Origin: Acidiferrobacterales bacterium | GTDB lineage: Bacteria; Pseudomonadota; Gammaproteobacteria; Acidiferrobacterales; SZUA-150 | Length of the DNA: 64,000 bases | Direction of reading: 5' to 3' | Assembly (NCBI GenBank): GCA_947258385.1 | Contig: CAMYII010000033.1 | Coordinates: 31,529-95,528, forward strand | Shown here: positions 1 to 64,000 of the stretch, one piece after another | How the letters are laid out: every line of letters begins with the position of its first letter | How positions within the stretch are numbered: the stretch's first letter is position 1 | Program-made: the position numbers and the translations under genes | Notes under the pieces: model-generated | Databases searched by the model: none | What the model was told of the DNA's origin: nothing | The model's input: only the letters and a program-made list of their open reading frames with translations

Positions 1-315
1 AAATTCCACTGGAAACATTTCGCCATCACGCCTGGTGACACCGGTGCATTCGTACCACCGATAACCGCCGATACTGGTATCCTGTTCGTACTTGATTTTT
101 TCCCCCTGCGTTGAAAGGGCGATGGTGGCATTGGCCTTCTTTCTGAGGAAGAACAGCGCGCGTCCATGCCCTGAATAATCGGCGGAAAAATCCGCGGGCA
201 GGCCTGCCGAACGCGCCGGCGGGGAACAAAGAATGACAGCAAGACACGCCGCGCTCATTGATATGATTATTGGGATGCGACGACGGCGGCGCCCCAGATC
301 GGGTTCTTGTTCCAT
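1..315 (-). CDS. hypothetical exported protein, N-terminal part (gene runs off the window start)
   Basis: Hand translation of the minus frame from ATG 315-313 gives MEQEPDLGRRRRRIPIIISMSAACLAVILCSPPARSAGLPADFSADYSGHGRALFFLRKK...GEMFPVEF. The frame is open to base 1, so it is absent from the ORF track (no in-window stop). A basic N-terminus plus a hydrophobic stretch looks like a signal peptide. An alternative start is ATG 258-256. Confidence 0.45.
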   Translation of the reverse strand, partial: MEQEPDLGRRRRRIPIIISMSAACLAVILCSPPARSAGLPADFSADYSGHGRALFFLRKKANATIALSTQGEKIKYEQDTSIGGYRWYECTGVTRRDGEMFPVEF

Positions 316-645
316 GTCGAGTGATTCCCGCGGATTAAGATGGCGCGCTTTGAGGTTCTTGAGCTAGTTCCAATTATTTGTTTTATTTCACTGGTAGCGT
401 ATCGTACGGCAGGTACCTGGCGCCTGTCTATTCTGTTTATCAATTATTGGCCTGACGAGGAAAATTTGAAGTGACGCCCCTGCGGGTCGTTGCAATGGCG
501 GTAGAGTCAGATGAAGTGAGCGCGGTCCGTCGGTCGCGCGAAAGAATTCAGCAGAAGATGGGAGTGGGCGGCACACGGAACACGCCGTTCGCGAGTAGGT
601 GGCATAGCACAGGTACGCAACCGTTTACCATGCCGCGTAATCAGA

Positions 646-894
646 TCATTTACTCATCACCGACCGCCGCCTGATCGTAACAAGCTCAGCACGGGGGTCG
701 GTGAGCTCGTCGCGCAAAACCAGAAACGAGGCATGGGCGTTAATGCCGAGCCGGACCTGGGTGCCTTGTATTTTTGTGACCACGATCTCGATCGGCCCGT
801 CCCGGAACAGCTCGCCGATGGGCGTGGCGGGGTTGACCGATTCGAGCGGGGCGATTTTCAGCACTTGGCCGGGTTTGCGGGTGAGGATCAACAT
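646..894 (-). CDS. CsrA/RsmA-family RNA-binding protein homologue with an internal insertion
   Basis: Lies within track ORF 646..972. From the internal ATG 894-892 (AGGA about 9 nt upstream) it reads MLILTRKPGQVLKI ... IEIVVTKIQGTQVRLGINA. The two conserved CsrA blocks are separated by about 16-20 extra residues (APLESVNPATPIGELFRDGP). Confidence 0.7.
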   Translation of the reverse strand: MLILTRKPGQVLKIAPLESVNPATPIGELFRDGPIEIVVTKIQGTQVRLGINAHASFLVLRDELTDPRAELVTIRRRSVMSK

Positions 895-980
895 GAGTGC
901 ACCGTCCTGTTTGGCATGGGTTATCGGGTCCGTTTGCGGCAGTTGAAAGCGAAATCTTGCCCCACCTCGCACTATTTAGA

Positions 981-992
981 GTGTATATACAC
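981..992. promoter_or_regulatory. perfect 12-bp palindrome GTGTATATACAC in the divergent csrA-like/HTH intergenic region (candidate operator)
   Basis: Read directly from the sequence. It is AT-rich and lies between the two divergent starts (894 and 1078). Confidence 0.3.
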
Positions 993-1077
993 CAAATATG
1001 GAGCATATGCAAGCTAAGTTATCTGTCCGGGTGATAGGTAATGTATAGTTTGATAAATATCGACTGCAGGACGCGAT

Positions 1078-1314
1078 ATGTCAGAGAAGACAAAAGCGCA
1101 CGGGGCCACGCGCGCCCGAAATTTGCTCAAAGGCGAGCTTGCCCGCCGCGGCATTAGCTACACCGATCTCAGCACCCGCCTGACGCAGATCGGCGTTCGC
1201 GACACGCCGGAAAATCTCAGAAACAAGATCAACCGCGGCACCTTCTCCGCCGCCTTCCTCCTCCAGGCCCTTGAAGCCATAGGCTGTAAGTCACTGGATA
1301 TACGGGTGGACTAA
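1078..1314 (+). CDS. small helix-turn-helix protein (DUF6471-like)
   Basis: 78-aa ORF. LKGELARRGISYTDLSTRLTQIGVRDTPENLRNKINRGTFSAAFLLQALEAIG matches the DUF6471 pattern as I remember it. It is divergent from the CsrA-like gene. Confidence 0.6.
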   Translation: MSEKTKAHGATRARNLLKGELARRGISYTDLSTRLTQIGVRDTPENLRNKINRGTFSAAFLLQALEAIGCKSLDIRVD

Positions 1315-1380
1315 ACCGGCGTCAAACTAACGACAGTCAGGCCGCTTCCAAAGTGCATTTCCTTTAAAAAGGAACGTTGC

Positions 1381-1899
1381 TTAATGACTGTCATAATCGG
1401 CAGTAAGATGAGCCCCATCATTTTTGGTCGCATTTTCCTCTAGCAGGCTGTCGGCCGCCGAAAATAACCTGGCTGCAGATATCCGCGCCGATTCCGAAAG
1501 AGGCTTGTCTGTCGGCTTGAAGAAAACCACCTCAGTCGATCGCTCTTCGCGGATCGGCATGAAATCGCTGCGAAGCCAGGCCTGGATTTGCCTGGCCCTT
1601 GCTCTGCAGTGAACATCGCCCGGATACACAGCGGCATATTTCGGGGCAGAGAACACCTCGTCCAGATATTCCGAAATCGCAGACGACTCTGACAAACGGA
1701 AATCCCCATGAACAAGGGTCGGTACACGGCACGTGAGCGAAAGGCTTGCATAGCTTGGCTGGTAATGCTCTTTTGCCTCCAAGTCGACCTTCCTAATCTC
1801 GAACGGAATACCCTTTTCCGTCAGCGCCACAAATACGGTCATGGCATAGGGGCTTGCAAACCGCGTGTCAACGTAAAGCGCGAGTTTTTCTTCGGCCAA
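1381..1899 (-). CDS. glutathione S-transferase family protein (YfcF-like), apparently short at the C-terminus
   Basis: FASPYAMTVFVALTEKGIPFEIRKVDL, RVPTLVHGDFRLSESSAISEYL and ARARQIQAWLRSDFMPIREER are YfcF-type GST blocks. The ORF is only 172 aa and stops 66 nt from the convergent HTH gene. Confidence 0.8.
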   Translation of the reverse strand: MAEEKLALYVDTRFASPYAMTVFVALTEKGIPFEIRKVDLEAKEHYQPSYASLSLTCRVPTLVHGDFRLSESSAISEYLDEVFSAPKYAAVYPGDVHCRARARQIQAWLRSDFMPIREERSTEVVFFKPTDKPLSESARISAARLFSAADSLLEENATKNDGAHLTADYDSH

Positions 1900-1971
1900 A
1901 ATAGCCCTCCTCTCTTGGTGGCTAAGTTATGAGTCTACGTATACTAGCGATAACATCCCACCAAAGCACAC

Positions 1972-2376
1972 CTATCTATCCGGCTCGTAAGCATCATATT
2001 GCGGTATATCGCCGCAGATATCTTCCCAATTCGCTTTTGAGCTCACAAATATATGTGCTGCCGGCCTCTCTTTTATATCTGACTCTATCGTTCCTAATCG
2101 GACCCGGACCCGTTCAGACTTTGCTGCACTCTTGCTTAACATTGGCGAGCCGCAATGCCTGCAAAAATATTTTGTTTGCCCTGGAGAGGACTCAAATCCG
2201 GTTAATTCCTTCTCGCCAGAAATAATCTTGAAATCTTTCGACTCGACGATACCGTTTGTTGCAAAAGCGCTGCCTTGTGCCTTGCGACATTGAGAGCAGT
2301 GGCAATAAATGATATTCCGTATGCTGCCTGTTATTTCAAAACGAATTGCGCCACAAAGGCATCCTCCTTTATACAT
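1972..2376 (-). CDS. GFA (glutathione-dependent formaldehyde-activating / CENP-V-like) family protein
   Basis: Contains the Cys motifs GGCLCGAIRFE, CHCSQCRK and FCRHCGSP. I prefer the internal ATG 2376-2374 (MYKGGC) because AAGGAG lies 9 nt upstream. The track ORF extends to 2418. Confidence 0.85.
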   Translation of the reverse strand: MYKGGCLCGAIRFEITGSIRNIIYCHCSQCRKAQGSAFATNGIVESKDFKIISGEKELTGFESSPGQTKYFCRHCGSPMLSKSAAKSERVRVRLGTIESDIKERPAAHIFVSSKANWEDICGDIPQYDAYEPDR

Positions 2377-2462
2377 TTGACTCAGCTCCTTGTTATGCAC
2401 GATAACGTTTCTGCCCACCGACGAGCGATTCGGTGGTATCGCGAGTCCGGTGGGACGACGTG

Positions 2463-2963
2463 TCAGAGCTTCGTCGCCACAACAACACCACTAGCCCAGG
2501 ATAATTTCGTAACATGAAAACCTTCCATTTGTTCCAACGTGGCGACAAGGTTCGCAGCTTTCTCAGCGTGCCCTTCTGGCCAGTTTGGTTGGGGCAGCAT
2601 GTCATCAACGACATAGAATCCGGAGGGCATGAGCAGCTCGAGGGCTTCTTCAAGCAGGCGATATTTGCCGGACCAAGTGTCTGCAAAGATGAATTCAAAT
2701 TGCGGTTCTCGGGGGGACTGCAAAAACTCATCGCCGTCGGCGCAGATCACGGTCAGCCGCGGATCCCGGCCCAAATGATTTCTTAGAATGGACAACAGCG
2801 ATTCATCGTTATCGACAGTTGTGAGATGCGAGCTTGAATCCATGCCATCAAGCAACCACGCGGTGGACAAACCTGTCCCGGAGCCAAGCTCAAGGAAGCG
2901 AGCAGAAGACTTCGACGCAGCAAGTGTGCGCAACAAAGAGCCCGTAAGCGGCTCTGATATCAT
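2463..2963 (-). CDS. class I SAM-dependent O-methyltransferase, N-terminally short
   Basis: FLELGSGTGLSTAWLL is a SAM-binding motif I, and the C-terminal DAD/FAD blocks are present. The in-frame upstream region has no start codon and hits a stop 26 codons up, so the usual N-terminal ~45 residues are missing. Confidence 0.75.
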   Translation of the reverse strand: MISEPLTGSLLRTLAASKSSARFLELGSGTGLSTAWLLDGMDSSSHLTTVDNDESLLSILRNHLGRDPRLTVICADGDEFLQSPREPQFEFIFADTWSGKYRLLEEALELLMPSGFYVVDDMLPQPNWPEGHAEKAANLVATLEQMEGFHVTKLSWASGVVVATKL

Positions 2964-3425
2964 ATTGAAACCACAGGCTCGCGTATCGGCCGATATGGCG
3001 GTTATTTTTTTGGCGCACGGAGATTGGAGAGATCGTTCATAAATTCAAAGGCTATAATCACATATAGGCGCATTAAACTACGGCTTATAATGCGGGTCTA
3101 GTATCGAAGTTTACCTCCTTCTCCCTCGCAAACAACCACGTATCATTAGATTATTAACAAACTGTCCCGGCGTGGCAGGCCGATCAAAAAGTTTCGGTAT
3201 TTCCCGCATCGATAAACGACCATGTCTGATATGGCTGTATATAACAAAGACCGCTATTTGCACGATGAGCCGTACTTTGCACTACGATTCTCAGTATTGT
3301 GATACGCTTCATTGTCTTTCTTGCAGATACTTAGTAGATAGACATAGATAGACGGGCCCCGATTTGAACACATCTACCGGCACCCTAACGTTGTTGCTCC
3401 AGCCAATCTCTCACAATCGCAGCGG

Positions 3426-3881
3426 TCAGGGCGAGACGGCCGAACCGAGACGGGTCGAGCTCCCCTTTGGCACGAGCTTGACTTCCGTGATCTCCTCGCT
3501 GGTTTTCAGCTCGCCATCGGCCGACACCCAAAAGGCCAAGATGATCTGGTTCATCGCAAAGAACGAGTAATGGCCTATGAATCCCTTTATCTCGCTGTCG
3601 AGACCAAGCTCTTCTTTCACTTCTCTTTCGACTGCTTGTTCCGGTGTCTCTTGTTTTTCAAGAAACCCTGTGATCAACGAGAACATTCCCTCCGGCCATT
3701 TTGCATTTCTAGCGAGAATGATATCGTCTTTATACCGAATTAGGGCCGCAACCACGGGGAGCGGATTGTCCCAATATACGAAATCACATCCGGGCGAAGT
3801 GCACGCCTTTCGTTCAATGCCATCAACGAACCTATCCTCCAGCTTGCCCGCGCATTCAGGACAGTATTTCACGGCTGACAT
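3426..3881 (-). CDS. NUDIX hydrolase with N-terminal zinc ribbon
   Basis: CPECAGK...CTSPGC is a zinc ribbon. The Nudix box is GFLEKQETPEQAVEREVKEELGL. Confidence 0.85.
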   Translation of the reverse strand: MSAVKYCPECAGKLEDRFVDGIERKACTSPGCDFVYWDNPLPVVAALIRYKDDIILARNAKWPEGMFSLITGFLEKQETPEQAVEREVKEELGLDSEIKGFIGHYSFFAMNQIILAFWVSADGELKTSEEITEVKLVPKGSSTRLGSAVSP

Positions 3882-3905
3882 CCATTAGAAACATTGTTCG
3901 GCTTT

Positions 3906-4631
3906 TTACAATTTCTGGAATATATACCTTTTGTCCCCGACCTCAACATCTGGAGGCCTTTTGTCGCGTTCAAAAAAGTCATAACCTTCTTTAAGGTTTT
4001 CCCAATAATCCAGCCAAATCGATTCTTTGTGCGCTTCCATGTTCTCTGCTGTCATGCGAAATGGAAAGATATGGACCCTGAAAAAACGTTGGCCATTTCT
4101 GAACGCTGCCTCTGCCAGGGTATATATTTCTTCAATTACCGCATCTGTCATTGCATAACAACCAATAGATACACAGTCACCGTGAACCATAAGGGCGCTG
4201 CCTGTCCTGCCATGCACCCTATCGTATGCGTTTGGGTATCCAATATTGAACGATAAGTGAAACTGACTGGATGGATTCAGTTGACGCGCTTTTACAAAAT
4301 AAAAGCCCTCCGGGCTTTGAAGATCACCTACTCGCAGCTTGGGACCTAAGGTGCCTGAATATGAACATATATTGTAGTTCTTGAACAGTTTGAATTTTTC
4401 GTCATTTTCTACCCATAATTCCAATTCGCTGGATTCCTTGAATACTCGGATATATATCGGGGAACCATATACCAGCCCGTCCTCCTCCAGTTCTTTTTTC
4501 ATTCTTGGTGTTATCTTTGCAATGACTTTTCTTGACCTTGCGTTGGAAGGTACTTCAGATGAAAAAACCATATCTGTATAAGCGTTCAACAGAATTACTG
4601 TAGCTGTGAGTATTGTTATTCGGACTTTCAT
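3906..4631 (-). CDS. L,D-transpeptidase family protein (YafK-like), secreted
   Basis: LMVHGDCVSIGCYAMTDAVIEEIY is the catalytic block. The start is taken at ATG 4631-4629 (MKVRITILTATVILLNAYT, a signal peptide) rather than the track start at 4703. Confidence 0.85.
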   Translation of the reverse strand: MKVRITILTATVILLNAYTDMVFSSEVPSNARSRKVIAKITPRMKKELEEDGLVYGSPIYIRVFKESSELELWVENDEKFKLFKNYNICSYSGTLGPKLRVGDLQSPEGFYFVKARQLNPSSQFHLSFNIGYPNAYDRVHGRTGSALMVHGDCVSIGCYAMTDAVIEEIYTLAEAAFRNGQRFFRVHIFPFRMTAENMEAHKESIWLDYWENLKEGYDFFERDKRPPDVEVGDKRYIFQKL

Positions 4632-4957
4632 ATTTCCGATGAGGCTCAATCTTTCAGCTGACAAACGCGAGCACGTCAGTGCAAGCGTTCGATCGGCGAT
4701 CATGTTATAGGGCTCCGTCGGTAATAGTGCCCCTATATTTCCGTCGAAAACAACGATATTTTAGTATTAAAGCCACTGATTTATCGAGTGACAAGAGCGG
4801 CCCGCTTTGGATCGAGCAGGATTATTCTACTGACCTGGTTAATAAGCTAAAGCTGATACACCATTGCCGCGCAATAGCCGGTGTCCCCGGGTGATGCCCG
4901 GAGACGTGCACCAGCGGAGCACCGGAAGCTGCGGCCGGAAACCAGCGGTGACACAAG

Positions 4958-5064
4958 CTAGATTTCTGGGAGTGAATCGACTTTGATATAAGTCCAGCCG
5001 GACTGAAGGCGGCTGATGATGTGGTTCATTGCGGTCTTGTCCGTGCCGATACCCTCGATGATAT
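4958..5064 (-). pseudogene. orphan duplicate of the last ~35 codons of the anti-sigma gene (7959..8693)
   Basis: Hand alignment of 4958-5064 against 7959-8065 gives 107 nt with 12 mismatches. Of these, 7 are in the first 17 nt and 5 in the remaining 90 nt. The fragment translates as ...IIEGIGTDKTAMNHIISRLQSGWTYIKVDSLPEI*, compared with ...IIEGIGTDKTAMDHIIGRLQSGWTYIKVDLLLGI* in the intact gene. Confidence 0.85.
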
Positions 5065-5075
5065 TTAGTTCAATA

Positions 5076-5113
5076 TGTAAAAATGGCCGAGGCAGCGATC
5101 TGCCTCGGCCATT
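5076..5113 (-). terminator. rho-independent terminator of the peroxidase-like gene
   Basis: A perfect 14-bp stem AATGGCCGAGGCAG / CTGCCTCGGCCATT (5082-5095 / 5100-5113) has a CGAT loop. On the minus strand it is followed by TTTTTAC. Confidence 0.8.
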
Positions 5114-5152
5114 AAACGTAACTACAAGGTTCTTTTTATCGCCTGAATCAGA

Positions 5153-6874
5153 TCAACGACTCGAATATTTGTCGTGGTCATCCTCTTCATCATCCTCTTC
5201 ATCATCCTCGTCGTCATCATAGTCGTCATCGTACATGCTCAGGTAATTACCGATGTCATAGATATCTTCCCTGGGCAGACACATCAGGAAGTTCATCGGA
5301 TCTTCATCATAGATGGCCTCCTTGATGTCGTGGGCGTCTTCCCCGCGGACATCCTCATCGACTCGGCCACCGCTTGCATCCAGGCCATGGCAACCGGCAC
5401 AAGTCGTGGTGTAACGCTGCTTGCCCGAGATGCCGTCAAACGAATTCAGATAATCAGAGATCAACTGAATCTGCTCAGCGGTGAACGCGTTTTGCATGAA
5501 CTGCATGGCCGGCACGCCGTCCGGGAAGACATAAGTACCGTAGATCGCTCCCTCAATTGAGCAGCTCCTGGCGCCAATCACCTTGCGTGGCGCGTTTGGT
5601 GGTGGCAGCGTATACGCCGGATCGGGGTTGCCATGACATCCGATACAATAGGACATGTAAAGGCTCTCCCCCGTGGATGGCGTCATATAGCCGTCCGATA
5701 AGGTCTGCATGAAGGCGACAATGGCATCTTCCTCCTGGTCCGTTAGCCCGAGGTTGCCCAGCAACGGTGACAGATTATCCGCCACCTCCGGCGCAGGCCA
5801 CATTCCCGGTATGTCACGGGTGTTATAGAAGTGCACCACCTCCTTCAGGCTCTTGAATACCCCGTTGTGCATGTAGGCCTTCACAAAGCCCGAATGGTTG
5901 CGCTTGTCCACATTGCGCAGCGTGGGGGTCTTGTGTTTGCCGTAGTTCTGTGGTGCATACTGCTCCCATTCCGGCCTCGTGGCCAGGAAACCGCCCAGAC
6001 CTGGGTCAATCCAGTTGATCCCATCGGGATTGAACTCAGGAGGCTGGTAATAGAACGGATTTTCAGGGTTCTTGGGCACACCGATATTGTCAAAACCGAA
6101 GTCGGCAAACAGCGGTGGCTCACCGTTCGGCCCTGGCCCCATAGTATGACAGGCAGAACACAAGGCCTTCCCCTGGAACAGCTGCATGCCCATCTGCTCC
6201 TCAGGCGTTAGGGTTGCCGTACCAGCGAGGTAGTCGTCGAACTTGGAGCTGTACTGATTGACCTCGCTGGAGCCTTCGTAGTCGCCGATGGCCAGGCCGA
6301 TGCGGTGATAGGTCGCCATGTAGTTGCCCATCGAACAATCCAATGTGCCGGGACCAAAGGCCTGATTGAACAGTTCCATGTAGCTATGGCCTGTGAGGTG
6401 TTCGGCAAAATTGGATGCCTGCACGCTGTCACAGACCACCTTCTCACTGGCGTTGGCCATCTCGAGCGGATTCAGAAACGGTCCCAATGCCTGGTCGGCG
6501 GCAGGGCTCCCCAGCACCTCGCCGGTGGCGCGGCCATCCCAGAAGAGCCCCCCCACAAAGTCACCACCCACCATCTGGAAGTTGGGGCTGGGGGTCGCGT
6601 AGCCAGAGCTCGGTGGCTTACGATTGCCGAAGCGGCCCTTCACTGCACCCTCATACACCGCGCCATGGACATTGATCTCGTGCTCGGGTCCCGTCCACCC
6701 GACCTCCGGCAGGTGGCAAACGGAACAAGCCTGATTGTTCGGCGTGGATAAGGTGGGATCAAAAAACAGCGCCTTGCCCAGTTGCTCCTTGGGTGTCAGG
6801 GTCTGGGACATAGCGGTGGGTATCGTTATGAAACACAAAACAAATGCGACCAATGATAACAGCTTTCTTGTCAT
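5153..6874 (-). CDS. cytochrome c peroxidase/MauG-family protein fused to two extra c-type haem domains and a poly-acidic tail
   Basis: Has a signal peptide and four CXXCH motifs (CSVCH, CSACH, CIGCH, CAGCH). The C-terminal tail is DDDYDDDEDDEEDDEEDDHDKYSSR. AGGAGG lies 6 nt upstream of the ATG. Confidence 0.8.
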   Translation of the reverse strand: MTRKLLSLVAFVLCFITIPTAMSQTLTPKEQLGKALFFDPTLSTPNNQACSVCHLPEVGWTGPEHEINVHGAVYEGAVKGRFGNRKPPSSGYATPSPNFQMVGGDFVGGLFWDGRATGEVLGSPAADQALGPFLNPLEMANASEKVVCDSVQASNFAEHLTGHSYMELFNQAFGPGTLDCSMGNYMATYHRIGLAIGDYEGSSEVNQYSSKFDDYLAGTATLTPEEQMGMQLFQGKALCSACHTMGPGPNGEPPLFADFGFDNIGVPKNPENPFYYQPPEFNPDGINWIDPGLGGFLATRPEWEQYAPQNYGKHKTPTLRNVDKRNHSGFVKAYMHNGVFKSLKEVVHFYNTRDIPGMWPAPEVADNLSPLLGNLGLTDQEEDAIVAFMQTLSDGYMTPSTGESLYMSYCIGCHGNPDPAYTLPPPNAPRKVIGARSCSIEGAIYGTYVFPDGVPAMQFMQNAFTAEQIQLISDYLNSFDGISGKQRYTTTCAGCHGLDASGGRVDEDVRGEDAHDIKEAIYDEDPMNFLMCLPREDIYDIGNYLSMYDDDYDDDEDDEEDDEEDDHDKYSSR

Positions 6875-7230
6875 GGCTGTCCTCCTTTTTCGCGCTTTCC
6901 TTTTGGCTTTCTTTTTCCAATTCCTAATAGAGCACTGTGGTAGGTTTTATTTCATGGTGTATCCTCCTGTAAGCTACTAAATCATCGCAGATCATTATTA
7001 CATCATCGTGACATCACCCTGATGCCATCGCCCGCACCATCGGTCCATTATGGCTACGATGGAACAACAAAACTTGGACCCACTATCTTCCTGGGGTGAT
7101 CGTCACCTGTGTAAACTCAGGCGATTGAAACCCCGTAGAATACGACTGCCATTGTATGTTGTATGTCATTTATCATTATACTAATGTCGTTTGGCACAAG
7201 GGTTGCGTACCGATAACGATATATATGACA

Positions 7231-7244
7231 TTGACAAAAATCGA
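7231..7244. promoter_or_regulatory. degenerate FNR/CRP-type box TTGACAAAAATCGA upstream of the peroxidase-like gene
   Basis: Matches TTGA-N6-TCAA at 7 of 8 core positions. A perfect TATAAT (minus strand) starts 51 nt downstream of it. It lies about 360 nt upstream of the ATG, so this call is weak. Confidence 0.2.
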
Positions 7245-7729
7245 TCTAGAAACAGGAATCCTTACAATTTACTCCCGTAAGCAATCGACCACAACTTGGA
7301 ATTGTCCTTATCCACTCCAATCATCCCATCCGATACACCGGCCGTCGCCTTCGATAACCGTCGGCCCAGCATAGAGGCCAGCGTAGTAACAGCCCAAGGC
7401 GCCGTGTCCCTCATAAAACCCATACGAAAATGAATAGATATTGACGGCTCCCTGCCAAATTACCTCTCACGTATTTCGTTCATGTCAGCCAGCTAAGTCA
7501 TTGACGGTGAACAGTAGCTATACCCCGGTAACTATATAGGCAGGACGATCTTTGCATGACGAGCCTGGCGGAACAAATCACGGTAGAGAGCACGTCTTGA
7601 TGTGTGTCGTGGTGGATTGCAACCGACGGCCCATCCTGGCTATGTGTGCGACGTGGGCGGTATTGATGACTGGTGACTATCGTTTAATAGGACCCAATAT
7701 GCGCGGCCGCGCGCATGCCCGTTGTTACT

Positions 7730-7760
7730 GTCGGCCCACAAAAAGGCGGCCCGTGATGAA
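7730..7760 (-). terminator. rho-independent terminator about 200 nt downstream of the anti-sigma gene
   Basis: The minus strand reads GGCGAACCCGT-UCAUC-ACGGGCCGCC (10 bp with one bulge) followed by TTTTTG (plus-strand A-run 7730-7734). Confidence 0.7.
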
Positions 7761-7958
7761 CGGGTTCGCCACGGAAGGGCGAGCGCAGGACTTTCACACC
7801 GAGCAGGGTACGTAGGAACGACCCGCAGAGCGAGTAAGCCGCCCGTTCGCACTCAGCACACGGGCGTGCTGCGGGCCAGATCCTTTGTTGCAGAGAAAGC
7901 ACACACGCCACTGCGCGGATGCTGTACAACCGCAACCGAGAAATAGCAACAACACGGT
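7761..7958 (-). ncRNA. candidate structured 3'UTR or small RNA between the anti-sigma stop and its terminator
   Basis: The segment is GC-rich with no convincing ORF. It has nested helices, for example 7812-7818/7859-7865 enclosing 7830-7836/7850-7856. It ends at the terminator above. I recognised no family. Confidence 0.3.
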
Positions 7959-8693
7959 CTAGATTCCCAACAGCAAATCGACTTTGATATAAGTCCAGCC
8001 GGACTGCAGGCGGCCGATGATATGATCCATTGCGGTCTTGTCCGTGCCGATACCCTCGATGATATCCGGCGCAATCCCCTGCTCATGCAATAAACGAATG
8101 CCGTAGGCACAGGCGATGAAATGCACATTGTCACGTTCGCGCATCATGGCGATAACCTGGTCCTCATACGGGGACACACCGACACGCATGAAATCGAGCC
8201 CATCGGCATTGGCCACTACATCGATCTCATTGCCACGCGCCTCGTGTTCGTTTAGGAATTCCTGCGTATACGCAAGGGCGGCGGCAAACTGCCTGGGGTC
8301 CGACTCACTGATGTGCAGAATGATCCGATCAGCCTGTTGACCGGTGGCGGATGCAAGAACCGGCGTGGAATCACGGTCCATTTGTTTGCCGTAGTGGTAG
8401 CCGAGGGTCCCGACACCAAAGCTCACGAGCAGAACGGCAATGGATGCGGCCACTCTTAATGCGGACTGTTTCCAGATTGGGGTTCTTACGGTCCGCTGGT
8501 CGCTTGACGGTGCGCATGCATCACCAAAACCCAGCTTCATCAGGTCTTTCGCACGCCGCAAGCGATACACCCGTTCCCGTACCTCGGGGTCGTTATCCAT
8601 GGCCTTGATAATGGACTCGCAGTGGGCCGTATCAAGCTGGCCGTCCACGAATGCGCCCAATGTATGGTCATCAAAATAATCGGATTTCCGCAT
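7959..8693 (-). CDS. anti-sigma factor with one TM helix and a C-terminal DsrE/DsrF-like domain
   Basis: The N-terminus HTLGAFVDGQLD...VRERVYRLRRA is typical of ECF anti-sigma factors. The TM helix is ALRVAASIAVLLVSFGVGTLGY. The C-terminal RIILHISESDP...VVANADGLDFM...VHFIACAYGIRL...GWTYIKV resembles DsrE-like (COG1416-type) proteins. The gene starts 4 nt after the sigma gene ends. Confidence 0.8.
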   Translation of the reverse strand: MRKSDYFDDHTLGAFVDGQLDTAHCESIIKAMDNDPEVRERVYRLRRAKDLMKLGFGDACAPSSDQRTVRTPIWKQSALRVAASIAVLLVSFGVGTLGYHYGKQMDRDSTPVLASATGQQADRIILHISESDPRQFAAALAYTQEFLNEHEARGNEIDVVANADGLDFMRVGVSPYEDQVIAMMRERDNVHFIACAYGIRLLHEQGIAPDIIEGIGTDKTAMDHIIGRLQSGWTYIKVDLLLGI

Positions 8694-8697
8694 GGCC

Positions 8698-9249
8698 CTA
8701 CTCCACCAAACGCATGTGCCCCTTGGTCGCCGTGGACCTGGGGAAGACTCTTTCCAGCCTCGATAACAGATTCTGTCTCGCCGAATGCAGACGGCTCATG
8801 ACCGTGCCTATCGGGATATCCAGGACCCGGGCGACGTCGCAATACGAAAACCCTTCCAGATCAACGAGTGATATGACCTGACGCTGTTGCATTGGCAGGG
8901 TTGCCACCGCTCTTCGCACCCGGCTCACCATTTCCAGTTGCTGACAATTGCTAGAGGGTCCTGGGTCTTCCGAGGGCATGTACTCATCAAGCTCATCGTG
9001 TCGTTTGTTTCTCTGCAAATGGCGGTACCATTGGTTGTTCATGATACTGTAAAGCCACGCGAAAAGCCGGTTCTCATCGCGTAGCTGCTGGTTGTTGATA
9101 ATACCGGCGGCCATTGTCTCTTGAGCCAGATCATCGGCGAGCATTTCATCACCACACCAGGCGAGCGCCACGCGGTAGAGGCGGTCCCGCGATGCGGCAA
9201 TCCGACTCTTCAGCGACGAGGTGGAACAGCGTTTGGTCTTTTCTATCAC
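8698..9249 (-). CDS. ECF-family RNA polymerase sigma-70 factor
   Basis: The region 2 block is LYRVALAWCGDEMLADDLAQET...FAWLYSIMNNQWYRHL. The region 4 block is LPMQQRQVISLVDLEGFSYCDVARVLDIPIGTVMSRLHSAR. Confidence 0.9.
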   Translation of the reverse strand: MIEKTKRCSTSSLKSRIAASRDRLYRVALAWCGDEMLADDLAQETMAAGIINNQQLRDENRLFAWLYSIMNNQWYRHLQRNKRHDELDEYMPSEDPGPSSNCQQLEMVSRVRRAVATLPMQQRQVISLVDLEGFSYCDVARVLDIPIGTVMSRLHSARQNLLSRLERVFPRSTATKGHMRLVE

Positions 9250-9628
9250 TCTGGGTTAGATACTCGCAATGGCAAATTTATTCTCTTTTTTTGCACCTCG
9301 AACGGATAGACAGCAGATTGCGCCAAAAATTCCTGTGCTCCATTGAATATGAGTGACAAGCGATTAGTTAGCAATTGCTTCTAAAGGCTCAGTCGTTCCG
9401 CGTCAAACAATAACAGCCTGTCGTGGTCGTTGATTCGAGTCCTGCCTGAAGGCATTCATTCAGCGCCAAAACCGCCTTTATTAAGCGGCCAAAAAAATGA
9501 ATAAATTCCCTACTCAGGATATCCAGATAGGATGCGCGGCGAGCCTCGCTGGTGCGAGTACGGCTGCGCCCAAACCACCATGACTTTGAAAATAATCTTT
9601 AACTTATATTTGGCTGGAGGAGAAAAGG

Positions 9629-11200
9629 ATGGAGAAAAACACGAAACCAAAACTCGTTTTAGGCCTGTTGTATGGATTAGGCCTCACGTTACTCACGGGA
9701 ACATCGATTGCCCATGATGTGGGCGATGCCGGGCTCCCGGTCTGTCTCGAAGGCAACTTCATGGTGGCCGACGCCATGAACGCACCCTTTTCGAATATCC
9801 CGGGTCCCGGTCGCGTCCTTGAGATGAACATCTTTACCGGTGAACGCGGCATTACGGTCGATAATCCCTTCGCCGAGCCCGGCACCCATGATGTTCTCTC
9901 CACCGGCATCGCCATGCCCGGTCCCTGGAAGCCCACGGGTGTGCTGTCCGGCGGTTTGAACGGTCACGCCTTTATCAGCGGCGCGGCCCAGCACACATTG
10001 ACCGAGTTCCACCGCGATGGCACGCCCATCAAGTCGGTCCGGTTGCCGACGGCGCCCCGCGTCGACGCGAGTTTTGGTGCGGTGCCGCGGCTGCTCGGTT
10101 CGCAGATGATGCCGAACGGCAACCTCATCCAGAACGTTTGCGACGCCAACTTCTTTAACGCCTCGAACTCCGACACTATCCTCCCCGGTGAACCCGACCC
10201 GGCCGGCGACGGCAATGCATCGAATCTGTATTTCCCGCCGGTGTATTCGACACCGGAGCGGGCCGCGAACAGTCGTCTGCTGGTTCTGGACCAGGAGACC
10301 CTGAAAGTGGTCGACGAGTACAGCGCCCCGGATGATCCGCGCTGGAGCTGCATGGCGGGCGTGATCTTCAGCGACGAAGGTATGTACGTCAGCATGTTCC
10401 ATGGCGCCGCGGTGTTCGTCATCGACTGGAAGGCAGGTTTGGGTGACGACAGCACCGGTGTTGGAAGCAACGGAGAGTTGGGTGATGATGACCGTCAAGA
10501 TCACAGAAAGAAATCATTCAAGCTCGGCCAGAAAAAGAACAAGGCGAAGGTGATACGGGTGATCGACCTGCTGGGTCCGGACGCCACGATGGACGATCCG
10601 AGACGGCGTGACTCGCTGCGCGCCATCACCTTCGATGAGGGCGGCAATCTGTACGCGACCTTCCGCGCGCGTTCGAGAGACTGCATAAGGGGAGAATTCC
10701 CCGGTACCCCGAACGGCTGCAATCCCGGCGTGTTCCGTCAGCATGTTGCCGTCGTGCCCTTCGGCGAGAGCTATCCGACCCGCACCATTGCGCTGGACCC
10801 CGGTGTCAATGTCATCGCCGGCATTCGCACCAACCGCATGTCCGGGGTAGCCTGTGACGCCATCAACCCGGTCGACCCGGCTACGGGCAAGCGATCCGAT
10901 CCCGATGCCTGCGACGTCGAAACGCTCATGGTCGCCGCGTCCGCCTTCAACCCCGGCTGCGCCGAGACGGGTCCTGTGGGCACCAACCCCTGTTTCAGAC
11001 CCGGTGGGGGCGTGGGTGAGTACCTGATCACGCCCGAGGCCGCCGATGCGCATGACGGCAACTGCAACGGCGATCCGTTCGGCGAGAACAGCGGATGCGC
11101 CCGGCCCGTCGCGACCTTCGAGTTCAGGGATGAGTTCGGTAATGTGGAAACTATCGATCCACGGATGCTCATGACCATCCATGAGGCGTTCGTGCAGTGA
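9629..11200 (+). CDS. secreted Cys-rich hypothetical protein (523 aa)
   Basis: Has a signal peptide (LVLGLLYGLGLTLLTGTSIAHD), a GGAGGAG RBS, and third-position GC bias throughout. There is an internal charged insert, DDDRQDHRKKSFKLGQKKNKAK. I recognised no family. It is divergent from the ECF sigma operon. Confidence 0.75.
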   Translation: MEKNTKPKLVLGLLYGLGLTLLTGTSIAHDVGDAGLPVCLEGNFMVADAMNAPFSNIPGPGRVLEMNIFTGERGITVDNPFAEPGTHDVLSTGIAMPGPWKPTGVLSGGLNGHAFISGAAQHTLTEFHRDGTPIKSVRLPTAPRVDASFGAVPRLLGSQMMPNGNLIQNVCDANFFNASNSDTILPGEPDPAGDGNASNLYFPPVYSTPERAANSRLLVLDQETLKVVDEYSAPDDPRWSCMAGVIFSDEGMYVSMFHGAAVFVIDWKAGLGDDSTGVGSNGELGDDDRQDHRKKSFKLGQKKNKAKVIRVIDLLGPDATMDDPRRRDSLRAITFDEGGNLYATFRARSRDCIRGEFPGTPNGCNPGVFRQHVAVVPFGESYPTRTIALDPGVNVIAGIRTNRMSGVACDAINPVDPATGKRSDPDACDVETLMVAASAFNPGCAETGPVGTNPCFRPGGGVGEYLITPEAADAHDGNCNGDPFGENSGCARPVATFEFRDEFGNVETIDPRMLMTIHEAFVQ

Positions 11201-11230
11201 ATCTTTGAATATGTCCTGAAGGGAAAAGAC

Positions 11231-11267
11231 CCCGGCAGGGCAGGAAACTGCCCGCCGGGCGTTTTTT
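11231..11267 (+). terminator. rho-independent terminator
   Basis: CCCGGCAGGGCAG-GAAA-CTGCCCGCCGGG (one bulge) followed by CGTTTTTTGG. Confidence 0.75.
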
Positions 11268-11384
11268 GGTATCTGGCATTAATAAAAGTACAGTGCTGAA
11301 TACAGGTTTAAATATCAACATCGGCCAGGCCTGGATGCCTCCATCTACTATCCCGGCACAACACATAGTTAAGAGGACGTTTCG

Positions 11385-11915
11385 ATGGGACTCTTGATAC
11401 CGCATGCCTTTGTTGTCGTACTTGCGAGCTGCACTCATGATCCCAGCCGGATTCTGGGCCACGAAGAAAAAATAATCCCCGGAGGCAAGGTCATTGAATA
11501 CGGAATATATCGATTAGTGAAAGCAGGCCGGCTCGAAGAAAATTCGACTACCAGCACAGGGACAATAATCACCAAGCCGGTCCTGGAACACATCAAACGA
11601 ACGAACCGCATTCCTATCGAAAAAAACACCTACTTCGCCTATCAGTACCGCATATCACGGCTTCCAGACCAGACCCGGACCAGGCCCGTGCTCGAGCTGA
11701 AACGGGTCGTCAAACACCCGGCAATGATCTTACCCGATGGTTCCAGATCAAACGGCTCAGAACGTATAATCCGCGCAAAAGTCAATGCTGGGCAGGTCAT
11801 TGCGCTCGACGGATATGCCTTCAACGAAGACTACGAGATGGTGGCGGGCGACTGGATCTTTCAAATCTGGTACAAGGAACATCTGCTTGTCGAGCAGAAG
11901 TTCACAAGCTACTGA
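11385..11915 (+). CDS. lipoprotein, DUF3859-like
   Basis: Has the lipobox VVLASC. The C-terminal DGYAFNEDYEMVAGDWIFQIWYKEHLLVEQKFT resembles the DUF3859 pattern from memory. Confidence 0.6.
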   Translation: MGLLIPHAFVVVLASCTHDPSRILGHEEKIIPGGKVIEYGIYRLVKAGRLEENSTTSTGTIITKPVLEHIKRTNRIPIEKNTYFAYQYRISRLPDQTRTRPVLELKRVVKHPAMILPDGSRSNGSERIIRAKVNAGQVIALDGYAFNEDYEMVAGDWIFQIWYKEHLLVEQKFTSY

Positions 11916-12052
11916 CCAAAAGAAAGAAAGCCCTCTAACTAGGCGCTGCCGGATTGGCAAGCGGCAGCCGTGTGCACGGCGAGGCCGCGTCGCTGCAAAC
12001 CATTGGGCAGCGAGAGTCCGTGCCCATTATTCTGTTTTTTAAGAGGAGTGAC

Positions 12053-13678
12053 ATGGTAGGCCAAATATACCGCTGGGTCGACCGGACCATTTTAGAACTT
12101 GGTCGGGAGCTCCGACTGTCCTATCTGCCGCCGTTGATGGTTTATCTGGCGGCCGGCATCTCCGGTCTGACCAGTATCGTCGGCACCTTCTTCGTCAAAG
12201 ACTATCTGGGTCTGTCCGCCGCATTTCTTGCCGCCCTGGCCTTCTGGACGAATGTGCCCTGGGTGTTGAAGATGCCTATGGGTCATCTTGTGGATCTGAT
12301 ATGGCGTTTTAAATCACTCCTGGTATGGCTGGGCGCGGGCGTTATCGCGATAAGTCTCGGTATCATGATCGGGCTGCTCAGCCATACCGATGCAATGCGG
12401 CAAATCATGCCCATTGGCGCCTGGTATGTGATAAGTATGCTATTGGCACCCATCGGTTATGTGATTCAGGACGTCGTTGCGGATGCCATGACGGTAGAGG
12501 CGGTGCCCCGCGTCGACCGCCAGGGCCGGCCCATCGACGCGGCGACGAAACGCTTGATGCACACGACGATGCAGACCCTCGGACGGGTCGCCATCATCGG
12601 CGGCGGCATCATCGTAGCGCTGCTGAACGTGGCCATGTTCACCGGCGTGGAGACCATGTCGGAGGCGGACAAGGTCAGCGTCTACGTAGATATATTCCAG
12701 TTGGCACTGATTATCCCGCTTGTCTCGGTACTCGGCGTCACGCTGGGCGGTTGGCTGAAGCTGCGCGATATGCGCGGCTTACGACACAAGGGCTTTGGTG
12801 TTAAAGAGGCCTGGGAGATAGTTCACGGCCATATCGAGAAGACCAGCCCTAATTGGTGGATCCTCGGCGGCAGCCTTGTTTTTGTGATATTCACGTTGTC
12901 GATGGGACTGAGCGACGTACCCTACAACCAGGAGATTATCTTCTCGGGGTCCCTGGCGATCGTTCTTTTCCTGATGACGCGGTTGGTGCAGGTACTGGAT
13001 GTGGAAGCGCGGCGGGTACTGGTCGGGACGGCTGTCATCATCTTCGTTTACCGCGCCATGCCGACACCCGGTCCCGGCGAGACCTGGTGGATAATCGATG
13101 AGCTCGGCTTTGATCAACGGTTCCTGTCGATACTCTCGCTAATCAGCGCCGCGCTTGCCCTGTTCGGCATGTTCATCTTTCGCCGGTTCATGGCCGAGAG
13201 GTCTATCGCTTACGTCATCGCCTTTTTGACCATCGTCAGTACCGTGCTGTACCTGCCTGTTGTCGGGATGTATTACGGCCTGCACGAGTGGACGGCGGCG
13301 AATACGGGCGGCGTCGTCGATGCGCGCTTCATTGCGCTGGTCGATACGGCGCTGGAATCACCGCTCGGCCAGGTGGCCATGATCCCCATGCTCGCCTGGA
13401 TCGCAAACTCCGCACCCGCGAATTTGAAGGCCACCTTCTTTGCGGTAATGGCCTCTTTCACCAACCTCGCATTATCACTCGCGCAACTCGGCACCAAGTA
13501 CCTGAACCAGATCTTTACCGTGAAACGCGAGGTGACGAATCAGGTGACAGGCGCCGTGATGGTGTCGGCGGATTACAGCGAGCTTGGGTTTCTGCTGATC
13601 GCCGCGACGGTCATTACCTTTGCGCTGCCCATGGCTGCGATTCTGTTGGTCAGGGCCACACCCTTGCGCAGCGCCTAG
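12053..13678 (+). CDS. multi-pass membrane transporter, BT1/folate-biopterin-like MFS
   Basis: About 12 hydrophobic segments. The start is taken at ATG 12053 (AAGAGGAG upstream) rather than the track start at 11954. MVYLAAGISGLTSIVGTFFVKDYLGLS resembles the BT1 family N-terminus; the family call is tentative. Confidence 0.75.
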   Translation: MVGQIYRWVDRTILELGRELRLSYLPPLMVYLAAGISGLTSIVGTFFVKDYLGLSAAFLAALAFWTNVPWVLKMPMGHLVDLIWRFKSLLVWLGAGVIAISLGIMIGLLSHTDAMRQIMPIGAWYVISMLLAPIGYVIQDVVADAMTVEAVPRVDRQGRPIDAATKRLMHTTMQTLGRVAIIGGGIIVALLNVAMFTGVETMSEADKVSVYVDIFQLALIIPLVSVLGVTLGGWLKLRDMRGLRHKGFGVKEAWEIVHGHIEKTSPNWWILGGSLVFVIFTLSMGLSDVPYNQEIIFSGSLAIVLFLMTRLVQVLDVEARRVLVGTAVIIFVYRAMPTPGPGETWWIIDELGFDQRFLSILSLISAALALFGMFIFRRFMAERSIAYVIAFLTIVSTVLYLPVVGMYYGLHEWTAANTGGVVDARFIALVDTALESPLGQVAMIPMLAWIANSAPANLKATFFAVMASFTNLALSLAQLGTKYLNQIFTVKREVTNQVTGAVMVSADYSELGFLLIAATVITFALPMAAILLVRATPLRSA

Positions 13679-13879
13679 ACGATACAGGCTTAATGATGGA
13701 GACCGAATGAAGGAGCGAGCGCAGGAATATGCGGTCTTCCCCGCCCCTGTGGGGCCACATATAAAATGGATCATTCCGATATTACTAATTCTGGATGTTG
13801 TTCGAACCGTGCTCGATTTGAACTCCGGATCTCCCGGATCGACGGACCGATTCGCCGTCGGCCGGATGATGAGGTGATC

Positions 13880-14221
13880 TCAGTCTGTTAATCCACTATC
13901 AAGGGATTTTAATAATTTCTCAATTTCAGGCCTGCACTCTTGCTGTACCTCATCGATTGATAACACGCCCGACTTTATACCAAAGACGACCGGAAAGATC
14001 GGATCATTTATGGTATATGATTTGTAAAGATCTCTGGCGATTTGATTGTGAAATTTATGTATCTTTTCGTTTAGATCCCAGACAGAAATTTCTTTCTGTT
14101 TCCATTTCTCAAATTGTTTGTCTAAAACTGACATGCATCTTTCCAAATCCCGCTCATACCCGATTCCTGCGAGTTCTCTAAGATGTTTCATTTGTTTTTT
14201 AGTAAGCTGTTCCACGTTCAT
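13880..14221 (-). CDS. hypothetical protein (113 aa, AT-rich gene)
   Basis: The only long ORF in this AT-rich stretch. It is Lys/Glu-rich and I recognised no motif. Confidence 0.5.
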   Translation of the reverse strand: MNVEQLTKKQMKHLRELAGIGYERDLERCMSVLDKQFEKWKQKEISVWDLNEKIHKFHNQIARDLYKSYTINDPIFPVVFGIKSGVLSIDEVQQECRPEIEKLLKSLDSGLTD

Positions 14222-14332
14222 TCCTAGCGTGACGTATAAAAACCAAAAAAGACAGTACTGCTATTTCGTTTTTCTTGATTTTATCATCAGGCTTAAGCTC
14301 CATCATTGGGGCCAGGCCAACATTCCCACTGA

Positions 14333-14692
14333 TCATTTCTTCTCAGTCTCTCGCCCGCCCTGCCACGGCCAACGTCCTTCGACTTCAAGATGCAACGTGA
14401 GGCTGAGCAAGGTACGGATCAGAATTATCAATGCCAGTATCGTCACGCTCGACAAAGCGTCTGCCACCACGACGGTCCGGATGATGTCGCCTGCAATTAG
14501 AAACTACATGCCAAGTATAATTGACCGGCCAAGGTCACGGCGAAATTCCCGATAGGCGTTTCCACTCGACGTGCGCCGAAGGCGCACAAAAAACCCAACA
14601 GACGATATAATAGAACCAAAGATGATAACTACGACACCCACCGATTCTATGGCATAACCTGCTGTCCCAATACGCTCTTTGAATTCGATCAT
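14333..14692 (-). pseudogene. DUF1622-like membrane protein interrupted by an in-frame TAG
   Basis: Track ORF 14504..14698 ends ...RRDLGRSIILGM*. The same frame continues FLIAGDIIRTVVVADALSSVTILALIILIRTLLSLTLHLEVEGRWPWQ... to TGA 14335-14333. The TAG (14506-14504) sits where the family has LGLEFL(I/V)AADIIRTV. Confidence 0.7.
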
Positions 14693-15305
14693 TTTCAACT
14701 CTCGTTAACCGCTGCAAGATTATTATCGTATTGCTGCTGCTACGCGCTTCCTTGTTGTGACACGTATACTATTCGATTGGGCCGCGAATACTCTACCATG
14801 CATCGATCCCCCTATACGCCATCCCGAAAATGCCAAGCCAAGAAACCATAGGTGCGTGTATATTTGCAGGAATGCCAGGCGAAATCCAGTGAATGCGTTT
14901 TGCTTTTTGGTTACCTTTTCCAAGCGCTATTTGCCGTGCGCCCCGCAATAAGCCCTGAAATGTTGTTATTGACATCATAAGGATACGGATATTTAAGTCT
15001 TTTTAGCGTTTCCATGGCGAGCCTTCGGAAAAAACTGATTGTCTCTATGAATTTTCCTCCTCTCCCGATTTCAAGGCAAGGCGCCTAAATCTCGGTCCGT
15101 TATTGCGAACTTGTGCTTTCACACAGAATCCCCTGTCTCGCCTGACGCTGGTGTACCGCTGCAGCCGTTATGTTGATCGGATATAACGAAAAAAACAAGC
15201 AGCATTGCTCAACGACGGGACTGTCGTGAAATGAATATACGCGCTTGGCGCTGACAATCACGTTTTGGCGAACGTGTCCAAAGGATGCAGCGAACCCCCC
15301 AGTTG

Positions 15306-15932
15306 CTACGGCGCCAGCCGCTCGATGACCCAATCCCCGGTCTCTCGCCGGCAATAGCGCAGCCGGTCATGCAGGCGGTTGTCCCGATGCTGCCAGAATT
15401 CGATCGTGGTCGGGCGAAGCCGGTAGCCGCCCCAGAAACCCGGACGCGGGATCTCTTTACCCTCATAACGTATGGTGAGCTTGTCCAGGCGCTGATCCAG
15501 GGTCTCGCGATTGGTAATAACCTCGCTCTGCCGCGACACCAGCGCGCCGAGCTGCGACCCGCGGGGGCGGCTGTGATGATAGTCATCCGATTCTGCCGGC
15601 GTCGTCTTTTCGACCGGGCCTTCGACACGCACCTGCCTGCCCAGTGGATCCCACAGAAACACCAGGCTCGCCCACGGATTCTCGGCGAGCTCTTTGGCCT
15701 TGCGGCTCTCATAGTTGGTGAAGAAAACGAACCCCCCCTCGTCGACGGTCTTAAGGAGTACGATCCTGGCCGAGGGGCGGCCATCGGCGGATGCGGTGGC
15801 CAGGGTCATGGCGTCCGGTTTCTCCAGCCCGGAACCGAGCGCCTCCTCGTACCATCTCTTGAACTGCGCGATAGGATCGGGCGCCAGATCGGCCTTTTTC
15901 ATGCCGTTGACTGACCCGTCATTTTCTGCCAT
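15306..15932 (-). CDS. pdxH: pyridoxamine 5'-phosphate oxidase
   Basis: Contains ARIVLLK, FVFFTNYESRKAKEL, WGGYRLRPTTIEFWQHRDNRLHDR and a C-terminal ...ERLAP. Confidence 0.95.
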   Translation of the reverse strand: MAENDGSVNGMKKADLAPDPIAQFKRWYEEALGSGLEKPDAMTLATASADGRPSARIVLLKTVDEGGFVFFTNYESRKAKELAENPWASLVFLWDPLGRQVRVEGPVEKTTPAESDDYHHSRPRGSQLGALVSRQSEVITNRETLDQRLDKLTIRYEGKEIPRPGFWGGYRLRPTTIEFWQHRDNRLHDRLRYCRRETGDWVIERLAP

Positions 15933-16020
15933 ATGATGTCTCGCGCACCGAGTTAAGGGAAAGAAACGAGGAGGAAGGGCGCAAGGCCCCTCTCAATTGA
16001 ACTGTCAGGCGACACGCGAA

Positions 16021-16197
16021 TTACAGGAACAACAGGAACAACAACAGAACAATTATCACCACCGCAATAGCGATTGTGTAGCCGCGCGTACGCTGCAGGC
16101 GAGTGGCCCTCTCACCCGGCTCCCAGCCCCGCTGCATCCTGGCGAGATCGATGGGATCCAGTCCCTTGTGCTCCTTTTCGTTGGTGTCGTTCGGCAT
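16021..16197 (-). CDS. small membrane protein (58 aa)
   Basis: From ATG 16197-16195: MPNDTNEKEHKGL...GYTIAIAVVIIVLLLFLLFL, with a single C-terminal TM helix. The track ORF begins at an upstream TTG. Confidence 0.4.
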   Translation of the reverse strand: MPNDTNEKEHKGLDPIDLARMQRGWEPGERATRLQRTRGYTIAIAVVIIVLLLFLLFL

Positions 16198-16231
16198 AGT
16201 AATCGCCCCCCCAGTCAACGACCGTGGGCAT

Positions 16232-16261
16232 AGTTTCGATATTTCGAGTTTCGATATCTCG
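16232..16261. repeat. tandem 15-bp direct repeat AGTTTCGATAT(T/C)TCG x2
   Basis: Read directly from the sequence. The two units differ at one base. It lies 35 nt upstream of the small ORF start. Confidence 0.8.
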
Positions 16262-16419
16262 TGACTATTATTATAAGCGAGTTTCGGTCAAGTGCGAGTC
16301 CAAGCGGCGCGACCAGAGTGAAATGCCTATTCTTTGGCCGGATTCAGAAGATACTTATTAAATCCGCATATTCCTAAAGACAAGACCCGGCGGTGCCATA
16401 AGGCGCCTGTGAGGGCACA

Positions 16420-17610
16420 TCAACTGTTATGAGACATACCTCTTCGACTTAACCCGAATCGCAGCAACAGATAGCCGACGACCGCCGAGAGGATCGATCC
16501 CATCAGGATGCCCAATCTGTCATCAACCGCGAAATCTGGGCCGCCCTGTTCGAACGCGAGCGAGCTTATGAACAGGCTCATGGTGAAACCGACCCCGCAC
16601 AATACGGCGACACCGTAGAGCTCAAACCAGCCGAAATCCTTCGGCAGCCGACCTATTCCAAGCTTGACGGCCACCCAGGTAAAACTGAATATTCCCAGCT
16701 GATTGCCGAAGAACAACCCGGCCGCGATTCCCAGTGGGACGGGCGCGATCAGTGAGGCCAGGGTAAGACCGTCGAGGGACACGCCAGTGTTCGCGAAGGC
16801 GAACAAGGGCAGGATACCGTAGGCGACCATTGGATGAAGGTCGTCTTCTAGCTGCTCCAGCGGTGATGTCTCGACATGACGCGGGACCTTCATAGGGATA
16901 AAGAAAGCGAGCACCACGCCGGCCAACGTCGCGTGTACCCCGGACTTGAGCACCGCCGCCCACAACACCACGCCAACAACGATATACGGCCCGATGCGCA
17001 GGACCCCTCTTTTGTTGAAAATGAAAAGCACGACCAATGCGACGGCAGCGGTCACCAGCGATGATAGCGATAGATCGGCGGTGTAGAAGGCGGCAATGAT
17101 GAGGATGGCGCCCAGGTCGTCGGCTATCGCCAGGGTCAACAGGAACAGCTTCAATGAGTTGGGCACACGGCTGCCCAAGAGCGAGAGCACGCCCAGGGCG
17201 AAGGCGATGTCCGTGGCCGAGGGAATGGCCCAGCCTTTTAGCGCCACGGGGTCGCCCCAATTGATGTACACATAGATGGCGGCAGGTATTGCCATTCCCC
17301 CGACCGCGGCGATGACGGGCAAGGCAAACTTCTCCGGAGTCGAGAGCTCGCCACAGAGAACTTCACGTTTCAGCTCCAGCCCAATCAGAAAAAAGAAAAT
17401 CGCCATGAGACCGTCATTGACCCAAAGCAACAATGGCTTCGCGAGGTGGAGCGCGCCGACGCGGATCTCCACCGGCGTGCCAAGGAGCGCGTCGTAAAGG
17501 GGCTTGGCCGCGGAATTCTCGACCACCATCGCCAGCACCGCCGCGGCGACCAGTAAAAGTCCGCTGGCCGACTCCAGTCGCAAAAACTCCCGTATGGCGT
17601 TCAATACCAT
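16420..17610 (-). CDS. nhaA: Na+/H+ antiporter NhaA
   Basis: 396 aa. Contains [37 protein letters not shown] and [16 protein letters not shown]. Confidence 0.95.
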
Positions 17611-17900
17611 GGCTGATCGTCCTCTTTGGTTCTTCTTGATCTGTTCGCGTCGGCCCGATGATCGCGCATCTTGCGGATGCTTGCCAACACCGGCGCCTTC
17701 CGCCGAGAAAGCGTGATACCGGAAATATCGGGACAGTTTAAGCCAGGTCCGAATCGAATTACAAAAACATGGTGTATTTTTGCGGACACCGACACATACT
17801 GACGCTATGGTCCGCGTGAGGGCGTGTAACGGTAGCTCAGGCTTTGGCCCAGCCTCACTACATACCTGTATCAGATATCGCTACAGGCATCGAGCAACAC

Positions 17901-17935
17901 CGGAAAGCGCGGCGTGCCGCAAGGGCGGGCACGCC
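17901..17935 (-). terminator. possible terminator after the gpx operon
   Basis: A 10-bp GC stem (17911-17920 / 17925-17935, one bulge) lies just downstream of stop 17945. The U-tract is weak (GCGCUUUCC). Confidence 0.35.
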
Positions 17936-17944
17936 GGAATTGCA

Positions 17945-18802
17945 TTATGTCGAATCGCGCGACACGGTCCAAGGCCGTGGCGCGGAGTCGCAGCCGTAAC
18001 AATCGGTGGCCGCGGCCGGCGTGACCGCCGCCGGCGGGCGGGTGGCAAGCGCCAGCGCCGCGGCGATAAGGCAGGTGCTCACCACGATGGTCAACCCGCC
18101 GCGCAAGGAGCGGTACCACGCGGGCAAGCGGTCGCGGCGCACGAGCGAGGCGTCGAAAAAATACTGTCCGATGAAGGCCGCGAGCATCACCGCGATGGTC
18201 TGCGTTGGCGGTAACACAAAGCTCCCCCAGGCGACCAAGGCCGGAACCACGCTGAGCGACATCGGCAGCCACAAGGCGCTGTCAGACTGATCGCGCTGAC
18301 TCAGCGCGCGGCCCCAATGCACCGCGCCGACGAAGGAGAGAATCACCGCGCTGTATAACAGAAGCAGGCGCAGCGCGTCGGCGCGCCATGCCCCGGGTGC
18401 CCACCACAGGGCGGCGGCACCGATGATAAAAGGAATCAGGCCGCCGATGCCGAGGACCCTGGCGGGCCACGGTATTTTTTTGTTCGACGAACCCGCAACG
18501 CCAAAGTCATAGGCGAACAACTCGTCATAACCACCGATGAAGCGACCATCGGCGAAGACCTGCGGCAGGGTCTGCCAACCGGTTTGGTCTTGCAGCTCAT
18601 GAAATCGCTCGCGCATCGCCGGCGCGGCCATCCCTATAAGCGCGACATGACACGACACGCCGAGCCGCTTGAGGTGCGCGATCATGGCGCGGATATCCGT
18701 CAGGTTGGAGACAAAGATGACGACGCGGGCCTTGCGGATTTCGTCACGGAAATACCCATAATCGCTGTCACTACCTTGCATGGTTTGAATCGCGGTGTTC
18801 AT
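17945..18802 (-). CDS. glutaredoxin-like domain (no active-site Cys) fused to a DUF3429-like membrane domain
   Basis: From ATG 18802-18800 (MNTAIQ...). VVIFVSNLTD...TLPQVFADGRFIGGYDELF has a Grx fold signature but SNLTD in place of CPYC. It is followed by 4-5 TM segments (GGLIPFIIGAAALWW...SFVGAVHWG). The ATG overlaps the gpx stop (ATGA). Confidence 0.75.
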   Translation of the reverse strand: MNTAIQTMQGSDSDYGYFRDEIRKARVVIFVSNLTDIRAMIAHLKRLGVSCHVALIGMAAPAMRERFHELQDQTGWQTLPQVFADGRFIGGYDELFAYDFGVAGSSNKKIPWPARVLGIGGLIPFIIGAAALWWAPGAWRADALRLLLLYSAVILSFVGAVHWGRALSQRDQSDSALWLPMSLSVVPALVAWGSFVLPPTQTIAVMLAAFIGQYFFDASLVRRDRLPAWYRSLRGGLTIVVSTCLIAAALALATRPPAAVTPAAATDCYGCDSAPRPWTVSRDST

Positions 18803-19362
18803 TTGCCACCCCCTTGTCGGTCTAGCTCCTGGCGGATCGCCCGCAAGACGGTCGGATGCCCCGGCTCGAGCGCGGTGTCGAAACTGGCGACCAGCCCACC
18901 TTCGCGCCCAAGCAGGTATTTGTGGAAGTTCCACCGCGGGTAGCCGCCGGCCAGTGTCGCGAGCTTCTGATAAAACGGATGGGCGCGCGCGCGGTCGACA
19001 TGGATCTTCTCGAACATGGGAAACTGTACGCCGTAGGTGAGCCGGCAGAACGCCTTGATCTGCTTCTCGCTACCGGGTTCCTGGCCGGCGAAGTCGTTCG
19101 ACGGAAAGCCCAACACCACCAGCCCCTGGTCCTTATATGTCTCGTACAGCGTCTCCAGGCCGGAATACTGGTCGGTGTAGGCGCATTTGCTGGCGGTGTT
19201 GACGACCAGCACCACCTTGCCGGCATAACGCTCGCACAGCCGCACCCGCTCCTCGCCGGCGAGCGTGCGGAGGCTGAAATCCAAAGTGGCGGGACAGCTC
19301 GCGGCCTGGGCCAATGGACTCGAGGCGAGCCAGAGCACGATTCCGACGAGATCTGTACGCAT
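18799..19362 (-). CDS. glutathione peroxidase (Cys-type), with signal peptide
   Basis: Contains VVLVVNTASKCAYT, LVVLGFPSNDFAGQEPG and WNFHKYLL. Confidence 0.95.
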   Translation of the reverse strand: MRTDLVGIVLWLASSPLAQAASCPATLDFSLRTLAGEERVRLCERYAGKVVLVVNTASKCAYTDQYSGLETLYETYKDQGLVVLGFPSNDFAGQEPGSEKQIKAFCRLTYGVQFPMFEKIHVDRARAHPFYQKLATLAGGYPRWNFHKYLLGREGGLVASFDTALEPGHPTVLRAIRQELDRQGGGK

Positions 19363-19495
19363 AACACCCTCCTTTTTCTGCCGGGCAGCGTAAGGAAGAT
19401 CAGTATATGTATAATAATTGTAGATGTCTATACCTGGTAAACCTTATTATATATACCCTAAATAATCACAGAATTACTAATAATACTGGACAGGC

Positions 19496-19524
19496 TTGAC
19501 GCATCTGTACAGGTAATGTATAAG
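19496..19524 (+). promoter_or_regulatory. sigma70-like promoter TTGACG-N17-TATAAG with the palindrome CTGTACAG in the spacer
   Basis: The -35 element is at 19496-19501 and the -10 element at 19519-24. The 8-bp palindrome is at 19505-19512. It lies in an AT-rich divergent region between gpx and the regulator operon. Confidence 0.5.
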
Positions 19525-19553
19525 AATTTTTCAAGCTACCTAGGAGGCCAATC

Positions 19554-19679
19554 ATGCATGAACTTGTCATCAGTACCATCGGGTCCCTGGTCCTGATCGC
19601 CTTAGCCATGGGATTCCTGCGCCAACCGCTGCGCCGGGTCCTGGTGGCGCGGGATCAGCGCAAGCGGCGCCCGCAGTAG
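19554..19679 (+). CDS. unannotated 41-codon ORF: single TM helix plus Arg-rich tail
   Basis: AGGAGG (19542-19547) lies 6 nt before the ATG. The product is MHELVISTIGSLVLIALAMGFLRQPLRRVLVARDQRKRRPQ*, with GC-rich third positions like neighbouring genes. It is below the 60-aa cutoff of the ORF track. Confidence 0.55.
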   Translation: MHELVISTIGSLVLIALAMGFLRQPLRRVLVARDQRKRRPQ

Positions 19680-19719
19680 CGATTCCGAACAACGGCCCGA
19701 CTGAATATCTGATTGACTT

Positions 19720-20652
19720 ATGAACACAGCAAACCTCAAGCCCAGCGCCGAAAGCGAGCTCTATCCCATCCGCACGGTGGCCACGGTCACCGGGGTTAAC
19801 CCCATTACCCTGCGCGCCTGGGAGAGGCGCTATGGGCTGATCCAGCCGCAGCGCACCGGCAAAGGCCACCGGCTGTACAGCCGTGAGGACATCGACAAGA
19901 TCCGACGGGTGGTGGCGCTGCTGGACAAGGGCCTGTCCATCGGCCAGGTCCGTCACGCGCTGGCGCGCAGCCCCAGCGCGGAGGGTCAAATGCGCGACCC
20001 GGGTCCGTGGACACGCTATCAGGCGGCCATGATGGCAGCGGTGATCGATTTCGACGAGAACGGCCTGGAGGCGATCTACAACGAGGCGCTGTCGCTCTAC
20101 CCCGTGGATATCGTTACCCGGCGGCTGCTGCTGCCGCTGCTCGAGCAGCTCGGCGAGCGCTGGCGCGCGGCCGAGGGCAGTATCGCCGAGGAGCACTTCT
20201 TCGGCGTATATCTGCGCAACAAGCTGGGGGCACGCTTCCACCACCGCCACCGGCATAACACCGGGCCGACGCTGCTGGCCGCCTGCCTGCCCGGTGAGCA
20301 GCACGAGCTCGGCCTGCTGCTGTTCGCGCTTTCGGCACACGAGCATGGCTACCGCCTGGTACTACTCGGCGCCGACCTGCCCCTGCAGGAACTGCCGGCG
20401 GCGGTGCGGCGCACCGGTGCCGACACCGTCGTCCTGTCCGGCTCACACAAACCCGCACCGGCGCTGTTCGCTATCGAGCTGCCCGCGCTCACCCGCGAGG
20501 TCACGATTCCCGTATTCATCGGCGGCGCGGTGTCGGTGCGCCACCACGACGTCATTGTGCGCGCCGGCGCCACGCCCGTCGGCAGCGACATCGAGCACGG
20601 ACTGACAACGATCGGCCGCACGCTCGGACACCACGAGGAGAACACGCGATGA
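19720..20652 (+). CDS. MerR-family regulator with C-terminal cobalamin-binding domain (LitR/CarH-like)
   Basis: The MerR HTH is YPIRTVATVTGVNPITLRAWERRYGL..R..GHRLYS. The C-terminal domain carries E-Q-H-E-L-G (20296-20313), which is the D/E-x-H-x-x-G lower-ligand motif, followed by a Rossmann-like VVLSGS. Confidence 0.85.
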   Translation: MNTANLKPSAESELYPIRTVATVTGVNPITLRAWERRYGLIQPQRTGKGHRLYSREDIDKIRRVVALLDKGLSIGQVRHALARSPSAEGQMRDPGPWTRYQAAMMAAVIDFDENGLEAIYNEALSLYPVDIVTRRLLLPLLEQLGERWRAAEGSIAEEHFFGVYLRNKLGARFHHRHRHNTGPTLLAACLPGEQHELGLLLFALSAHEHGYRLVLLGADLPLQELPAAVRRTGADTVVLSGSHKPAPALFAIELPALTREVTIPVFIGGAVSVRHHDVIVRAGATPVGSDIEHGLTTIGRTLGHHEENTR

Positions 20653-21716
20653 ATACAGCCAGCAGCAAGGCCATCCAGTGGACGGAACAGGGCTACGTGC
20701 CCGATGTCGCCATCCGTCACGGCATCCGGCAACTGATCAGGCAGCGCCTGGCCGAGCTTCACGATGGCGACTGCGAGACCGCGGGCAAGATCACGGAAAC
20801 CTTCGTCGCCGCCATGAACCGCGCCGAAATCGCGCCGCTGCCGCACAAGGCCAATGAGCAGCATTATGAAGTGCCGGCTGAGTTCTTTGACGCGGTGCTC
20901 GGGACACACCGCAAGTACAGCAGCTGCTACTGGCCGGCGGAGGTCGGCACACTCGATCAGGCCGAGGCGGCGGCGCTGCGCGTGACCTGCGAACGCGCGG
21001 CGCTGGCCGATGGCATGCAGATCCTCGAGCTCGGCTGCGGCTGGGGCTCGCTGACCCTGTGGATGGCGGCGCACTATCCGAACAGCGCCGTCACGGCCGT
21101 GTCCAATTCCGGTTCGCAGCGGGATTTCATTTTAGGGGAAGCCGAACGGCGAGGCCTCAAGAATATCGAGGTCATCACCCGCGACATGAACGAGTTCGAT
21201 ATCGATAAGCGCTTTGACCGCATCGTCTCGGTGGAGATGTTCGAGCACATGCGCAACTATCGCCGGCTGTTCGCGCGGATTCACGACTGGCTCGTACCCG
21301 GCGGACGGTTTTTCATGCACATCTTCTGCCACCGCGCCACGCCGTATGAGTTTATCGACAACGGGCCGGGCGACTGGATGAGTCGCCATTTCTTCTCCGG
21401 CGGCATCATGCCGAGCGACGAGCTACCGCTACGCTTCCAGGAGCATCTGCGCCTGCTCGAGCGCTGGCGCTGGGACGGACGTCACTACGAGAAAACCGCC
21501 AACGCCTGGCTCGCCAATATGGACCGGCGCAAGGCCCTGATGTGGCCGATCCTTGAACGCACTTACGGCGTGGGGGAAGCCACACGCTGGTGGACGCGCT
21601 GGCGGATCTTCTTCATGGCCTGCGCCGAGCTTTTCGGTTACGGGCAGGGGCAACAGTGGTGGGTGAGTCATTACCTATTCGAGCGGCCGGCCGCAGACGC
21701 GAAGGCGCGAGGCTAA
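20649..21716 (+). CDS. cyclopropane-fatty-acyl-phospholipid synthase-family SAM methyltransferase
   Basis: Contains HYEVPAEFF, ILELGCGWGSL, SVEMFEHM and FMHIF. The start overlaps the regulator stop (ATGA). Confidence 0.9.
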   Translation: MNTASSKAIQWTEQGYVPDVAIRHGIRQLIRQRLAELHDGDCETAGKITETFVAAMNRAEIAPLPHKANEQHYEVPAEFFDAVLGTHRKYSSCYWPAEVGTLDQAEAAALRVTCERAALADGMQILELGCGWGSLTLWMAAHYPNSAVTAVSNSGSQRDFILGEAERRGLKNIEVITRDMNEFDIDKRFDRIVSVEMFEHMRNYRRLFARIHDWLVPGGRFFMHIFCHRATPYEFIDNGPGDWMSRHFFSGGIMPSDELPLRFQEHLRLLERWRWDGRHYEKTANAWLANMDRRKALMWPILERTYGVGEATRWWTRWRIFFMACAELFGYGQGQQWWVSHYLFERPAADAKARG

Positions 21717-21722
21717 GCCGGC

Positions 21723-22262
21723 ATGAACATTCTGATAAATTTCATCGCTTTTCAACTCGGATGGTTCGCCTGCGTGCTGGGCGGCGCCTATGGTTGGCCG
21801 TGGGCCGGGACCGGGCTCGCCATGGCCATCGTCGTGCTGCATCTCGCGCGGGCGCAGGACCCGGCGCCGGAGCTCGCGCTCATCGCGCTTGCCGCGCTGC
21901 TCGGCGCCGCGTTCGACAGCCTGCTGGTGACCCTCGGATGGCTGTCTTATGCCTCCGGCACGCTCGTCCAGGGCACCGCGCCCCATTGGATGGTCGCGCT
22001 GTGGATGCTGTTCGCCACCACACTGAACGTCACGCTGTGCTGGCTGAAGGGGCGCTGGGCACTGGCCGCCGTATTGGGTGCCGTGGCCGGGCCGCTGGCT
22101 TATATCGCAGGCCACAAGCTCGGTGCCCTCGAGTTCGTAAACCCGCCAAACGGACTGATTGCGCTCGCCGCCGGCTGGGGGCTGTTGATGCCCGCGCTGA
22201 TAGCGCTGTCCGTGCGCTTCGACGGTATGACAACCGCGCGCTGGGCAAATCAACCGACCTGA
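21723..22262 (+). CDS. DUF2878-like membrane protein
   Basis: 179 aa with 5 hydrophobic segments (INFIAFQLGWFACVLG...). The family call is from memory of its co-occurrence with cfa-type clusters. Confidence 0.7.
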   Translation: MNILINFIAFQLGWFACVLGGAYGWPWAGTGLAMAIVVLHLARAQDPAPELALIALAALLGAAFDSLLVTLGWLSYASGTLVQGTAPHWMVALWMLFATTLNVTLCWLKGRWALAAVLGAVAGPLAYIAGHKLGALEFVNPPNGLIALAAGWGLLMPALIALSVRFDGMTTARWANQPT

Positions 22263-22281
22263 ACCGGAAAGGGCTGAGACC

Positions 22282-23058
22282 ATGTTCGACCTGAACGCCT
22301 ATCTGTGGGGACTGACAGCGATCCTGATCGCCGCGGTGCTCGCCTGGTTGATGGGCCTGTTCAAACGCGATGTCAGCATTGTCGACAGCCTGTGGTCGCT
22401 GTTCTTCCTGCTGGCCGCCGCCGTTTACGCGGCCGCGGCACCGGATGCGGGACCGCGCACGCTGCTCGTGCTCGCGCTGGTCGTCGTCTGGGCCCTGCGC
22501 CTGTCGGCTTACATCACCTGGCGCAACCGGGGCGAGGGCGAGGACTGGCGCTATCAGGCCATCCGCCGCAACAATGAACCGCATTTCGCCATCAAGAGCC
22601 TGTATATCGTCTTCGGGTTGCAGGGCCTGCTCGCCTGGCTGATTTCCCTGCCGCTGTTGGCCGCCATAGGCTCCGGCACCGCGATCAACGCGCTGGATTT
22701 TATCGGCGTGGGTCTGTGGACCGCCGGCATGGCCTTCGAGGCCGGCGGTGATTATCAGCTCGCGCGCTTCAAGGCGCGCGCGGAGCACCAGGGCAAGGTC
22801 ATGGACCAGGGTCTTTGGCGCTACACGCGCCACCCGAATTACTTCGGTGAGTTCTGCATCTGGTGGGGCTTTTATGCGATCGCGCTCGCCGGCGGCGCAT
22901 GGTGGGCCGTCGTCTCCCCGCTCGTCATGACGGGACTCTTGCTGCGGGTCTCAGGCGTAGCGCTGATGGAGAAAGACATCGGCGAGCGCCGCCCCGCCTA
23001 TCGCGAGTACATCACCCGAACCAATACCTTCTTCCCCGGTCCGCCGCGGAAGGCCTGA
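22282..23058 (+). CDS. DUF1295 / steroid 5-alpha-reductase-like membrane protein
   Basis: Contains GLWRYTRHPNYFGEFCIWWGF near the C-terminus and is multi-TM. Confidence 0.85.
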   Translation: MFDLNAYLWGLTAILIAAVLAWLMGLFKRDVSIVDSLWSLFFLLAAAVYAAAAPDAGPRTLLVLALVVVWALRLSAYITWRNRGEGEDWRYQAIRRNNEPHFAIKSLYIVFGLQGLLAWLISLPLLAAIGSGTAINALDFIGVGLWTAGMAFEAGGDYQLARFKARAEHQGKVMDQGLWRYTRHPNYFGEFCIWWGFYAIALAGGAWWAVVSPLVMTGLLLRVSGVALMEKDIGERRPAYREYITRTNTFFPGPPRKA

Positions 23059-23085
23059 GGCCGACAGACTGCGAGGAGGTGGATC

Positions 23086-23745
23086 ATGACACGCATGCTC
23101 AAGCAATCGTCTCAAATGCTCAGGGCCTGGCTGCTGGCCGCGGCGCTGGTCTTTGCGGCCGACGCCGGCGCCAATCAGGCCCGCGAATGGCGCTTTACCG
23201 TTTTTCTGGATAACAAAAAAATCGGCTATCACCACTTCAGCCTGAAGCAACTCGGGCGCAGGCAACGGCTCGACAGCGAGGCCCGTTTCAAAGTCAAGTT
23301 CCTGCTCTTCGATGCCTACCGCTATGAGCACAATAACGTCGAATGGTGGCGGGGCAACTGCCTCGCCGGTATCCAGTCCCGTACCGATGACAACGGCGAG
23401 ACCTTTTCCGTGCAGGGCGGCATCGCGCGAGACCGTTTCACCGTCGAGACCGGGCTGGAAAACAAGACCCTGCCACCGTGTGTAGTGAGCTTCGCCTACT
23501 GGAATCCCGCGCTGCTCGCGCGGCCGCGGCTGCTCAATGCACAGACCGGTGAGTACGTGGAGGTCACGGTGACGCCCCTGGGTCCGGACACCGTCACCGT
23601 GCGCGGCGAGCCGGTGCCGGCCTACCGCTATCGCCTGAGCGGCGAGGACCTGGCGATCGATCTCTGGTATTCGCCCGACAATCACTGGCTGGCCCTGGAA
23701 TCGACACTCGAGGGCGGACGCAAGCTGCGCTACCGCATGCAGTGA
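23086..23745 (+). CDS. secreted DUF3108/DUF6134-like protein
   Basis: Has a GAGGAGG RBS and a signal peptide (AWLLAAALVFAADAGA). It is beta-rich and the family call is tentative. Confidence 0.65.
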   Translation: MTRMLKQSSQMLRAWLLAAALVFAADAGANQAREWRFTVFLDNKKIGYHHFSLKQLGRRQRLDSEARFKVKFLLFDAYRYEHNNVEWWRGNCLAGIQSRTDDNGETFSVQGGIARDRFTVETGLENKTLPPCVVSFAYWNPALLARPRLLNAQTGEYVEVTVTPLGPDTVTVRGEPVPAYRYRLSGEDLAIDLWYSPDNHWLALESTLEGGRKLRYRMQ

Positions 23746-23775
23746 TTTGCCGGACACGCCGCACCCATTGAAGGA

Positions 23776-24321
23776 ATGACTGTGAAGAAAGCCATGATAA
23801 TGCTCTCACTTGTGACGCCCGCGTTGCTAGTCGGCTGTCAGACCGCGAGGCCGCCGATCGAGACGGTGGGCTATGTCGATCTCGAGCGCTTTATGGGCGA
23901 CTGGTATGTGTTCGCCAGCATCCCGACCTTCATCGAAAAGGGCGCGCACAATGCCGTGGAATCCTACCGGCTGACCGAGGAAGGCACCATCGAGACCACA
24001 TTCAGCTTCCGGCAGGGCGGCTTCGACGGCGAGCGTAAACGTTACCGTCCCACGGGCTTCGTGCGAGACAAAGAATCCAACGCCGTCTGGGGCATGCAGT
24101 TCCTGTGGCCGATCAAGGCCGACTACCGCGTGATCTATCTCAAGGAGGACTACAGCCAAACGGTCATCGGCCGCAACCAGCGCGACTACGTCTGGGTCAT
24201 GGCGCGCACACCGTCCATCCCCGAGACCGACTATGCCCGCATCAAGCGCCTGCTCAAGCAACAGGGCTATGATGTCTCGCAGCTGCAGCAAGTCCCGCAG
24301 CGTTGGGAGCAGGCGTCATGA
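23776..24321 (+). CDS. blc: bacterial lipocalin (Blc-like) lipoprotein
   Basis: Has the lipobox LLVGC and VDLERFMGDWYVFASIP. The exact start is uncertain (ATG 23776, GTG 23782 or ATG 23794). Confidence 0.85.
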   Translation: MTVKKAMIMLSLVTPALLVGCQTARPPIETVGYVDLERFMGDWYVFASIPTFIEKGAHNAVESYRLTEEGTIETTFSFRQGGFDGERKRYRPTGFVRDKESNAVWGMQFLWPIKADYRVIYLKEDYSQTVIGRNQRDYVWVMARTPSIPETDYARIKRLLKQQGYDVSQLQQVPQRWEQAS

Positions 24322-25292
24322 ATCGACCCGACTTTCATCCCCCGCAAACCGGTACCGGCCTGTGGCGGCGGCTCGCGCGCTGGTTCGACAACGAGGCCGG
24401 CGGCGATCACGGCACGGCGGTGGACCCGGCACGCATCGACTGGCTGCGCCTGCTTCCGTTCATCGCCATGCACCTTATGTGCCTGGGGGTGATCTGGGTG
24501 GGATGGAGCCCGGTCGCGCTCGGCGTGGCGGTGGCGCTTTACGGCCTTCGCATGTTCGCGATCACGGGTTTTTATCATCGCTATTTCTCGCACCGGTCCT
24601 TCCGCACGACGCGGGGGCTGCAGTTCGTGTTCGCCCTGCTCGGCGCCACGGCCGGCCAGCGCGGGCCTTTGTGGTGGGCGGCGCATCACCGGCGCCACCA
24701 CGCGCGTTCGGATCAGGCCGCCGATCTGCACTCCCCGGTGCGGCACGGCTTCCTCTGGAGCCATATGGGCTGGTTCATGGCCGCCGAGAGCTTCCCCACG
24801 GACCTCAAAGCGGTGCCCGACCTCGCCCGCTATCCGGAGCTGCACTGGCTGGACCGCTTCGATACGCTCGTGCCGCTGGCGCTGGCGCTGGCGCTTTATG
24901 GGCTGGGCGAGCTGCTCGACTTTACCGCGCCCTCGCTTGGGACCGACGGGCCGCAGATGCTGATCTGGGGATTCTTCGTCTCCACCGTGGTGCTGTATCA
25001 CGTGACCTATACGATCAACTCCGTCGCCCACCGCTTCGGCCGTCGCCGCTACCGCACGCGCGACAACAGCCGCAACAACGGCTGGCTGGCGCTGCTCACC
25101 TTCGGCGAGGGCTGGCACAACAACCATCACCACTATCCGGGGTCGGCACGGCAGGGGTTCTACTGGTGGGAGATCGACATCACCTATTACCTGCTGCTGC
25201 TGCTCGCGCGCCTGCGACTGATCTGGGACTTGAGGCCGGTGCCGGTCGCAGTGCGCGACGCCCGGCGTACCGACTCGGGTGCACCGGCATGA
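24318..25292 (+). CDS. membrane acyl-CoA/acyl-lipid fatty acid desaturase
   Basis: Has the three His boxes HRYFSHRSF, HHRRHHARSD and WHNNHHHYP. ATG 24318 overlaps the lipocalin stop (ATGA). The track start at 24303 is a TTG. Confidence 0.9.
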   Translation: MNRPDFHPPQTGTGLWRRLARWFDNEAGGDHGTAVDPARIDWLRLLPFIAMHLMCLGVIWVGWSPVALGVAVALYGLRMFAITGFYHRYFSHRSFRTTRGLQFVFALLGATAGQRGPLWWAAHHRRHHARSDQAADLHSPVRHGFLWSHMGWFMAAESFPTDLKAVPDLARYPELHWLDRFDTLVPLALALALYGLGELLDFTAPSLGTDGPQMLIWGFFVSTVVLYHVTYTINSVAHRFGRRRYRTRDNSRNNGWLALLTFGEGWHNNHHHYPGSARQGFYWWEIDITYYLLLLLARLRLIWDLRPVPVAVRDARRTDSGAPA

Positions 25293-26578
25293 ACGCCCGC
25301 AAGCGCATCGCCGTCATCGGCACCGGCATCGCCGGCATGGTCGCCGCCTACAGGCTGCATCGCGATCACGAAATCACCGTGTTCGAGGCCAATGACTACA
25401 TCGGCGGTCATACCCACACCCACGACATCGAGCTCGGCGGCTGGCGCCACGCCGTCGACAGCGGCTTCATCGTCTTCAACGACTGGACCTATCCGAACTT
25501 CATCAGACTTCTGGACGAGCTCGGCGTCGAATCGCAACCCTCGAACATGAGCTTCAGCGTCAAGTGCGAGCGCACGGGCCTGGAATACAACGGGACGTCC
25601 TTGAACACCCTGTTCGCGCAGCGGCGTAATCTGCTGCGACCGTCTTTCCATCGCATGATCCGCGATATTCTGCGCTTCAATCGCGAGGCCCCGGCGCTGC
25701 TCGATCAAAGCGATGATCGTGTCACGCTCGGCGAGTTCCTCTCGGCCCAGGGCTATTCGCCCGGCTTCATCGATCACTACATCGTGCCCATGGGGGCGGC
25801 GATCTGGTCCACCGACCCCGTGCGGATGCTCGGGTTTCCGGCGCGCTACTTCGTGCGCTTCCTGCACAACCACGGCATGCTCAGCGTCAACGACCGGCCC
25901 GTGTGGCGGGTGATCAAAGGCGGCTCGGCGCGCTATAGCGAACGGCTGACGGCGGCCTACCGGGAGCGCATTCAGTTGAACTCACCGATCGCGTGGATCC
26001 GGCGCCAGGCTTCCCATGTCGAAATCAAACCCGCCGGCCACGAGGCGCAGCGCTTCGATGCGGTATTCATCGCCACCCACAGCGACCAGGCGCTGAGTCT
26101 GCTGGCGGACGCCACGGCGACAGAGCGCGAGGTCCTGGGCGCGATTCCATACCAGGCGAACGAGGCCGTGCTGCACACGGATACTGCCATGCTACCCAGG
26201 CGCCGGCGCGCCTGGGCCGCCTGGAACTATCACGTACTGCGGCAGCAAGCCGGCCCCGTGGCCCTTACCTATAATATGAACATCCTGCAAGGACTCCACG
26301 CGCCGCAGACCTTCTGCGTCACCCTGAACCACGGCGACGCGATCGACCCCGCGCGCATCATTAAACGCATGCGCTATCACCATCCGCTCTACACCCCGGA
26401 AGGCGTGGCGGCCCAGCAACGTCATGCCGAGATCAACGGCGTCAAGCGCACCTTTTACTGCGGGGCCTACTGGCGCTTCGGTTTTCACGAGGACGGCGTG
26501 GTGAGCGCGCTTTCGGCTTACGAGCATTTTACGGAGTGGCTACGCCATGAAGAGCTGCATCTACGAAGGACGGGTTAG
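25289..26578 (+). CDS. FAD/NAD(P)-binding amine-oxidase-like oxidoreductase
   Basis: RIAVIGTGIAGMVAAYRL is a dinucleotide-binding motif. The start ATG 25289 overlaps the desaturase stop (ATGA). It forms the in-frame C-terminal part of the artefactual 781-aa track ORF. Confidence 0.9.
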   Translation: MNARKRIAVIGTGIAGMVAAYRLHRDHEITVFEANDYIGGHTHTHDIELGGWRHAVDSGFIVFNDWTYPNFIRLLDELGVESQPSNMSFSVKCERTGLEYNGTSLNTLFAQRRNLLRPSFHRMIRDILRFNREAPALLDQSDDRVTLGEFLSAQGYSPGFIDHYIVPMGAAIWSTDPVRMLGFPARYFVRFLHNHGMLSVNDRPVWRVIKGGSARYSERLTAAYRERIQLNSPIAWIRRQASHVEIKPAGHEAQRFDAVFIATHSDQALSLLADATATEREVLGAIPYQANEAVLHTDTAMLPRRRRAWAAWNYHVLRQQAGPVALTYNMNILQGLHAPQTFCVTLNHGDAIDPARIIKRMRYHHPLYTPEGVAAQQRHAEINGVKRTFYCGAYWRFGFHEDGVVSALSAYEHFTEWLRHEELHLRRTG

Positions 26579-27323
26579 ACACCGCCGCTTCACGCCGGCC
26601 GAGAACGGCTTCAGCTATTCGCTGTTCATGCTGTATCTCGACCTGGCCGAGCTGCCGGCGCTGTTCGACCGCCACTGGCTGTGGTCGGCGCGACGCTTCA
26701 ACCTCGCCTGGTTCCGCCGCGCCGATCATATGGGCGATCCGGCGGTACCGCTCGCGACCGCGGTGCGCGATCTGGTGCAAGCCGAAACCGGCCGCCGGCC
26801 GGCCGGCCCCATTCGGCTCCTGACCCACCTGCGCTATTTCGGCTATGGCTTCAACCCGGTGAGCTTCTACTACTGCTTCGATCGGCAGGATCAGCGGGTC
26901 GAGACCATCGTCGCCGAGGTCAACAACACGCCCTGGGGCGAGCGTCATTGCTACGTGCTCGATGAACGGCTCAACGAGGGGCACGGCAGCAACAAACGCT
27001 ATCGCTTTGACAAGCGCTTTCATGTCTCGCCCTTCATGGAAATGGCGCTCGATTACGACTGGCGCTTCAATACGCCGGCGGATCGTCTCGCGGTGCACAT
27101 GGCCAATTGGAAAAACGGCGCGCGGCTCTTCGACGCCACACTGACGCTGGAGCGCAAGGCCGTAGGCGCGCCGGTCTTGGCGCGCACGCTGGCGACCCAC
27201 CCCTTCATGACCGGCAAGGTGATCGCCATGATCTACTGGCAGGCGCTCAAACTCTGGTGGAAGCGAGTGCCGTTTCATACCCATCCCACGAAGCCCAAGC
27301 ACGCGGAGGTGAAAGAGCCATGA
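26547..27323 (+). CDS. DUF1365 family protein
   Basis: MKSCIYEGRVRHRRF...FSYSLFMLYLDL is the characteristic N-terminus. It overlaps the upstream gene by 32 nt. Confidence 0.9.
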   Translation: MKSCIYEGRVRHRRFTPAENGFSYSLFMLYLDLAELPALFDRHWLWSARRFNLAWFRRADHMGDPAVPLATAVRDLVQAETGRRPAGPIRLLTHLRYFGYGFNPVSFYYCFDRQDQRVETIVAEVNNTPWGERHCYVLDERLNEGHGSNKRYRFDKRFHVSPFMEMALDYDWRFNTPADRLAVHMANWKNGARLFDATLTLERKAVGAPVLARTLATHPFMTGKVIAMIYWQALKLWWKRVPFHTHPTKPKHAEVKEP

Positions 27324-28582
27324 GCGCAAACCCGATTCCTGTCGCCATCGATGAGCCCGGATCTGGCGCCACGGGCTGGCTCGACCGGCTCGCGCGCCGC
27401 GCCGTGCATACCCGCCTGCAGGCGTTGCAAGACGGCAGTGTCATCCTCATCGACGGGGGCAGACCCTCCCTGTTTGGCACTCAAGACGATTCACTGTGGG
27501 CGACCGTGCGGGTGCACGACCCGCGCTTTTATACCGAGATCGCCTTCGGCGGCAGCGTGGGCGCGGGCGAGGCCTATATGCGGGGCTACTGGAGCTGCGA
27601 TGACCTGACCGCGCTCGTTCGCATCATGCTGCGCAACCGCGAGCTGCTCGACGGCATGGAGACCGGGCTGGCGCGGGCCTCGGCACCCGCACTCAGGGCC
27701 TTTCACTGGCTGCACCGCAACACCCGGCGCGGCAGCCGGCGCAATATCGGCGCGCACTACGACCTCGGCAACGCGCTCTTCGCGCTCATGCTCGATGAGA
27801 CCATGATGTACTCCTGCGGCATCTTCGAGCACGAGGACAGCACCCTGTACGACGCGTCCGTCGCCAAGAACGAGCGCATCTGCCGCGAGCTCGAGCTCAC
27901 CCCCGACGATCACCTGCTCGAGATCGGCACCGGCTGGGGCGGCTTCGCCATTCATGCCGCGCGGCATTACGGCTGCCGGGTGACGACCACGACGATTTCA
28001 GAGGAACAATACGCGCTGGCGCGCGAGCGCATTGAACAGGCCGGGCTCAGCGGGCGTATCACAGTGCTGCTCGAGGATTACCGTAATCTAAAGGGCCGGT
28101 ACGACAAGCTCGTGTCCATCGAGATGATCGAGGCCGTGGGTCATGCCTATTACGACACCTATTTCAAGACCTGCGGCGAGTTGCTCAAACCCGAGGGCAG
28201 GATGCTGCTTCAGGCCATCACCATCGCCGATCAACAATACGAGCGTGCTAGACGCTCGGTTGATTTCATCCAGCGTTACATCTTTCCCGGAAGCTGCATC
28301 CCATCGGTGACGGCGCTTTGCAACGCCATCACCCGCGCCTCCGACATGCGCCTGTCTCATCTGGAGGACATCGGCCCGCACTACGCCACCACCCTGCGGC
28401 ACTGGCGGTCACGCTTCTTCGCCAACATCGATCGCGTGCGCGCGCTGGGCTATCCCGAACGCTTCATCCGCATGTGGGAGTTTTATCTCTGCTATTGCGA
28501 GGGCGGCTTTGCCGAACGCGCCACCAGCGATGTACATATGCTGCTGACCAAGCCCCACTGTCGACCGACAGATGTTTCGTAG
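27320..28582 (+). CDS. cfa: cyclopropane-fatty-acyl-phospholipid synthase-like methyltransferase
   Basis: Contains HYDLGNALFALMLDETMMYSC, LLEIGTGWGGFA, SIEMIEAVG and FYLCYCEGGF. ATG 27320 overlaps the DUF1365 stop (ATGA). Confidence 0.9.
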   Translation: MSANPIPVAIDEPGSGATGWLDRLARRAVHTRLQALQDGSVILIDGGRPSLFGTQDDSLWATVRVHDPRFYTEIAFGGSVGAGEAYMRGYWSCDDLTALVRIMLRNRELLDGMETGLARASAPALRAFHWLHRNTRRGSRRNIGAHYDLGNALFALMLDETMMYSCGIFEHEDSTLYDASVAKNERICRELELTPDDHLLEIGTGWGGFAIHAARHYGCRVTTTTISEEQYALARERIEQAGLSGRITVLLEDYRNLKGRYDKLVSIEMIEAVGHAYYDTYFKTCGELLKPEGRMLLQAITIADQQYERARRSVDFIQRYIFPGSCIPSVTALCNAITRASDMRLSHLEDIGPHYATTLRHWRSRFFANIDRVRALGYPERFIRMWEFYLCYCEGGFAERATSDVHMLLTKPHCRPTDVS

Positions 28583-28681
28583 TCTATCGACTCCTATTCG
28601 TAGCCGCGGGAGATTGTTGTCGATCTTGGTGAATCATAAAGCTACGCTAATCTATTTATAGTGAAGCGGCACGATTCGATG

Positions 28682-29056
28682 CTACTTTTCCACCATGTCC
28701 GCCTTGGTGCTTTCAATGAACGCAAGCACCTCGCCCCGTTCTTGCTCGGGCAGCTGAAATTTGTCCAGCGTGGCGTTCACGTGCCCAATGAATGCACTCC
28801 AGTCGCTCTCGCTGATTCCCATTCCCTTGTGCGAAAGCGCCATATCCCGCCCCGTGTAATACAGCGGACCTCCTGCGCTGGAACACAAGAAATCGATCAA
28901 TAACTGTTTCTCACGCTGCAGCCCGTCTTCCCCTCTGTTCTGCCAGAAGCGCCCCAGTTGCGGGTCCGCCATCAAACGCGGGAGAAGGTCGTCGACGACG
29001 GCGGTGACGGCATCGTAGCCACCGAGACGGGCGTATAAGGTTTGTGCTGCGCTCAT
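28682..29056 (-). CDS. group 1 truncated haemoglobin
   Basis: 124 aa. Contains LYARLGGYDAVTAVVDDL, FW and the MALSHKGMGISESDW pattern. Confidence 0.9.
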   Translation of the reverse strand: MSAAQTLYARLGGYDAVTAVVDDLLPRLMADPQLGRFWQNRGEDGLQREKQLLIDFLCSSAGGPLYYTGRDMALSHKGMGISESDWSAFIGHVNATLDKFQLPEQERGEVLAFIESTKADMVEK

Positions 29057-29199
29057 GATTCTGTCCTCCTGGGTGTTACAAGTCAGTTTCGGTAAACCTC
29101 GTTATATGATCGAATCGATCGTCGCTTGGCCTCGATAGCGATGTCTCAACTACCGGGCCAGAATACCTCTGACGGCCGGGACCCGGGCGCTATCGGCGT

Positions 29200-30402
29200 T
29201 CATCCATAGCGGCCGTCGACACGCGGCTGGACAAGCATTGGGAAATAGTTCCAGAGAAACACGGTAAATGCGGATATCCACAGAATCTGGGAAAAGGCAA
29301 TCCATATTTGATAATGCGTTGAATCAAATAACGGCAAAAATACCCTGATAGCCGCGCTACCCAACAGCGCCGCAAACACCGGAAACAGAATCGCGGGTGG
29401 CTCAGAGATGTTTCGTCCTGTGTGGCCCAGTATTACACGCGCCATCATGCCCACTGTCATCACGCCGATACCGCCAACGGCAAATGCGTGTATGGCGAGG
29501 TAAGGGGATACGCCTAGCACATAGCTGAAAAACTTCAGCGCAAAGCCGACGACCAGGAAGCCATAGGCAAGATAGAGCACCCACAGCAATGGCTTCCTGA
29601 AGATTTCAGCCGTATACCATCCCGCCATTTTGATCCCGTGCATCACAAACAGGATTCCCGCCAGCCCGGCGATGAGTCCGTGATAGCTGGTAAACACATC
29701 CAGGACGGCGAATATCGCGAACAGCACGACAGTTGACACATCCAACCACGACCAATTCTTTAATGCTACGGGATTGTCGACGCCCCGCTCGATAAAAAAA
29801 GGAATCACTCTTCTGCCAATGACAAAAATAAGACTGAGTATGACATAAAGGCCGGCGTACAAGCCCCAATGAAGCCCTTCCGACAACCAACCCAGAGCGC
29901 CCATGTAAAAGACCAGGTTACCGCAAAGCAGTAACGCAACATGCAGGATGACCAGGAGCTGTCGCCACTGTCTCGCCTTGATCACGGGATATGAGATCGC
30001 CGCGAGCAGAGTGCCCATGAACAGCATATCGAAGCCGGCCATCATCGCCACGATAAACTCCGCGTGGATAAAGGACGCCGCCCGCGCCAGCAGCCAGAGC
30101 GTGAATAGCGCGAGCAACGGGAACCGATGAACCGTCTGCACCCCGGTCCAGTTCTTCACAGCCGTCAGCAAAAAACCCGCGATCACGGCGACAGCATAGC
30201 CGTAGATCAGTTCATGGGCATGCCAGAGCTGCAGCGAAAGCCCCGCCAGCCCACCCTGCCAGCCCAGAAAGTAAAGCGCCATCCATACCCCCATGGACAG
30301 GATCGCCAAACCGGCCGCGCCCAGGAAAAACGGGCGGAATCCTAGATGAAGCAATGGATAGCTAAGGTCGTTGTTATTCGTGTTTCCCTCTATGGTAAGC
30401 AT
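29200..30402 (-). CDS. nnrS: NnrS family haem-copper membrane protein
   Basis: From ATG 30402 (or 30414): LLHLGFRPFFLGAAG, with about 12 TM segments and a length of about 400 aa. The N-terminal 62 residues of the track ORF look non-coding. Confidence 0.85.
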   Translation of the reverse strand: MLTIEGNTNNNDLSYPLLHLGFRPFFLGAAGLAILSMGVWMALYFLGWQGGLAGLSLQLWHAHELIYGYAVAVIAGFLLTAVKNWTGVQTVHRFPLLALFTLWLLARAASFIHAEFIVAMMAGFDMLFMGTLLAAISYPVIKARQWRQLLVILHVALLLCGNLVFYMGALGWLSEGLHWGLYAGLYVILSLIFVIGRRVIPFFIERGVDNPVALKNWSWLDVSTVVLFAIFAVLDVFTSYHGLIAGLAGILFVMHGIKMAGWYTAEIFRKPLLWVLYLAYGFLVVGFALKFFSYVLGVSPYLAIHAFAVGGIGVMTVGMMARVILGHTGRNISEPPAILFPVFAALLGSAAIRVFLPLFDSTHYQIWIAFSQILWISAFTVFLWNYFPMLVQPRVDGRYG

Positions 30403-30452
30403 GACTGTTCCCATCCCTATAACTGACGATAATGAGTCTTCAACAGCCGATC

Positions 30453-32000
30453 CTAATGGCTCGTCCCCGCCGACCGGGTGATCTTGTTGTGGACGTTGTA
30501 TTTTCCCGACGGTTTTCTCATGGGCAGGCGTTTGATCTCTTTCAGGCTCTTGGCGTCGTAGACCACCACCGCGCCGTCCATGTCCCAAATGCTGAGCAGC
30601 GCGTAACGACCGTCCTTGGTGAACTCGACATGGGCGGCGGTCTTGCCGGGGGCGGGCCTGAGGGTCTTGACGATCTTGAGGCTGCGCTTGTCGATAACAT
30701 GCACGAGGTCTTTGTTGGGACCGAAGAACACATCGACCCAGGCATAGGGCGTGTTCTCATGCGAGCGCATGAAAAAGCCCGGTCCTTTAGTGTCGATGCG
30801 CTTGATCGTCTTCCAGTTTGTCATGTCGATGACGCTGACCACCCCTGCTTTCAGGTTCGGCGTGGCCAACACCGGCCGCCCTTTATACTCCCAGGTAATG
30901 CCCGAGCCCAGGTGCGGCATGCCCGGGAGATCGATGTCGGCGATCTTGCGTCCGACGATGAGGTTCACCACCTGGCCGTTCTTGGCGTTGCGCGCGGCGC
31001 CGATCAGATGGCGGTAGGACTGATCGAAGAAAAAGTCGTCAAGATAGTCGTCCAACCGGATACGGCGCACCGGGAACGCGCCTTTGGCGGCCAGGCCCTC
31101 GCCCATGCGGTAATCGTGCACCAGGCCCGGATAGACCGGCTCGGCGTCCTTACCGTAGGGGATCTCCCAGACCTCGGGGATGTCCTTCAACGCAGCGATA
31201 AAGCTCTGCCGCGGCGCGGCGTCGTAAACCGCGCTGACGCGCGAGCCGCTGCCGGCCTTGTCCTGCACCGCGATGAGCTTTAACGGCGTGAGATCAACGG
31301 CGTCCAGCACCACCAGGGTGTGCGGCAGGTAATTGGCCACCATGACATAGCGCCCGTCGCTGGATACGGCCGCGTTGCGGGTGTTGATGCCGGCGCGAAT
31401 CTCGGCAACGAGGCTTAAGCTGTACATATCGAACTTGCTGATCCAGCCGTCGCGCGAGGCCAGGTAGACGAAACGCCCGTCGGGCGAGTACTTGGGCCCG
31501 CCGTGCAGGGCAAAGCGCGTGGCGAAGCGATGAATGGGCTCAAAGCGGTCGCCGTCGAGCACGGTGGCGTGATGATCCCCCAGTTCCACCACCAGAAACA
31601 GGTTCAAGGGGTCGGCCTTGTAGGCCGGTCTGGCCGGCAGCTTCGTTGGGTCATGGTGCAGGATGTGGGAGGCCTTGATCTTTTCCAGACCCCAGACCGG
31701 CACCTGCGGCAGCGGCGTATAGATCAGCTCGACCAGCGCCTGTGTCTGCCCGGTGTTGAGCCTCTTGCCATAGGCCGGCATCTGGGTCGCCGGCCGCCCG
31801 GCCTCGATCACCTTGCGCGCCTCGGCGCGCCGCAAGCGCCGCAGGTTCTCCGGCAGCAGCGCCGGTCCCATGCGCCCTAAGCGGTCACTGCCGTGGCAGC
31901 TCGCGCAGTGCGCCTGATACAACCGCTCGGTGGGCGGGGTCTCGCCCGCCTGCGCCGCCCCGGGCAGCGCCAGCAGCAGGAAAGTGAGCACTCGCTTCAT
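30453..32000 (-). CDS. nirN: cytochrome cd1-family protein NirN (haem d1 maturation)
   Basis: Has a signal peptide, a single CASCH c-type domain, and then a d1-type beta-propeller sequence. It follows nirJ. Confidence 0.8.
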   Translation of the reverse strand: MKRVLTFLLLALPGAAQAGETPPTERLYQAHCASCHGSDRLGRMGPALLPENLRRLRRAEARKVIEAGRPATQMPAYGKRLNTGQTQALVELIYTPLPQVPVWGLEKIKASHILHHDPTKLPARPAYKADPLNLFLVVELGDHHATVLDGDRFEPIHRFATRFALHGGPKYSPDGRFVYLASRDGWISKFDMYSLSLVAEIRAGINTRNAAVSSDGRYVMVANYLPHTLVVLDAVDLTPLKLIAVQDKAGSGSRVSAVYDAAPRQSFIAALKDIPEVWEIPYGKDAEPVYPGLVHDYRMGEGLAAKGAFPVRRIRLDDYLDDFFFDQSYRHLIGAARNAKNGQVVNLIVGRKIADIDLPGMPHLGSGITWEYKGRPVLATPNLKAGVVSVIDMTNWKTIKRIDTKGPGFFMRSHENTPYAWVDVFFGPNKDLVHVIDKRSLKIVKTLRPAPGKTAAHVEFTKDGRYALLSIWDMDGAVVVYDAKSLKEIKRLPMRKPSGKYNVHNKITRSAGTSH

Positions 32001-32004
32001 GGAT

Positions 32005-33201
32005 TCACCCGGCCGTGCGCCGGGCGCTGTAGGGGGTCAGTTGCAGACGTGCGGTCGATCCGCTCACACCGATTTCCTCATCATCGAGGTAACAGGCCGG
32101 GTCCTCAGCCCAGGGATCACCGCTCAGCTGGTGGGCGCGCACACGGGTGTTGCCGCCGCAGACATCGAGGTAGCGGCACTGCCCGCAGCGGCCCTTGAGC
32201 GGGCGCGGGCGTGCTTTAAGCCCGGCCATGAGGGGATCGGAGGTGTCCGGCCAGATCTCGGAGAACGGGCGTTCGCGCACATTGCCCAAGCGATAATGCC
32301 ACCAGAAGGTATCCGGATGGACGTCGCCAACGTTGTCGATGTTGGCGATGTTGACCCCGGAGGAATTGCCGCCCCACTGCGCGAGCTTCGCGCGCAGATG
32401 GGCCTCGCGTTCCGGAAAGTGTTCTCTGACCCATTGCAACAGATACACGCCGTCGGCATCGTTGTTGCCGGTGACGTACTCGCGCGGCCGGCCTTCCTGC
32501 AGCTGGCGCCAGCAGGCCTCGAACAACAGGTCCATGGCCTGTCGCGTGGTGGCGAGCACGGCATCGTCCCTGCGGTTGATGTTGCCGCGGCCGGCGTAGT
32601 TCAGATGGGACAGGTAAAACTTCTCGATACCAAGGCGTCCCATCAACGCCAGCAGCGACGGCAGCTCGGGTGCGTTGTCCCGCGTCAGCGTGAAGCGCAT
32701 GCCGACCTTGATGCCGTGGTCGTGGCACAGCTCCATCGCCCGCACCGAGGCATCGAAGGCGCCGGCCTTGCGCCGGAACCTGTCATGGGTATCTCGCAGC
32801 CCATCGATACTGATGCCGACATAGTCGTAGCCGAGCGCCGCAATCCGATTGATGTTGCGCTCGTCGATCAGAGTGCCGTTGGTGGACAGCCCGACGTAAA
32901 AACCCATGGCCTTGGCACGCCCGGAAATCTCATAGATGTCCGGGCGCAACAGCGGCTCGCCGCCGGAGAGGATCAGCACCGGCACGCCGAACTGTTTGAG
33001 ATTGTCCATCACCGTGTAGACCTCGTCGGTCGACAGCTCGCCGGGGAAGTCCTTGTCCGCCGATATCGAGTAACAGTGCTTGCAGGTGAGGTTGCAGCGG
33101 CGGATCAGGTTCCAGATCACGACGGGGCCGGGGGGGTTACGCTTCGGCCCGATTGGTGTCGGTTCGATCAGCTCCTGCATGTATTGGGTTAGACGGAACA
33201 T
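32005..33201 (-). CDS. nirJ: radical SAM haem d1 biosynthesis protein NirJ
   Basis: Has the CNLTCKHCY radical SAM motif and a C-terminal Cys cluster (CGQCRYLDVCGG). Confidence 0.9.
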   Translation of the reverse strand: MFRLTQYMQELIEPTPIGPKRNPPGPVVIWNLIRRCNLTCKHCYSISADKDFPGELSTDEVYTVMDNLKQFGVPVLILSGGEPLLRPDIYEISGRAKAMGFYVGLSTNGTLIDERNINRIAALGYDYVGISIDGLRDTHDRFRRKAGAFDASVRAMELCHDHGIKVGMRFTLTRDNAPELPSLLALMGRLGIEKFYLSHLNYAGRGNINRRDDAVLATTRQAMDLLFEACWRQLQEGRPREYVTGNNDADGVYLLQWVREHFPEREAHLRAKLAQWGGNSSGVNIANIDNVGDVHPDTFWWHYRLGNVRERPFSEIWPDTSDPLMAGLKARPRPLKGRCGQCRYLDVCGGNTRVRAHQLSGDPWAEDPACYLDDEEIGVSGSTARLQLTPYSARRTAG

Positions 33202-33262
33202 AATAAATCAGATACAAGATACAAGTTGCAAGGTACAAGTTGCGAAAGAAGCGTGTATTGAT

Positions 33263-33400
33263 CTCAAACCCTGGATGCCGCTGGTCTTAACACACAAAGT
33301 AAGCGGAGGCGCGGAGGCGCAGAGAACTGCGATATGTTTAAAAAAAGCTCGGATAAAGAATAACCCTCCGCGTCTTGGCGACTTTGCGTTCTCTGCGTCA
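33263..33400. repeat. copy 1 of a ~135-bp dispersed repeat with internal inverted repeats (MITE/REP-like)
   Basis: Alignable by hand to 62863-62993 (shared blocks CTCAAA, CCCTGGA, ACNCAAAG..GGCGC.GAGG.CGCAGAGAA, ACTTTGCGT.CTC.GC). It contains a perfect 10-bp inverted repeat CGCAGAGAAC / GTTCTCTGCG (33318-27 / 33388-97). Confidence 0.7.
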
Positions 33401-33413
33401 ATTCCGATTGCCC

Positions 33414-33941
33414 TCACGTGCCGATCCGCAGGCCCATCTTCTTCAAGATGCGGGTGCTGTAGAGCACGGTGTGCCCATGATTGGCGTCGCCGAGCAGCCC
33501 GGCGATCCGCGCCACCTTGTCCTCCACCTCCTCGCGGCTCTTGCCGTGCACCATGGCGAACAGGTTATAGGGCCAGAGCGGCAGATGACGCGGACGATGA
33601 TAGCAGTGACTGACGAAATCGAGCGCACCGACGCGGCGCCCCAGCTCATTCACGCTTTCATCGGGCACGTCCCACACCGACATGCCGTTGGCCCGGTAGC
33701 CGAGCGCGTAATGATTCGGCACCGCGCCGATGCGGCGGATCACGCCGGCGGCCTGCATGCGCTGCAGGCGCTGCATGACCTCCTCGGCCGGCACGCCGAG
33801 CCCCGCCGCCAGCACGTGGTACGGCCTCGGAGACAGCGGCAGCCCGGCCTGGGTCGCCGCGATCAGACCGCGATCCACGGCATCGAGCCCGCCTTTGGCG
33901 GGCTCCAACGCGTCCTTACTCACCCTCGCTGCCGTGGACAT
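33414..33941 (-). CDS. nirH: sirohaem decarboxylase subunit NirH (AsnC/Lrp-like)
   Basis: From ATG 33941. Contains GLPLSPRPY, GVIRRIGAVPNHYALGYRANGMSVWDV and CYHRPRHLPLWPYNLFAMVHG. Confidence 0.8.
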   Translation of the reverse strand: MSTAARVSKDALEPAKGGLDAVDRGLIAATQAGLPLSPRPYHVLAAGLGVPAEEVMQRLQRMQAAGVIRRIGAVPNHYALGYRANGMSVWDVPDESVNELGRRVGALDFVSHCYHRPRHLPLWPYNLFAMVHGKSREEVEDKVARIAGLLGDANHGHTVLYSTRILKKMGLRIGT

Positions 33942-33954
33942 CAACGCTACCGGC

Positions 33955-34269
33955 CTACTTGCAGCTCTGGGCCGCGAAATAGGCGGCGAGGTTGTCGATG
34001 TCCGCATCGGATAACGCGCCGACCATCGCCTTCATGGACGGATCGTTGCGTGCGCCGCTCTTGTAGTCCTTGATGGACTTGGCCAGGTATTGTGCCTTCT
34101 GGCCCGCCAGGTTCGGGTAATTCGGCGCGGCGCTGACGCCGTTCGAGCCGTGGCAGCCGGCGCACATCGCCGACTTGGCCTTGCCGGCCGCGGCATCGCC
34201 CGCCAGCACGGACCCTTGTGCGCCGAACAGCGCCGCTGCAACGAAAAGAAAAATGGCTTTATGTTTCAT
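33955..34269 (-). CDS. monohaem class I cytochrome c, periplasmic
   Basis: Has a signal peptide and CAGCHG...PNYPNLAGQ...Y...M, typical of c552/c4-type domains. Confidence 0.9.
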
Positions 34270-34314
34270 ATAAACTCCTCCATTGTTTGAACTGTTAATC
34301 AGTCAATCGTCGGG

Positions 34315-34758
34315 TTATGCCTCGAAGCGCAATCCCACGAAATACTCTTCGATCTTGGGCATGTTGTAGACCGGGTAACCGCTGCGCGCCTCAATCGCGT
34401 CGATGACTTCGCTGATACGTTCAGGCGTTTCCGTCGCCAGCACAAACCACATATTGAGCGCATGGTCGCGCGCATAGTTGTGCGCCACCTCTGGGAAGTC
34501 GTTGACGTAATCGGCGACGCGCTCGAACTCCTGCTCCGGCACCTGCATGGCGCACAGGGTCAGGGCGCCGCCCAGGCGCTCGGCGTGGTACATGGGCCCG
34601 AAGCGGGAGAGCACGCCCTGCTCCCGCATTCGGTACAAGCGCGCGAGCAGCTTGTACTCGTCGGTGCCCAGTCTCTCCGCCACCACCGCATAGGGCCGCT
34701 CGCATACGGGGAAGCCGCCCTGCAGCTCGTTGATAATGGCGCGGTCGAGCTCATCCAT
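34315..34758 (-). CDS. nirG: sirohaem decarboxylase subunit NirG
   Basis: From ATG 34758 (MDELDRAIINELQGGFPVCERPY...AHNYARDHALNMWFVLA). It overlaps the nirL stop by 8 nt. Confidence 0.8.
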   Translation of the reverse strand: MDELDRAIINELQGGFPVCERPYAVVAERLGTDEYKLLARLYRMREQGVLSRFGPMYHAERLGGALTLCAMQVPEQEFERVADYVNDFPEVAHNYARDHALNMWFVLATETPERISEVIDAIEARSGYPVYNMPKIEEYFVGLRFEA

Positions 34759-35272
34759 TGGCCGTCTTCCTCTGTGCTTGCACGCCGGCGCCGCCGTCAA
34801 CATAACGGGCGCCGCGCTGCTTGAAGCGGCGCTTGCTGAACAACACCTGGTATGGAATCCCCTCGAGCCCGGCGGCTCGGATAATCTCATCCAGCCGCGC
34901 CTGCACCCTCTCCCGGTCCTTGCCGTGGATCATGCAGAACAGATTATAGGGCCACAGCGGCAACCGCCGCGGACGGCGGTAGCAGAGTGTGACGCAGTCG
35001 AATTCCCCGAGCCGCCTGCCGATCTCGTCGACGCTGTCATCGGGCACGTCCCAGACCACCATGGCGTTGGCGCGGTAGCCGAGCTCTCGGTGGCGCACCA
35101 CCACACCCAGGCGTTTGATCAGACGCTGATCGAGTAATTCAGCAAGGCGCGCGATCACCTCGCGCTCGCCGATACCGAGCGCCATGGCGATGGCCGCATA
35201 GGGGCGCGGCGCCAGCGGCAGCCCGTCCTGTATCAGCGCGATGAGCGCCCGGCCGGTCGCGTCTAACACCAT
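34751..35272 (-). CDS. nirL: sirohaem decarboxylase subunit NirL
   Basis: Contains GLPLAPRPY, RHRELGYRANAMVVWDV and CYRRPRRLPLWPYNLFCMIHG. It overlaps the nirD stop by 10 nt. Confidence 0.8.
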   Translation of the reverse strand: MVLDATGRALIALIQDGLPLAPRPYAAIAMALGIGEREVIARLAELLDQRLIKRLGVVVRHRELGYRANAMVVWDVPDDSVDEIGRRLGEFDCVTLCYRRPRRLPLWPYNLFCMIHGKDRERVQARLDEIIRAAGLEGIPYQVLFSKRRFKQRGARYVDGGAGVQAQRKTANG

Positions 35273-35799
35273 AAGGGGAACCCCAGGTCGATGTGGTAAT
35301 GCGCCTCCATCGGCAGATCCAGTAGCTGCAGGCCCGTGGCGGCGCGGATCTCGTCCAGCACTTCCCCGACGCGCCCGCGGCTTCCGGCCGTAACCACGAA
35401 CCAGAGATTGAACTCGTGCTCGCGCTCATAATTGTGATTTACCTCGTCATAGCCATTGATGAGCCGCGCGACTGACGGCAGGCGTTCCGCGGGCACCGCG
35501 ATGGCGGCCAGCGTGCTGGCGCCGGCGCGCCCCGGGGCAAAGACCGGTCCCACACGGCCCACCATGCCGCGTTCCTGCAACGCATGCAGGCAGGCGAGCA
35601 CCTCGGACTCACTCGCCCCGAGCTCGCGGGCGATCTCGGCATACGGCGTCGGCGACAGCGGAAAGCCGCGCTGATAGTCGTTCAACAGGCGTTTCTCCAG
35701 CTCGCTCAGCTGCGATACCCGATCCGTATCCGTCACCAACCGTTTTACCTCAACGCTTGATGGCGGAAGGCCTTGTGATTTGTTGTTCGTTTGCGGCAT
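35263..35799 (-). CDS. nirD: sirohaem decarboxylase subunit NirD
   Basis: Contains LLNDYQRGFPLSPTPY and VNHNYEREHEFNLWFVV. Confidence 0.8.
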   Translation of the reverse strand: MPQTNNKSQGLPPSSVEVKRLVTDTDRVSQLSELEKRLLNDYQRGFPLSPTPYAEIARELGASESEVLACLHALQERGMVGRVGPVFAPGRAGASTLAAIAVPAERLPSVARLINGYDEVNHNYEREHEFNLWFVVTAGSRGRVGEVLDEIRAATGLQLLDLPMEAHYHIDLGFPLWC

Positions 35800-35838
35800 G
35801 TACCGTATTTCCTCTGCGCAGGACCCTTTGACTCAAGG

Positions 35839-37014
35839 CTACAAACCAATCTTGTGCGCCCGTGCCGTCAGGAAAATCCCGCTGGGCTTGTCCGCCGGCA
35901 GGCTGGCCAGACGCTCATAGGTGGCGGTGTCATAGATCTGCACCTTGTCGGCGTCGCGCACCGACAACCACACGGCCTCGCCGCGCGGGGTGAACTCCAT
36001 GTGCATCACCGCCTTGCCCGGCTTCAAGGTCTTGACCACCTTGCGGCCGGTCGCGTCGATCACCTGCACGGTGTCGTTGCGCGGATGGGCGAAGTTTACC
36101 CAGACCTCACGCCCGTCGGGCCGGCCCATGACGAACACCGGCTGGCCGTGGACCGGAATTCGCGCCACCTGTCGCCAGTTGCGCCGGTCGACCACCAGCA
36201 CGGCGTGCTGGCCCACGGCCGGCATGAAGGCATAGTCCCCCACCATCGCCCAGCCCTCCAGGTGGGGCATCTTATAGACCGGCAGCTTCTGCTGGCCGCG
36301 GCCGTAGTCCTGGAGGATGCGCCGCACACCGGCATCAAGGTTCCAGAGATCGAGCAGGGCCATGCCATCCTCGCCGAATAATCCGGCGATGTAGTAACGA
36401 CCGTCGGGCGTGATCAGGGCGTCATAGGGCAGCCTGCCGATATGCTTGAACTTGCGGATGCGCGGCGTCGATGGCGTGCGCACATCGGCCACCCAGATCT
36501 CGTCCGCGTCGTAGAGCGTGAACACGAACTGCTGGCCCGGCGCGTCCACCAGCCCCACAACCTTGGACCGCTGGCCCTCCCCGTATACCGCCGGGATCTC
36601 GGCCACGGGTTCCAGGGTCGCGGCAGAGAAGATCCGTACCCCGCCCGGTTCGTAGTTGGACACCGCGACCAGGCTGCCGTCCTGGGAGATGGCGCCGCCG
36701 ATGGCGTTGCCCGCCTGCACCACCCGGCGCACCACGCGGCCACGCAGCAGATCCACCTTGGTGAGGCCACCGTCACGCCCGAACACGAAGGCATAGCGCT
36801 CATCGCGCGAATACACGACCGAGGCATGGGACAGATCACCCAGTCCGCCGACGCGGGCCAGCCGACGGTTGGTGGTGGTCTCCACCACCAGGGCGTGGCC
36901 GCTGGCGCGTTCGATCACAATCCCGAGATCGCCGGTCCCGCGCACGCCGGCGCAGGCGAACAGGCCCAGCGCGACGGTCATAGTTAAGACCGTGACAAAG
37001 CGCCTCTTTTCCAT
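35839..37014 (-). CDS. nirF: NirF, cd1-like haem d1 biosynthesis protein (lipoprotein signal, no c-haem motif)
   Basis: From ATG 37014 (MEKRRFVTVLTMTVALGLFACAG). It has d1-propeller-like sequence without CXXCH. The track start at 37032 is a GTG. Confidence 0.8.
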   Translation of the reverse strand: MEKRRFVTVLTMTVALGLFACAGVRGTGDLGIVIERASGHALVVETTTNRRLARVGGLGDLSHASVVYSRDERYAFVFGRDGGLTKVDLLRGRVVRRVVQAGNAIGGAISQDGSLVAVSNYEPGGVRIFSAATLEPVAEIPAVYGEGQRSKVVGLVDAPGQQFVFTLYDADEIWVADVRTPSTPRIRKFKHIGRLPYDALITPDGRYYIAGLFGEDGMALLDLWNLDAGVRRILQDYGRGQQKLPVYKMPHLEGWAMVGDYAFMPAVGQHAVLVVDRRNWRQVARIPVHGQPVFVMGRPDGREVWVNFAHPRNDTVQVIDATGRKVVKTLKPGKAVMHMEFTPRGEAVWLSVRDADKVQIYDTATYERLASLPADKPSGIFLTARAHKIGL

Positions 37015-37018
37015 GTCA

Positions 37019-37342
37019 TCAAGGTGCGACACCGCTGCCTCGCTTTAATTGCTGTACCAGCCAGTCCACTTCCGCCTCGCTCAGCAACTCCCGCCACGGC
37101 GCCATCGGCGTTCCCGGCAGGCCGTCCAGAATGGACTGACGCAGCGCGGCTGCCGGCCGGTCCGCCAGCGCCTCGGCTGTGAGCGCCGAGCCGAGACCGC
37201 CCCGCAGTGTCAGGCCGTGGCAGGACCCGCAATCGTGCTTCAACAGATGCCGCAGCTCGGCCTGGCGGGCGGGCGCGATATCCTGCGCCGCTGCTGCGAA
37301 CAACGACCAGAGCAATGCGAGTGCCAGCACGATGATGCGCAT
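37019..37342 (-). CDS. nirC: cytochrome c55X NirC
   Basis: From ATG 37342 (MRIIVLALALLWSLFAAAA). Contains CGSCHG and GTPMAPW. Confidence 0.8.
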   Translation of the reverse strand: MRIIVLALALLWSLFAAAAQDIAPARQAELRHLLKHDCGSCHGLTLRGGLGSALTAEALADRPAAALRQSILDGLPGTPMAPWRELLSEAEVDWLVQQLKRGSGVAP

Positions 37343-37417
37343 ATACCGGGAATCCCAAGCGTTTGCCATCTGCCACCGAAGGGGCGGGATCGCGCCCGCC
37401 CCGCTCCCTACCACGCT

Positions 37418-39175
<1,758 letters not shown>

Positions 39176-39201
39176 TCAATATCTCGTTTTCGGCGAAATG
39201 C

Positions 39202-39226
39202 GGCACCCGCGCCTGGCGCGGGTGCC
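39202..39226 (-). other. perfect 11-bp GC stem-loop between norB and nirS
   Basis: GGCACCCGCGC-CTG-GCGCGGGTGCC. There is only a weak U-tract on the minus strand (GCAUUUCGCC), so it may be a partial terminator or an RNA-stability/processing element. Confidence 0.35.
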
Positions 39227-39255
39227 CGCCTTGTTTATGGGCTCAAGCTGCCTGC

Positions 39256-40734
39256 CTAGGCACCCGCGGTCGCCGCCGCACCGCCCGGCTCCGGCGCCTC
39301 CACCTCAGGCATTTCCGCGGCGCGGGTCTCGCCCCTGCCGATGGTCACCAGATCCCAGACCAGCAACACCACGCCGGCGGCCGTCACCCAGCCGAAGAGC
39401 TGGCGCCACCACATGCCCTGCATGAACCAGGGGTTGGTCTGGGCGGCGAAATAACCGGACCAGGTGGAGCCTCCCACCGCCCGCTCGATAAAGGACTGCT
39501 CGTAGCCCGCGATGAGCAGGGCCATGGTCATGCCGACGACACCGATATTGAGCAGCGCCAGCGACCACTTCCACTTCCAGCCGTTATCGGCCAGCCCGCC
39601 CGCCATCCACACATTACCGCGCCATTTCTGTATGGCGAGATAGAACACGGCGATATTGATGGTGGCGTAGGCACCGAAGAACGCCAGATGCCCGTGCGAG
39701 GAGGTCCACTGGGTGCCATGGGTGTAGAGGTTGATCTGCGGCAAGGTGTGCATGAAGCCCCATACACCGGCGCCGAAGAAGTTGCCGAAGGCGTGCGCGA
39801 TCAACCAGGCGAGCGCCGGGTGGTTGGCGTTCTTGAAGCGATGCACACCGGAGTCGTAGACCGCGTGCACCACCATCGCCACCAGCGGAATGGGCTCTAA
39901 TGCCGAGAAAAACCCGCCAATGGAGAACCAGTACTCAGGGGTGCCGATCCAGAAATAGTGATGACCCAGTCCCAGGATGCCGGAACCGAACATCAGCGCC
40001 ACCTCGATGTACAGCCAGGTGGTCACGATCTTGCGGCGCGCCCCCAGGGTCTTCATCAGGCCCCAGGCCATGATGCAGCCTACCAGCACCTCCCAGGTGG
40101 CCTCGACCCAGAGGTGGATCACCCACCACCACCAGTACTGATCGACGGAGATGTTCGTCACATAGAACATGCCGGCGAGATAGAGCCCGGCCAGCGCCAC
40201 GAGATCGAGTACCAGCACCCCGCTGATACCGCTCCAGCGGCCCTTCATGAAGGTGGCGGCGGCGTTATAGAAGAAGATCAGCATACACACGACAATCCCG
40301 ATATCGGCCCAGCGCGGCGCCTCGATGTACTCGCGGCCCTCGTTGATCAGCCAGCGGGTGGTGTCGGTGCCGGGACCGGTCTGGATGAACAGATAGACCA
40401 CCACGACCACGGTGACGGCCGACGTGAACAACCAGAAGGCCAGATTGCCGAGCTTGAGACCGACGACCTCTATCCCGGCCTCGTCCTCGATCAACCAATA
40501 GACCGCGCCGATGAAGCCGAACAGCATCCACACTATCATGGCGTTGATGTGCACCATGCGGTTGACGTTGAAATCCAATACGTTGTAGAGGAATTCGGGC
40601 ATCAGATACTGCAGGCCGGCGAGGATGCCGAACAGGATCTGGGCGACGAAAAGCGCTACCGCGGCGGTAAAGTATTTGACGGCCAGCTTCTGGCCGCCGT
40701 TCAGGTTCGCACTGTCAAGTACCCCGATGGCCAT
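39256..40734 (-). CDS. norB: nitric oxide reductase large subunit (cNOR NorB)
   Basis: 492 aa and 12 TM segments. Has the His ligands HLWVE and GHHYFWIG...HAFG...HGHLAFFGAY. Confidence 0.95.
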   Translation of the reverse strand: MAIGVLDSANLNGGQKLAVKYFTAAVALFVAQILFGILAGLQYLMPEFLYNVLDFNVNRMVHINAMIVWMLFGFIGAVYWLIEDEAGIEVVGLKLGNLAFWLFTSAVTVVVVVYLFIQTGPGTDTTRWLINEGREYIEAPRWADIGIVVCMLIFFYNAAATFMKGRWSGISGVLVLDLVALAGLYLAGMFYVTNISVDQYWWWWVIHLWVEATWEVLVGCIMAWGLMKTLGARRKIVTTWLYIEVALMFGSGILGLGHHYFWIGTPEYWFSIGGFFSALEPIPLVAMVVHAVYDSGVHRFKNANHPALAWLIAHAFGNFFGAGVWGFMHTLPQINLYTHGTQWTSSHGHLAFFGAYATINIAVFYLAIQKWRGNVWMAGGLADNGWKWKWSLALLNIGVVGMTMALLIAGYEQSFIERAVGGSTWSGYFAAQTNPWFMQGMWWRQLFGWVTAAGVVLLVWDLVTIGRGETRAAEMPEVEAPEPGGAAATAGA

Positions 40735-40736
40735 GC

Positions 40737-41333
40737 CTAGCCCTCCTGTTGTATCGTTTTGAAGTTATAGGGGAAGCCGTTGGTATCGATGCTCGACATC
40801 CATTTGAGAAAGGCGATCACGGCCCGGGTCTCCTCATCGGTGAGATTCATGTTCGGCATCTTGCGCCCGCTACCGAAGGTGCGCGCGTTGTTGGTCGGGT
40901 CCTTGAGGAACATCGTCATCAGGGTCTCGCGCGAGGCCTCGTTGCCCCAGGCCGGGTCCAGCCAGGCCTTGGTCAGATCGGGCGCGAAATAGGCGCCGTT
41001 GCCGAGCAGCGTATGACAGTTCATGCAGTTACGGCCCTGAACCACTTTCTTGCCATGGGTGACCAGCGCCTCGGCCTCTTCCTCGGTCAGCGCCTGTCCG
41101 AACAACGGCGCCTGCTCCCCGATCACGGGCACTTGCATATTGCGCTCGGCGTTGAACTCGTAACCGATGCGTTTATTGATCACGCTGTAGGGCGGCACGC
41201 GCTCGCTGCCCGCCGTGATCTTCGATACGCTGTCGAAGGTCAGGAAGATCAGGACGACGAACATGAACGCCGTGATCCACACGGCGATCTTGCGCCACAC
41301 ATCCTCGCTGGCCCACCAGGGCGTGTTGTTCAT
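40737..41333 (-). CDS. norC: nitric oxide reductase cytochrome c subunit NorC
   Basis: From ATG 41333 (MNNTPWWASEDVWRKIAVWITAF...). Contains CMNCHT. The track ORF extension to 41759 is rejected. Confidence 0.9.
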   Translation of the reverse strand: MNNTPWWASEDVWRKIAVWITAFMFVVLIFLTFDSVSKITAGSERVPPYSVINKRIGYEFNAERNMQVPVIGEQAPLFGQALTEEEAEALVTHGKKVVQGRNCMNCHTLLGNGAYFAPDLTKAWLDPAWGNEASRETLMTMFLKDPTNNARTFGSGRKMPNMNLTDEETRAVIAFLKWMSSIDTNGFPYNFKTIQQEG

Positions 41334-41368
41334 GAGAGCTTCCTCCGTTGATGATTGGCTGTAAAAAG

Positions 41369-41704
41369 TTAACCGCTGGATGATCCGTCGCCGGCGCCAC
41401 CCGCCGCTTCCGCGGTATGGGTCCCCTGGCACAGGTACCAGATGCCGTGGGGTGCGAGCAGATAACCGACCAGCATGGCGACCACGACGATCTGCCAGAA
41501 ACCGTTCAGGTTCATGGCATAGGCCAGCACCATGACTGAGATGAAATGCAATCCGTAGGCGCCGTAGGCGAGCGGCATCAGCCGGGGCTGGCGGTGGACG
41601 CGCGCGTAGGCGAAAAGCAGCGCATAGAGCGCGCCACAGATAATGACCATCGCGGCGGAAAAAAACGCGATGAAAAAATTTTCCAATGCCACCGGTTCTA
41701 TCAT
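41369..41704 (-). CDS. small 3-TM membrane protein leading the nor genes
   Basis: GAGGAGGAG lies 3-4 nt upstream of the ATG, and the ORF has a strong third-position GC bias. 111 aa, and I recognised no family. Confidence 0.7.
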   Translation of the reverse strand: MIEPVALENFFIAFFSAAMVIICGALYALLFAYARVHRQPRLMPLAYGAYGLHFISVMVLAYAMNLNGFWQIVVVAMLVGYLLAPHGIWYLCQGTHTAEAAGGAGDGSSSG

Positions 41705-41921
41705 TCGCTCCTCCTCGGGTGAGGATCAGGCCAGGCAGCACTAAGGGTGCGACCGCCATGTCCTGATCCCGTTACCTTGCTCCCGACCACCGCATCCCTG
41801 GCGCTCTCAGCAATGCAGACCGCGGGGCCAAGGACGCCGGACATGTCCTGTCCGGCCGGGACACTGCTTGTTATTATCACCGTGACCCGCGGATGATAGG
41901 GTGCACTAGGACAAAAGTTGA

Positions 41922-41945
41922 CCGCCTTGACCTAGGTCAAGGCGG
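41922..41945. promoter_or_regulatory. perfect 24-bp palindrome containing an FNR/DNR-type box TTGACCTAGGTCAA (41927-41940)
   Basis: CCGCCTTGACCTAGGTCAAGGCGG equals its own reverse complement. It lies in the divergent region between the nor-nir block and ctaA. Confidence 0.5.
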
Positions 41946-42047
41946 CGCCGAAACCGGCGACGGGCCCTTAAGCAGGCGGGGCCGACTACCGCCGCCCGCC
42001 AAAACGCATTAGACTTGGACCTGTTCAAAACCGGCGCATCGCACCCT

Positions 42048-43100
42048 ATGTCACTGCTCTCGGCTCATACCCCTCAGCCCAAGGCCATCGCGCTCTGGCT
42101 GCTCGTGTGCTGCGCCCTGATTTTCGTCATGGTGGTGCTCGGCGGCGTCACACGGCTGACGCGCTCGGGTCTGTCGATGGTGGAGTGGGACCCGATCATG
42201 GGAGTGGTGCCTCCGCTAACCGGGTCCCAGTGGGAGGCGACGTTTGACAAGTACAAACAGTTCCCCGAATACCGCGAGATCAACCGCGGTATGAGTCTGC
42301 GGGAATTCAAGTCCATTTTCTGGATGGAATACAGCCACCGCCTGCTCGGGCGCGCCATCGGGTTGGCGTTCCTGCTGCCCTTTCTCTATTTTCTCATGAC
42401 AAAAAAAATCGGCCGACCGCTGCTGCCCAAACTGGGCATGCTGTTCGTACTGGGGGCCTTACAGGGGCTGTTGGGCTGGTACATGGTCAAGAGCGGGCTG
42501 GTGGACAAGCCACATGTGAGTCAATACCGGTTAACGGCCCACCTCGTTGCCGCGATGGCCATCTACGGATTCATGTTCTGGGTGGCCCTGCGCCTGCTGC
42601 TGCCCGATTCCGGACGCGCGAACGAGCCGGGCCGAAAGCGGCTGAGGCGCTTCGGTATTATCGTCACCGCTTCAATCTGTCTGCTGATCATCTCCGGGGG
42701 GTTCGTCGCCGGCACCAAGGCGGGATTCGCCTTTAACACCTTTCCGTTGATGAACGGCCGCTGGGTGCCGGAGGGGATGTTCGCCATGCAACCGGTGCTG
42801 ATCAATCTGTTCGAGAACATCGCGACCGTACAGTTTAACCATCGCCTGCTCGCGGGCGTGTTGTGCCTGCTGATTCCGGCCTACTGGTTTCCGGCTCAAC
42901 GGACCGGCACCGACAGCCAGACACGGATCGCGTTTCATCTGCTGTTGGCGATGCTTGTGATACAGGTGGGGCTCGGCATCAGTGCGCTGCTCTACGTCGT
43001 ACCTGTGGCGCTGGCCGCGGCGCACCAGGCGGGCGCGCTGGCGCTGCTAACCGTCGCCTTGTTCATTAACTATAAGTTGGGCGACGGCTACTCATTTTGA
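42048..43100 (+). CDS. ctaA: haem A synthase (COX15/CtaA family)
   Basis: Contains GGVTRLTRSGLSMVEWDP, EYSHRLLGR and FNHRLLA. ATG 42048 is preferred over the TTG at 42015. Confidence 0.9.
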   Translation: MSLLSAHTPQPKAIALWLLVCCALIFVMVVLGGVTRLTRSGLSMVEWDPIMGVVPPLTGSQWEATFDKYKQFPEYREINRGMSLREFKSIFWMEYSHRLLGRAIGLAFLLPFLYFLMTKKIGRPLLPKLGMLFVLGALQGLLGWYMVKSGLVDKPHVSQYRLTAHLVAAMAIYGFMFWVALRLLLPDSGRANEPGRKRLRRFGIIVTASICLLIISGGFVAGTKAGFAFNTFPLMNGRWVPEGMFAMQPVLINLFENIATVQFNHRLLAGVLCLLIPAYWFPAQRTGTDSQTRIAFHLLLAMLVIQVGLGISALLYVVPVALAAAHQAGALALLTVALFINYKLGDGYSF

Positions 43101-46100
43101 TCAATCTCGGATAGCGTCTTCTGTAGCAGCGGGGTGATTTCTTCCGCCGGGACCGGCCGGCTGAAGAGGTAGCCCTGCATGCCGTGACATTGCTGCTCGC
43201 GCAGGAACGCAAGCTGCTCCTGAGTCTCCACGCCCTCGGCGATGACATGCAGCTTGAGGCTTCGGCCCATGGCAATAATGGCCTGGGCGATGGCGGCGTC
43301 GTCCGGATCGACCGTTACATCGCGGATGAAAGAACGGTCAATCTTGATAGTATCGATGGGAAAACGTTTCAGATAACTCAGCGAAGAATAACCGGTACCA
43401 AAATCATCGATCGCGAACCGGACACCGGCCGCCTCCAGCGCCTGAAATGCCTCCATGGTCGGGCGCTCGTTCTTCATGAGAACGCTCTCCGTGATTTCGA
43501 ATTCAAGCCATATCGGGTCCAAACCCGCCTCGCGCATAATTTCGGTTATCCTGTCTACGAGATGCGGTTCATCGAACTGTCGACCCGAGAGGTTGATGGC
43601 CATGCGCACGGGCTCGAGGCCCGCCTCCTGCCAGGATTTGATCTGGTTGCAGGCGGTCCACAGCACCCATTCCCCGACGGGCAGAATGAGCCCGGTTTCC
43701 TCCAGCAGCGGGATGAAATCGACCGGCGCCACCAACCCCAGGTCCGGGTGCTGCCAGCGCAGGAGCGCCTCCACGCCGGTTACCCGGCCGCTCTCCAGGT
43801 CCACCTGCGGCTGGTAATACAGCCGGAATTCCTCGCGTTCCAGCGCATGCCGCAGGCTGGTCTCGAGATTTAACCGTTCGAAGGCCTTGGTGCTCATGTG
43901 TTCCGAGTAGAACTGATAGGTATTGCGCCCCTGCTCCTTGGACCGGTACATGGCGATATCGGCGTGCTTGAGCAGGGTCTGCGCATCAACACCGTCCTCG
44001 GGGTAAAGACTGATGCCGATGCTCGTGGTCACATAGAACTCGTGCCCGTCGATCACAAACGGACGGGGAAGGGCCTCCAGAATCTTACGCGCAACGATGG
44101 CGACGCTGTCCGCCAGCGCGATATCGTCAAGCACAATCGCAAACTCATCCCCGCCAACACGGGCCACGGTATCGCCGTCACGCACGCACGTAGTCAAGCG
44201 CTTTGATAGTCGCTGCAACGAGCGGTCACCGGCTTCGTGGCCCAGGGTGTCGTTGATTATCTTAAAGCGGTCGAGATCCAGGAACAGCACGGCGACGGCG
44301 CGATCGCGCCACTGCGCGCGGGCCAGTATCTGGCTCACCCGGTCCATGAACAGGGCGCGATTGGGCAGCTCGGTCAATGCATCGTGATGCACCAGATACT
44401 GCAGACGTTGCTCGGTCTGCATGCGCTCAGTGATGTCTTTCCCGCTCGAGACAAAATGGGTGATATTCCCGTCGTTGTCTTTTATGGGGGTGATGGTGTT
44501 TTCTTCGTAAAAAAGACCGCCGTCCTTCCTTCTGTTAATGAGCACATCACTAACAACCTCGCCTGCGAGCAGCTTCTGCCAGAGCGCACTATCGGAGTCC
44601 TGGGCGCGATGTCCGGATCCGGTGACAGATCCCTTGGTGCCTATGACTTCTTCCGTACTGTAGCCGGTGATCTTCTCGAAGGCTGCATTGACGTACTCGA
44701 TCAAACCACCGCGGTCCATGACGCTGATCGAATCGGCAGTCTGTTCGAGGGCGCGGGACAGCTTGACCATCTGCGCCTTGGATAGCCGGACCTGCGTCTC
44801 GCTCTCGCGCAGCGCCTCCTGCGCCTGCAGGCGCTCGCTAATATCCTGAATAATGGCGACGAACACCGGCGGCGTCTCGTCCCGGGCCAGCTGCAGGTTC
44901 ACATCCACGGGATAATAGGAACCGTCATTGCGCCGATGGCGGGTAACGAACACCACCTTCTCTTCGCTGCCCTCACGCAACGGCCGGATCAGCTCCATAA
45001 ACGCCTCGCGGCTAAAATCACGCTTGAGGTCCAGCGGGGTCAGTTGTTTGATCTCTTCTGACGCGTAGCCAAGATTATTCAACCCGCCGCGGTTGACCTG
45101 CAGAAAATGCAGGGTCTCGGCATCGAAGATATAGATCTCGTTGAAGGAGTTGTCGAGTATTCTTCCAAACCGTCGTTGCAGTTCCTCCGCCTGCTTTAGC
45201 TGCGTAATGTTACGAGTCGTGCCTTCGACGCCGGCGATATTACCGTGTTGGTCATAATAGTAATGCGCATTGGTGGACACCCAGACAGGGGACCCGTCCT
45301 TGGCCTTGAGCAGGGTTTCATGATTTAGCACTACGCCGCCCTGCGCCTTCAGTTTCTCGAGGAATCGTATGCGGTCGTCGGGATTCACATAATGGTCCGC
45401 CAACAGCGTGCCAATGATTTCTTCCTGGGTATGACCCGACAGCTCAAGCACTGACGGCGACACCCGCGTCAAACGACCCTCCCTGTCGGTGCGGTAATAG
45501 GTATCCTGCATGCTGTCCAGGATCGTGCTGAGCTCTTGTTCGGAGGCTGCTATTTTGTCCTCTGCCTGCTTGCGATCGGTAATGTCAGTAATAAAGCCTT
45601 CCAGAGCGGCAAGCGCGCCGTCGGGCGCGTACACACCGCGCCCCTGTTCCCAGACCCATTTTATTTCTCCTGTCGCGGTAACGAGTCGATAGACAAGCTC
45701 AAAGGATTTTTTCCCCTGGATCGCGATTTCTATGTCATTTGATACGGCATCCAGATCGTCAGGATGAATGCATTGCTGAAAAGAAATGTTTTTGTTGGCG
45801 ACAAAGTCATCGGGTGCGTAGCCCGTCAAGGCCAGACACCCCTCGCTGACAAACTCCGATGACCAGTCTTCGTTATGGCGGCAGCGATAGGCCATGCCGG
45901 GCAGATTGCTCATCAGGGTATTCAACACGCGCTGGCTTTCGTGCAGTTCCCGCTCCACCCGTTTGCGCTCCGTGATGTCGCGGTCGATCCCGCGGTACCC
46001 GCGAAGCGTGCCGTCCGGCTCAAAGACCGGCACGCCGCTGGTCTCCAAGATGACATTCCGGCCGTCCCGGTGGCGATTGCTATTCTCCAGGCGGGCGAAG

Positions 46101-49054
46101 GGTTCTTGGGCCTCCACCATGCGGGTGAAGACCTCGGCCACGCGTCGCGCCTCGTGCTCGGGCATGAGCTCAAACGGCGTCTTGCCGATCAGCGCGTCGG
46201 GGGCAAAGCCCAACAACTCCTGGCACCGGGGACTACAGTAGGTGTAAACACCCTTGGCGTCCACTTCCCATACCCAGTCGGTCGTGTTTTCAACGAGGTT
46301 GCGGAAGCGGTCCTCGCTCTCCCGCAGCGCCTGCTTTGCCCGCTCGCTCTCGGTGATATCGATGATGGAAACGAACACTTTCGCCCATGTGTTCTCATAT
46401 CCCGGCGCAATGGAGAGCGATAGAAAGATTGGCGCTTCATTGCCCACCAGGTCCCGCTGAACCCCTTCGCTCTCAAAGCGGGTGGCGCCTTCAGCGAGGA
46501 CAAGCAGTTCCTCTTGAAACACGCTCAATGAATCGTCTGAAAAGATTGCGCCTAATCCCTGGTAAAGTTGCTCTTTGCTGCTGGCCTTGCAGAGTTTCAG
46601 TGTGGCTTGATTAATGTTGAATATCCGCACCAACGCAGCACAATGAGCCACGAATTCCGGATGCGCCTTGAAGTGGGCTCTAAGGTCAGCGATGGCAGAG
46701 GCCGGTAGGCCGTCAATGAGATCTTTGACTTGCGAGAAATCTTCCTCCCACAGGGAGATCGGCGAATCCTCAAACAGGCTGCGATACCGCGCCTCGCTCT
46801 CGCGCAGCGCCTCCTCCGCCTGTTTGCGCTCGGTGATGTCAAATCCGGTGGAAATCAGCGTCCCGTTTGGCAGCCGAAAGTCGGCCCACAACTGAACGCG
46901 AGTAGAACCGTCTTTTGCCAAAACACTGTATTCACGGAAAACACCATCGGCTTTTTGGATGCAGCCCAACGCCTTCTCGCGTACTTGAGGATCAGGATAA
47001 ACCAACGAAAGCGGATCATCACAAGCGCTGACTTCCTCGGCCTTCCAACCCAGGGTCCTCTCGCATTCCTTGTTCCATAAGAGACAACGCCCACCCTGGT
47101 CGAAGGAATCGATCATAACGGGTGCGTTTTCAAGAATAGTTCTGAATCTGATTTCGCTATCCTGCAGCGCCGCCTCGGCACGCTTGCGTTCGGTAATATC
47201 GCGCACGATCCCGGTAAAGACATGCTGATCACCCGACCGTACCTCGCTTATGGCCAGTTCTAAAGGAAACGTAGAGCCGTCTTTTCGTTGTCCTATTGTC
47301 TCGCGTCCTTTACCGATGATCTTGGCTTTGCCCGTGCGTAGATATTTCTCGATATACTTCTGGTGTTGACTGCGGTCGGGTTCGGGCATCAGCATTGCCA
47401 CATTCTGCCCAACCACCTCTTCCTGCGAGTACCCAAAGATGCGCTCCGCCGCGGGGTTATACGACTCGATGGCGCCATGTTCGTCAATGGCGATAATGCC
47501 ATCGACCGCGGTATCGAGCACCGCCTGCAGGGACTCCCGCTCCTTTTGCAGCGAGTGCGCCGCAGTGACACGTTCGGTGATGTCCGTGATGACAGAGATA
47601 AACCCGGTGAGCCGCCCCTCTTGGTCTCGCTTGTAATTCCAGTCAACCTGGACATCGATAACGCGGCCGTCCTTGGTCACATCTTGCGACATAAAGGGCG
47701 ACGGTTCAGGCTGGTCTTTCACCAGTTGAGCGAAGTAGTCTCGGGTGCGTTCGCGCTCCGCGTCATCGACGGCGAAATCCCAGATCGCCTTCCCCACCAA
47801 CTCACCCTCCTCGTAACCGTAAATGGCGCGATTCGCCCGGTTAGCGAAGGTGATGATGCCGTTGAGATCATTCCCTTGAATCCCATGAGGAACGATTTCG
47901 ACAAGATGCCGATACCTTTCTTCACTGGATCGCAAGGCCTGTTCCGTCCGCTTGCGCCCGGCGACATCTATGAACGACGCCATCAAACAATGCGGACGCT
48001 TGCCGGCATCGAGCACCATGCTCGCGGACAGCTCGACATCGACAAATGAACCGTCCTTTTTCTTCGCGATCAGCTCTCCGCGCCAGCTGCCCTGATTATG
48101 CAGCGCCTTGACGACCTCAGGTGCCTGCTCGGGTGATTGCCAGAAGTCCACTGCGGACCGGCCCAGGACCTCGACGCTGTGGTCATAACCCCAAAGATCG
48201 AGAAACGCGCGGTTCACATAGGTGAGCTCACCCTCGAGATTTGCCATTGCGATGGCATTGATCGCCGAGGCGATGGCGCGATCCTTGACCCCCAAGGCCT
48301 CCTCCGCCCACTTGCGCTCAGTGATGTCCTCGAGTTGCCCGATATAGTAAAGCGGCTTCCCACCCCCATTCGTGACCGGCGACACGCACAGCCGGCCCCA
48401 GACCACGTGGCCGTCGGCGTGGATATAGCGCTTCTCCATCTCGAAGTGCTCGATCTCACCCGAACGTACCCGCGTCTTGTGGCCCGCTTCCGCCTGGCGG
48501 TCGTCGGGGTGGGTGATGGCGGGAACCGTTGTAGAAAGCAGTTGTTCTTCGGTGTAACCCAGAATCTCGCACAGGGCCCCGTTGACCTGCATGAATCGTT
48601 CGTTGACGTCTATCAGGGCCATGCCGATCGGTGCATGGTCAAAGGCACGCCGGAAACGTTCTTCGTTTTCGCTGTGCGCTTCCGCCGCCCGCTTGTGGTC
48701 ACGCAGGTCACGCAATGAGGCAAACAAATACGGCTCCGGTCCTATATCCACGTAGCGTAGCGTCACTTGAAGATCGACCGGCTGCCCGTCCTTGGTCCGC
48801 TGGCAGGTCACAAAGCGGCTCTCGCCGCTCGCAATGGTCTGATCAATGTGGTGCTTAAGCTCGGTGGGATTGTCGGCGGCGTCGAGCCCGGCCAGGGTCA
48901 TGCCGAGAAGCTCTTCCTTGGAATATCCGAGCAGCTGACAGTAGGCCTGATTGACCTCCCGCACCCGCCCGTCCGTCTCTGTAATGCAGAGTCCGTCAGT
49001 AGTAACGTCTCTTAGCGGCGTGCCTTGCCAATTGACTTCTGCTTTTTGATCCAC
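43088..49054 (-). CDS. giant cytoplasmic sensor: about 12 PAS/PAC modules, then GGDEF and EAL domains
   Basis: 1988 aa with a GTG start. It has recurrent DITERK..E.AL linkers, then RVGGDEFAIVL, then EALLRW...DDFGTGYSSLSYL. It converges on ctaA with a 13-nt overlap. Confidence 0.95.
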   Translation of the reverse strand: MDQKAEVNWQGTPLRDVTTDGLCITETDGRVREVNQAYCQLLGYSKEELLGMTLAGLDAADNPTELKHHIDQTIASGESRFVTCQRTKDGQPVDLQVTLRYVDIGPEPYLFASLRDLRDHKRAAEAHSENEERFRRAFDHAPIGMALIDVNERFMQVNGALCEILGYTEEQLLSTTVPAITHPDDRQAEAGHKTRVRSGEIEHFEMEKRYIHADGHVVWGRLCVSPVTNGGGKPLYYIGQLEDITERKWAEEALGVKDRAIASAINAIAMANLEGELTYVNRAFLDLWGYDHSVEVLGRSAVDFWQSPEQAPEVVKALHNQGSWRGELIAKKKDGSFVDVELSASMVLDAGKRPHCLMASFIDVAGRKRTEQALRSSEERYRHLVEIVPHGIQGNDLNGIITFANRANRAIYGYEEGELVGKAIWDFAVDDAERERTRDYFAQLVKDQPEPSPFMSQDVTKDGRVIDVQVDWNYKRDQEGRLTGFISVITDITERVTAAHSLQKERESLQAVLDTAVDGIIAIDEHGAIESYNPAAERIFGYSQEEVVGQNVAMLMPEPDRSQHQKYIEKYLRTGKAKIIGKGRETIGQRKDGSTFPLELAISEVRSGDQHVFTGIVRDITERKRAEAALQDSEIRFRTILENAPVMIDSFDQGGRCLLWNKECERTLGWKAEEVSACDDPLSLVYPDPQVREKALGCIQKADGVFREYSVLAKDGSTRVQLWADFRLPNGTLISTGFDITERKQAEEALRESEARYRSLFEDSPISLWEEDFSQVKDLIDGLPASAIADLRAHFKAHPEFVAHCAALVRIFNINQATLKLCKASSKEQLYQGLGAIFSDDSLSVFQEELLVLAEGATRFESEGVQRDLVGNEAPIFLSLSIAPGYENTWAKVFVSIIDITESERAKQALRESEDRFRNLVENTTDWVWEVDAKGVYTYCSPRCQELLGFAPDALIGKTPFELMPEHEARRVAEVFTRMVEAQEPFARLENSNRHRDGRNVILETSGVPVFEPDGTLRGYRGIDRDITERKRVERELHESQRVLNTLMSNLPGMAYRCRHNEDWSSEFVSEGCLALTGYAPDDFVANKNISFQQCIHPDDLDAVSNDIEIAIQGKKSFELVYRLVTATGEIKWVWEQGRGVYAPDGALAALEGFITDITDRKQAEDKIAASEQELSTILDSMQDTYYRTDREGRLTRVSPSVLELSGHTQEEIIGTLLADHYVNPDDRIRFLEKLKAQGGVVLNHETLLKAKDGSPVWVSTNAHYYYDQHGNIAGVEGTTRNITQLKQAEELQRRFGRILDNSFNEIYIFDAETLHFLQVNRGGLNNLGYASEEIKQLTPLDLKRDFSREAFMELIRPLREGSEEKVVFVTRHRRNDGSYYPVDVNLQLARDETPPVFVAIIQDISERLQAQEALRESETQVRLSKAQMVKLSRALEQTADSISVMDRGGLIEYVNAAFEKITGYSTEEVIGTKGSVTGSGHRAQDSDSALWQKLLAGEVVSDVLINRRKDGGLFYEENTITPIKDNDGNITHFVSSGKDITERMQTEQRLQYLVHHDALTELPNRALFMDRVSQILARAQWRDRAVAVLFLDLDRFKIINDTLGHEAGDRSLQRLSKRLTTCVRDGDTVARVGGDEFAIVLDDIALADSVAIVARKILEALPRPFVIDGHEFYVTTSIGISLYPEDGVDAQTLLKHADIAMYRSKEQGRNTYQFYSEHMSTKAFERLNLETSLRHALEREEFRLYYQPQVDLESGRVTGVEALLRWQHPDLGLVAPVDFIPLLEETGLILPVGEWVLWTACNQIKSWQEAGLEPVRMAINLSGRQFDEPHLVDRITEIMREAGLDPIWLEFEITESVLMKNERPTMEAFQALEAAGVRFAIDDFGTGYSSLSYLKRFPIDTIKIDRSFIRDVTVDPDDAAIAQAIIAMGRSLKLHVIAEGVETQEQLAFLREQQCHGMQGYLFSRPVPAEEITPLLQKTLSEIDQNE

Positions 49055-49507
49055 GAAAACCTACTCGCTTTACCTGTCCGATGCTGAGGAAGCCTTGCTC
49101 TTGGTTTTGATCCTTTACTCACTGTGTCGGTCGATATGGTTAGAGGGAAAGCCAGCCATTACCGCGTGGCGCCTGTAGCAGGCAATGCACGATAAATGGC
49201 GTTAACAATTGGCGTACAAAAAAGAATAGCCGCTCGCTGTGCCATCGGCTAGCTCAGGCATGGATGAAAATATGACAAAAACCACCTAATAAATCTGTTA
49301 ATTTTTGTAAAGAAAGCCCTGAATAAATCAGCACTTCCCGCGATCCAGGGATGCAAACACCTAGTAATGGTCTGAAAAATGGGGCGGGCCGCAGGGGGCG
49401 GCAGCACATGCGCCGCGGCGAAATGCCGGCACGTGAGGCCGTACGGCCGCGAGTGTCTGCCTTAGACAACCGGGCACGGCCGCGCGCAACGCCGCGGACA
49501 GACCGTG

Positions 49508-52297
49508 TCAAGCCCCCACAACCGACAGCTTTTTCTGAAACAGCGGAACAATATCCTCGGCCGGCAGTGGCGGGCTGAACAGATTCCCCTGCAGGCCGTC
49601 GCAACGCTGCGCGCGCAGGAATGCCAGTTGGTCCTGGGTCTCGACCCCTTCGGCGATCACGTCCAGCTTCAGGCTCCGGGCCATGGCGATGATGGCCTGG
49701 ACGATGGCGGCGTCGTCAGGATCGGTCGTCACGTCGCGAACGAATGAGCGGTCGATCTTGAGAATATCGATGGGAAACCGTTTGAGATAGCTGAGCGAGG
49801 AATACCCAGTACCAAAGTCGTCGATGGCGATGCGCACGCCCAGCGCCCCCAGCGTCTGAAATGTGTCCATCGTCAGCTGCGTGTGTTGCATGATGACGCT
49901 TTCGGTGATCTCGATCTCGAGGCAGTGCGGATCCAGTCCTGTTTCGTCGAGAATACTGGCCACAGTCTCGGCAAAATTCGACTCGGTAAACTGACGGCTG
50001 GACAAATTGATGGCGATACGCCCGGGTTCGAGGCCCGCCTGCTGCCAGGCGCGCATCTGCGAACAAGCCGTCTGCAGCACCCATTCGCCGACGGGGATGA
50101 TAAGACCCGTCTCTTCCAAAAGCGGTATGAAATCATCGAGCGGCACCAATCCCAGCTCCGGATGCCGCCAGCGCAACAGGGCCTCCACACCGGTCACCTT
50201 GCGCGTGGTCAGATCGACCTGGGGCTGGTAGTGGAGCAGAAATTCAAGGCGCTGCATGGCGTGGCGCAGGCTGGTTTCCAGATTCAAGCGCGTAAAGGCG
50301 CTGATACCCATATCGGCGGAATAGAACTGGAAGGTATTGCGCCCTTCTTCCTTGGCGCTGTACATCGCCGTATCGGCGTTTTTGAGCAGCTCGGCGCCAT
50401 CGGCACCGTCGCCGGGAAACACGCTGATACCTATACTGACGGTCACAAACAACTCACGCCCGTCAACTACCATCGGGCGGGAAAGGGCATTGATGATATT
50501 ACGCGCCACCGTAGGAACATCTTCCTGCGAGGCGATGTCCTCGAGCAGCACGGTGAATTCATCGCCGCCAAGCCGGCCGACGGTATCGCCTTCGCGGACG
50601 CATTTCTTGAGCCGGGACGCCACGGCCTGCAGCAGGCGGTCGCCGATCTCATGGCCGAGGGTGTCGTTGATTACCTTGAAACGGTCCAAGTCCAGGAACA
50701 ACACCGCCACCGCCCAATTGTTCCAACGCGCCCGGGCAATGGCCTGATTGAGTCGATCGAGAAACAGCACGCGATTCGGCAAGCCCGTCAGTACATCATG
50801 ATGGGCGAGATATTGAAGGTGCTCCTGTACCTGCATGCGCTCGGTGATGTTCTTACCGGTGGAAATAAACTCGGTGATTTCCCCGTGCTCATCCCTGAGC
50901 GGCGTAATCGTCGTTTCTTCGTAATAGAGCTCGCCGTTCTTCTTGCGGTTGATGAACACATCCCTGAACACCCGTCCGCTGACAATGGTCCCCCAAAGCC
51001 GCTGGTAGAACTCCCTACCCAGCCCCCCGGACTTGATCAGTCGCGGCGTCTTGCCGATGACCTCATCGGCACTGTATCCCGTGGTTTCCCCGAATGCCCT
51101 GTTGACATATTTGATCACGCCCAAGCGATCGGTGATGATCACCGAATCGGCCGTCTGCTCGAGCGCGCTCGACAACTCGTCACGCTGAGTCTCGACGTGC
51201 TTGCGCTCGGTGATATCGGTCTGCACCGCCACGTACTGATAGGGCTTACCGTTCTGATCGACGAAGGGCACGATGGTGGCGTTCACCCAGTAGAAACCAC
51301 CGTCTTTTCTGCACTGCTTGAGCTCGCCGCGCCAGACCTTGCCTTGTCTGATGATCGCCCACAGCTCCTCGAAAAAGGCCTCGGGATAGAAGTCCGCGGC
51401 GAGGAAATGCTGGTTCAGCCGCAGCAAGTCCTCGCGCGGGTAGCCGCTGATCTGACAGAACGTGTCATTGACGTATGTGATACGGCCGTCGACATCGGTA
51501 ATGCTCACAATCGAGCTCTCGTCGAGGGCGAATTTCTGGTCCCTGAGATCTTTCGCGGTCTCGAACAGCCGCGCGGAGGCGTCGTTGAGGGCATCCGCCA
51601 GGGCCGAGATCTCCACCGCACTGTCATCCACCGGCATCTGGCTGCCCTTTAATTCATAAAGTTTCTGGGCAAACTGGGTCGCCACGTGGATGGCCGACAT
51701 CCTCCTTCTAAGCAGCAGCACCAACAGCGCGACGCCGGCGGACAGTGCGAACAGACCGGCGATCAGCGTGTCGCGCCACATCTGTGTTTGTGCGTGATCT
51801 ATGAGCTCGAGACTGTAGTGAATCTTGACCCAGCCAAGCAGCGTACCGGCGATGACGGGGTGCCACTGCACCAGGCTTTTATGCTCCACACGGGTCACGG
51901 GCTCGGTGGGTACCGGGGGGACGAGACGCTCTGCGCCGAAACGGACAACCGGCGTTCCGTCCGGCCCACGCTCGATATCGCCGACGAGCTCGCCTGTCAC
52001 ATCGCTTACCTGGATTCGAGTGACCTCGGGGAAATCGCTGGCCTTGACGAGCAGCTGCTCCAGTGACGCGAAATCACTGGCGAGCAGATAATCGGCGCTC
52101 GCGGCCGCGAGGTTCCTGGCCAGGGCCTGCACCTGCTGCCGCATGGAGCTTGCGGCGAAATCCGCCTGCTTGCCGGCGGTATACCAGCTGTAGGCGACCA
52201 GGGTCGCGGTCAGGAGTAAGGCGCCGAGCAGTGACACCTGGGTGACCAGCCGCCGCGGCAGCAACCAGGACCTTGCACGCGCCAGGCCTTTCATCAT
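49508..52297 (-). CDS. membrane sensor: TM-periplasmic-TM, then PAS x2, GGDEF and EAL
   Basis: 929 aa. Has two hydrophobic segments (LLGALLLTATLVAY and LIAGLFALSAGVALLVLLL), RLGGDEFTVLL and EALLRW. The C-terminal ~600 aa are alignable block by block with the 1988-aa neighbour. Confidence 0.95.
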   Translation of the reverse strand: MMKGLARARSWLLPRRLVTQVSLLGALLLTATLVAYSWYTAGKQADFAASSMRQQVQALARNLAAASADYLLASDFASLEQLLVKASDFPEVTRIQVSDVTGELVGDIERGPDGTPVVRFGAERLVPPVPTEPVTRVEHKSLVQWHPVIAGTLLGWVKIHYSLELIDHAQTQMWRDTLIAGLFALSAGVALLVLLLRRRMSAIHVATQFAQKLYELKGSQMPVDDSAVEISALADALNDASARLFETAKDLRDQKFALDESSIVSITDVDGRITYVNDTFCQISGYPREDLLRLNQHFLAADFYPEAFFEELWAIIRQGKVWRGELKQCRKDGGFYWVNATIVPFVDQNGKPYQYVAVQTDITERKHVETQRDELSSALEQTADSVIITDRLGVIKYVNRAFGETTGYSADEVIGKTPRLIKSGGLGREFYQRLWGTIVSGRVFRDVFINRKKNGELYYEETTITPLRDEHGEITEFISTGKNITERMQVQEHLQYLAHHDVLTGLPNRVLFLDRLNQAIARARWNNWAVAVLFLDLDRFKVINDTLGHEIGDRLLQAVASRLKKCVREGDTVGRLGGDEFTVLLEDIASQEDVPTVARNIINALSRPMVVDGRELFVTVSIGISVFPGDGADGAELLKNADTAMYSAKEEGRNTFQFYSADMGISAFTRLNLETSLRHAMQRLEFLLHYQPQVDLTTRKVTGVEALLRWRHPELGLVPLDDFIPLLEETGLIIPVGEWVLQTACSQMRAWQQAGLEPGRIAINLSSRQFTESNFAETVASILDETGLDPHCLEIEITESVIMQHTQLTMDTFQTLGALGVRIAIDDFGTGYSSLSYLKRFPIDILKIDRSFVRDVTTDPDDAAIVQAIIAMARSLKLDVIAEGVETQDQLAFLRAQRCDGLQGNLFSPPLPAEDIVPLFQKKLSVVGA

Positions 52298-53337
52298 CGC
52301 CCTCCGTCGACCCGCGACAGATATTTGTCCAGATCGAGCCGCTCGAGCGACTGATAATCCCTTGCGTATTGCGCCCTCACCGGTTTTGGCAACTGGACGG
52401 CTTCAAGCAATCGCAGGCCGTTGGGTTTATCGCGCGGAAGATCCAATATGGCCCGGGTCACGGCCTCGCGCAGCACCGCCGGGACCCGCGGGTGCGCACA
52501 CAGGGGATGCGGCGCCAGACCAGGGCCGGTATATACGGTGCGCAGTTGGTCCCTGATAGCTGAGGATTCCCTCGCCAGGGTCCCTTCCACCCCGCCACCG
52601 GCCGTGGCCTTGCCGAGAATGATATGACGATACACATTCGGATGGGTCAGGACATAGCGCGGAATGAACTCTATGTTTTTATCGGTCAACAAGGCGCGGG
52701 CATACAGTGATGCGGCAAAGGCGTTGGGCGAGGGAAACGCTATCAGCTTGCCGTTGAGGTCTTGCAGTGTCCTGATCTGACTGTCCTTCTTGACCACCAG
52801 AATGGTCTTCAGGGCCCGGGCACTGTCACGCACCAGCGGGATGTAGCCCTGCTGTTTTTTTGCCTTGATCGCCTGATAGGGATTCATAAAGGCGAAATCA
52901 GGTCCGCCGCGCAGCACCGCGACCTCAAAACCGGGAATGCTGTCGTGCAGCTTCAATTGGATCGAGGCCCCGGTCTCCCGCGACAGATACTCGACCAGCG
53001 GTGTCCAGTCGCGGTGGATAACGAGCCGCGGAAACTGCGGAACGACTTCCAGGGTGTAACTCGGCTGTGCATTGGCCTGGCCGATTGGAACACAAAAAAA
53101 CAGAAGGTAACACAGGCACCAACCAGCCAGGTGGGGCAGACCCCTGACCTCAGGAGCGGCACTGGCGGCGCGATCCCCTGCCGCCCGCCTGACGGCCGTC
53201 CTCGGCCCCGTGTTTGCAGGCAGGCACACGGGCTCTCCGGCGGCCAAAGTGGCTTGCTTCCGCTGCGAAAGCCGGTCCCGGCGCGTGCGACGGACAGTGC
53301 CCATCACCGCACCCCATAGCGTCCCTGGATATGGCAT
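52294..53337 (-). CDS. PhnD-like (phosphonate/phosphite-type) periplasmic substrate-binding protein
   Basis: YTLEVVPQFP...W.PLVEYL...YQAIKAKK...VVKKDS...GKLIAFPSPNAFAAS is the PhnD/PBP2 pattern. The stop overlaps the sensor ATG (ATGA). The first ~90 residues of the ORF look non-native, so the true start is uncertain. Confidence 0.75.
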   Translation of the reverse strand: MPYPGTLWGAVMGTVRRTRRDRLSQRKQATLAAGEPVCLPANTGPRTAVRRAAGDRAASAAPEVRGLPHLAGWCLCYLLFFCVPIGQANAQPSYTLEVVPQFPRLVIHRDWTPLVEYLSRETGASIQLKLHDSIPGFEVAVLRGGPDFAFMNPYQAIKAKKQQGYIPLVRDSARALKTILVVKKDSQIRTLQDLNGKLIAFPSPNAFAASLYARALLTDKNIEFIPRYVLTHPNVYRHIILGKATAGGGVEGTLARESSAIRDQLRTVYTGPGLAPHPLCAHPRVPAVLREAVTRAILDLPRDKPNGLRLLEAVQLPKPVRAQYARDYQSLERLDLDKYLSRVDGGR

Positions 53338-53616
53338 CGTTGACCTTGCAATAAGAGCGGGCCCTGGGCTTTTCTTGGCCAGAGTTCAGACAGGCAAGTC
53401 TGGGGCTCCCCTCATATAATCAAGTATAGCGCTGCGGGGGCAGTGCGTGCGACCGCTGCCCGGCGGATTCCAGTCATTTATCGCGGCGATCGATACGGAT
53501 TCCCGCGATTCGGCGCCCCAACGATGGGCGGGGCGCGCGCCGGGACCGACACCGCTCTCGGGATGCCTAGGCCGCGTCAATGTCGCCGGCCCGGCGTCAC
53601 ACCGGCGAGGGCAGAG

Positions 53617-53630
53617 TTGACGCAGGTCAA
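53617..53630. promoter_or_regulatory. FNR/DNR-type box TTGACGCAGGTCAA
   Basis: It has the same half-sites as the 41927 box. TAGTCT (53653-53658) begins 29.5 nt from the box centre, which is the class II spacing. The first ATG of the downstream gene is at 53690. Confidence 0.55.
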
Positions 53631-53757
53631 GTTCACTTAACGTCGTCTAAGCTAGTCTTATCCGTTTTCTTAAAAGGACCTCGACCCACATGATCAAAAC
53701 CCCGTTTCCCGCGCTTAGCCTCCACGGCCACCGCTTGCTCCCTATTATCCAGGGGGC

Positions 53758-54864
53758 ATGGGCGTAGGTGTATCGGCCCACCGGCTGGCTGGCAGCGTGG
53801 CCAAAGAAGGCGCGATCGGCACCATCGCGAGCGTGGATCTGCGGCGTCTGCACCTGGATCTGATGCAGCGCACCCGCAAGTGCCGCGACCCGCAGGCATT
53901 GGCCGCGACCAGTCTCGAGGCGCTGGAACGAGAGCTCCACTCCGCCCGCAAGATCTGCGGCCCAAAGGGCTTTCTCGCCGTCAATGTGATGCGGGCGCTC
54001 AGCCAGTACGTCGACCAGGTACGGGTAGCATGCGAGTCCGGCGCCAACGCCATTATCGTCGGCGCCGGGCTGCCGCTGGACCTGCCGGACCTGGTGGCCG
54101 GGCACAAGGATGTTGCGCTCATCCCGATATTGTCCGAGGCGCGGGGCGTGGCGGCGGTGTTAAAAAAGTGGATGCGCAAAGGAAGGCTGCCGGATGCCAT
54201 TGTCATCGAGCACTCGCGTTACGCCGGCGGCCATCTGGGCGCGAGCGGACTGGATGATGTCGACAACAGCAGGTTCGATTTCAAACGCGTCCTGCGCGAG
54301 GTGCGGGAGGTGTTCAAGCGGCTCGGTGTGGCCCTGGAGAGGATACCCCTGATCCCGGCAGGCGGCATCAATTCCTTCGAGAAACTGCGCGCGATGTTCG
54401 ACCTCGGCGCCCGCGGCGCGCAGATCGGCACACCGTTTGCTGTCACCGAGGAATGCGACGCCCATCCCAACTTCAAGAAAGTACTGGCAGAGGCCAGGTC
54501 GGAAGATATCGTGACTTTCATGAGCGCGGCCGGATTACCGGCACGCGCCGTGATGACGCCATGGCTGCAACGCTATCTGCGCAAAGAAGACAAGCTCAAG
54601 GCCAAGGCCGATCCGCAATGCTCGCAGTGTCCCAGCAAGCTGCAGTGTCTGACCCATTGCGGTTTCAAGGACGGTAACGCCCAGGCCGGCCAGTTCTGCA
54701 TCGAAACCCAACTGGCTGCGGCACAGCGGGGCAACGTTGAGCACGGCCTGTTTTTCCGCGGCGCCGAATCACTGCCCTTCGGCAATGAAATCCGCAAGGT
54801 CCACGAGCTGCTGGAGCTGCTGCTCACCGGCAACCGCCCGCTTGACGGGACCGTACACGCCTGA
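53758..54864 (+). CDS. nitronate monooxygenase / NAD(P)H-flavin oxidoreductase-like (NMO family), with the 5' end frameshifted
   Basis: Contains GMGVGVS...AKEGAIGTIASV...GAGLP. The conserved upstream LPIIQG segment is encoded from ATG 53690 in another frame (see finding). Confidence 0.8.
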   Translation: MGVGVSAHRLAGSVAKEGAIGTIASVDLRRLHLDLMQRTRKCRDPQALAATSLEALERELHSARKICGPKGFLAVNVMRALSQYVDQVRVACESGANAIIVGAGLPLDLPDLVAGHKDVALIPILSEARGVAAVLKKWMRKGRLPDAIVIEHSRYAGGHLGASGLDDVDNSRFDFKRVLREVREVFKRLGVALERIPLIPAGGINSFEKLRAMFDLGARGAQIGTPFAVTEECDAHPNFKKVLAEARSEDIVTFMSAAGLPARAVMTPWLQRYLRKEDKLKAKADPQCSQCPSKLQCLTHCGFKDGNAQAGQFCIETQLAAAQRGNVEHGLFFRGAESLPFGNEIRKVHELLELLLTGNRPLDGTVHA

Positions 54865-55091
54865 AGGATTGTGGACAAGATAAGGGATACGACGACACCT
54901 CTCCGTGGCCGTGCCGCCGGAACAAAAGGCATATTTCCGGCTTTTCGCAGGCTGCAATGCGTCGTGCCTGGCCAGGCGAAGATTCCCTGTGGTTGTCAGG
55001 ACAAATCTGTCATGGTGGCCGGCTGTCGGTTACCATTGGAGGAACAGAGGGAAGCCGGCAGAGAAACGATGATTGAATGCAGTGGAGCGCT

Positions 55092-57071
55092 ATGAGCCAG
55101 AACAGACCTGAATCTCCCTACCCGGGCCTGCCCACCACGACCGACGGGTCGGGCGCGATTGTGTGGGTGGAGACCCACATCGGCGAAGGCGCCTGTGCCT
55201 ATCCGATCACGCCCGCCACCGGCATGGGCAACGGCTATCAACTGGCCGTGGCCAACGGCCAGCAGAATCTTTGGGAGAAAACGCTATTCTTCCTGGAGCC
55301 GGAATCCGAGCACAGCTCCGCCTCGGCCTGCGAAGGGTTTGCGCTGGCCGGTGGTCGCGTGACCAATTTCACCTCCGGGCAGGGCTTGGTGTTGATGACC
55401 GAGGTGTTGTACACGATCGCCGGCAAACGGCTGCCGGTGGTGTTTCATATCGGCGCGCGCGCCCTGACATCCCACTCCTTGAACGTCCATGCCGGGCACG
55501 ACGATGTCATGTCGGTGGCCGATACCGGCTGGGGCATGCTCTTCGCGCGCAATGCCCAGGAGGCGCACGATCTGGCACTGATCGCCCGGCGCGCGGCCGA
55601 GGCGGCCCATACGCCCTTCATGAATGTGCAGGACGGCTTTCTGACCACGCATACCATTGAGAGGCTCTATCTTGCGGAGCCGGAAATGATGGGGGACTAC
55701 ATCGACGATCCCCGCGGGAAACTGCTGAACCTGTTCGACCCGAACCGGCCGATGCAAACGGGGGTGGTACAGAACCAGGATTCCTATATGAAAGGCAAGA
55801 TCGCGCAGCGCTATATTTATGATGAGGTGCCGACGCATCTGCGCGAGGCCTTTGCCCGTTTCCATGAACTGACCGGCAGGACATACGGCTTCGTCGACGG
55901 CTACCGGCTCGAGGACGCCGCTTATGCCATCGTCGGGATGGGCTCGGTCATGGACACCGCCATTGCCGCGGTCGACTGGATGCGCAAAGAGAAGGGATGG
56001 AAAGTCGGCGCCCTGAATCTTACCGCCTTCCGTCCGTTTCCCGCGCTTGAAATCGTCGAGAACCTGCGCAACTGCAAGGCCGTGTCCGTCATCGAACGCA
56101 TGGATAACCCGCTTGCCAAAGACAACCCCCTGACCACAGAGCTCAAGGCGAGCTTCGCCGATGCCGCCGCCGGCGCGACGGCTTATCCCGTGATACAAGC
56201 CGTGCCCAGGATTTATTCCGGTGTCTATGGGCTCGGCAGCCGCGATACGCGCGTGGGCGACCTCATCGCCGTCGTGGAAAATATGGTGAACGACGGGAAG
56301 CGGTTTTTCTCCCTGGGTATCGACCATCCCACGGCGCTGGAACGCCAGCACAACCCGGACGTGCGTCCAAAAGGCGCGTTCTCGATGCGCGGTCACTCCA
56401 TCGGCGGTTACGGCTCGGTCACCACCAACAAAGTGATCGCCTCGCTGGTGGAGAACATCTTCGGGCTCTATGTCCAGGCCTACCCCAAGTATGGTTCGGA
56501 GAAAAAAGGCCTGCCGACGACCTATTATCTGACCGTCGCCGATCAGCCTATATTGGAACATTCCGAGCTGGAGCACGTGGATTTCGTGCCGGTCAACGAC
56601 GTCAATGCCTTCCATTCGAGCGATCCGCTGGCAGGGCTGGCCGACGGCGGCAGTGTTTTCATTCAAAGCCGCTTCGAGTCCGATGCCGAGATCTGGGACC
56701 AGATCCCGCCGCAGGCAAGGCAAGGCATACTCGAGAAGGACGTCCGCGTATTCTATCTCGACACCGTAAAGATCGCCCGCGAGGTCGCCAGCTCCCCCGA
56801 CCTGCAGCTGCGCATGCAGGGCGTGGTATTGCTCGGCATCTTTCTCAAAGTCGCCCCCTTTGTCGGCAACAACGCGCTCACCGACGAGGCATTGTTCGGC
56901 GCCGTTGAAAAAACCTTGCGCAAATACTTCGGCCGCCGCGGTGAGCAGGTCGTGCAGGACAACATGAAGGCCGTGCAACACGGTTATAGCGAGGTGCGGG
57001 AAATGGATCGCACCGCGCTGAAGGCCGATACCAAGATGCGTAACGCAGCCCGACAAACACTGACAGGTTGA
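55092..57071 (+). CDS. pyruvate/2-oxoacid:ferredoxin oxidoreductase, N-terminal half (domains I-III, alpha+gamma)
   Basis: Contains YPITPATGM, EPESEHSSASACEGFALAGGRVTNFTSGQGL and GGYGSVTTNKVIA...GSEKKGLPT. Confidence 0.9.
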   Translation: MSQNRPESPYPGLPTTTDGSGAIVWVETHIGEGACAYPITPATGMGNGYQLAVANGQQNLWEKTLFFLEPESEHSSASACEGFALAGGRVTNFTSGQGLVLMTEVLYTIAGKRLPVVFHIGARALTSHSLNVHAGHDDVMSVADTGWGMLFARNAQEAHDLALIARRAAEAAHTPFMNVQDGFLTTHTIERLYLAEPEMMGDYIDDPRGKLLNLFDPNRPMQTGVVQNQDSYMKGKIAQRYIYDEVPTHLREAFARFHELTGRTYGFVDGYRLEDAAYAIVGMGSVMDTAIAAVDWMRKEKGWKVGALNLTAFRPFPALEIVENLRNCKAVSVIERMDNPLAKDNPLTTELKASFADAAAGATAYPVIQAVPRIYSGVYGLGSRDTRVGDLIAVVENMVNDGKRFFSLGIDHPTALERQHNPDVRPKGAFSMRGHSIGGYGSVTTNKVIASLVENIFGLYVQAYPKYGSEKKGLPTTYYLTVADQPILEHSELEHVDFVPVNDVNAFHSSDPLAGLADGGSVFIQSRFESDAEIWDQIPPQARQGILEKDVRVFYLDTVKIAREVASSPDLQLRMQGVVLLGIFLKVAPFVGNNALTDEALFGAVEKTLRKYFGRRGEQVVQDNMKAVQHGYSEVREMDRTALKADTKMRNAARQTLTG

Positions 57072-57077
57072 TCGCCC

Positions 57078-58676
57078 ATGAAACCCAGCCACATCGATGA
57101 ACCCCTAGAGACATTTGCCGCAAATTTCCTGGACACCGACGTCTTTGAACGCGAGGTCATCGGCGCGTATCAAAACGGCACGGCGGAAAGGGACCTGCCG
57201 GCCGACATCGGTGTCGCCGTCAGTTGGGTACCGGCTGCCAGCGGGCGCCTGCGGGACTTCTCGAGCATCGCCCGCGACATCCCCGAGCTCGACGCCGCCA
57301 AGTGTGTCGGGTGCATGGAATGTGTCACGGAATGCCCGGACACCGCCATCATCGCCAAGGTCGTGCCCGAGGCCGAGTACCGCGCCTTGCTCGGCACACA
57401 AGGTGGGGGCGACTCCTTTGTCGCCAGGCAATTCGTGCGAACGACCAAGTATTTCGACGTCCCGACGCGCAAAGGCAAGGAGGGCGGCATGTTCCTGCTG
57501 GTCACGGACCCCAGCAAGTGCAAAGGCTGTGGCGAGTGCGTCACGGCCTGCGGCAAGCACGACGCGCTCAAGATGATAACCAAAACCGAGCACAACGTGG
57601 TCGACTACCACCAGGCAATCGACGTCTACCGCCGGCTGCCGGACACGCCGGCGGACTACATTCAGGACAAAGTCCTGGCCGATATGATGCTCAAGGAATC
57701 CACCCATCTGTATGTGGGGGGTGGCGCCTCATGCATGGGCTGCGGCGAGGCGACGGCCATCCGCATGATGCTGGCGGCGACGAGCTTTGCACATGGTGAG
57801 CGCAGCATCGGGATCGTCGCGGCGACCGGCTGCAATACCGTGTTCGGCTCCACCTATCCCTATAATCCCTATGCCGTGCCCTGGACCAACTCGCTGTTTG
57901 AAAACGCGCCGGCGGTGGCCATGGGAATTCGCGGGCACTGGAACGCGCAGGGCCGGCAGGCAAACCGCCTCTGGGTCATCGGTGGCGATGGCGCCATGCT
58001 GGACATCGGTTTCCAGTCGCTGTCGCGCATGCTGATGAGCGGCATGGATATCAAGGTGCTGGTACTCGACACCCAGGTCTATTCCAACACGGGAGGGCAG
58101 AGCTCGACCTCGACATTTACGGGCCAGGACTCGAAGATGTCGGCCTACGGCAGGCTGCAACACGGCAAGAGCGAACGGCGCAAGGAACTGTCGACGATCG
58201 CCATGATGCACCCCGATGTCTTTGTCGCCCAGACCACGCCCGCGCACATCAACCATTTCTACCGCGCCATCATGGCGGCCAATGAATACCCCGGCCCGGC
58301 GATCGTCACAGTGTATACCCCCTGTCAGCCGGAGCACGGCATCGCCGACGATGCCTCGGTGCGCCAGTCCAAGCTCGCGGTCGACTCCCGCGCCTTCCCG
58401 CTGCTGGTCTATGACCCGCGCATGGGCGCAAGCATCGCCGAGCGCTTGAGCCTGCAGGGCAATCCGGCGCGCAAGAATGACTGGTACGTGACGCCCAAGG
58501 GCGAGGTCATTGACTTCACCGCCTTTGCCCGCACCGAAGGCCGCTTCGCCAAGCACTTCGATGCCGATGGCGGCGCCTCCCCGGAACTATTGAAGGCGCA
58601 GGAGGACCGGCTCGGGAACTGGCATCAGCTGCAGGAGCTCGCGGGCCTGCGGACCGCGACACCGGCTTCACGCTAA
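57078..58676 (+). CDS. pyruvate/2-oxoacid:ferredoxin oxidoreductase, C-terminal half (2x[4Fe-4S] and TPP-binding beta)
   Basis: Contains CVGCMECVTECP, CKGCGECVTAC, GCGEATAIRM and GGDGAMLDIGFQSL...NTGGQ. It is in the same reading frame as the upstream half and has no obvious SD. Confidence 0.9.
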   Translation: MKPSHIDEPLETFAANFLDTDVFEREVIGAYQNGTAERDLPADIGVAVSWVPAASGRLRDFSSIARDIPELDAAKCVGCMECVTECPDTAIIAKVVPEAEYRALLGTQGGGDSFVARQFVRTTKYFDVPTRKGKEGGMFLLVTDPSKCKGCGECVTACGKHDALKMITKTEHNVVDYHQAIDVYRRLPDTPADYIQDKVLADMMLKESTHLYVGGGASCMGCGEATAIRMMLAATSFAHGERSIGIVAATGCNTVFGSTYPYNPYAVPWTNSLFENAPAVAMGIRGHWNAQGRQANRLWVIGGDGAMLDIGFQSLSRMLMSGMDIKVLVLDTQVYSNTGGQSSTSTFTGQDSKMSAYGRLQHGKSERRKELSTIAMMHPDVFVAQTTPAHINHFYRAIMAANEYPGPAIVTVYTPCQPEHGIADDASVRQSKLAVDSRAFPLLVYDPRMGASIAERLSLQGNPARKNDWYVTPKGEVIDFTAFARTEGRFAKHFDADGGASPELLKAQEDRLGNWHQLQELAGLRTATPASR

Positions 58677-58684
58677 GCCGACAA

Positions 58685-59416
58685 TCAAAAGTCACCCCAC
58701 AACGCCTGGATGGCGGCGAGCACCGCGGCGGCCGCGGTCTCGGTGCGCAGGATGCGATTACCCAGGCGCATCGGGCTAAAACCCTCCCGGCGCGCGGCTT
58801 CGAGCTCGCGCTCGGTGAGGCCGCCCTCCGGGCCGACTAACACCCGCAGCGGAGCGTCGGGACGGTCCATTTTACTCAAGGGTCGGCCCGAGTCCGGTGA
58901 CAGCACCCAGCGCGCGCCGCCGTCACCGGCGTCGCGCAGCGACTCCTCCAGGCCCTGCAGCACCGCGACCCGCGGGACCCGGTTGCGCCCGCATTGCTCG
59001 CAGGCCGAAATCGCGATGCGCTGCCAGTGCTCCACGCGCTTGCGCGCACGCTCGCCCTTCAGATTCACCACACTGCGTTCGCTCAACACCGGGAAGATCC
59101 GCGTGACACCGAGCTCGACCGCCTTCTGCACGGCATAGTCCATCTTGTCCCCGCTCGAGACGGCCTGAATCAGGTCGACATCGATCACCGACTCACGCTC
59201 GATGGTCTCCCACGCCTGTATGTCAACGTGAACGCCCTGTTTATCAGATCCCGACACAGTGCCCAGATATTCACCGCCCCGGCCGTTGAATACGATAACC
59301 CGATCACCGGTTTTTATACGCAGTACGTGCTGCGCGTGATGCGCGGCTACGCCACTAAGGTGTGCCACCGTGCCGGTGGCCAGGTCCTGCGCTAGATAAA
59401 AGCGTGGGATTCGCAT
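58685..59416 (-). CDS. rsmE: 16S rRNA (uracil1498-N3)-methyltransferase
   Basis: Contains MRIPRFY, H..VLR, PEGGLTERE and LGNRILRTETAA. Confidence 0.9.
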   Translation of the reverse strand: MRIPRFYLAQDLATGTVAHLSGVAAHHAQHVLRIKTGDRVIVFNGRGGEYLGTVSGSDKQGVHVDIQAWETIERESVIDVDLIQAVSSGDKMDYAVQKAVELGVTRIFPVLSERSVVNLKGERARKRVEHWQRIAISACEQCGRNRVPRVAVLQGLEESLRDAGDGGARWVLSPDSGRPLSKMDRPDAPLRVLVGPEGGLTERELEAARREGFSPMRLGNRILRTETAAAAVLAAIQALWGDF

Positions 59417-59508
59417 GCAAGAGGGTGACTATTGTAAAGACCGGGACCGTGATGCCGGCGGGTCGTACCGGGCGACGAGGCGCTTCGCCGTCATAACCAC
59501 GTGCCGGC

Positions 59509-59907
59509 TTACAAGCTGGGCGTGAGGTCTTTCCCGCCGCGCATATCCTCCAGTCTCGCCTGACACTCTTTGCATCTTACGGCCGTGGGATTGGCATCGA
59601 GCCGCTCGAGGCTGATCCGACCACCGCATTCAATGCAGGTATCGTAAGTCCCGGAGCCGATGCGCCGCAATGCCTCCTCGATCTGCTTGAGCTCCTCGAC
59701 TTCCCGCTCTATCGCGCTTGTACTCAGATCGATCAACAGATCAGCGATCGATTCGTCGCCGGCGTCACGCACCTGACCGGCGAGCTCAAGATAATTTTTG
59801 TCGCCCGAGTCCTTGAGCTTGTCGAGCAGGCCCCAGCGAAGCTCTTCGCGGCGCTTGTCAAGCCGCTCTATAAATTGCGCTACGTCTCGCTCACTCAGTT
59901 TGGACAT
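59509..59907 (-). CDS. DksA/TraR-family C4 zinc-finger protein
   Basis: Has a coiled-coil N-terminus and CIECGGRISLERLDANPTAVRCKECQ. Confidence 0.85.
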   Translation of the reverse strand: MSKLSERDVAQFIERLDKRREELRWGLLDKLKDSGDKNYLELAGQVRDAGDESIADLLIDLSTSAIEREVEELKQIEEALRRIGSGTYDTCIECGGRISLERLDANPTAVRCKECQARLEDMRGGKDLTPSL

Positions 59908-59956
59908 CGGCTTTCTCCCCGCGCCCGTGGTGCCGTCGACCCGTCGGTGATCTGCA

Positions 59957-61162
59957 CTATGACGCCAACTCTACGCTCAATGGCGTGACCGCAACAGTCT
60001 CTCCCGCGGCGAAGCCGCTGCTGTCCGCCTCCACCCTGATGAACCCGTTGGTTTCTCGCAGCGTCCCCAGCATGTGGGATCCCTGGCCCTTCAGGGCGGT
60101 GGCCAGGAGACGGTCGTCCTGCATGTGCAGCCGCGCGCGCACGAACTCCGTGCGCCCGGCGTGGCGCTTGAAGCCGTTGGCGGCGGTGGCCTCGAGCTCC
60201 AGCCGCCGGTGCGTAGCGTGATGCCATGCCGCCAGCGCGGGTTCCACGAACAGCTTGAAGGTCACGAGACTGGAGACGGGGTTGCCCGGCAGCCCGAAGA
60301 AATGCGTGCGTGCGCCCACGTGCCCGAAGGCGACCGGTTTACCCGGCTTGACCTTGACCTTCCAGAAATTGATCTCCCCGATCTCGGCAAAGACCTGCTT
60401 GACCAGGTCGTGATCGCCAACCGAGACACCACCGCTGGTGATCACGAAATCGTAGGCGCCGGCCTCCTGAAGCATGGCGCGCACGGCATCCGGCTTGTCC
60501 TTGACGGTACCCCCATCGACCGCCGCCACGCCGAGGGACTTGAGCTGCAGCAGCGTCGCCAGCCGATTGGACTCATAGATCTGACCGGGTTTGAGCGGCT
60601 CGCCCGGGGCCACGAGTTCGTTGCCGGTCGCCACCACCAGGGCACGCGCCCGACGGTAGACCGGCAGTTCGGCCAGTCCCGCGGAGGACAACAGCGCGAG
60701 ATCAAACGGGCTCAAGCGCCGCCCGGCGCGGTAAAGCACATCGCCGGCACGGAAATCCTCCCCGCGTGGACGGATGTTCTGTCCCGGTCGGACGCTGTGC
60801 GGAAATACCACAAGCCCGCCTTCGCGCTTGGCGTCTTCCTGGATCACCACCGCATCGGCGCCCGCGGGCACGGGCGCGCCGGTAAAGATGCGCATAGTCG
60901 TTCCCGGGATCAGGTCCGCCGGCGCGCTGCCGCAGCTCGATTCGCCCTGCAGCGGCAACGCCAGCTTGTCGGCGCTGAGATCCGCCAGATTCAAGGCGTA
61001 GCCGTCCATGGCCGAATTGTCGAACGCCGGATTGTCGACCTGGGCGCGCGTCTCGGCGGCGAGATAACGCCCATCGGCCTCCAGCAACGGCACCGTCTCC
61101 GCCTCGAACGCCGGCCTGATCTCTTTCACGATGGCCGCTTGGGCCTGTTCCAGGGTCAACAT
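59957..61162 (-). CDS. moeA: molybdopterin molybdotransferase
   Basis: From ATG 61162 (MLTLEQAQAAI). Contains SAMDGYA, TGAPVPAGADAVV, ITSGGVSVGDHD and LPGNPVSS. Confidence 0.9.
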   Translation of the reverse strand: MLTLEQAQAAIVKEIRPAFEAETVPLLEADGRYLAAETRAQVDNPAFDNSAMDGYALNLADLSADKLALPLQGESSCGSAPADLIPGTTMRIFTGAPVPAGADAVVIQEDAKREGGLVVFPHSVRPGQNIRPRGEDFRAGDVLYRAGRRLSPFDLALLSSAGLAELPVYRRARALVVATGNELVAPGEPLKPGQIYESNRLATLLQLKSLGVAAVDGGTVKDKPDAVRAMLQEAGAYDFVITSGGVSVGDHDLVKQVFAEIGEINFWKVKVKPGKPVAFGHVGARTHFFGLPGNPVSSLVTFKLFVEPALAAWHHATHRRLELEATAANGFKRHAGRTEFVRARLHMQDDRLLATALKGQGSHMLGTLRETNGFIRVEADSSGFAAGETVAVTPLSVELAS

Positions 61163-61320
61163 AATTTGGAAAATATCGTTGCGTCGCGCCGACGGTTGCC
61201 ATGTGGCACTACCAGGCGACGTGAAAAATAACATCCTACCACGCCGGCGGATTGCACCATAAGCCGGCGGGGCGAAATGGAGGTATACTTGGCGGCTGTC
61301 ATGCTTGAAAGGAACCGTCG

Positions 61321-61845
61321 ATGAGCAAGGCCCCAGGAGCGTTTATCCCGCTCAATGTCGTTATATTGACGCTCTCCGATACGCGCACCCGCGAAAATGA
61401 CACCTCCGGTGATTTCATAGATGAGCGCCTGCGAACCGCCGGTCACCACGTCGTCAAGCGGGTGATACAGCGCGAAGACCTGGAGGACCTGCGCAAGTTG
61501 ATCAGCGCCTGGGTCGACGATCAGGAGATCGATGTGGTCGTCGCCACGGGCGGTACCGGGTTGACCCGCCGCGACGTGACGCCGGAGGCGGTAAGGCCGC
61601 TGTTTACCAAGGAGATACCGGGCTTCGGCGAACTGTTCCGCATGCTTTCTTACGATGACATCGGCTCTTCGACGATTGAGTCCAGGGCAATAGCCGGCGT
61701 TGCCGACGGCACCCTGATTTTCTGCCTGCCCGGCTCGACCGGCGCCTGCCAGCTCGGCATGGACAAGATCATCCTGCCGCAGCTTGACGCCAGGACCCGA
61801 CCCTGCAACCTGGTGGCCTTGTTGCCGCGCATCCGCCATGAGTAA
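61321..61845 (+). CDS. moaB: molybdenum cofactor biosynthesis protein B
   Basis: Contains [22 protein letters not shown] and CLPGSTGA. Confidence 0.9.
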
Positions 61846-62314
61846 ACTGACCCACTTTGACGACAAGGGGCAGGCCCATATGGTCGACGTGGGCGAGAAA
61901 CCCGTCAGTCAACGCGAAGCGGTCGCCGAGGGGACCATCAACATGCTCCCCGAGACCCTGGAACTGGTGGTCCGCGGGGGCCATAAGAAGGGGGATGTAC
62001 TGGGTATTGCGCGCGTGGCCGGCATCATGGCGGCCAAGAAGACCGCCGAGCTCGTGCCCCTGTGCCACCCGATCGCCATCAGCGCGGTGGAGATCGAGCT
62101 GACCCCGCGTAAAGATCAAAACGCCGTTCACTGCCAGGCGCGGGTGCGCACGGCCGGGCAGACCGGCGTGGAAATGGAGGCGCTCACCGCCGTACAGATC
62201 GCGCTGCTGACGATCTACGACATGTGCAAGGCGGTCGACCGGGGCATGACCATGAGCGATATACGGTTGCTGTCCAAATCCGGCGGCAAGTCCGGCACCT
62301 GGGTTCGCCGGTAA
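61838..62314 (+). CDS. moaC: cyclic pyranopterin monophosphate synthase
   Basis: From ATG 61838 ([21 protein letters not shown]). Contains [25 protein letters not shown] and GVEMEALTA. It overlaps the moaB stop. Confidence 0.95.
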
Positions 62315-62509
62315 GCAACGCCGCTCGCGGGCTCTGCCGAGTTGGCCCGGCACATGCCGCCACCGGGCGGTCAACACCCTCTGGGATCGTGTGGGATACG
62401 GGTTTGAATCAATCGTTTCGCTTTTCTTGGTGTCAAAATGTGGCGGGTATGGCACACCCCCATGCGGCTGACAGGCGAAGCGTTAAATGTTAAGCAAAAG
62501 GAGGCGGTC

Positions 62510-62710
62510 ATGATAAAGAATGTGGGAACGGTCGATAAGGTCCTGCGTGTTGTCCTGGGCGTGGGCATCCTGAGTTTGTTATTCATCCTCGAGGGCAATC
62601 TGCGCTGGCTCGGCCTGATCGGGCTGGTGCCGTTGGCCACGGTGGCCCTGAGCTGGTGCCCCTTGTATACGCTGATCGGTATCAAGACAAACAAGGGCCA
62701 GGCGGTATAG
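62510..62710 (+). CDS. DUF2892 (YgaP-like) small membrane protein
   Basis: AAAGGAGG lies 6 nt upstream of the ATG. The product is MIKNVGTVDKVLRVVLGVGILSL...WCPLYTLIGI. Confidence 0.85.
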   Translation: MIKNVGTVDKVLRVVLGVGILSLLFILEGNLRWLGLIGLVPLATVALSWCPLYTLIGIKTNKGQAV

Positions 62711-62862
62711 CGAGCGCTCTTATGCCTGCCCGGGATCATCACCGGCTCGACGGCTTTGATAAGCGCATAGACGGACGAGCGATGGCGTCCCGCTCGCAAG
62801 GGGTCGGGCGGGACGAGTCGCGGCCATGCACCTCCACCTTCGTTGCTCTTTTTAGAACCTGT

Positions 62863-62993
62863 CTCAAAATCAAACGCTCAGCAACCCTTGACGCCCTGGA
62901 AGCAACGCAAAGCACGCCAAGGCGCAGAGGACGCAGAGAATACATGAAAAATAAAGCATTTTTGCTTTCTTCGCGTACTTTGCGTCTCCGCAA
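62863..62993. repeat. copy 2 of the dispersed MITE/REP-like repeat
   Basis: Alignable to 33263-33400. It has imperfect inverted arms GCGCAGAGGACGCAGAGAA / TTCTTCGCGTACTTTGCGTCTCCGC around a perfect hairpin AAAGCA-TTTT-TGCTTT (62953-62968). Confidence 0.7.
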
Positions 62994-63210
62994 CCCAGTG
63001 CCAGCGGGCGGAAGGTATTTTGAATAGCTCCTGCTAAAAGGCCCTCAGACGGGCGCTGCGCCACCGCAGATCTTTTCAACGCTTCTGTCGCCAATCGCGT
63101 CACCAATGACCCGTAAAATGATGTGCTAACGGTATGATTGCCTGCGCAAGCTCTATACAATGGCGCCCTCAAAAAACAGCGCTACCGAAACCAATCTGGA
63201 TAAATCACCG

Positions 63211-64000
63211 ATGTCCGAACTGCACCTTGGCCTGGCCGGATTCGCCTATGGCGACCTGTTTGAAATAGACGGCCTGCAACGGCTCGACCAGGAATTTCTG
63301 CGACGCCTGAAGGCACGAAATCCCCAGTACTGCGATGCGCTGCTTGACTACCGCAGCGGCGAGCGTGCATTTACACCGCTGGAGATCAGCGAGATCCTGT
63401 TGGCCTGCGCGCCCGAGTTGGAGCAGTTAATCGGTGAATTGTTCGGCATACAGGACGAGATCGCAGTGCTGCGCGCGCGCACCCTCTCCCACGACCCGGT
63501 TTTCGTGTTCAAGAAATTTTTTGTCCAGCGGCGCGCCCGGCGGCGCCTATTGAAAAAGGAGCAGTTCGAGGGCTTTGCCGAACTTGATCGCTGGCTCGAT
63601 CACGCGCTGGCCGACGCCGGTCTCGGGGAGCCGGGCGGGCATGACCGGGAGCTGGCCGTGGCGCAACTGGGGCAGCGCCTCCTCGCCGATACCGAGGCCA
63701 ACAAAGAAGGCATAGAAATGCTGACCCGCTGGTGTATCCGCGGCCTGACCGTGCCTGAAGCCAAGGCGGCGGTGCGCGGCTGGGTCAGCTTCCGGCTGCC
63801 CCAGGGCACGGACTTCGCCCACCTCGTGCCCACCCGGCCGGTCGGGGATGAATCGCTCGGCCGCGTGACAGGGCCGAGCGAGCAATGGCACGCGCGCGAC
63901 GGCTTCAAACTGACGGACCCGCGCATGAACGCACGCGAGGTGCAGGCCGAAATCGACTACTGCGTCTACTGCCATGACCACGATGGCGACTTTTGTTCCA
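63211..64000 (+). CDS. 5' part of a large conserved oxidoreductase-like protein (runs off the window end)
   Basis: Hand translation from ATG 63211 gives MSELHLGLAGFAYGDLFEIDGLQRLDQEFL...EIDYCVYCHDHDGDFCS, open to the window end and therefore not in the ORF track. It has GC-rich third positions. The Cys/His cluster suggests a metal or Fe-S site. The family is not firmly recognised. Confidence 0.7.
   Translation, partial: MSELHLGLAGFAYGDLFEIDGLQRLDQEFLRRLKARNPQYCDALLDYRSGERAFTPLEISEILLACAPELEQLIGELFGIQDEIAVLRARTLSHDPVFVFKKFFVQRRARRRLLKKEQFEGFAELDRWLDHALADAGLGEPGGHDRELAVAQLGQRLLADTEANKEGIEMLTRWCIRGLTVPEAKAAVRGWVSFRLPQGTDFAHLVPTRPVGDESLGRVTGPSEQWHARDGFKLTDPRMNAREVQAEIDYCVYCHDHDGDFCS

Follow-up and report, generated by a model that had tools for sequence, protein, structure and literature searches.

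A displaced anti-sigma gene end flanking a four-haem peroxidase gene, and its possible origin by recombinational insertion

The locus and its repeated gene end

The stretch of DNA analysed here (the window, 64 kb in length) carries an ECF sigma factor gene, followed 4 nt downstream by the gene of a putative anti-sigma factor, and the 3' end of the latter is found a second time on the far side of a peroxidase gene. The features of the locus are the following:

9257..9283, minus strand: ECF-type promoter motif GAATAA-N16-ATCTA, upstream of the sigma gene
8698..9249, minus strand: ECF sigma factor gene (Pfam Sigma70_r2, Sigma70_r4_2, Sigma70_ECF)
7959..8693, minus strand: gene of the putative anti-sigma factor, 244 aa
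7959..8065, minus strand: right repeat copy, the live anti-sigma 3' end (35 codons and stop), with the atypical tail DLLLGI
7782..7958, minus strand: start of the putatively inserted DNA, a diverged homologue, by alignment, of the anti-sigma 3' UTR in a related contig (L085)
6875..7781, minus strand: remaining spacer, with no coding, RNA-family or homology signal
5153..6874, minus strand: four-haem peroxidase-like gene, 573 aa (Pfam CCP_MauG, four CxxCH)
5077..5113, minus strand: intrinsic terminator of the peroxidase gene, abutting the non-homologous junction (fold z -5.8 together with a reading of the sequence)
4958..5064, maybe to ~5075, minus strand: left repeat copy, an orphan in-frame 3' fragment (NIIEGIGTDKTAMNHIISRLQSGWTYIKVDSLPEI, then stop) with the family-consensus tail
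4799..4957, minus strand: resident anti-sigma 3' UTR and flank, contiguous with the orphan (alignments of relatives)
3906..4703, minus strand: YkuD/LdtF-like gene, the resident downstream neighbour
4799..13651, no strand assigned: larger accessory segment around the whole feature

The accessory segment holds, together with the whole feature, the sigma/anti-sigma pair, a 523-aa gene, DUF3859 and BT1, and it is missing in the sister contigs L081-L083. Close relatives were located through the YkuD/LdtF-like gene.

The two copies of the repeat (4958-5064 and 7959-8065) are identical at 95 of 107 nt and lie exactly 3001 bp apart; alignment and a repeat search thereby confirm the length, spacing and 12 mismatches given in the initial annotation, and the search extends the repeat to 114 nt (4951-5064 and 7952-8065) at 87% identity. 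The five mismatches counted there in the inner 90 nt (4975-5064 and 7976-8065; blastn E 1.8e-35) were found as well, and so was the identity of the right copy, the last ~35 codons and stop of the anti-sigma gene (minus-strand ORF 8693..7959). The 90-nt core has two copies only in the window by blastn. Seven of the 12 mismatches are clustered in a single 10-nt block within the last five codons, and the 107-114 nt of the repeat contain identical blocks of 38 nt (the longest) and 31 nt. The 31-nt block occupies positions 18-48 counted from the stop, with lineage-specific differences on opposite sides of it: the changes specific to the right copy are all at positions up to 17, and those specific to the left copy are mostly at positions 49-69. 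This partition has p = 0.016 in an exact U test, and p = 0.17 when the tail block counts as one event.

The left copy has a razor-sharp boundary at 5064/5065, where 38 of 38 identical nucleotides are followed by random sequence, although comparison with the L085 allele suggests that the fragment may run ~10 nt further, to ~5075. Divergence in the window is uneven, with 94% identity in the core and ~50-60% just beyond the stop. On the UTR side, identity to L085 declines gradually, from 94% in the coding core to ~60% over ~170 nt of 3' UTR.

The pairing of the sigma factor with a membrane protein is conserved in 71 related loci. In the window, the partner has a predicted cytoplasmic N-terminus, a single hydrophobic span and a C-terminal DsrE/MTH1491-like domain; the 244-aa protein matches no Pfam or NCBIfam model and no anti-sigma domain model, and the C-terminal assignment comes from the match of the family profile to PDB 1l1s (E 8.7e-12). 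The anti-sigma and sigma proteins are 85% and 87% identical, respectively, to their L085 orthologues. The promoter motif occurs once in the window, ahead of the sigma gene, and a motif search of the window found none ahead of the peroxidase gene, whose transcription probably starts at a promoter of its own or comes from read-through.

The two gene ends differ in their tails. The live anti-sigma factor ends in DLLLGI, with L at a position where none of 83 family tails has L, and the orphan ends in DSLPEI, which agrees with the family consensus at every position and resembles the tails of two relatives (NSLPEI in L084, DSLPKI in L085). Because it carries the family-consensus tail, the orphan would be the old gene end, and it is the live copy, not the dead one, that bears the aberrant tail. 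The core of the in-gene copy has at most one lineage-specific change, and no allele has a more diverged tail and UTR. Elsewhere, the orphan has N where all 108 homologues have D or E (D in 104, E in 4), and its sequence indicates that it is under relaxed constraint.

The intervening DNA and the empty site in relatives

The first ~170 nt past the live stop (7782-7943) appear to be homologous to the anti-sigma 3' UTR, though diverged, with ~60% identity to that of L085. The alignment anchored at the stop codon has z 5.0, a value equalled by none of 1000 shuffles, and the local alignment matches in 106 of 176 columns (z 3.6). The GC-rich segment that the initial annotation described as structured folds no better than shuffled sequence (z -0.96) and has no Rfam match; its first ~170 nt are the UTR homologue instead.

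The same annotation had placed in the insert a four-haem peroxidase-like gene with its own terminator abutting the repeat, and both are indeed there. The peroxidase consists of a signal peptide, a CCP_MauG domain (Pfam E 7.6e-30), two cytochrome c domains and an acidic C-terminal tail, with CxxCH motifs at residues 50, 239, 410 and 492, and by these sequence features the gene can be classed with those of the bacterial di-haem cytochrome c peroxidases (CCP/MauG). Its nearest homologue, with 80% aa identity, lies in L006 in an unrelated context, and the homology ends at the ends of the CDS. The terminator palindrome (5082-5113) has a 14-bp stem, a 4-nt loop, a DNA fold z of -5.8 and a T tract on the minus strand, and stands ~18 nt from the left repeat copy.

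An empty-site allele, the check proposed along with the original observation, was found in L085 and L088, metagenome contigs ~90% identical to the window at the nucleotide level over 7959-13679. In both, the homologue of the left flank of the window comes directly after the anti-sigma gene, with neither spacer nor peroxidase gene; the alignment of this flank with 4696-4942 scores 71.5, against 12.3 +/- 1.6 for shuffles. The resident flank (4799..4957) is ~90% identical to L084, and homologous but more diverged in L085 and L088. Sister contigs carry other deletions at the locus, with illegitimate junctions that show 1-nt microhomology in L084 and AG microhomology in L081-83.

These comparisons bear on two explanations that need no incoming DNA. 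The first is an in-situ tandem duplication that ran from the 3' end of the gene as far as the terminator of the peroxidase gene, after which most of one copy was deleted and the copies diverged. Direct repeats on one strand are what such a history would leave, and L011 and L016 do contain another sigma/anti-sigma pair, 3.6 kb downstream of the first; these pairs, however, are old full-length paralogues, not fragments. Moreover, the uneven divergence is unexpected for a recent local duplication, the aberrant tail is on the wrong copy, and the spacer and peroxidase gene are missing from every close relative. The duplication was already disfavoured and is very improbable.

The second is a metagenome assembly chimera of two co-occurring strain variants. 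The contig (153.6 kb) was judged to be metagenome-assembled, and at least two alleles of the locus co-occur in each of three samples (L081/L086, L082/L085 and L083/L088). Nevertheless, the 5064/5065 junction joins the terminator to the gene fragment with no shared sequence, and the copies are identical over 38 nt in a row at most. Because a k-mer chimera can form only where the joined sequences share a stretch, some real genome must carry this junction, and an artefact of this kind is highly unlikely.

Origin of the displaced gene end

Taken as a whole, the evidence tips towards a recombinational insertion as the origin of the repeat: the 3' end of the anti-sigma gene would have gained a net 3001 bp and kept the repeat as a scar, with both mechanism and direction inferred. 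Since the insert opens with a diverged anti-sigma 3' end and UTR of its own, the incoming DNA would be a piece of a related sigma/anti-sigma locus rather than a cassette with arbitrary ends. This contiguous piece of a diverged locus would have comprised the anti-sigma 3' end, its 3' UTR, ~0.9 kb of spacer, the four-haem peroxidase gene and the terminator. A crossover within the conserved gene end would have linked it to the resident anti-sigma gene, which would since then carry the DLLLGI tail and the UTR of the incoming piece. The far end of the incoming DNA, just beyond the terminator, would have been joined without homology inside the resident gene end, so that the resident last ~35 codons and UTR would have been displaced 3 kb downstream and the old end kept as an untranslated orphan. 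If the fragment was linear, the route may have been homology-facilitated illegitimate recombination; if it was circularised, a Campbell-type single crossover.

Some observations count against the insertion. A near-unchanged right core beside a very diverged tail and UTR is odd for a distant donor. The split of the copy-specific changes around the 31-nt block would follow from a single reciprocal crossover, and could also be the work of a site-specific recombinase. The donor genome was not found, the nearest peroxidase homologue being the one in L006.

The direction of the event, that is, which side was incoming, follows from parsimony only. The structure is symmetric and leaves the direction unfixed by sequence alone, so the DLLLGI anti-sigma gene, its UTR and the peroxidase gene may have been the residents, with the orphan, the flank and the YkuD side imported from a strain similar to L084 or L085, with homology further left as their anchor and an illegitimate join immediately beyond the terminator. 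The ~90% identity of orphan and flank to L084 is consistent with this, as are an anti-sigma fragment in L084 whose truncation point lies no more than 4 nt from that of the orphan and the mosaic nature of the whole 1-18 kb region among relatives. On the other hand, the SLP(E/K)I tail stands beside the resident flank in three independent contigs (L084, L085, L088) and in distant family members, the peroxidase arrangement is found solely in the window, and identity to relatives is ~90% on both sides, neither of which looks foreign. The opposite direction is, for these reasons, rather unlikely.

The initial annotation had interpreted the locus as the footprint of site-specific integration. The insertion footprint itself stands (an intact end, a displaced end and an empty site); site-specific integration is possible and has gained no positive support. 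In its fullest form, this explanation invokes an integrase-less minimal integrative element, a 3001-bp circle whose attP mimics the anti-sigma 3' end, acted upon by a recombinase in trans with the 31-nt or the 38-nt block as the crossover core. In its favour, direct repeats with an identical core flank the unit, the element-borne 3' end restores the gene (as in e14/icd-icdC; PMC13626634), the site is unoccupied in relatives, and the lineage-specific differences are split around the 31-nt block. That partition, however, loses its significance when the tail block counts as a single event. Furthermore, a recombinase in or near the unit and repeated use of the site, or the element elsewhere, are lacking. 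A six-frame Pfam search of 6875-7958 (E <= 1) found no integrase or remnant, the peroxidase is the sole gene of the 2.9-kb insert, and no recombinase domain appeared in the ~50 ORFs scanned across the window, which bears out the earlier statement that an integrase is absent. No tRNA was found. In the 71 related sigma/anti-sigma loci, the site bears neither a duplicated fragment nor other cargo (two have full paralogous pairs). The cassette was not found in viral, plasmid and metagenome scans, with both the anti-sigma family and the peroxidase gene missing from viral contigs and the cassette DNA from plasmids, and the spacer or terminator DNA has a second copy in no fetched locus. An element of this kind is therefore unlikely, and the decayed or minimal island, or cassette mobilised in trans, that had been suggested is unsupported.

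Two other classes of mobile DNA were considered and rejected. Terminal inverted repeats and a transposase were not found at or in the unit, and the duplication, of 107 nt and diverged, does not fit a transposon or insertion sequence. As for an integron gene cassette, the hairpin is an ordinary terminator, a GC stem with a T tract, there is no GTTRRRY at 5060-5080, and IntI is absent.

Known systems and biological meaning

CIMEs are cis-mobilizable elements, flanked by att sites and devoid of integration or transfer genes. The present unit resembles them as a short cargo, without a recombinase of its own, between direct repeats that include a gene 3' end. They are, however, defined by the att sites of a known mobilising ICE or IME family, and neither a cognate element nor an integrase was found in the window or in the 71 related loci.

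In E. coli K-12, the integration of e14 or phage 21 in icd leaves the pseudogene icdC (PMC13626634). As in that case, the insert supplies a substitute, slightly different 3' end, while the original end is displaced to the far border and diverged (PMC13626634), and recombination between the copies would restore a single hybrid gene end. e14, however, is a prophage of 15 kb that encodes an integrase and excises on SOS induction, unlike the present insert, which is 3.0 kb long, has no recombinase gene and was not found to recur at the site.

The same architecture has been described for Rhs and T6SS genes as "C-terminal displacement" through homology-facilitated illegitimate recombination (PMC5361080). 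In Rhs/CDI/T6SS displacement, as here, a homology anchor in the conserved part of the gene is accompanied by a new 3' tip and downstream cargo, the far end is joined without homology, and the old tip becomes a downstream orphan that keeps a portion of the conserved region, with no integrase involved (PMC5361080). The homologous anchor, the non-homologous far junction and the retained old 3' end are all present at this locus; a donor locus with the new tip and cargo as neighbours is the missing element, since no genome was found in which an anti-sigma gene with the DLLLGI tail, a UTR of this type and the peroxidase gene follow one another. The systems also differ in that the toxin tips and immunity genes are exchanged under diversifying selection and build orphan arrays, unlike the present case, a single event in a regulatory gene that changed five codons and brought a redox enzyme as cargo.

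The displaced gene end would be a recombination scar of an already known kind, and nothing about it suggests a self-mobile element; as a finding it is of an ordinary sort and opens no long-standing question. Quite improbably, the 3001-bp unit could be a minimal mobile cassette that uses its mimic of the anti-sigma 3' end and UTR as a portable attachment sequence, leaves as a circle and re-enters the same gene end in related sulfur-oxidiser genomes through host RecA or a recombinase in trans; if this were true, a gene-end-mimic cassette would be spreading a peroxidase gene beside a sensory sigma/anti-sigma module. As a recombinational insertion, the locus provides a clean natural example of how a gene can be gained where a conserved gene ends, for which related environmental genomes yielded an occupied allele, an empty allele and two deletion derivatives, and it illustrates that the duplication of a gene end, where an integrase is missing, need not signal a decayed island. 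Through the event, a sensory anti-sigma protein would have its final five residues altered and a four-haem peroxidase gene would come to lie downstream of it, which may be relevant to redox or sulfur stress responses if the anti-sigma and peroxidase genes prove to be co-expressed.

A duplicated gene end with two unlike borders

The genes of the locus lie on the minus strand of the window and follow each other in the order given here.

Gene order at the locus (window positions)
9249..8698, minus strand: ECF sigma factor gene (Pfam Sigma70_r2 and r4_2)
8693..7959, minus strand: 244-aa ORF (putative anti-sigma), starting 4 nt past the sigma gene, with one hydrophobic span
7958..6875, minus strand: gene-free spacer of 1084 nt
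6874..5153, minus strand: gene for a 573-aa peroxidase-like protein with a CCP_MauG domain, two cytochrome c domains and four CxxCH motifs
5082-5113, minus strand: palindromic terminator, 14 bp, then a T tract (z -5.8)
5064..4958, minus strand: left repeat copy, in frame, with its stop codon kept and without an upstream gene body
Between the left copy and the next gene, minus strand: non-coding flank of 254 nt
4703..3906, minus strand: YkuD/LdtF-like gene

The 244-aa ORF has no Pfam or NCBIfam match, and the label "anti-sigma" is a putative one that draws on its position, its topology and a pairing with the sigma gene conserved in 71 loci. Its 3' end (the right copy, 7959-8065) aligns without gaps with the left copy (the orphan, 4958-5064), with 12 mismatches in 107 nt, which bears out the direct repeat described in the initial annotation; a repeat search extends the pair to 114 nt (4951-5064 and 7952-8065, 87% identity) with a start-to-start spacing of exactly 3001. 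The inner 90 nt, in which five mismatches had been counted by hand, form a core with that very number (4975-5064 and 7976-8065; blastn E 1.8e-35), and a search with this core found no third copy in the 64-kb window.

At the inner border, 38 identical nucleotides are followed by an abrupt switch to unrelated sequence beside the terminator. At the opposite border identity decays gradually: the coding core is 94% identical, the last codons contain a 10-nt block with seven differences, the stop codon and the codon before it are conserved, and the 28 nt beyond the stop (4930-4957) keep 50% ungapped identity, above the 46% that marks the 99th percentile for 28-mer pairs drawn at random from the window. 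A gapped extension of the repeat was rejected, since none was found at the inner end and just weak ungapped similarity beyond the stop; the outer flanks of the two copies give local alignment scores no higher than shuffles. The two borders of the insert differ in kind, one being a homologous junction and the other a non-homologous one. A fragile hairpin at the breakpoint position in the intact gene was also considered and rejected (z -0.98, not significant). That the arrangement is an assembly chimera seems unlikely, as the non-homologous junction has no shared k-mer.

Empty and derivative alleles in related genomes

A broad protein search placed the nearest anti-sigma relative at 61% identity, a figure that is misleading because the 85%-identical protein of contig L085 was missed, its 90% cluster being represented by a 61-aa contig-end fragment. 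The close relatives were reached through the 90% clusters to which the adjacent YkuD and 523-aa genes belong; L081-L088 stem from the samples ERZ27237539, JGI 3300027822, JGI 3300001750, SRR21285573 and SRR1313734. L085 is an ENA contig of 20.6 kb that aligns with window 7959-13679 over 5.8 kb at 89.8% identity (anti-sigma protein 85% identical, sigma factor 87%). Directly after its anti-sigma stop codon comes a sequence homologous to the left flank of the window, 4696-4942 (alignment score 71.5 vs 12.3 +/- 1.6 for shuffles), with neither spacer nor peroxidase gene. L088 was recovered from another JGI sample and does not differ from L085 across the anti-sigma and flank region. The search for empty-site alleles proposed in the initial annotation has thus yielded two, with the anti-sigma gene joined directly to the left-flank homologue, and relative to them the window carries an insertion with a displaced resident gene end and without a recombinase. 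Exact-pattern scans of JGI metagenomes, one for the gene end and one for the flank, were both empty. In L085, two extra genes (297 and 288 aa) with no Pfam match lie between the anti-sigma flank and YkuD; the rest of the window's spacer was considered as their remnant, an idea rejected as no match was found.

Comparison with the protein family indicates which gene end was there before. Across 25 homologues the consensus C-terminus reads ...W.YIKVDSL.EI, and the commonest residue at each position of the 83 homologues with a six-residue tail gives DSLPEI, which is the tail of the orphan; that of the live gene, DLLLGI, has an L at one position where none of the 83 family tails has it. Because the orphan tail equals the consensus and the live tail is aberrant, the displaced fragment would be the old, resident end of the gene, with the newcomer being the tail in present use. 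The orphan has N at a position held by D in 104 homologues and by E in four, a change that fits loss of constraint.

Other close relatives carry derivative alleles. In L084, a Logan contig, YkuD and the flank are retained along with just one anti-sigma 3' fragment. Across a 1-nt microhomology it is fused to the middle of the 523-aa gene (L084 1440-1600; window equivalents 4958-5060 and 10846 onwards). The fragment ends 4 nt from the limit of the match between the window's orphan and the gene, and its partner differs; the near-coincidence may reflect shared orphan ancestry and a later deletion close to the terminator palindrome, or it may be due to two independent breaks, perhaps at a fragile spot. 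Three sister contigs (L081-L083, approximately 90% identical; L081 5376-5380) lack the whole of 4799-13651, a segment of approximately 8.85 kb that holds the sigma/anti-sigma pair, the 523-aa gene, DUF3859, BT1 and the peroxidase insert. Their junction, GACAAG|GGCCAC, has AG microhomology, and since BT1 keeps its final 27 nt, deletion of an accessory segment is suggested. These alleles show the locus to be a mosaic, deletion-prone accessory region. In four relatives a PhzF-family gene lies directly downstream of YkuD (L081 6458-7237, L084 3139-4023 and L085 2567-3346 among them) and is not in the window (3882-3905); NUDIX follows PhzF in L081 and L082.

Farther afield, none of 71 sigma/anti-sigma loci surveyed, all from species-representative genomes, has a close peroxidase homologue or a duplicated gene-end fragment, and there is no left-flank synteny with 22 related Thiogranum-/Thiohalobacter-type loci. 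Only two of the 71, from Thiogranum MAGs, contain a second full-length, partly pseudogenised paralogous pair, diverged and 3.6 kb downstream (L011 13208-14323, L016 7385-8669), a phenomenon different from the window's orphan fragment. Three opposite-strand genes separate the pairs, encoding a protein that is DsrE-like by sequence (171 aa) and proteins of 440 and ~240 aa; the 436-aa equivalent of the 440-aa gene in L001 has a faint Porin_O_P match. The second pair is decaying, with a frameshifted sigma gene and an internal deletion of the anti-sigma gene in L011.

Origin of the insert and proposed routes of entry

The 90 nt past the live stop are homologous to the anti-sigma 3' UTR of L085 (anchored alignment z 5.0; 0 of 1000 shuffles equal), and similarity extends to ~7782 (106 of 176 aligned columns, z 3.6). 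The insert is therefore no cassette with arbitrary ends: it starts with a diverged anti-sigma gene end and UTR, and is probably a fragment of a homologous locus with a peroxidase gene downstream of the anti-sigma gene. That the peroxidase side was the incoming DNA rests on parsimony, since the SLP(E/K)I tail occurs in the wider family and is followed directly by this flank in three contigs (L084, L085 and L088), while the peroxidase arrangement is seen in the window only. The remaining ~0.9 kb of the spacer gave no match. The nearest peroxidase homologue (L006 9246-11785; 80% aa, 79% nt) stands in an unrelated context, next to a divergent LysR-type regulator, and common flanks were rejected, homology being confined to the CDS. 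An in-situ tandem duplication is disfavoured by the very uneven divergence between the copies, the aberrant tail of the live copy and the absence of the insert from all close relatives.

Three versions of the anti-sigma 3' UTR can be distinguished (window 4799-4957 and 7782-7958, and L085 6852-7020), which share 60-70% identity and differ by an indel of ~130 nt, although the adjacent coding DNA is ~90% identical between genomes. This difference is a sign that the DNA just past the anti-sigma gene has undergone allelic replacement more than once.

The initial annotation had read the repeat as the mark of site-specific integration; the insertion footprint with a displaced gene end stands, and site-specific integration has found no positive support. 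The absence of an integrase, also pointed out there, agrees with the scan of ~50 ORFs across the window, none of which has a recombinase or transposase domain, and with the spacer, where six-frame translation gave no protein domain; an integrase pseudogene was rejected there, the sole match of the six-frame Pfam scan (E <= 1) being a chance one to MbtH. There are no tRNA genes in the 64-kb window. Integration by an integrase acting in trans is improbable, given that this site is not reused in the 71 related loci and that neither a second copy of the cassette nor a cognate element was found. A location of the cassette on a phage or plasmid was rejected, nothing being found in either search.

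The favoured reading is entry by homologous recombination in the conserved gene end, together with an illegitimate join. One route would be homology-facilitated illegitimate recombination, which has been proposed for C-terminal displacement in Rhs and T6SS (PMC5361080); an equally possible one would be that a 3.0-kb fragment circularised and entered through one Campbell-type crossover. In a four-way comparison of the left copy, the right copy, L084 and L085, numbered from the stop codon, every change specific to the right copy lies at position <= 17 and those specific to the left copy at positions 16, 49, 57, 64 and 69, with a 31-nt identical block separating the two groups. This split would be expected from one reciprocal crossover (exact U test p = 0.016), a signal that is lost when the tail block is taken as one mutational event (p = 0.17). 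For the left-specific changes, drift of a fragment no longer in use is another reading. The comparison therefore favours neither of the two homology-driven routes.

Regulation, protein family and genomic setting

In dozens of related loci (L004-L085) the sigma gene is preceded by a conserved promoter motif, GAATAA-N15-17-(C/T)ATCTA, which occurs once in the 64-kb window, at 9283..9257 on the minus strand. An ECF promoter ahead of the peroxidase gene was rejected, and because the motif is absent there, no promoter copy of its own visibly places the gene in the ECF regulon; read-through from upstream across the 1.1-kb spacer is possible. Many sigma loci also have TTTATTCC on the plus strand further upstream (GGAATAAA on the opposite strand), an element that may serve a divergent gene. 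The structured GC-rich segment described in the initial annotation did not hold up, and a structured RNA in it was rejected (fold z -0.96; no Rfam match at gathering scores); at E <= 1, Rfam returned just two chance eukaryotic or archaeal matches, both within the peroxidase CDS. The peroxidase itself ends in a tail of ~24 residues, nearly all Asp and Glu (window 5153-5230).

The ~244-aa membrane protein family (7959-8693 and homologues P0002-P0120) is widespread in sulfur-oxidiser-type Gammaproteobacteria (Thiogranum, Thiohalobacter and symbionts), is paired with an ECF sigma factor and is covered by neither a Pfam nor an NCBIfam model. Its profile matches PDB 1l1s (MTH1491, DsrE-like) over residues 123-237 (E 8.7e-12), and this C-terminal domain suggests that the family is a sulfur-compound-sensing anti-sigma factor.

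The first ~18 kb of the window have a GC content of 0.49-0.58 and contain small miscellaneous genes (CsrA, DUF6471, GST, GFA, methyltransferase, NUDIX, YkuD), which would be consistent with a flexible genomic region; most of 18000-64000 lies at 0.60-0.66, with three 2-kb bins at 0.55-0.58. A denitrification-type cluster occupies 29200-41759, with NnrS, three cytochrome cd1-family genes, a radical SAM gene, three NirD/L/G/H-like regulators or decarboxylases, a COX1-family (NorB-like) gene and a cytochrome c.

The same architecture as that of the window repeat is seen in icd/icdC at the e14 prophage (PMC13626634), with the difference that the window's insert comes without any recombinase. It is shared as well by C-terminal displacement in the toxin loci Rhs, CDI and T6SS (PMC5361080), from which the window differs in the kind of gene, in its cargo and in being a single event. 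The architecture is therefore a known one, unsurprising to the specialist, and the present case of it is well documented by both empty and derivative alleles.

Follow-up and report, generated by a model that had tools for sequence, protein, structure and literature searches.

The question raised by this locus is whether a run of ten genes headed by a cobalamin-binding regulator forms a self-contained, light-controlled module of membrane-lipid defence, and which lipids such a module would make. Analysis of the window (the whole 64-kb stretch of DNA) points, with a probability that we put at about 60%, to an autoregulated, light-derepressed operon predicted to convert membrane phospholipid acyl chains to methylated furan fatty acids (FuFA). 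The uninterrupted run of ten plus-strand genes described in the first-pass annotation (19720-28582) was confirmed in its coordinates, with Pfam profile searches backing each gene; the four ATGA start/stop overlaps (20649, 24318, 25289, 27320) and the 32-nt overlap of genes 8 and 9 (26547-26578) are real, and the remaining intergenic gaps are all 30 nt or less. The domains then listed also hold, except for two (genes 2 and 5) reassigned below. The features discussed are as follows.

17945..18934, minus: glutaredoxin-DUF3429 membrane protein, downstream of the peroxidase (Pfam DUF3429 119.8, Glutaredoxin 24.1)
18799..19362, minus: glutathione peroxidase, 187 aa, signal-like N-terminus (Pfam GSHPx 116 bits)
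19396..19430, minus: second, weaker CarH-type repeat site, overlapping a sigma-70-like promoter (TAGACA-17-TATACT, 19430..19402)
19496..19524, plus: putative sigma-70 promoter of the operon (-35 TTGACG, 19496-19501; 17-nt spacer; -10 TATAAG, 19519-19524)
19502..19534, plus: operator candidate, three tandem 11-bp direct repeats (CATCTGTACAG, GTAATGTATAA, GAATTTTTCAA) compared with the CarH consensus
19554..19679, plus: unannotated 41-aa ORF, one hydrophobic helix and an Arg/Pro-rich tail
19720..20652, plus: gene 1, CarH/LitR-type MerR regulator, 310 aa (Pfam, match to Thermus CarH, motifs)
20649..21716, plus: gene 2, SAM methyltransferase of the coclaurine-NMT/LIME/FufM-like branch of the CMAS superfamily, 355 aa (Pfam CMAS 132 bits)
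21723..22262, plus: gene 3, DUF2878 integral membrane protein, 179 aa, about five hydrophobic segments by hydropathy (Pfam 150 bits)
22282..23058, plus: gene 4, DUF1295 membrane protein, 258 aa (Pfam DUF1295 238.6 bits, Steroid_dh 37.7 bits)
23086..23745, plus: gene 5, DUF6134 exported all-beta protein, 219 aa, N-terminal signal-like helix (Pfam 167.5 bits)
23776..24321, plus: gene 6, Blc-type bacterial lipocalin lipoprotein, 181 aa, lipobox LLVGC (Pfam Lipocalin_2 136 bits)
24318..25292, plus: gene 7, membrane di-iron acyl desaturase of stearoyl-CoA (delta-9) type, 324 aa (Pfam FA_desaturase 73 bits)
25289..26578, plus: gene 8, UfaD-like FAD-dependent oxidoreductase, 429 aa (Pfam Amino_oxidase 80.9, NAD_binding_8 57.4)
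26547..27323, plus: gene 9, UfaO-like DUF1365 protein, 258 aa (Pfam DUF1365 300.6 bits, full length)
27320..28582, plus: gene 10, UfaM-like Cfa-family SAM methylase with Cfa N-terminal domain, 420 aa (Pfam CMAS 285 bits)

This arrangement is more than chance, because 22 of the 54 species-representative genomes found via the regulator have the ten genes in this order, as does an additional MAG (L001), and a 92%-identical short metagenomic contig (L075) agrees for the part that it covers; carriers include the culturable Methylobacillus and Methylovorus.

The regulator and its putative operators

The regulator combines a four-helix bundle with a Rossmann-type B12-binding domain and aligns over its full length (residues 11-269) with Thermus CarH (5C8D/3WHP; E = 1.6e-34). 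Its Pfam scores are 67.5 bits for MerR_1, 44.2 for B12-binding_2 and 31.3 for B12-binding (just missing the cut-off of 32.1), and it scores 148 against the NCBIfam CarH equivalog (cut-off 400). The E-x-H-x-x-G motif reported earlier at 20296-20313 indeed reads EQHELG, and belongs to a series (RAWERRY, W148-x9-E158H159, E193xH195xxG198-x41-S240-x-S242-x25-G268G269, GxxxP) that gives the protein the full set of motifs published for adenosyl-B12 photoreceptors; those published as distinguishing true B12 photoreceptors are RxWERRY, Wx9EH and D/ExHxxG-x41-S-x-x22-27-GG (PMC9304148) and, further, GxxW/EH/GxxH/GxxxP (PMC11796333). These motifs are invariant in 57 of 58 homologues from related loci and in 120/120 database hits (~178 homologues). 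One position differs from Thermus CarH, where the conserved Trp is followed by His132, reported as necessary for light-driven tetramer disassembly (PMC10442372): the residue here is Arg, and most family members have Glu, Gln or Ala there. Because the His132 equivalent is absent, the regulator must have another light-state mechanism, or else it could respond less strongly. Features of B12 synthesis, B12 uptake or a B12 riboswitch are not visible within the 64-kb window.

Homologues of the regulator adjoin DNA photolyase genes in three related loci (L005, L045, L058). Together with the CarH alignment, the intact adenosyl-specific motifs and the operator on the operon promoter, these neighbours bear out the original assignment to cobalamin-binding MerR proteins of LitR/CarH type, and the protein is most likely, as predicted from its motifs, an adenosyl-B12 photoreceptor and repressor.

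The operator candidate covers the spacer and the -10 element of the operon promoter, and shares the design of CarH operators, which are tandem direct repeats rather than a MerR palindrome. Its repeats match the CarH consensus nAnnTnnACAn (PMC8156234) at 5, 3 and 4 of 5 positions, the first alone being a full match, and this is the sole site in the 64 kb with a three-repeat score of at least 12 out of 15. An exact TGTAYA-N5-TGTAYA pair likewise occurs once in the window, at the same place (0.15 expected by chance). Across 942 kb of related sequence (56 loci), 40 of the 46 exact pairs are found no more than 450 bp upstream of the regulator, with others upstream of ufaD (L003, L055) or a peroxidase gene (L058); in Methylophilaceae the 11-bp phasing is kept with a different half-site, and 14/14 occurrences are upstream of the regulator. 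The promoter itself is kept in L075, with TTGACA as its -35 element.

The weaker site (TGTAYA-N5-TGTAYA with one mismatch at 19408-19424; 11/15, or 5/4/2 per repeat) overlaps the promoter facing the divergent glutathione peroxidase gene, a probable member of the same regulon, homologues of which flank the operon in six related loci (L016, L044, L048, L053, L054, L058). The glutaredoxin-DUF3429 gene, whose listed GTG probably precedes the true start and whose homologue in L013 is divergent from the regulator, is placed in this regulon tentatively. Respiratory or denitrification genes are also part of the operon neighbourhood in the window. Between the operon promoter and the regulator, the 41-codon ORF, with its strong AGGAGG ribosome-binding site, is probably the first cistron of the transcript; like ORFs occupy this position in L001, L008, L009, L013 and L019, and in L075 it is called as a gene, from which it differs by four nonsynonymous and no synonymous changes (no proof of selection).

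Enzymes of the predicted furan pathway

Genes 8-9-10 reproduce the order ufaD-ufaO-ufaM, known from Rhodopseudomonas palustris (PMC7380195), and shared by Halomonas, from which a Cfa-like gene adjoining ufaD/ufaO yielded 11-methyloctadec-12-enoate in E. coli (PMC12089945). The first-pass annotation had recognized this FAD-oxidoreductase/DUF1365/Cfa core as the published furan-fatty-acid pathway, which families and gene order support (PMC7380195); it listed UfaM, UfaD and UfaO with no gene-by-gene pairing, for which we suggest FAD protein = UfaD, DUF1365 protein = UfaO and second Cfa-like protein = UfaM. UfaD has the family description and gene position of gene 8, in both R. sphaeroides and R. 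palustris the DUF1365 protein is UfaO, and the three Ufa enzyme families are sufficient for 9M5-FuFA (PMC7380195). On the basis of family, synteny and indirect comparison, gene 8 is predicted to be a desaturase forming a conjugated diene, gene 9 an O2-dependent furan-ring-forming enzyme and gene 10 a fatty-acyl methylase, not a cyclopropane synthase. Gene 10 is 39% identical to E. coli Cfa (6BQC, E = 1.1e-60), and the bicarbonate-site His266 of cyclopropane synthases is Gln in 38/38 family members, as in the non-cyclopropanating, methyl-branch-forming MmaA4, which argues for furan-type over cyclopropane products.

The first methyltransferase (gene 2), originally described as cfa-like, is instead coclaurine-NMT/FufM-like: it scores 231 bits against coclaurine N-methyltransferase (6GKV) vs. 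115 bits against E. coli CFAS, and its placement in the cyclopropane-synthase branch was rejected on these scores. Its 30% identity to E. coli Cfa is confined to the catalytic domain, the Cfa N-terminal domain being absent, and it retains the bicarbonate-site His, Glu and Tyr. LIME1 presumably belongs with the coclaurine-NMT family. FufM shares 37.9% identity with Arabidopsis LIME1 (PMC10940516), and gene 2 may be a candidate for the second (furan-ring) methylation.

Among the accessory genes, DUF2878 has a further link with a cfa/DUF1365 operon, known from Aeromonas (PMC10012899). The DUF1295 protein is related to steroid-5-alpha-reductase, ICMT and PEMT (SRD5A2 7BW1, E = 0.011) and may reduce C=C bonds of lipids in the membrane; a DUF1295 gene of Chlamydomonas is singlet-oxygen-induced (PMC4067076). 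The secreted protein of gene 5, previously labelled DUF3108-like, falls in DUF6134 by its Pfam score, and the DUF3108 identity was rejected; its AlphaFold model (pLDDT 91.3) is closest by Foldseek to the DUF1849 structure 6NTR (TM 0.63), followed by weaker matches to VioE/LprG/LolA/EPDR1/MucB, and a periplasmic binder of hydrophobic ligands is a possible role. The lipocalin scores 79.5 bits against NCBIfam Blc (cut-off 267). The desaturase aligns with SCD1 (4YMK, E = 3.4e-23), His boxes included, and is accessory, since three otherwise complete loci (L016, L044, L054) do without it.

Alternative readings of signal and product

The regulator might not itself be the light sensor: it could respond to B12 as a nutrient signal, act independently of B12 like Myxococcus CarA, which keeps a B12-binding motif but works without the vitamin (PMC8156234), or take its signal from a separate photoreceptor, as does the class II LitR of Pseudomonas, which regulates very similar ufaM operons under the control of a short LOV protein (PMC9758184). 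The absence of an equivalent of His132, the driver of Thermus CarH disassembly (PMC10442372), and scores below the curated CarH and B12-binding thresholds are consistent with this. We nevertheless judge it quite improbable: CarA is without the Trp of Wx9EH and class II LitR without the Rossmann B12 domain (PMC9304148), whereas both are intact here and invariant in the ~178 homologues, implying that adenosyl-B12 binding is under selection; nothing encoded in the 64-kb window bears a LOV signature, and the operator has the CarH rather than the palindromic design. We rate it as very unlikely that the cluster answers oxidative or membrane stress in general, with ROS or growth conditions rather than light as such as the inducer and with the repeats serving ordinary autoregulation. 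Homologous genes of alpha-proteobacteria and Vibrio do answer singlet oxygen via sigmaE/ChrR (PMC7380195, PMC5241685), and the neighbours here include the peroxidase, the glutaredoxin fusion and respiratory or denitrification genes, but no ECF sigma/ChrR pair adjoins the operon, its sole regulator is a photoreceptor-type protein and relatives of that regulator are paired with photolyase genes. Nor are the stress and light readings fully separate, since it is usually light that gives rise to the oxidants.

As for the product, the operon could alter membrane lipids without furan fatty acids, yielding methyl-branched, conjugated-diene or cyclopropane products or, if the two methyltransferases and the desaturase act on different substrates, some other modification. 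R. sphaeroides can make FuFA without RSP1089, the Cfa-like gene that immediately follows ufaO (PMC7380195), and synteny alone is therefore ambiguous; DUF1365 is a broad family with other members uncharacterised (PMC7380195), gene 2 keeps its bicarbonate-site residues, and Ufa orthology is drawn from indirect comparison. The Halomonas ufaM strain, moreover, produced cyclic fatty acids as well (PMC12089945). Against such non-furan products, which we regard as unlikely though deserving of weight, stand the presence of all three 9M5-FuFA-sufficient families, contiguous and translationally coupled, the MmaA4-like Gln of gene 10 and all its relatives, and the NCBIfam Cfa equivalog cut-off of 400, missed by both methyltransferases (292, 155).

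Proposed working and known relatives

For the proposed light-derepressed furan-lipid operon we infer the regulatory steps, and the chemistry from homology and gene order, as follows. In the dark, the regulator would bind adenosylcobalamin and oligomerise on the three 11-bp repeats over the spacer and -10 element, and on the weaker peroxidase-promoter site, and so keep RNA polymerase out; under UV, blue or green light the Co-C bond would be cleaved and the repressor would come off the DNA, whereupon a single transcript would run from the 41-codon ORF through the regulator and all nine enzyme genes. The desaturase would enlarge the pool of cis-monoenoic chains, gene 10 would methylate the double bond to a methyl-branched trans-olefin, gene 8 would introduce a second double bond, gene 9 would insert O2-derived oxygen and close the furan ring, and gene 2 may add a second methyl to it. 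The furan fatty acids, made from pre-existing membrane phospholipid acyl chains, would act as radical and singlet-oxygen scavengers; more speculatively, the DUF2878, DUF1295, DUF6134 and lipocalin proteins might serve the handling, repair or traffic of modified or oxidised lipids.

Gene content, regulator and operator thus favour the photo-oxidative lipid defence module first proposed, while the concept is less new than it appeared, given the precedent in Pseudomonas (PMC9758184). In Chlamydomonas, singlet oxygen co-induces CFA, DUF1365, DUF1295 and GPX genes (PMC4067076). The B12 light sensor and the furan-lipid enzymes are each known separately, and their B12-controlled pairing has not been studied before. 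Light-induced ufaM operons under LitR-family control are known in Pseudomonas putida and P. mendocina, with 25-33-fold light induction of ufaM via LitR-family repressors in the latter (PMC9758184); the Pseudomonas LitR is B12-independent and works with a LOV partner (PMC9758184), whereas the regulator described here has its B12 motifs intact.

Gene content and surroundings of the operon

The ten genes occupy the + strand from 19720 to 28582 in an uninterrupted series, and their Pfam domains and neighbours are as follows.

Features of the operon and its neighbourhood (genes 1-10 in order, all within 19720-28582; domains by Pfam)
within 17945-19362, -: glutaredoxin-DUF3429 membrane protein fusion, divergent, upstream of the operon
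18799-19362, -: glutathione peroxidase, divergent, upstream of the operon
19554-19679, +: 41-codon ORF, unannotated, with an AGGAGG ribosome-binding site
gene 1 (19720-20652, +): MerR, B12-binding_2 and B12-binding domains
gene 2 (20649-21716, +): CMAS
gene 3, +: DUF2878
gene 4, +: DUF1295
gene 5, +: DUF6134
gene 6, +: Lipocalin_2
gene 7, +: FA_desaturase
gene 8, +: Amino_oxidase
gene 9, +: DUF1365
gene 10 (27320-28582, +): CMAS
28682-29056, -: truncated bacterial globin, convergent with the operon end
29200-41759: denitrification neighbourhood with NnrS, NirD/L-like regulators and a haem-copper oxidase/NorB-like gene
30453-32000 and 37418-39157: two cd1 nitrite-reductase-like genes, with a radical-SAM NirJ-like gene also in this neighbourhood

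This content reproduces nine of the ten families proposed in the first-pass annotation, the protein taken there as DUF3108-like being DUF6134 instead. The tight packing that it described is likewise present, with ATGA start/stop overlaps at four junctions (20649, 24318, 25289 and 27320) and a 32-nt overlap at 26547-26578, while all remaining intergenic gaps are 30 nt or shorter. Competing reading frames, namely a 781-aa ORF at 24233-26578 and long minus-strand ORFs inside the operon, were rejected as GC-driven artefacts (65% G+C), the Pfam domains and homologues favoring the + strand set. A terminator scan yielded only weak hairpins rich in GC, none of them convincing as an operon terminator, and an Rfam search of the whole window revealed neither a riboswitch nor an RNA of any other family.

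The intergenic region upstream of the operon is common to the divergent peroxidase and glutaredoxin-DUF3429 genes and contains a separate CarH-type repeat site on their side; peroxidase homologues adjoin the operon in six further loci. The 41-codon ORF is placed between the promoter/operator, in AT-rich intergenic DNA, and the regulator (ahead of which no obvious ribosome-binding site was found), and its product would comprise one hydrophobic helix and an Arg/Pro-rich tail. Counterparts of like length class and character occupy the same place in five related loci (L001, L008, L009, L013 and L019). In L075, a 92%-identical metagenomic contig, the counterpart is called as a gene, and coding selection is unproven because its four differences are all nonsynonymous and none is synonymous.

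On the downstream side, the NnrS and cd1 nitrite reductase cluster makes the host look like a denitrifying proteobacterium. In the related locus L003 (1241-2582), a globin and a ferredoxin-reductase-type flavoprotein are found directly upstream of ufaD, and these could be electron donors for oxygen-dependent steps.

A regulator of the predicted B12 photoreceptor type and its candidate operators

Gene 1 had been described as a MerR regulator with a cobalamin-binding domain, and the E-x-H-x-x-G motif given with this description is indeed found as EQHELG at 20296-20313; in an alignment with 58 locus and 120 database homologues, the motifs of the predicted domain are intact. Alignment with Thermus thermophilus CarH extends over regulator residues 11-269 (E = 1.6e-34) with a modest level of identity. 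The regulator has every motif named in the published criteria parting true adenosyl-B12 photoreceptors from their B12-independent relatives (PMC9304148, PMC11796333). The recognition helix RxWERRY (PMC9304148) is represented by LRAWERRYGL at residues 31-40 (MerR_1, 67.5 bits in Pfam), and the Wx9EH motif of the four-helix bundle, an adenosyl contact that sets CarH apart from CarA (PMC9304148), is intact (W148-RAAEGSIAE-E158-H159), with W and H invariant and E nearly so among the same homologues. The B12 motif itself (E193-Q-H195-E-L-G198, 41 residues, S240-G-S242, 25 residues, G268-G269) shows exact spacing, with Ser in the third position of SxT/V. The light-responsive signature GxxW/EH/GxxH/GxxxP (SignatureFinder, PMC11796333) reads GERW, EH, GEQH and GADLP and is at least 98% conserved in homologues. 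Across the alignment, the photoreceptor motif positions are essentially invariant.

Other characters place the protein at a distance from Thermus CarH and from the curated models. The equivalent of Thermus His132, the upper-axial His, is Arg149 (window 20164-20166), and most homologues have Glu, Gln or Ala behind the Trp, with Arg occurring as well. In Thermus CarH, His132 forms the light-state bis-His adduct and is needed for tetramer disassembly according to a 2023 study (PMC10442372), and a His behind the Trp is common, though not universal, in the published logos of CarH (PMC9304148). Judged by this position, light-state chemistry and oligomer disassembly may differ from the Thermus model. 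Scores fall below the curated cut-offs both for Pfam B12-binding (31.3 vs. 32.1, marginally under) and for the NCBIfam CarH equivalog (148.1 bits vs. 400); the regulator represents a distant branch rather than a close orthologue of the seed proteins of the model.

A second possible identity is the class II LitR of Pseudomonas, whose genes also stand beside FAD-oxidoreductase/ufaM operons. The presence of the Rossmann B12 domain with its motif excludes this type for the regulator, and no NCRFLQ-type LOV motif was found in a six-frame translation of the whole window. Two large PAS-GGDEF-EAL signalling proteins were considered as LOV partners and rejected, neither having a LOV cysteine motif:
43088-49054 and 49508-52297, -: PAS-GGDEF-EAL proteins (in one of them, 1988 aa and approximately nine PAS domains)
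By its motifs, the regulator would be a genuine B12-type CarH, for which both adenosyl-B12 binding and a response to light are predicted.

Operators of CarH consist of three or four tandem 11-bp direct repeats, with the consensus nAnnTnnACAn, over a sigma-70 promoter (PMC8156234), and similar elements were located here and in related loci.

Promoter and repeat elements
19496-19524, +: TTGACG-17-TATAAG, putative sigma-70-type promoter
19502-19534, +: three phased 11-bp repeats, candidate operator, matching 5, 3 and 4 of 5 consensus positions
19396-19430, -: second repeat site, overlapping a promoter-like element that faces the peroxidase gene
75-192 bp upstream of the regulator in L020, L028, L029, L032, L017, L026, L036, L040, L041, L049 and L052: TTGMAT-type repeats

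The repeats of the candidate operator overlie the promoter spacer and the -10 element, and their site is the only one in 64 kb to score at least 12/15 against three CarH repeats. In the window, the pattern TGTAYA-N5-TGTAYA is matched once exactly (0.15 expected) and once nearly, and this intergenic region holds the two sites. Across 942 kb of related loci, 40 of the 46 exact pairs are within 450 bp upstream of the regulator, a zone comprising 2.6% of the sequence; other pairs lie just upstream of ufaD in L003 and L055, where the regulator is apart from the ufa genes, and L058 has a repeat pair upstream of its peroxidase gene. In Methylophilaceae the half-site differs (TTGMAT-N5-TTGMAT) with the 11-bp phasing unchanged, and each of the 14 instances in 270 kb lies upstream of the regulator, a pattern that suggests co-evolution of the recognition helix and the operator. 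Overall, there is good in silico evidence that the regulator would control the operon to which it belongs, together with the ufa genes and the gene for the peroxidase. As a side observation, a gene for a BT1-family (folate/biopterin-type) transporter is present 6 kb upstream of the operon (11954-13678, +), with no repeat site found near it, and the LitR light regulon of Pseudomonas includes pterin genes.

Predicted furan fatty acid synthesis and accessory functions

Lemke et al. established that conversion of phospholipid cis-vaccenate to the furan fatty acid 9M5-FuFA requires, and requires no more than, the Cfa-like SAM methylase UfaM, the FAD oxidoreductase UfaD and the DUF1365 protein UfaO, that the gene order in R. 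palustris is ufaD-ufaO-ufaM, and that a second methyl is added by a distant methyltransferase, FufM (PMC7380195). The FAD-oxidoreductase/DUF1365/cfa core recognized in the first-pass annotation corresponds to genes 8-9-10, which match this set by family and by synteny (ufaD-ufaO-ufaM order). Gene 9 (258 aa) matches DUF1365 with 300.6 bits over the entire profile, in line with an UfaO of ~250 aa, and gene 8 agrees with UfaD, an NAD/FAD-binding oxidoreductase related to phytoene desaturases, at the domain level (Amino_oxidase and NAD_binding_8, with weak CrtD, HpnE and phytoene desaturase matches). By its position, which is that of ufaM in R. palustris (PMC7380195) and Halomonas (PMC12089945), gene 10 is a putative UfaM that would leave a methyl branch instead of a cyclopropane ring; the Halomonas Cfa-like gene in this position gave 11-methyloctadec-12-enoate in E. 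coli (PMC12089945). Synteny is not conclusive, because the Cfa-like RSP1089 that follows ufaO is dispensable in R. sphaeroides.

Neither methyltransferase fits an ordinary cyclopropane synthase of the E. coli type. Gene 10 is 39% identical to E. coli Cfa with the Cfa N-terminal domain included. The bicarbonate site of Cfa comprises C139, E239, H266, I268 and Y317. Gene 10 has Gln at the His266 position, as do all 38 of 38 family members, including those linked only to ufaD-ufaO, and its Cfa equivalog score is 292 bits vs. a cut-off of 400. The mycobacterial enzyme MmaA4, which is non-cyclopropanating and forms a methyl branch, also has Gln at this position, whereas cyclopropane synthases have His; Gln here could provide a simple sequence marker for methyl-branch-forming members. 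Gene 2 lacks the N-terminal domain, with Ser for C139, Phe for I268 and a score of 155 bits.

Genes 2 and 10 are 28% identical, and the nearest solved relatives of gene 2 are the plant coclaurine N-methyltransferases (231 bits, vs. 115 for E. coli CFAS). LIME1 of Arabidopsis presumably belongs to the coclaurine-NMT-like family. FufM shares 26% identity with UfaM (PMC7380195) and 37.9% with LIME1 (AT4G33110; PMC10940516). Due to these identities and the coclaurine-NMT resemblance, gene 2 is read as FufM-like, a putative assignment with which the operon could potentially make dimethyl furan fatty acids; this is the weakest step of the functional reconstruction. The FufM-like counterpart in L075 (1361-2490) is called as a protein of 133 aa with an uncalled stretch of 700 nt ahead, and this short call may reflect a frameshift or an assembly error.

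As to the accessory functions, gene 7 encodes a stearoyl-CoA desaturase-type enzyme, the His boxes of which align, and this enzyme may supply the monoenoic substrate. The DUF1295 protein resembles steroid-5-alpha-reductase, ICMT and PEMT, and DUF2878 is a membrane protein of five segments. The DUF6134 protein has a signal-like N-terminus and an open beta structure in a confident model (pLDDT 91), its closest structure being DUF1849 (TM 0.63), with weaker likeness to VioE, LprG, LolA, EPDR1 and MucB; the lipocalin is a Blc-type lipoprotein. We speculate that these proteins handle modified or damaged lipids across the envelope. Singlet-oxygen acclimation in Chlamydomonas induces CFA1/2, DUF1365, DUF1295, GPX5 and a fasciclin gene (PMC4067076), and an Aeromonas operon combines an SDR, an FAD-oxidoreductase, DUF1365, cfa and DUF2878 (PMC10012899). 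Both cases provide independent support for the participation of these families in one photo-oxidative response.

Conservation, possible role and comparison with known systems

The regulator belongs to a large family (6285 matches at E <= 1e-10), in which its nearest relatives are 92% (on a 6-kb metagenomic contig) and, among MAGs, at most 68% identical. Exact-sequence look-ups with the regulator and with the UfaO-like protein matched no database entry. All ten genes are present with the order kept in 22 of 54 species-representative loci, and a single gene is missing in nine more of the 54, partly owing to contig ends. Since three otherwise complete loci are devoid of the desaturase, it is considered accessory. 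The carriers include Methylobacillus flagellatus, Methylovorus mays, M. menthalis, Pseudomethylobacillus aquaticus and Methylophilales LSUCC0135, as well as Methylotenera and MAGs of Acidiferrobacterales, Steroidobacteraceae, Casimicrobiaceae and Porticoccaceae. When not at the operon head, the regulator is found beside DNA photolyase (L005, L045 and L058), as expected of a light regulator, beside fasciclin genes, or with an SDR-SnoaL-HAD set near ufaD-ufaO-ufaM-MFS-DUF3833. Fasciclin-domain genes are divergent from the regulators in L005, L018 and L022.

The boldest interpretation, to which we assign a probability of roughly 15%, is that the operon encodes a complete system under vitamin B12 control, in which antioxidant lipids are synthesized, employed, repaired and transported. 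Adenosyl-B12 would then act as chromophore and permissive signal alike, and expression would become constitutive in B12-starved cells (e.g., of B12-dependent planktonic OM43-type methylotroph carriers). Dimethyl furan fatty acids would be formed via the in-operon FufM; the reactive dioxo-ene produced when the furan ring traps singlet oxygen would be reduced by the steroid-reductase-like DUF1295; exported DUF6134 and lipocalin would carry lipids to and from the outer membrane; and a further, novel component would be the conserved membrane peptide of 41 aa.

B12-type CarH proteins are already known as carotenoid regulators, and ufa clusters are known to be induced by light or singlet oxygen via sigmaE/ChrR, via LOV with class II LitR, and via a MerR-like regulator in Vibrio (PMC5241685). 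The predicted new element is a B12-type CarH heading an extended furan-lipid operon, an arrangement not described in the literature searched on DUF1365/MerR/light or on Methylophilaceae CarH/LitR, which did not extend to the LitR studies of P. putida and Burkholderia in J. Bacteriol. If true, B12 photoreception by CarH would reach beyond the regulation of carotenoids and directly govern the chemistry of membrane fatty acids, light-induced furan-lipid genes would be served by at least three sensors (sigmaE/ChrR, LOV with class II LitR, and adenosyl-B12 CarH), and membrane defence would be tied to the availability of B12, which is ecologically limiting in many waters. The prediction is directly testable in culturable Methylobacillus flagellatus, Methylovorus and Pseudomethylobacillus and in an OM43-type marine isolate, all of which contain the intact operon in the same order. 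For DUF2878, DUF1295 and DUF6134, the operon also provides a compact gene neighbourhood from which functions may be assigned, and engineers could find in it one self-contained source of mono- or dimethyl furan fatty acids.

A comparison with known systems reveals the following likenesses and differences. The class I CarH/LitR proteins of Thermus thermophilus, Myxococcus xanthus and Bacillus megaterium (5C8D; PMC8156234) have the same domain order, and share with the regulator RxWERRY, Wx9EH, the lower-axial His motif and GxxxP, as well as operators (predicted in the present case) built of tandem 11-bp direct repeats over a sigma-70 promoter. Those CarH proteins control carotenoid genes, whereas the regulator analyzed here is without His132 and heads a fatty-acid-modification operon.

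In P. putida (PplR1-3) and P. mendocina (PmlR1/2), class II LitR is associated with an operon of SDR, FAD-oxidoreductase, hypothetical proteins and ufaM (PMC9758184). Both arrangements have a MerR/LitR-family regulator beside a polycistronic operon with FAD-oxidoreductase and ufaM (ufaM-like in the present case), with binding sites on TGTACA/T(G/A)TACA hexamers and a sigma-70 promoter, both predicted here. The Pseudomonas operon and its regulator gene are light-induced (25-33-fold for ufaM in P. mendocina; PMC9758184), whereas light control is a prediction for the present operon. Class II LitR retains only the four-helix bundle, does not depend on B12 and loses its activity through a short LOV protein that blue light activates, in contrast to the full B12 domain with adenosyl-specific motifs, and no LOV gene seen in the window, in the present case. 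Here the regulator is the head gene, unlike in Pseudomonas, and the inventory has no SDR but contains a desaturase, a lipocalin, the DUF1295 and DUF6134 proteins and a FufM-like methylase.

The Ufa pathway of Cereibacter (Rhodobacter) sphaeroides and Rhodopseudomonas palustris employs the same three protein families, with the same ufaD-ufaO-ufaM order in R. palustris (RPA2571-2569) and a second, distantly related methyltransferase in both R. palustris and the operon. Its control is by sigmaE/ChrR in response to singlet oxygen, as opposed to a photoreceptor-type regulator, and FufM is unlinked in R. palustris, whereas the FufM-like gene is inside the operon here; relative to the Ufa loci, compared here at the level of family and gene order, the operon has an extra desaturase, lipocalin and DUF6134. 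Finally, Vibrio cholerae represents a gamma-proteobacterial light/photo-oxidative response in which blue light, via MerR-like VCA0056 and ChrR/sigmaE, switches on photolyase together with a gene of Cfa-like type (PMC5241685). This response resembles the present case in combining a regulator of the MerR family with a Cfa-like gene for lipid modification, but the LitR relatives of Vibrio (class IV) reportedly have no B12-binding domain (PMC9758184), the proposed Vibrio signal is reactive oxygen, and its genes are dispersed rather than joined in one operon.
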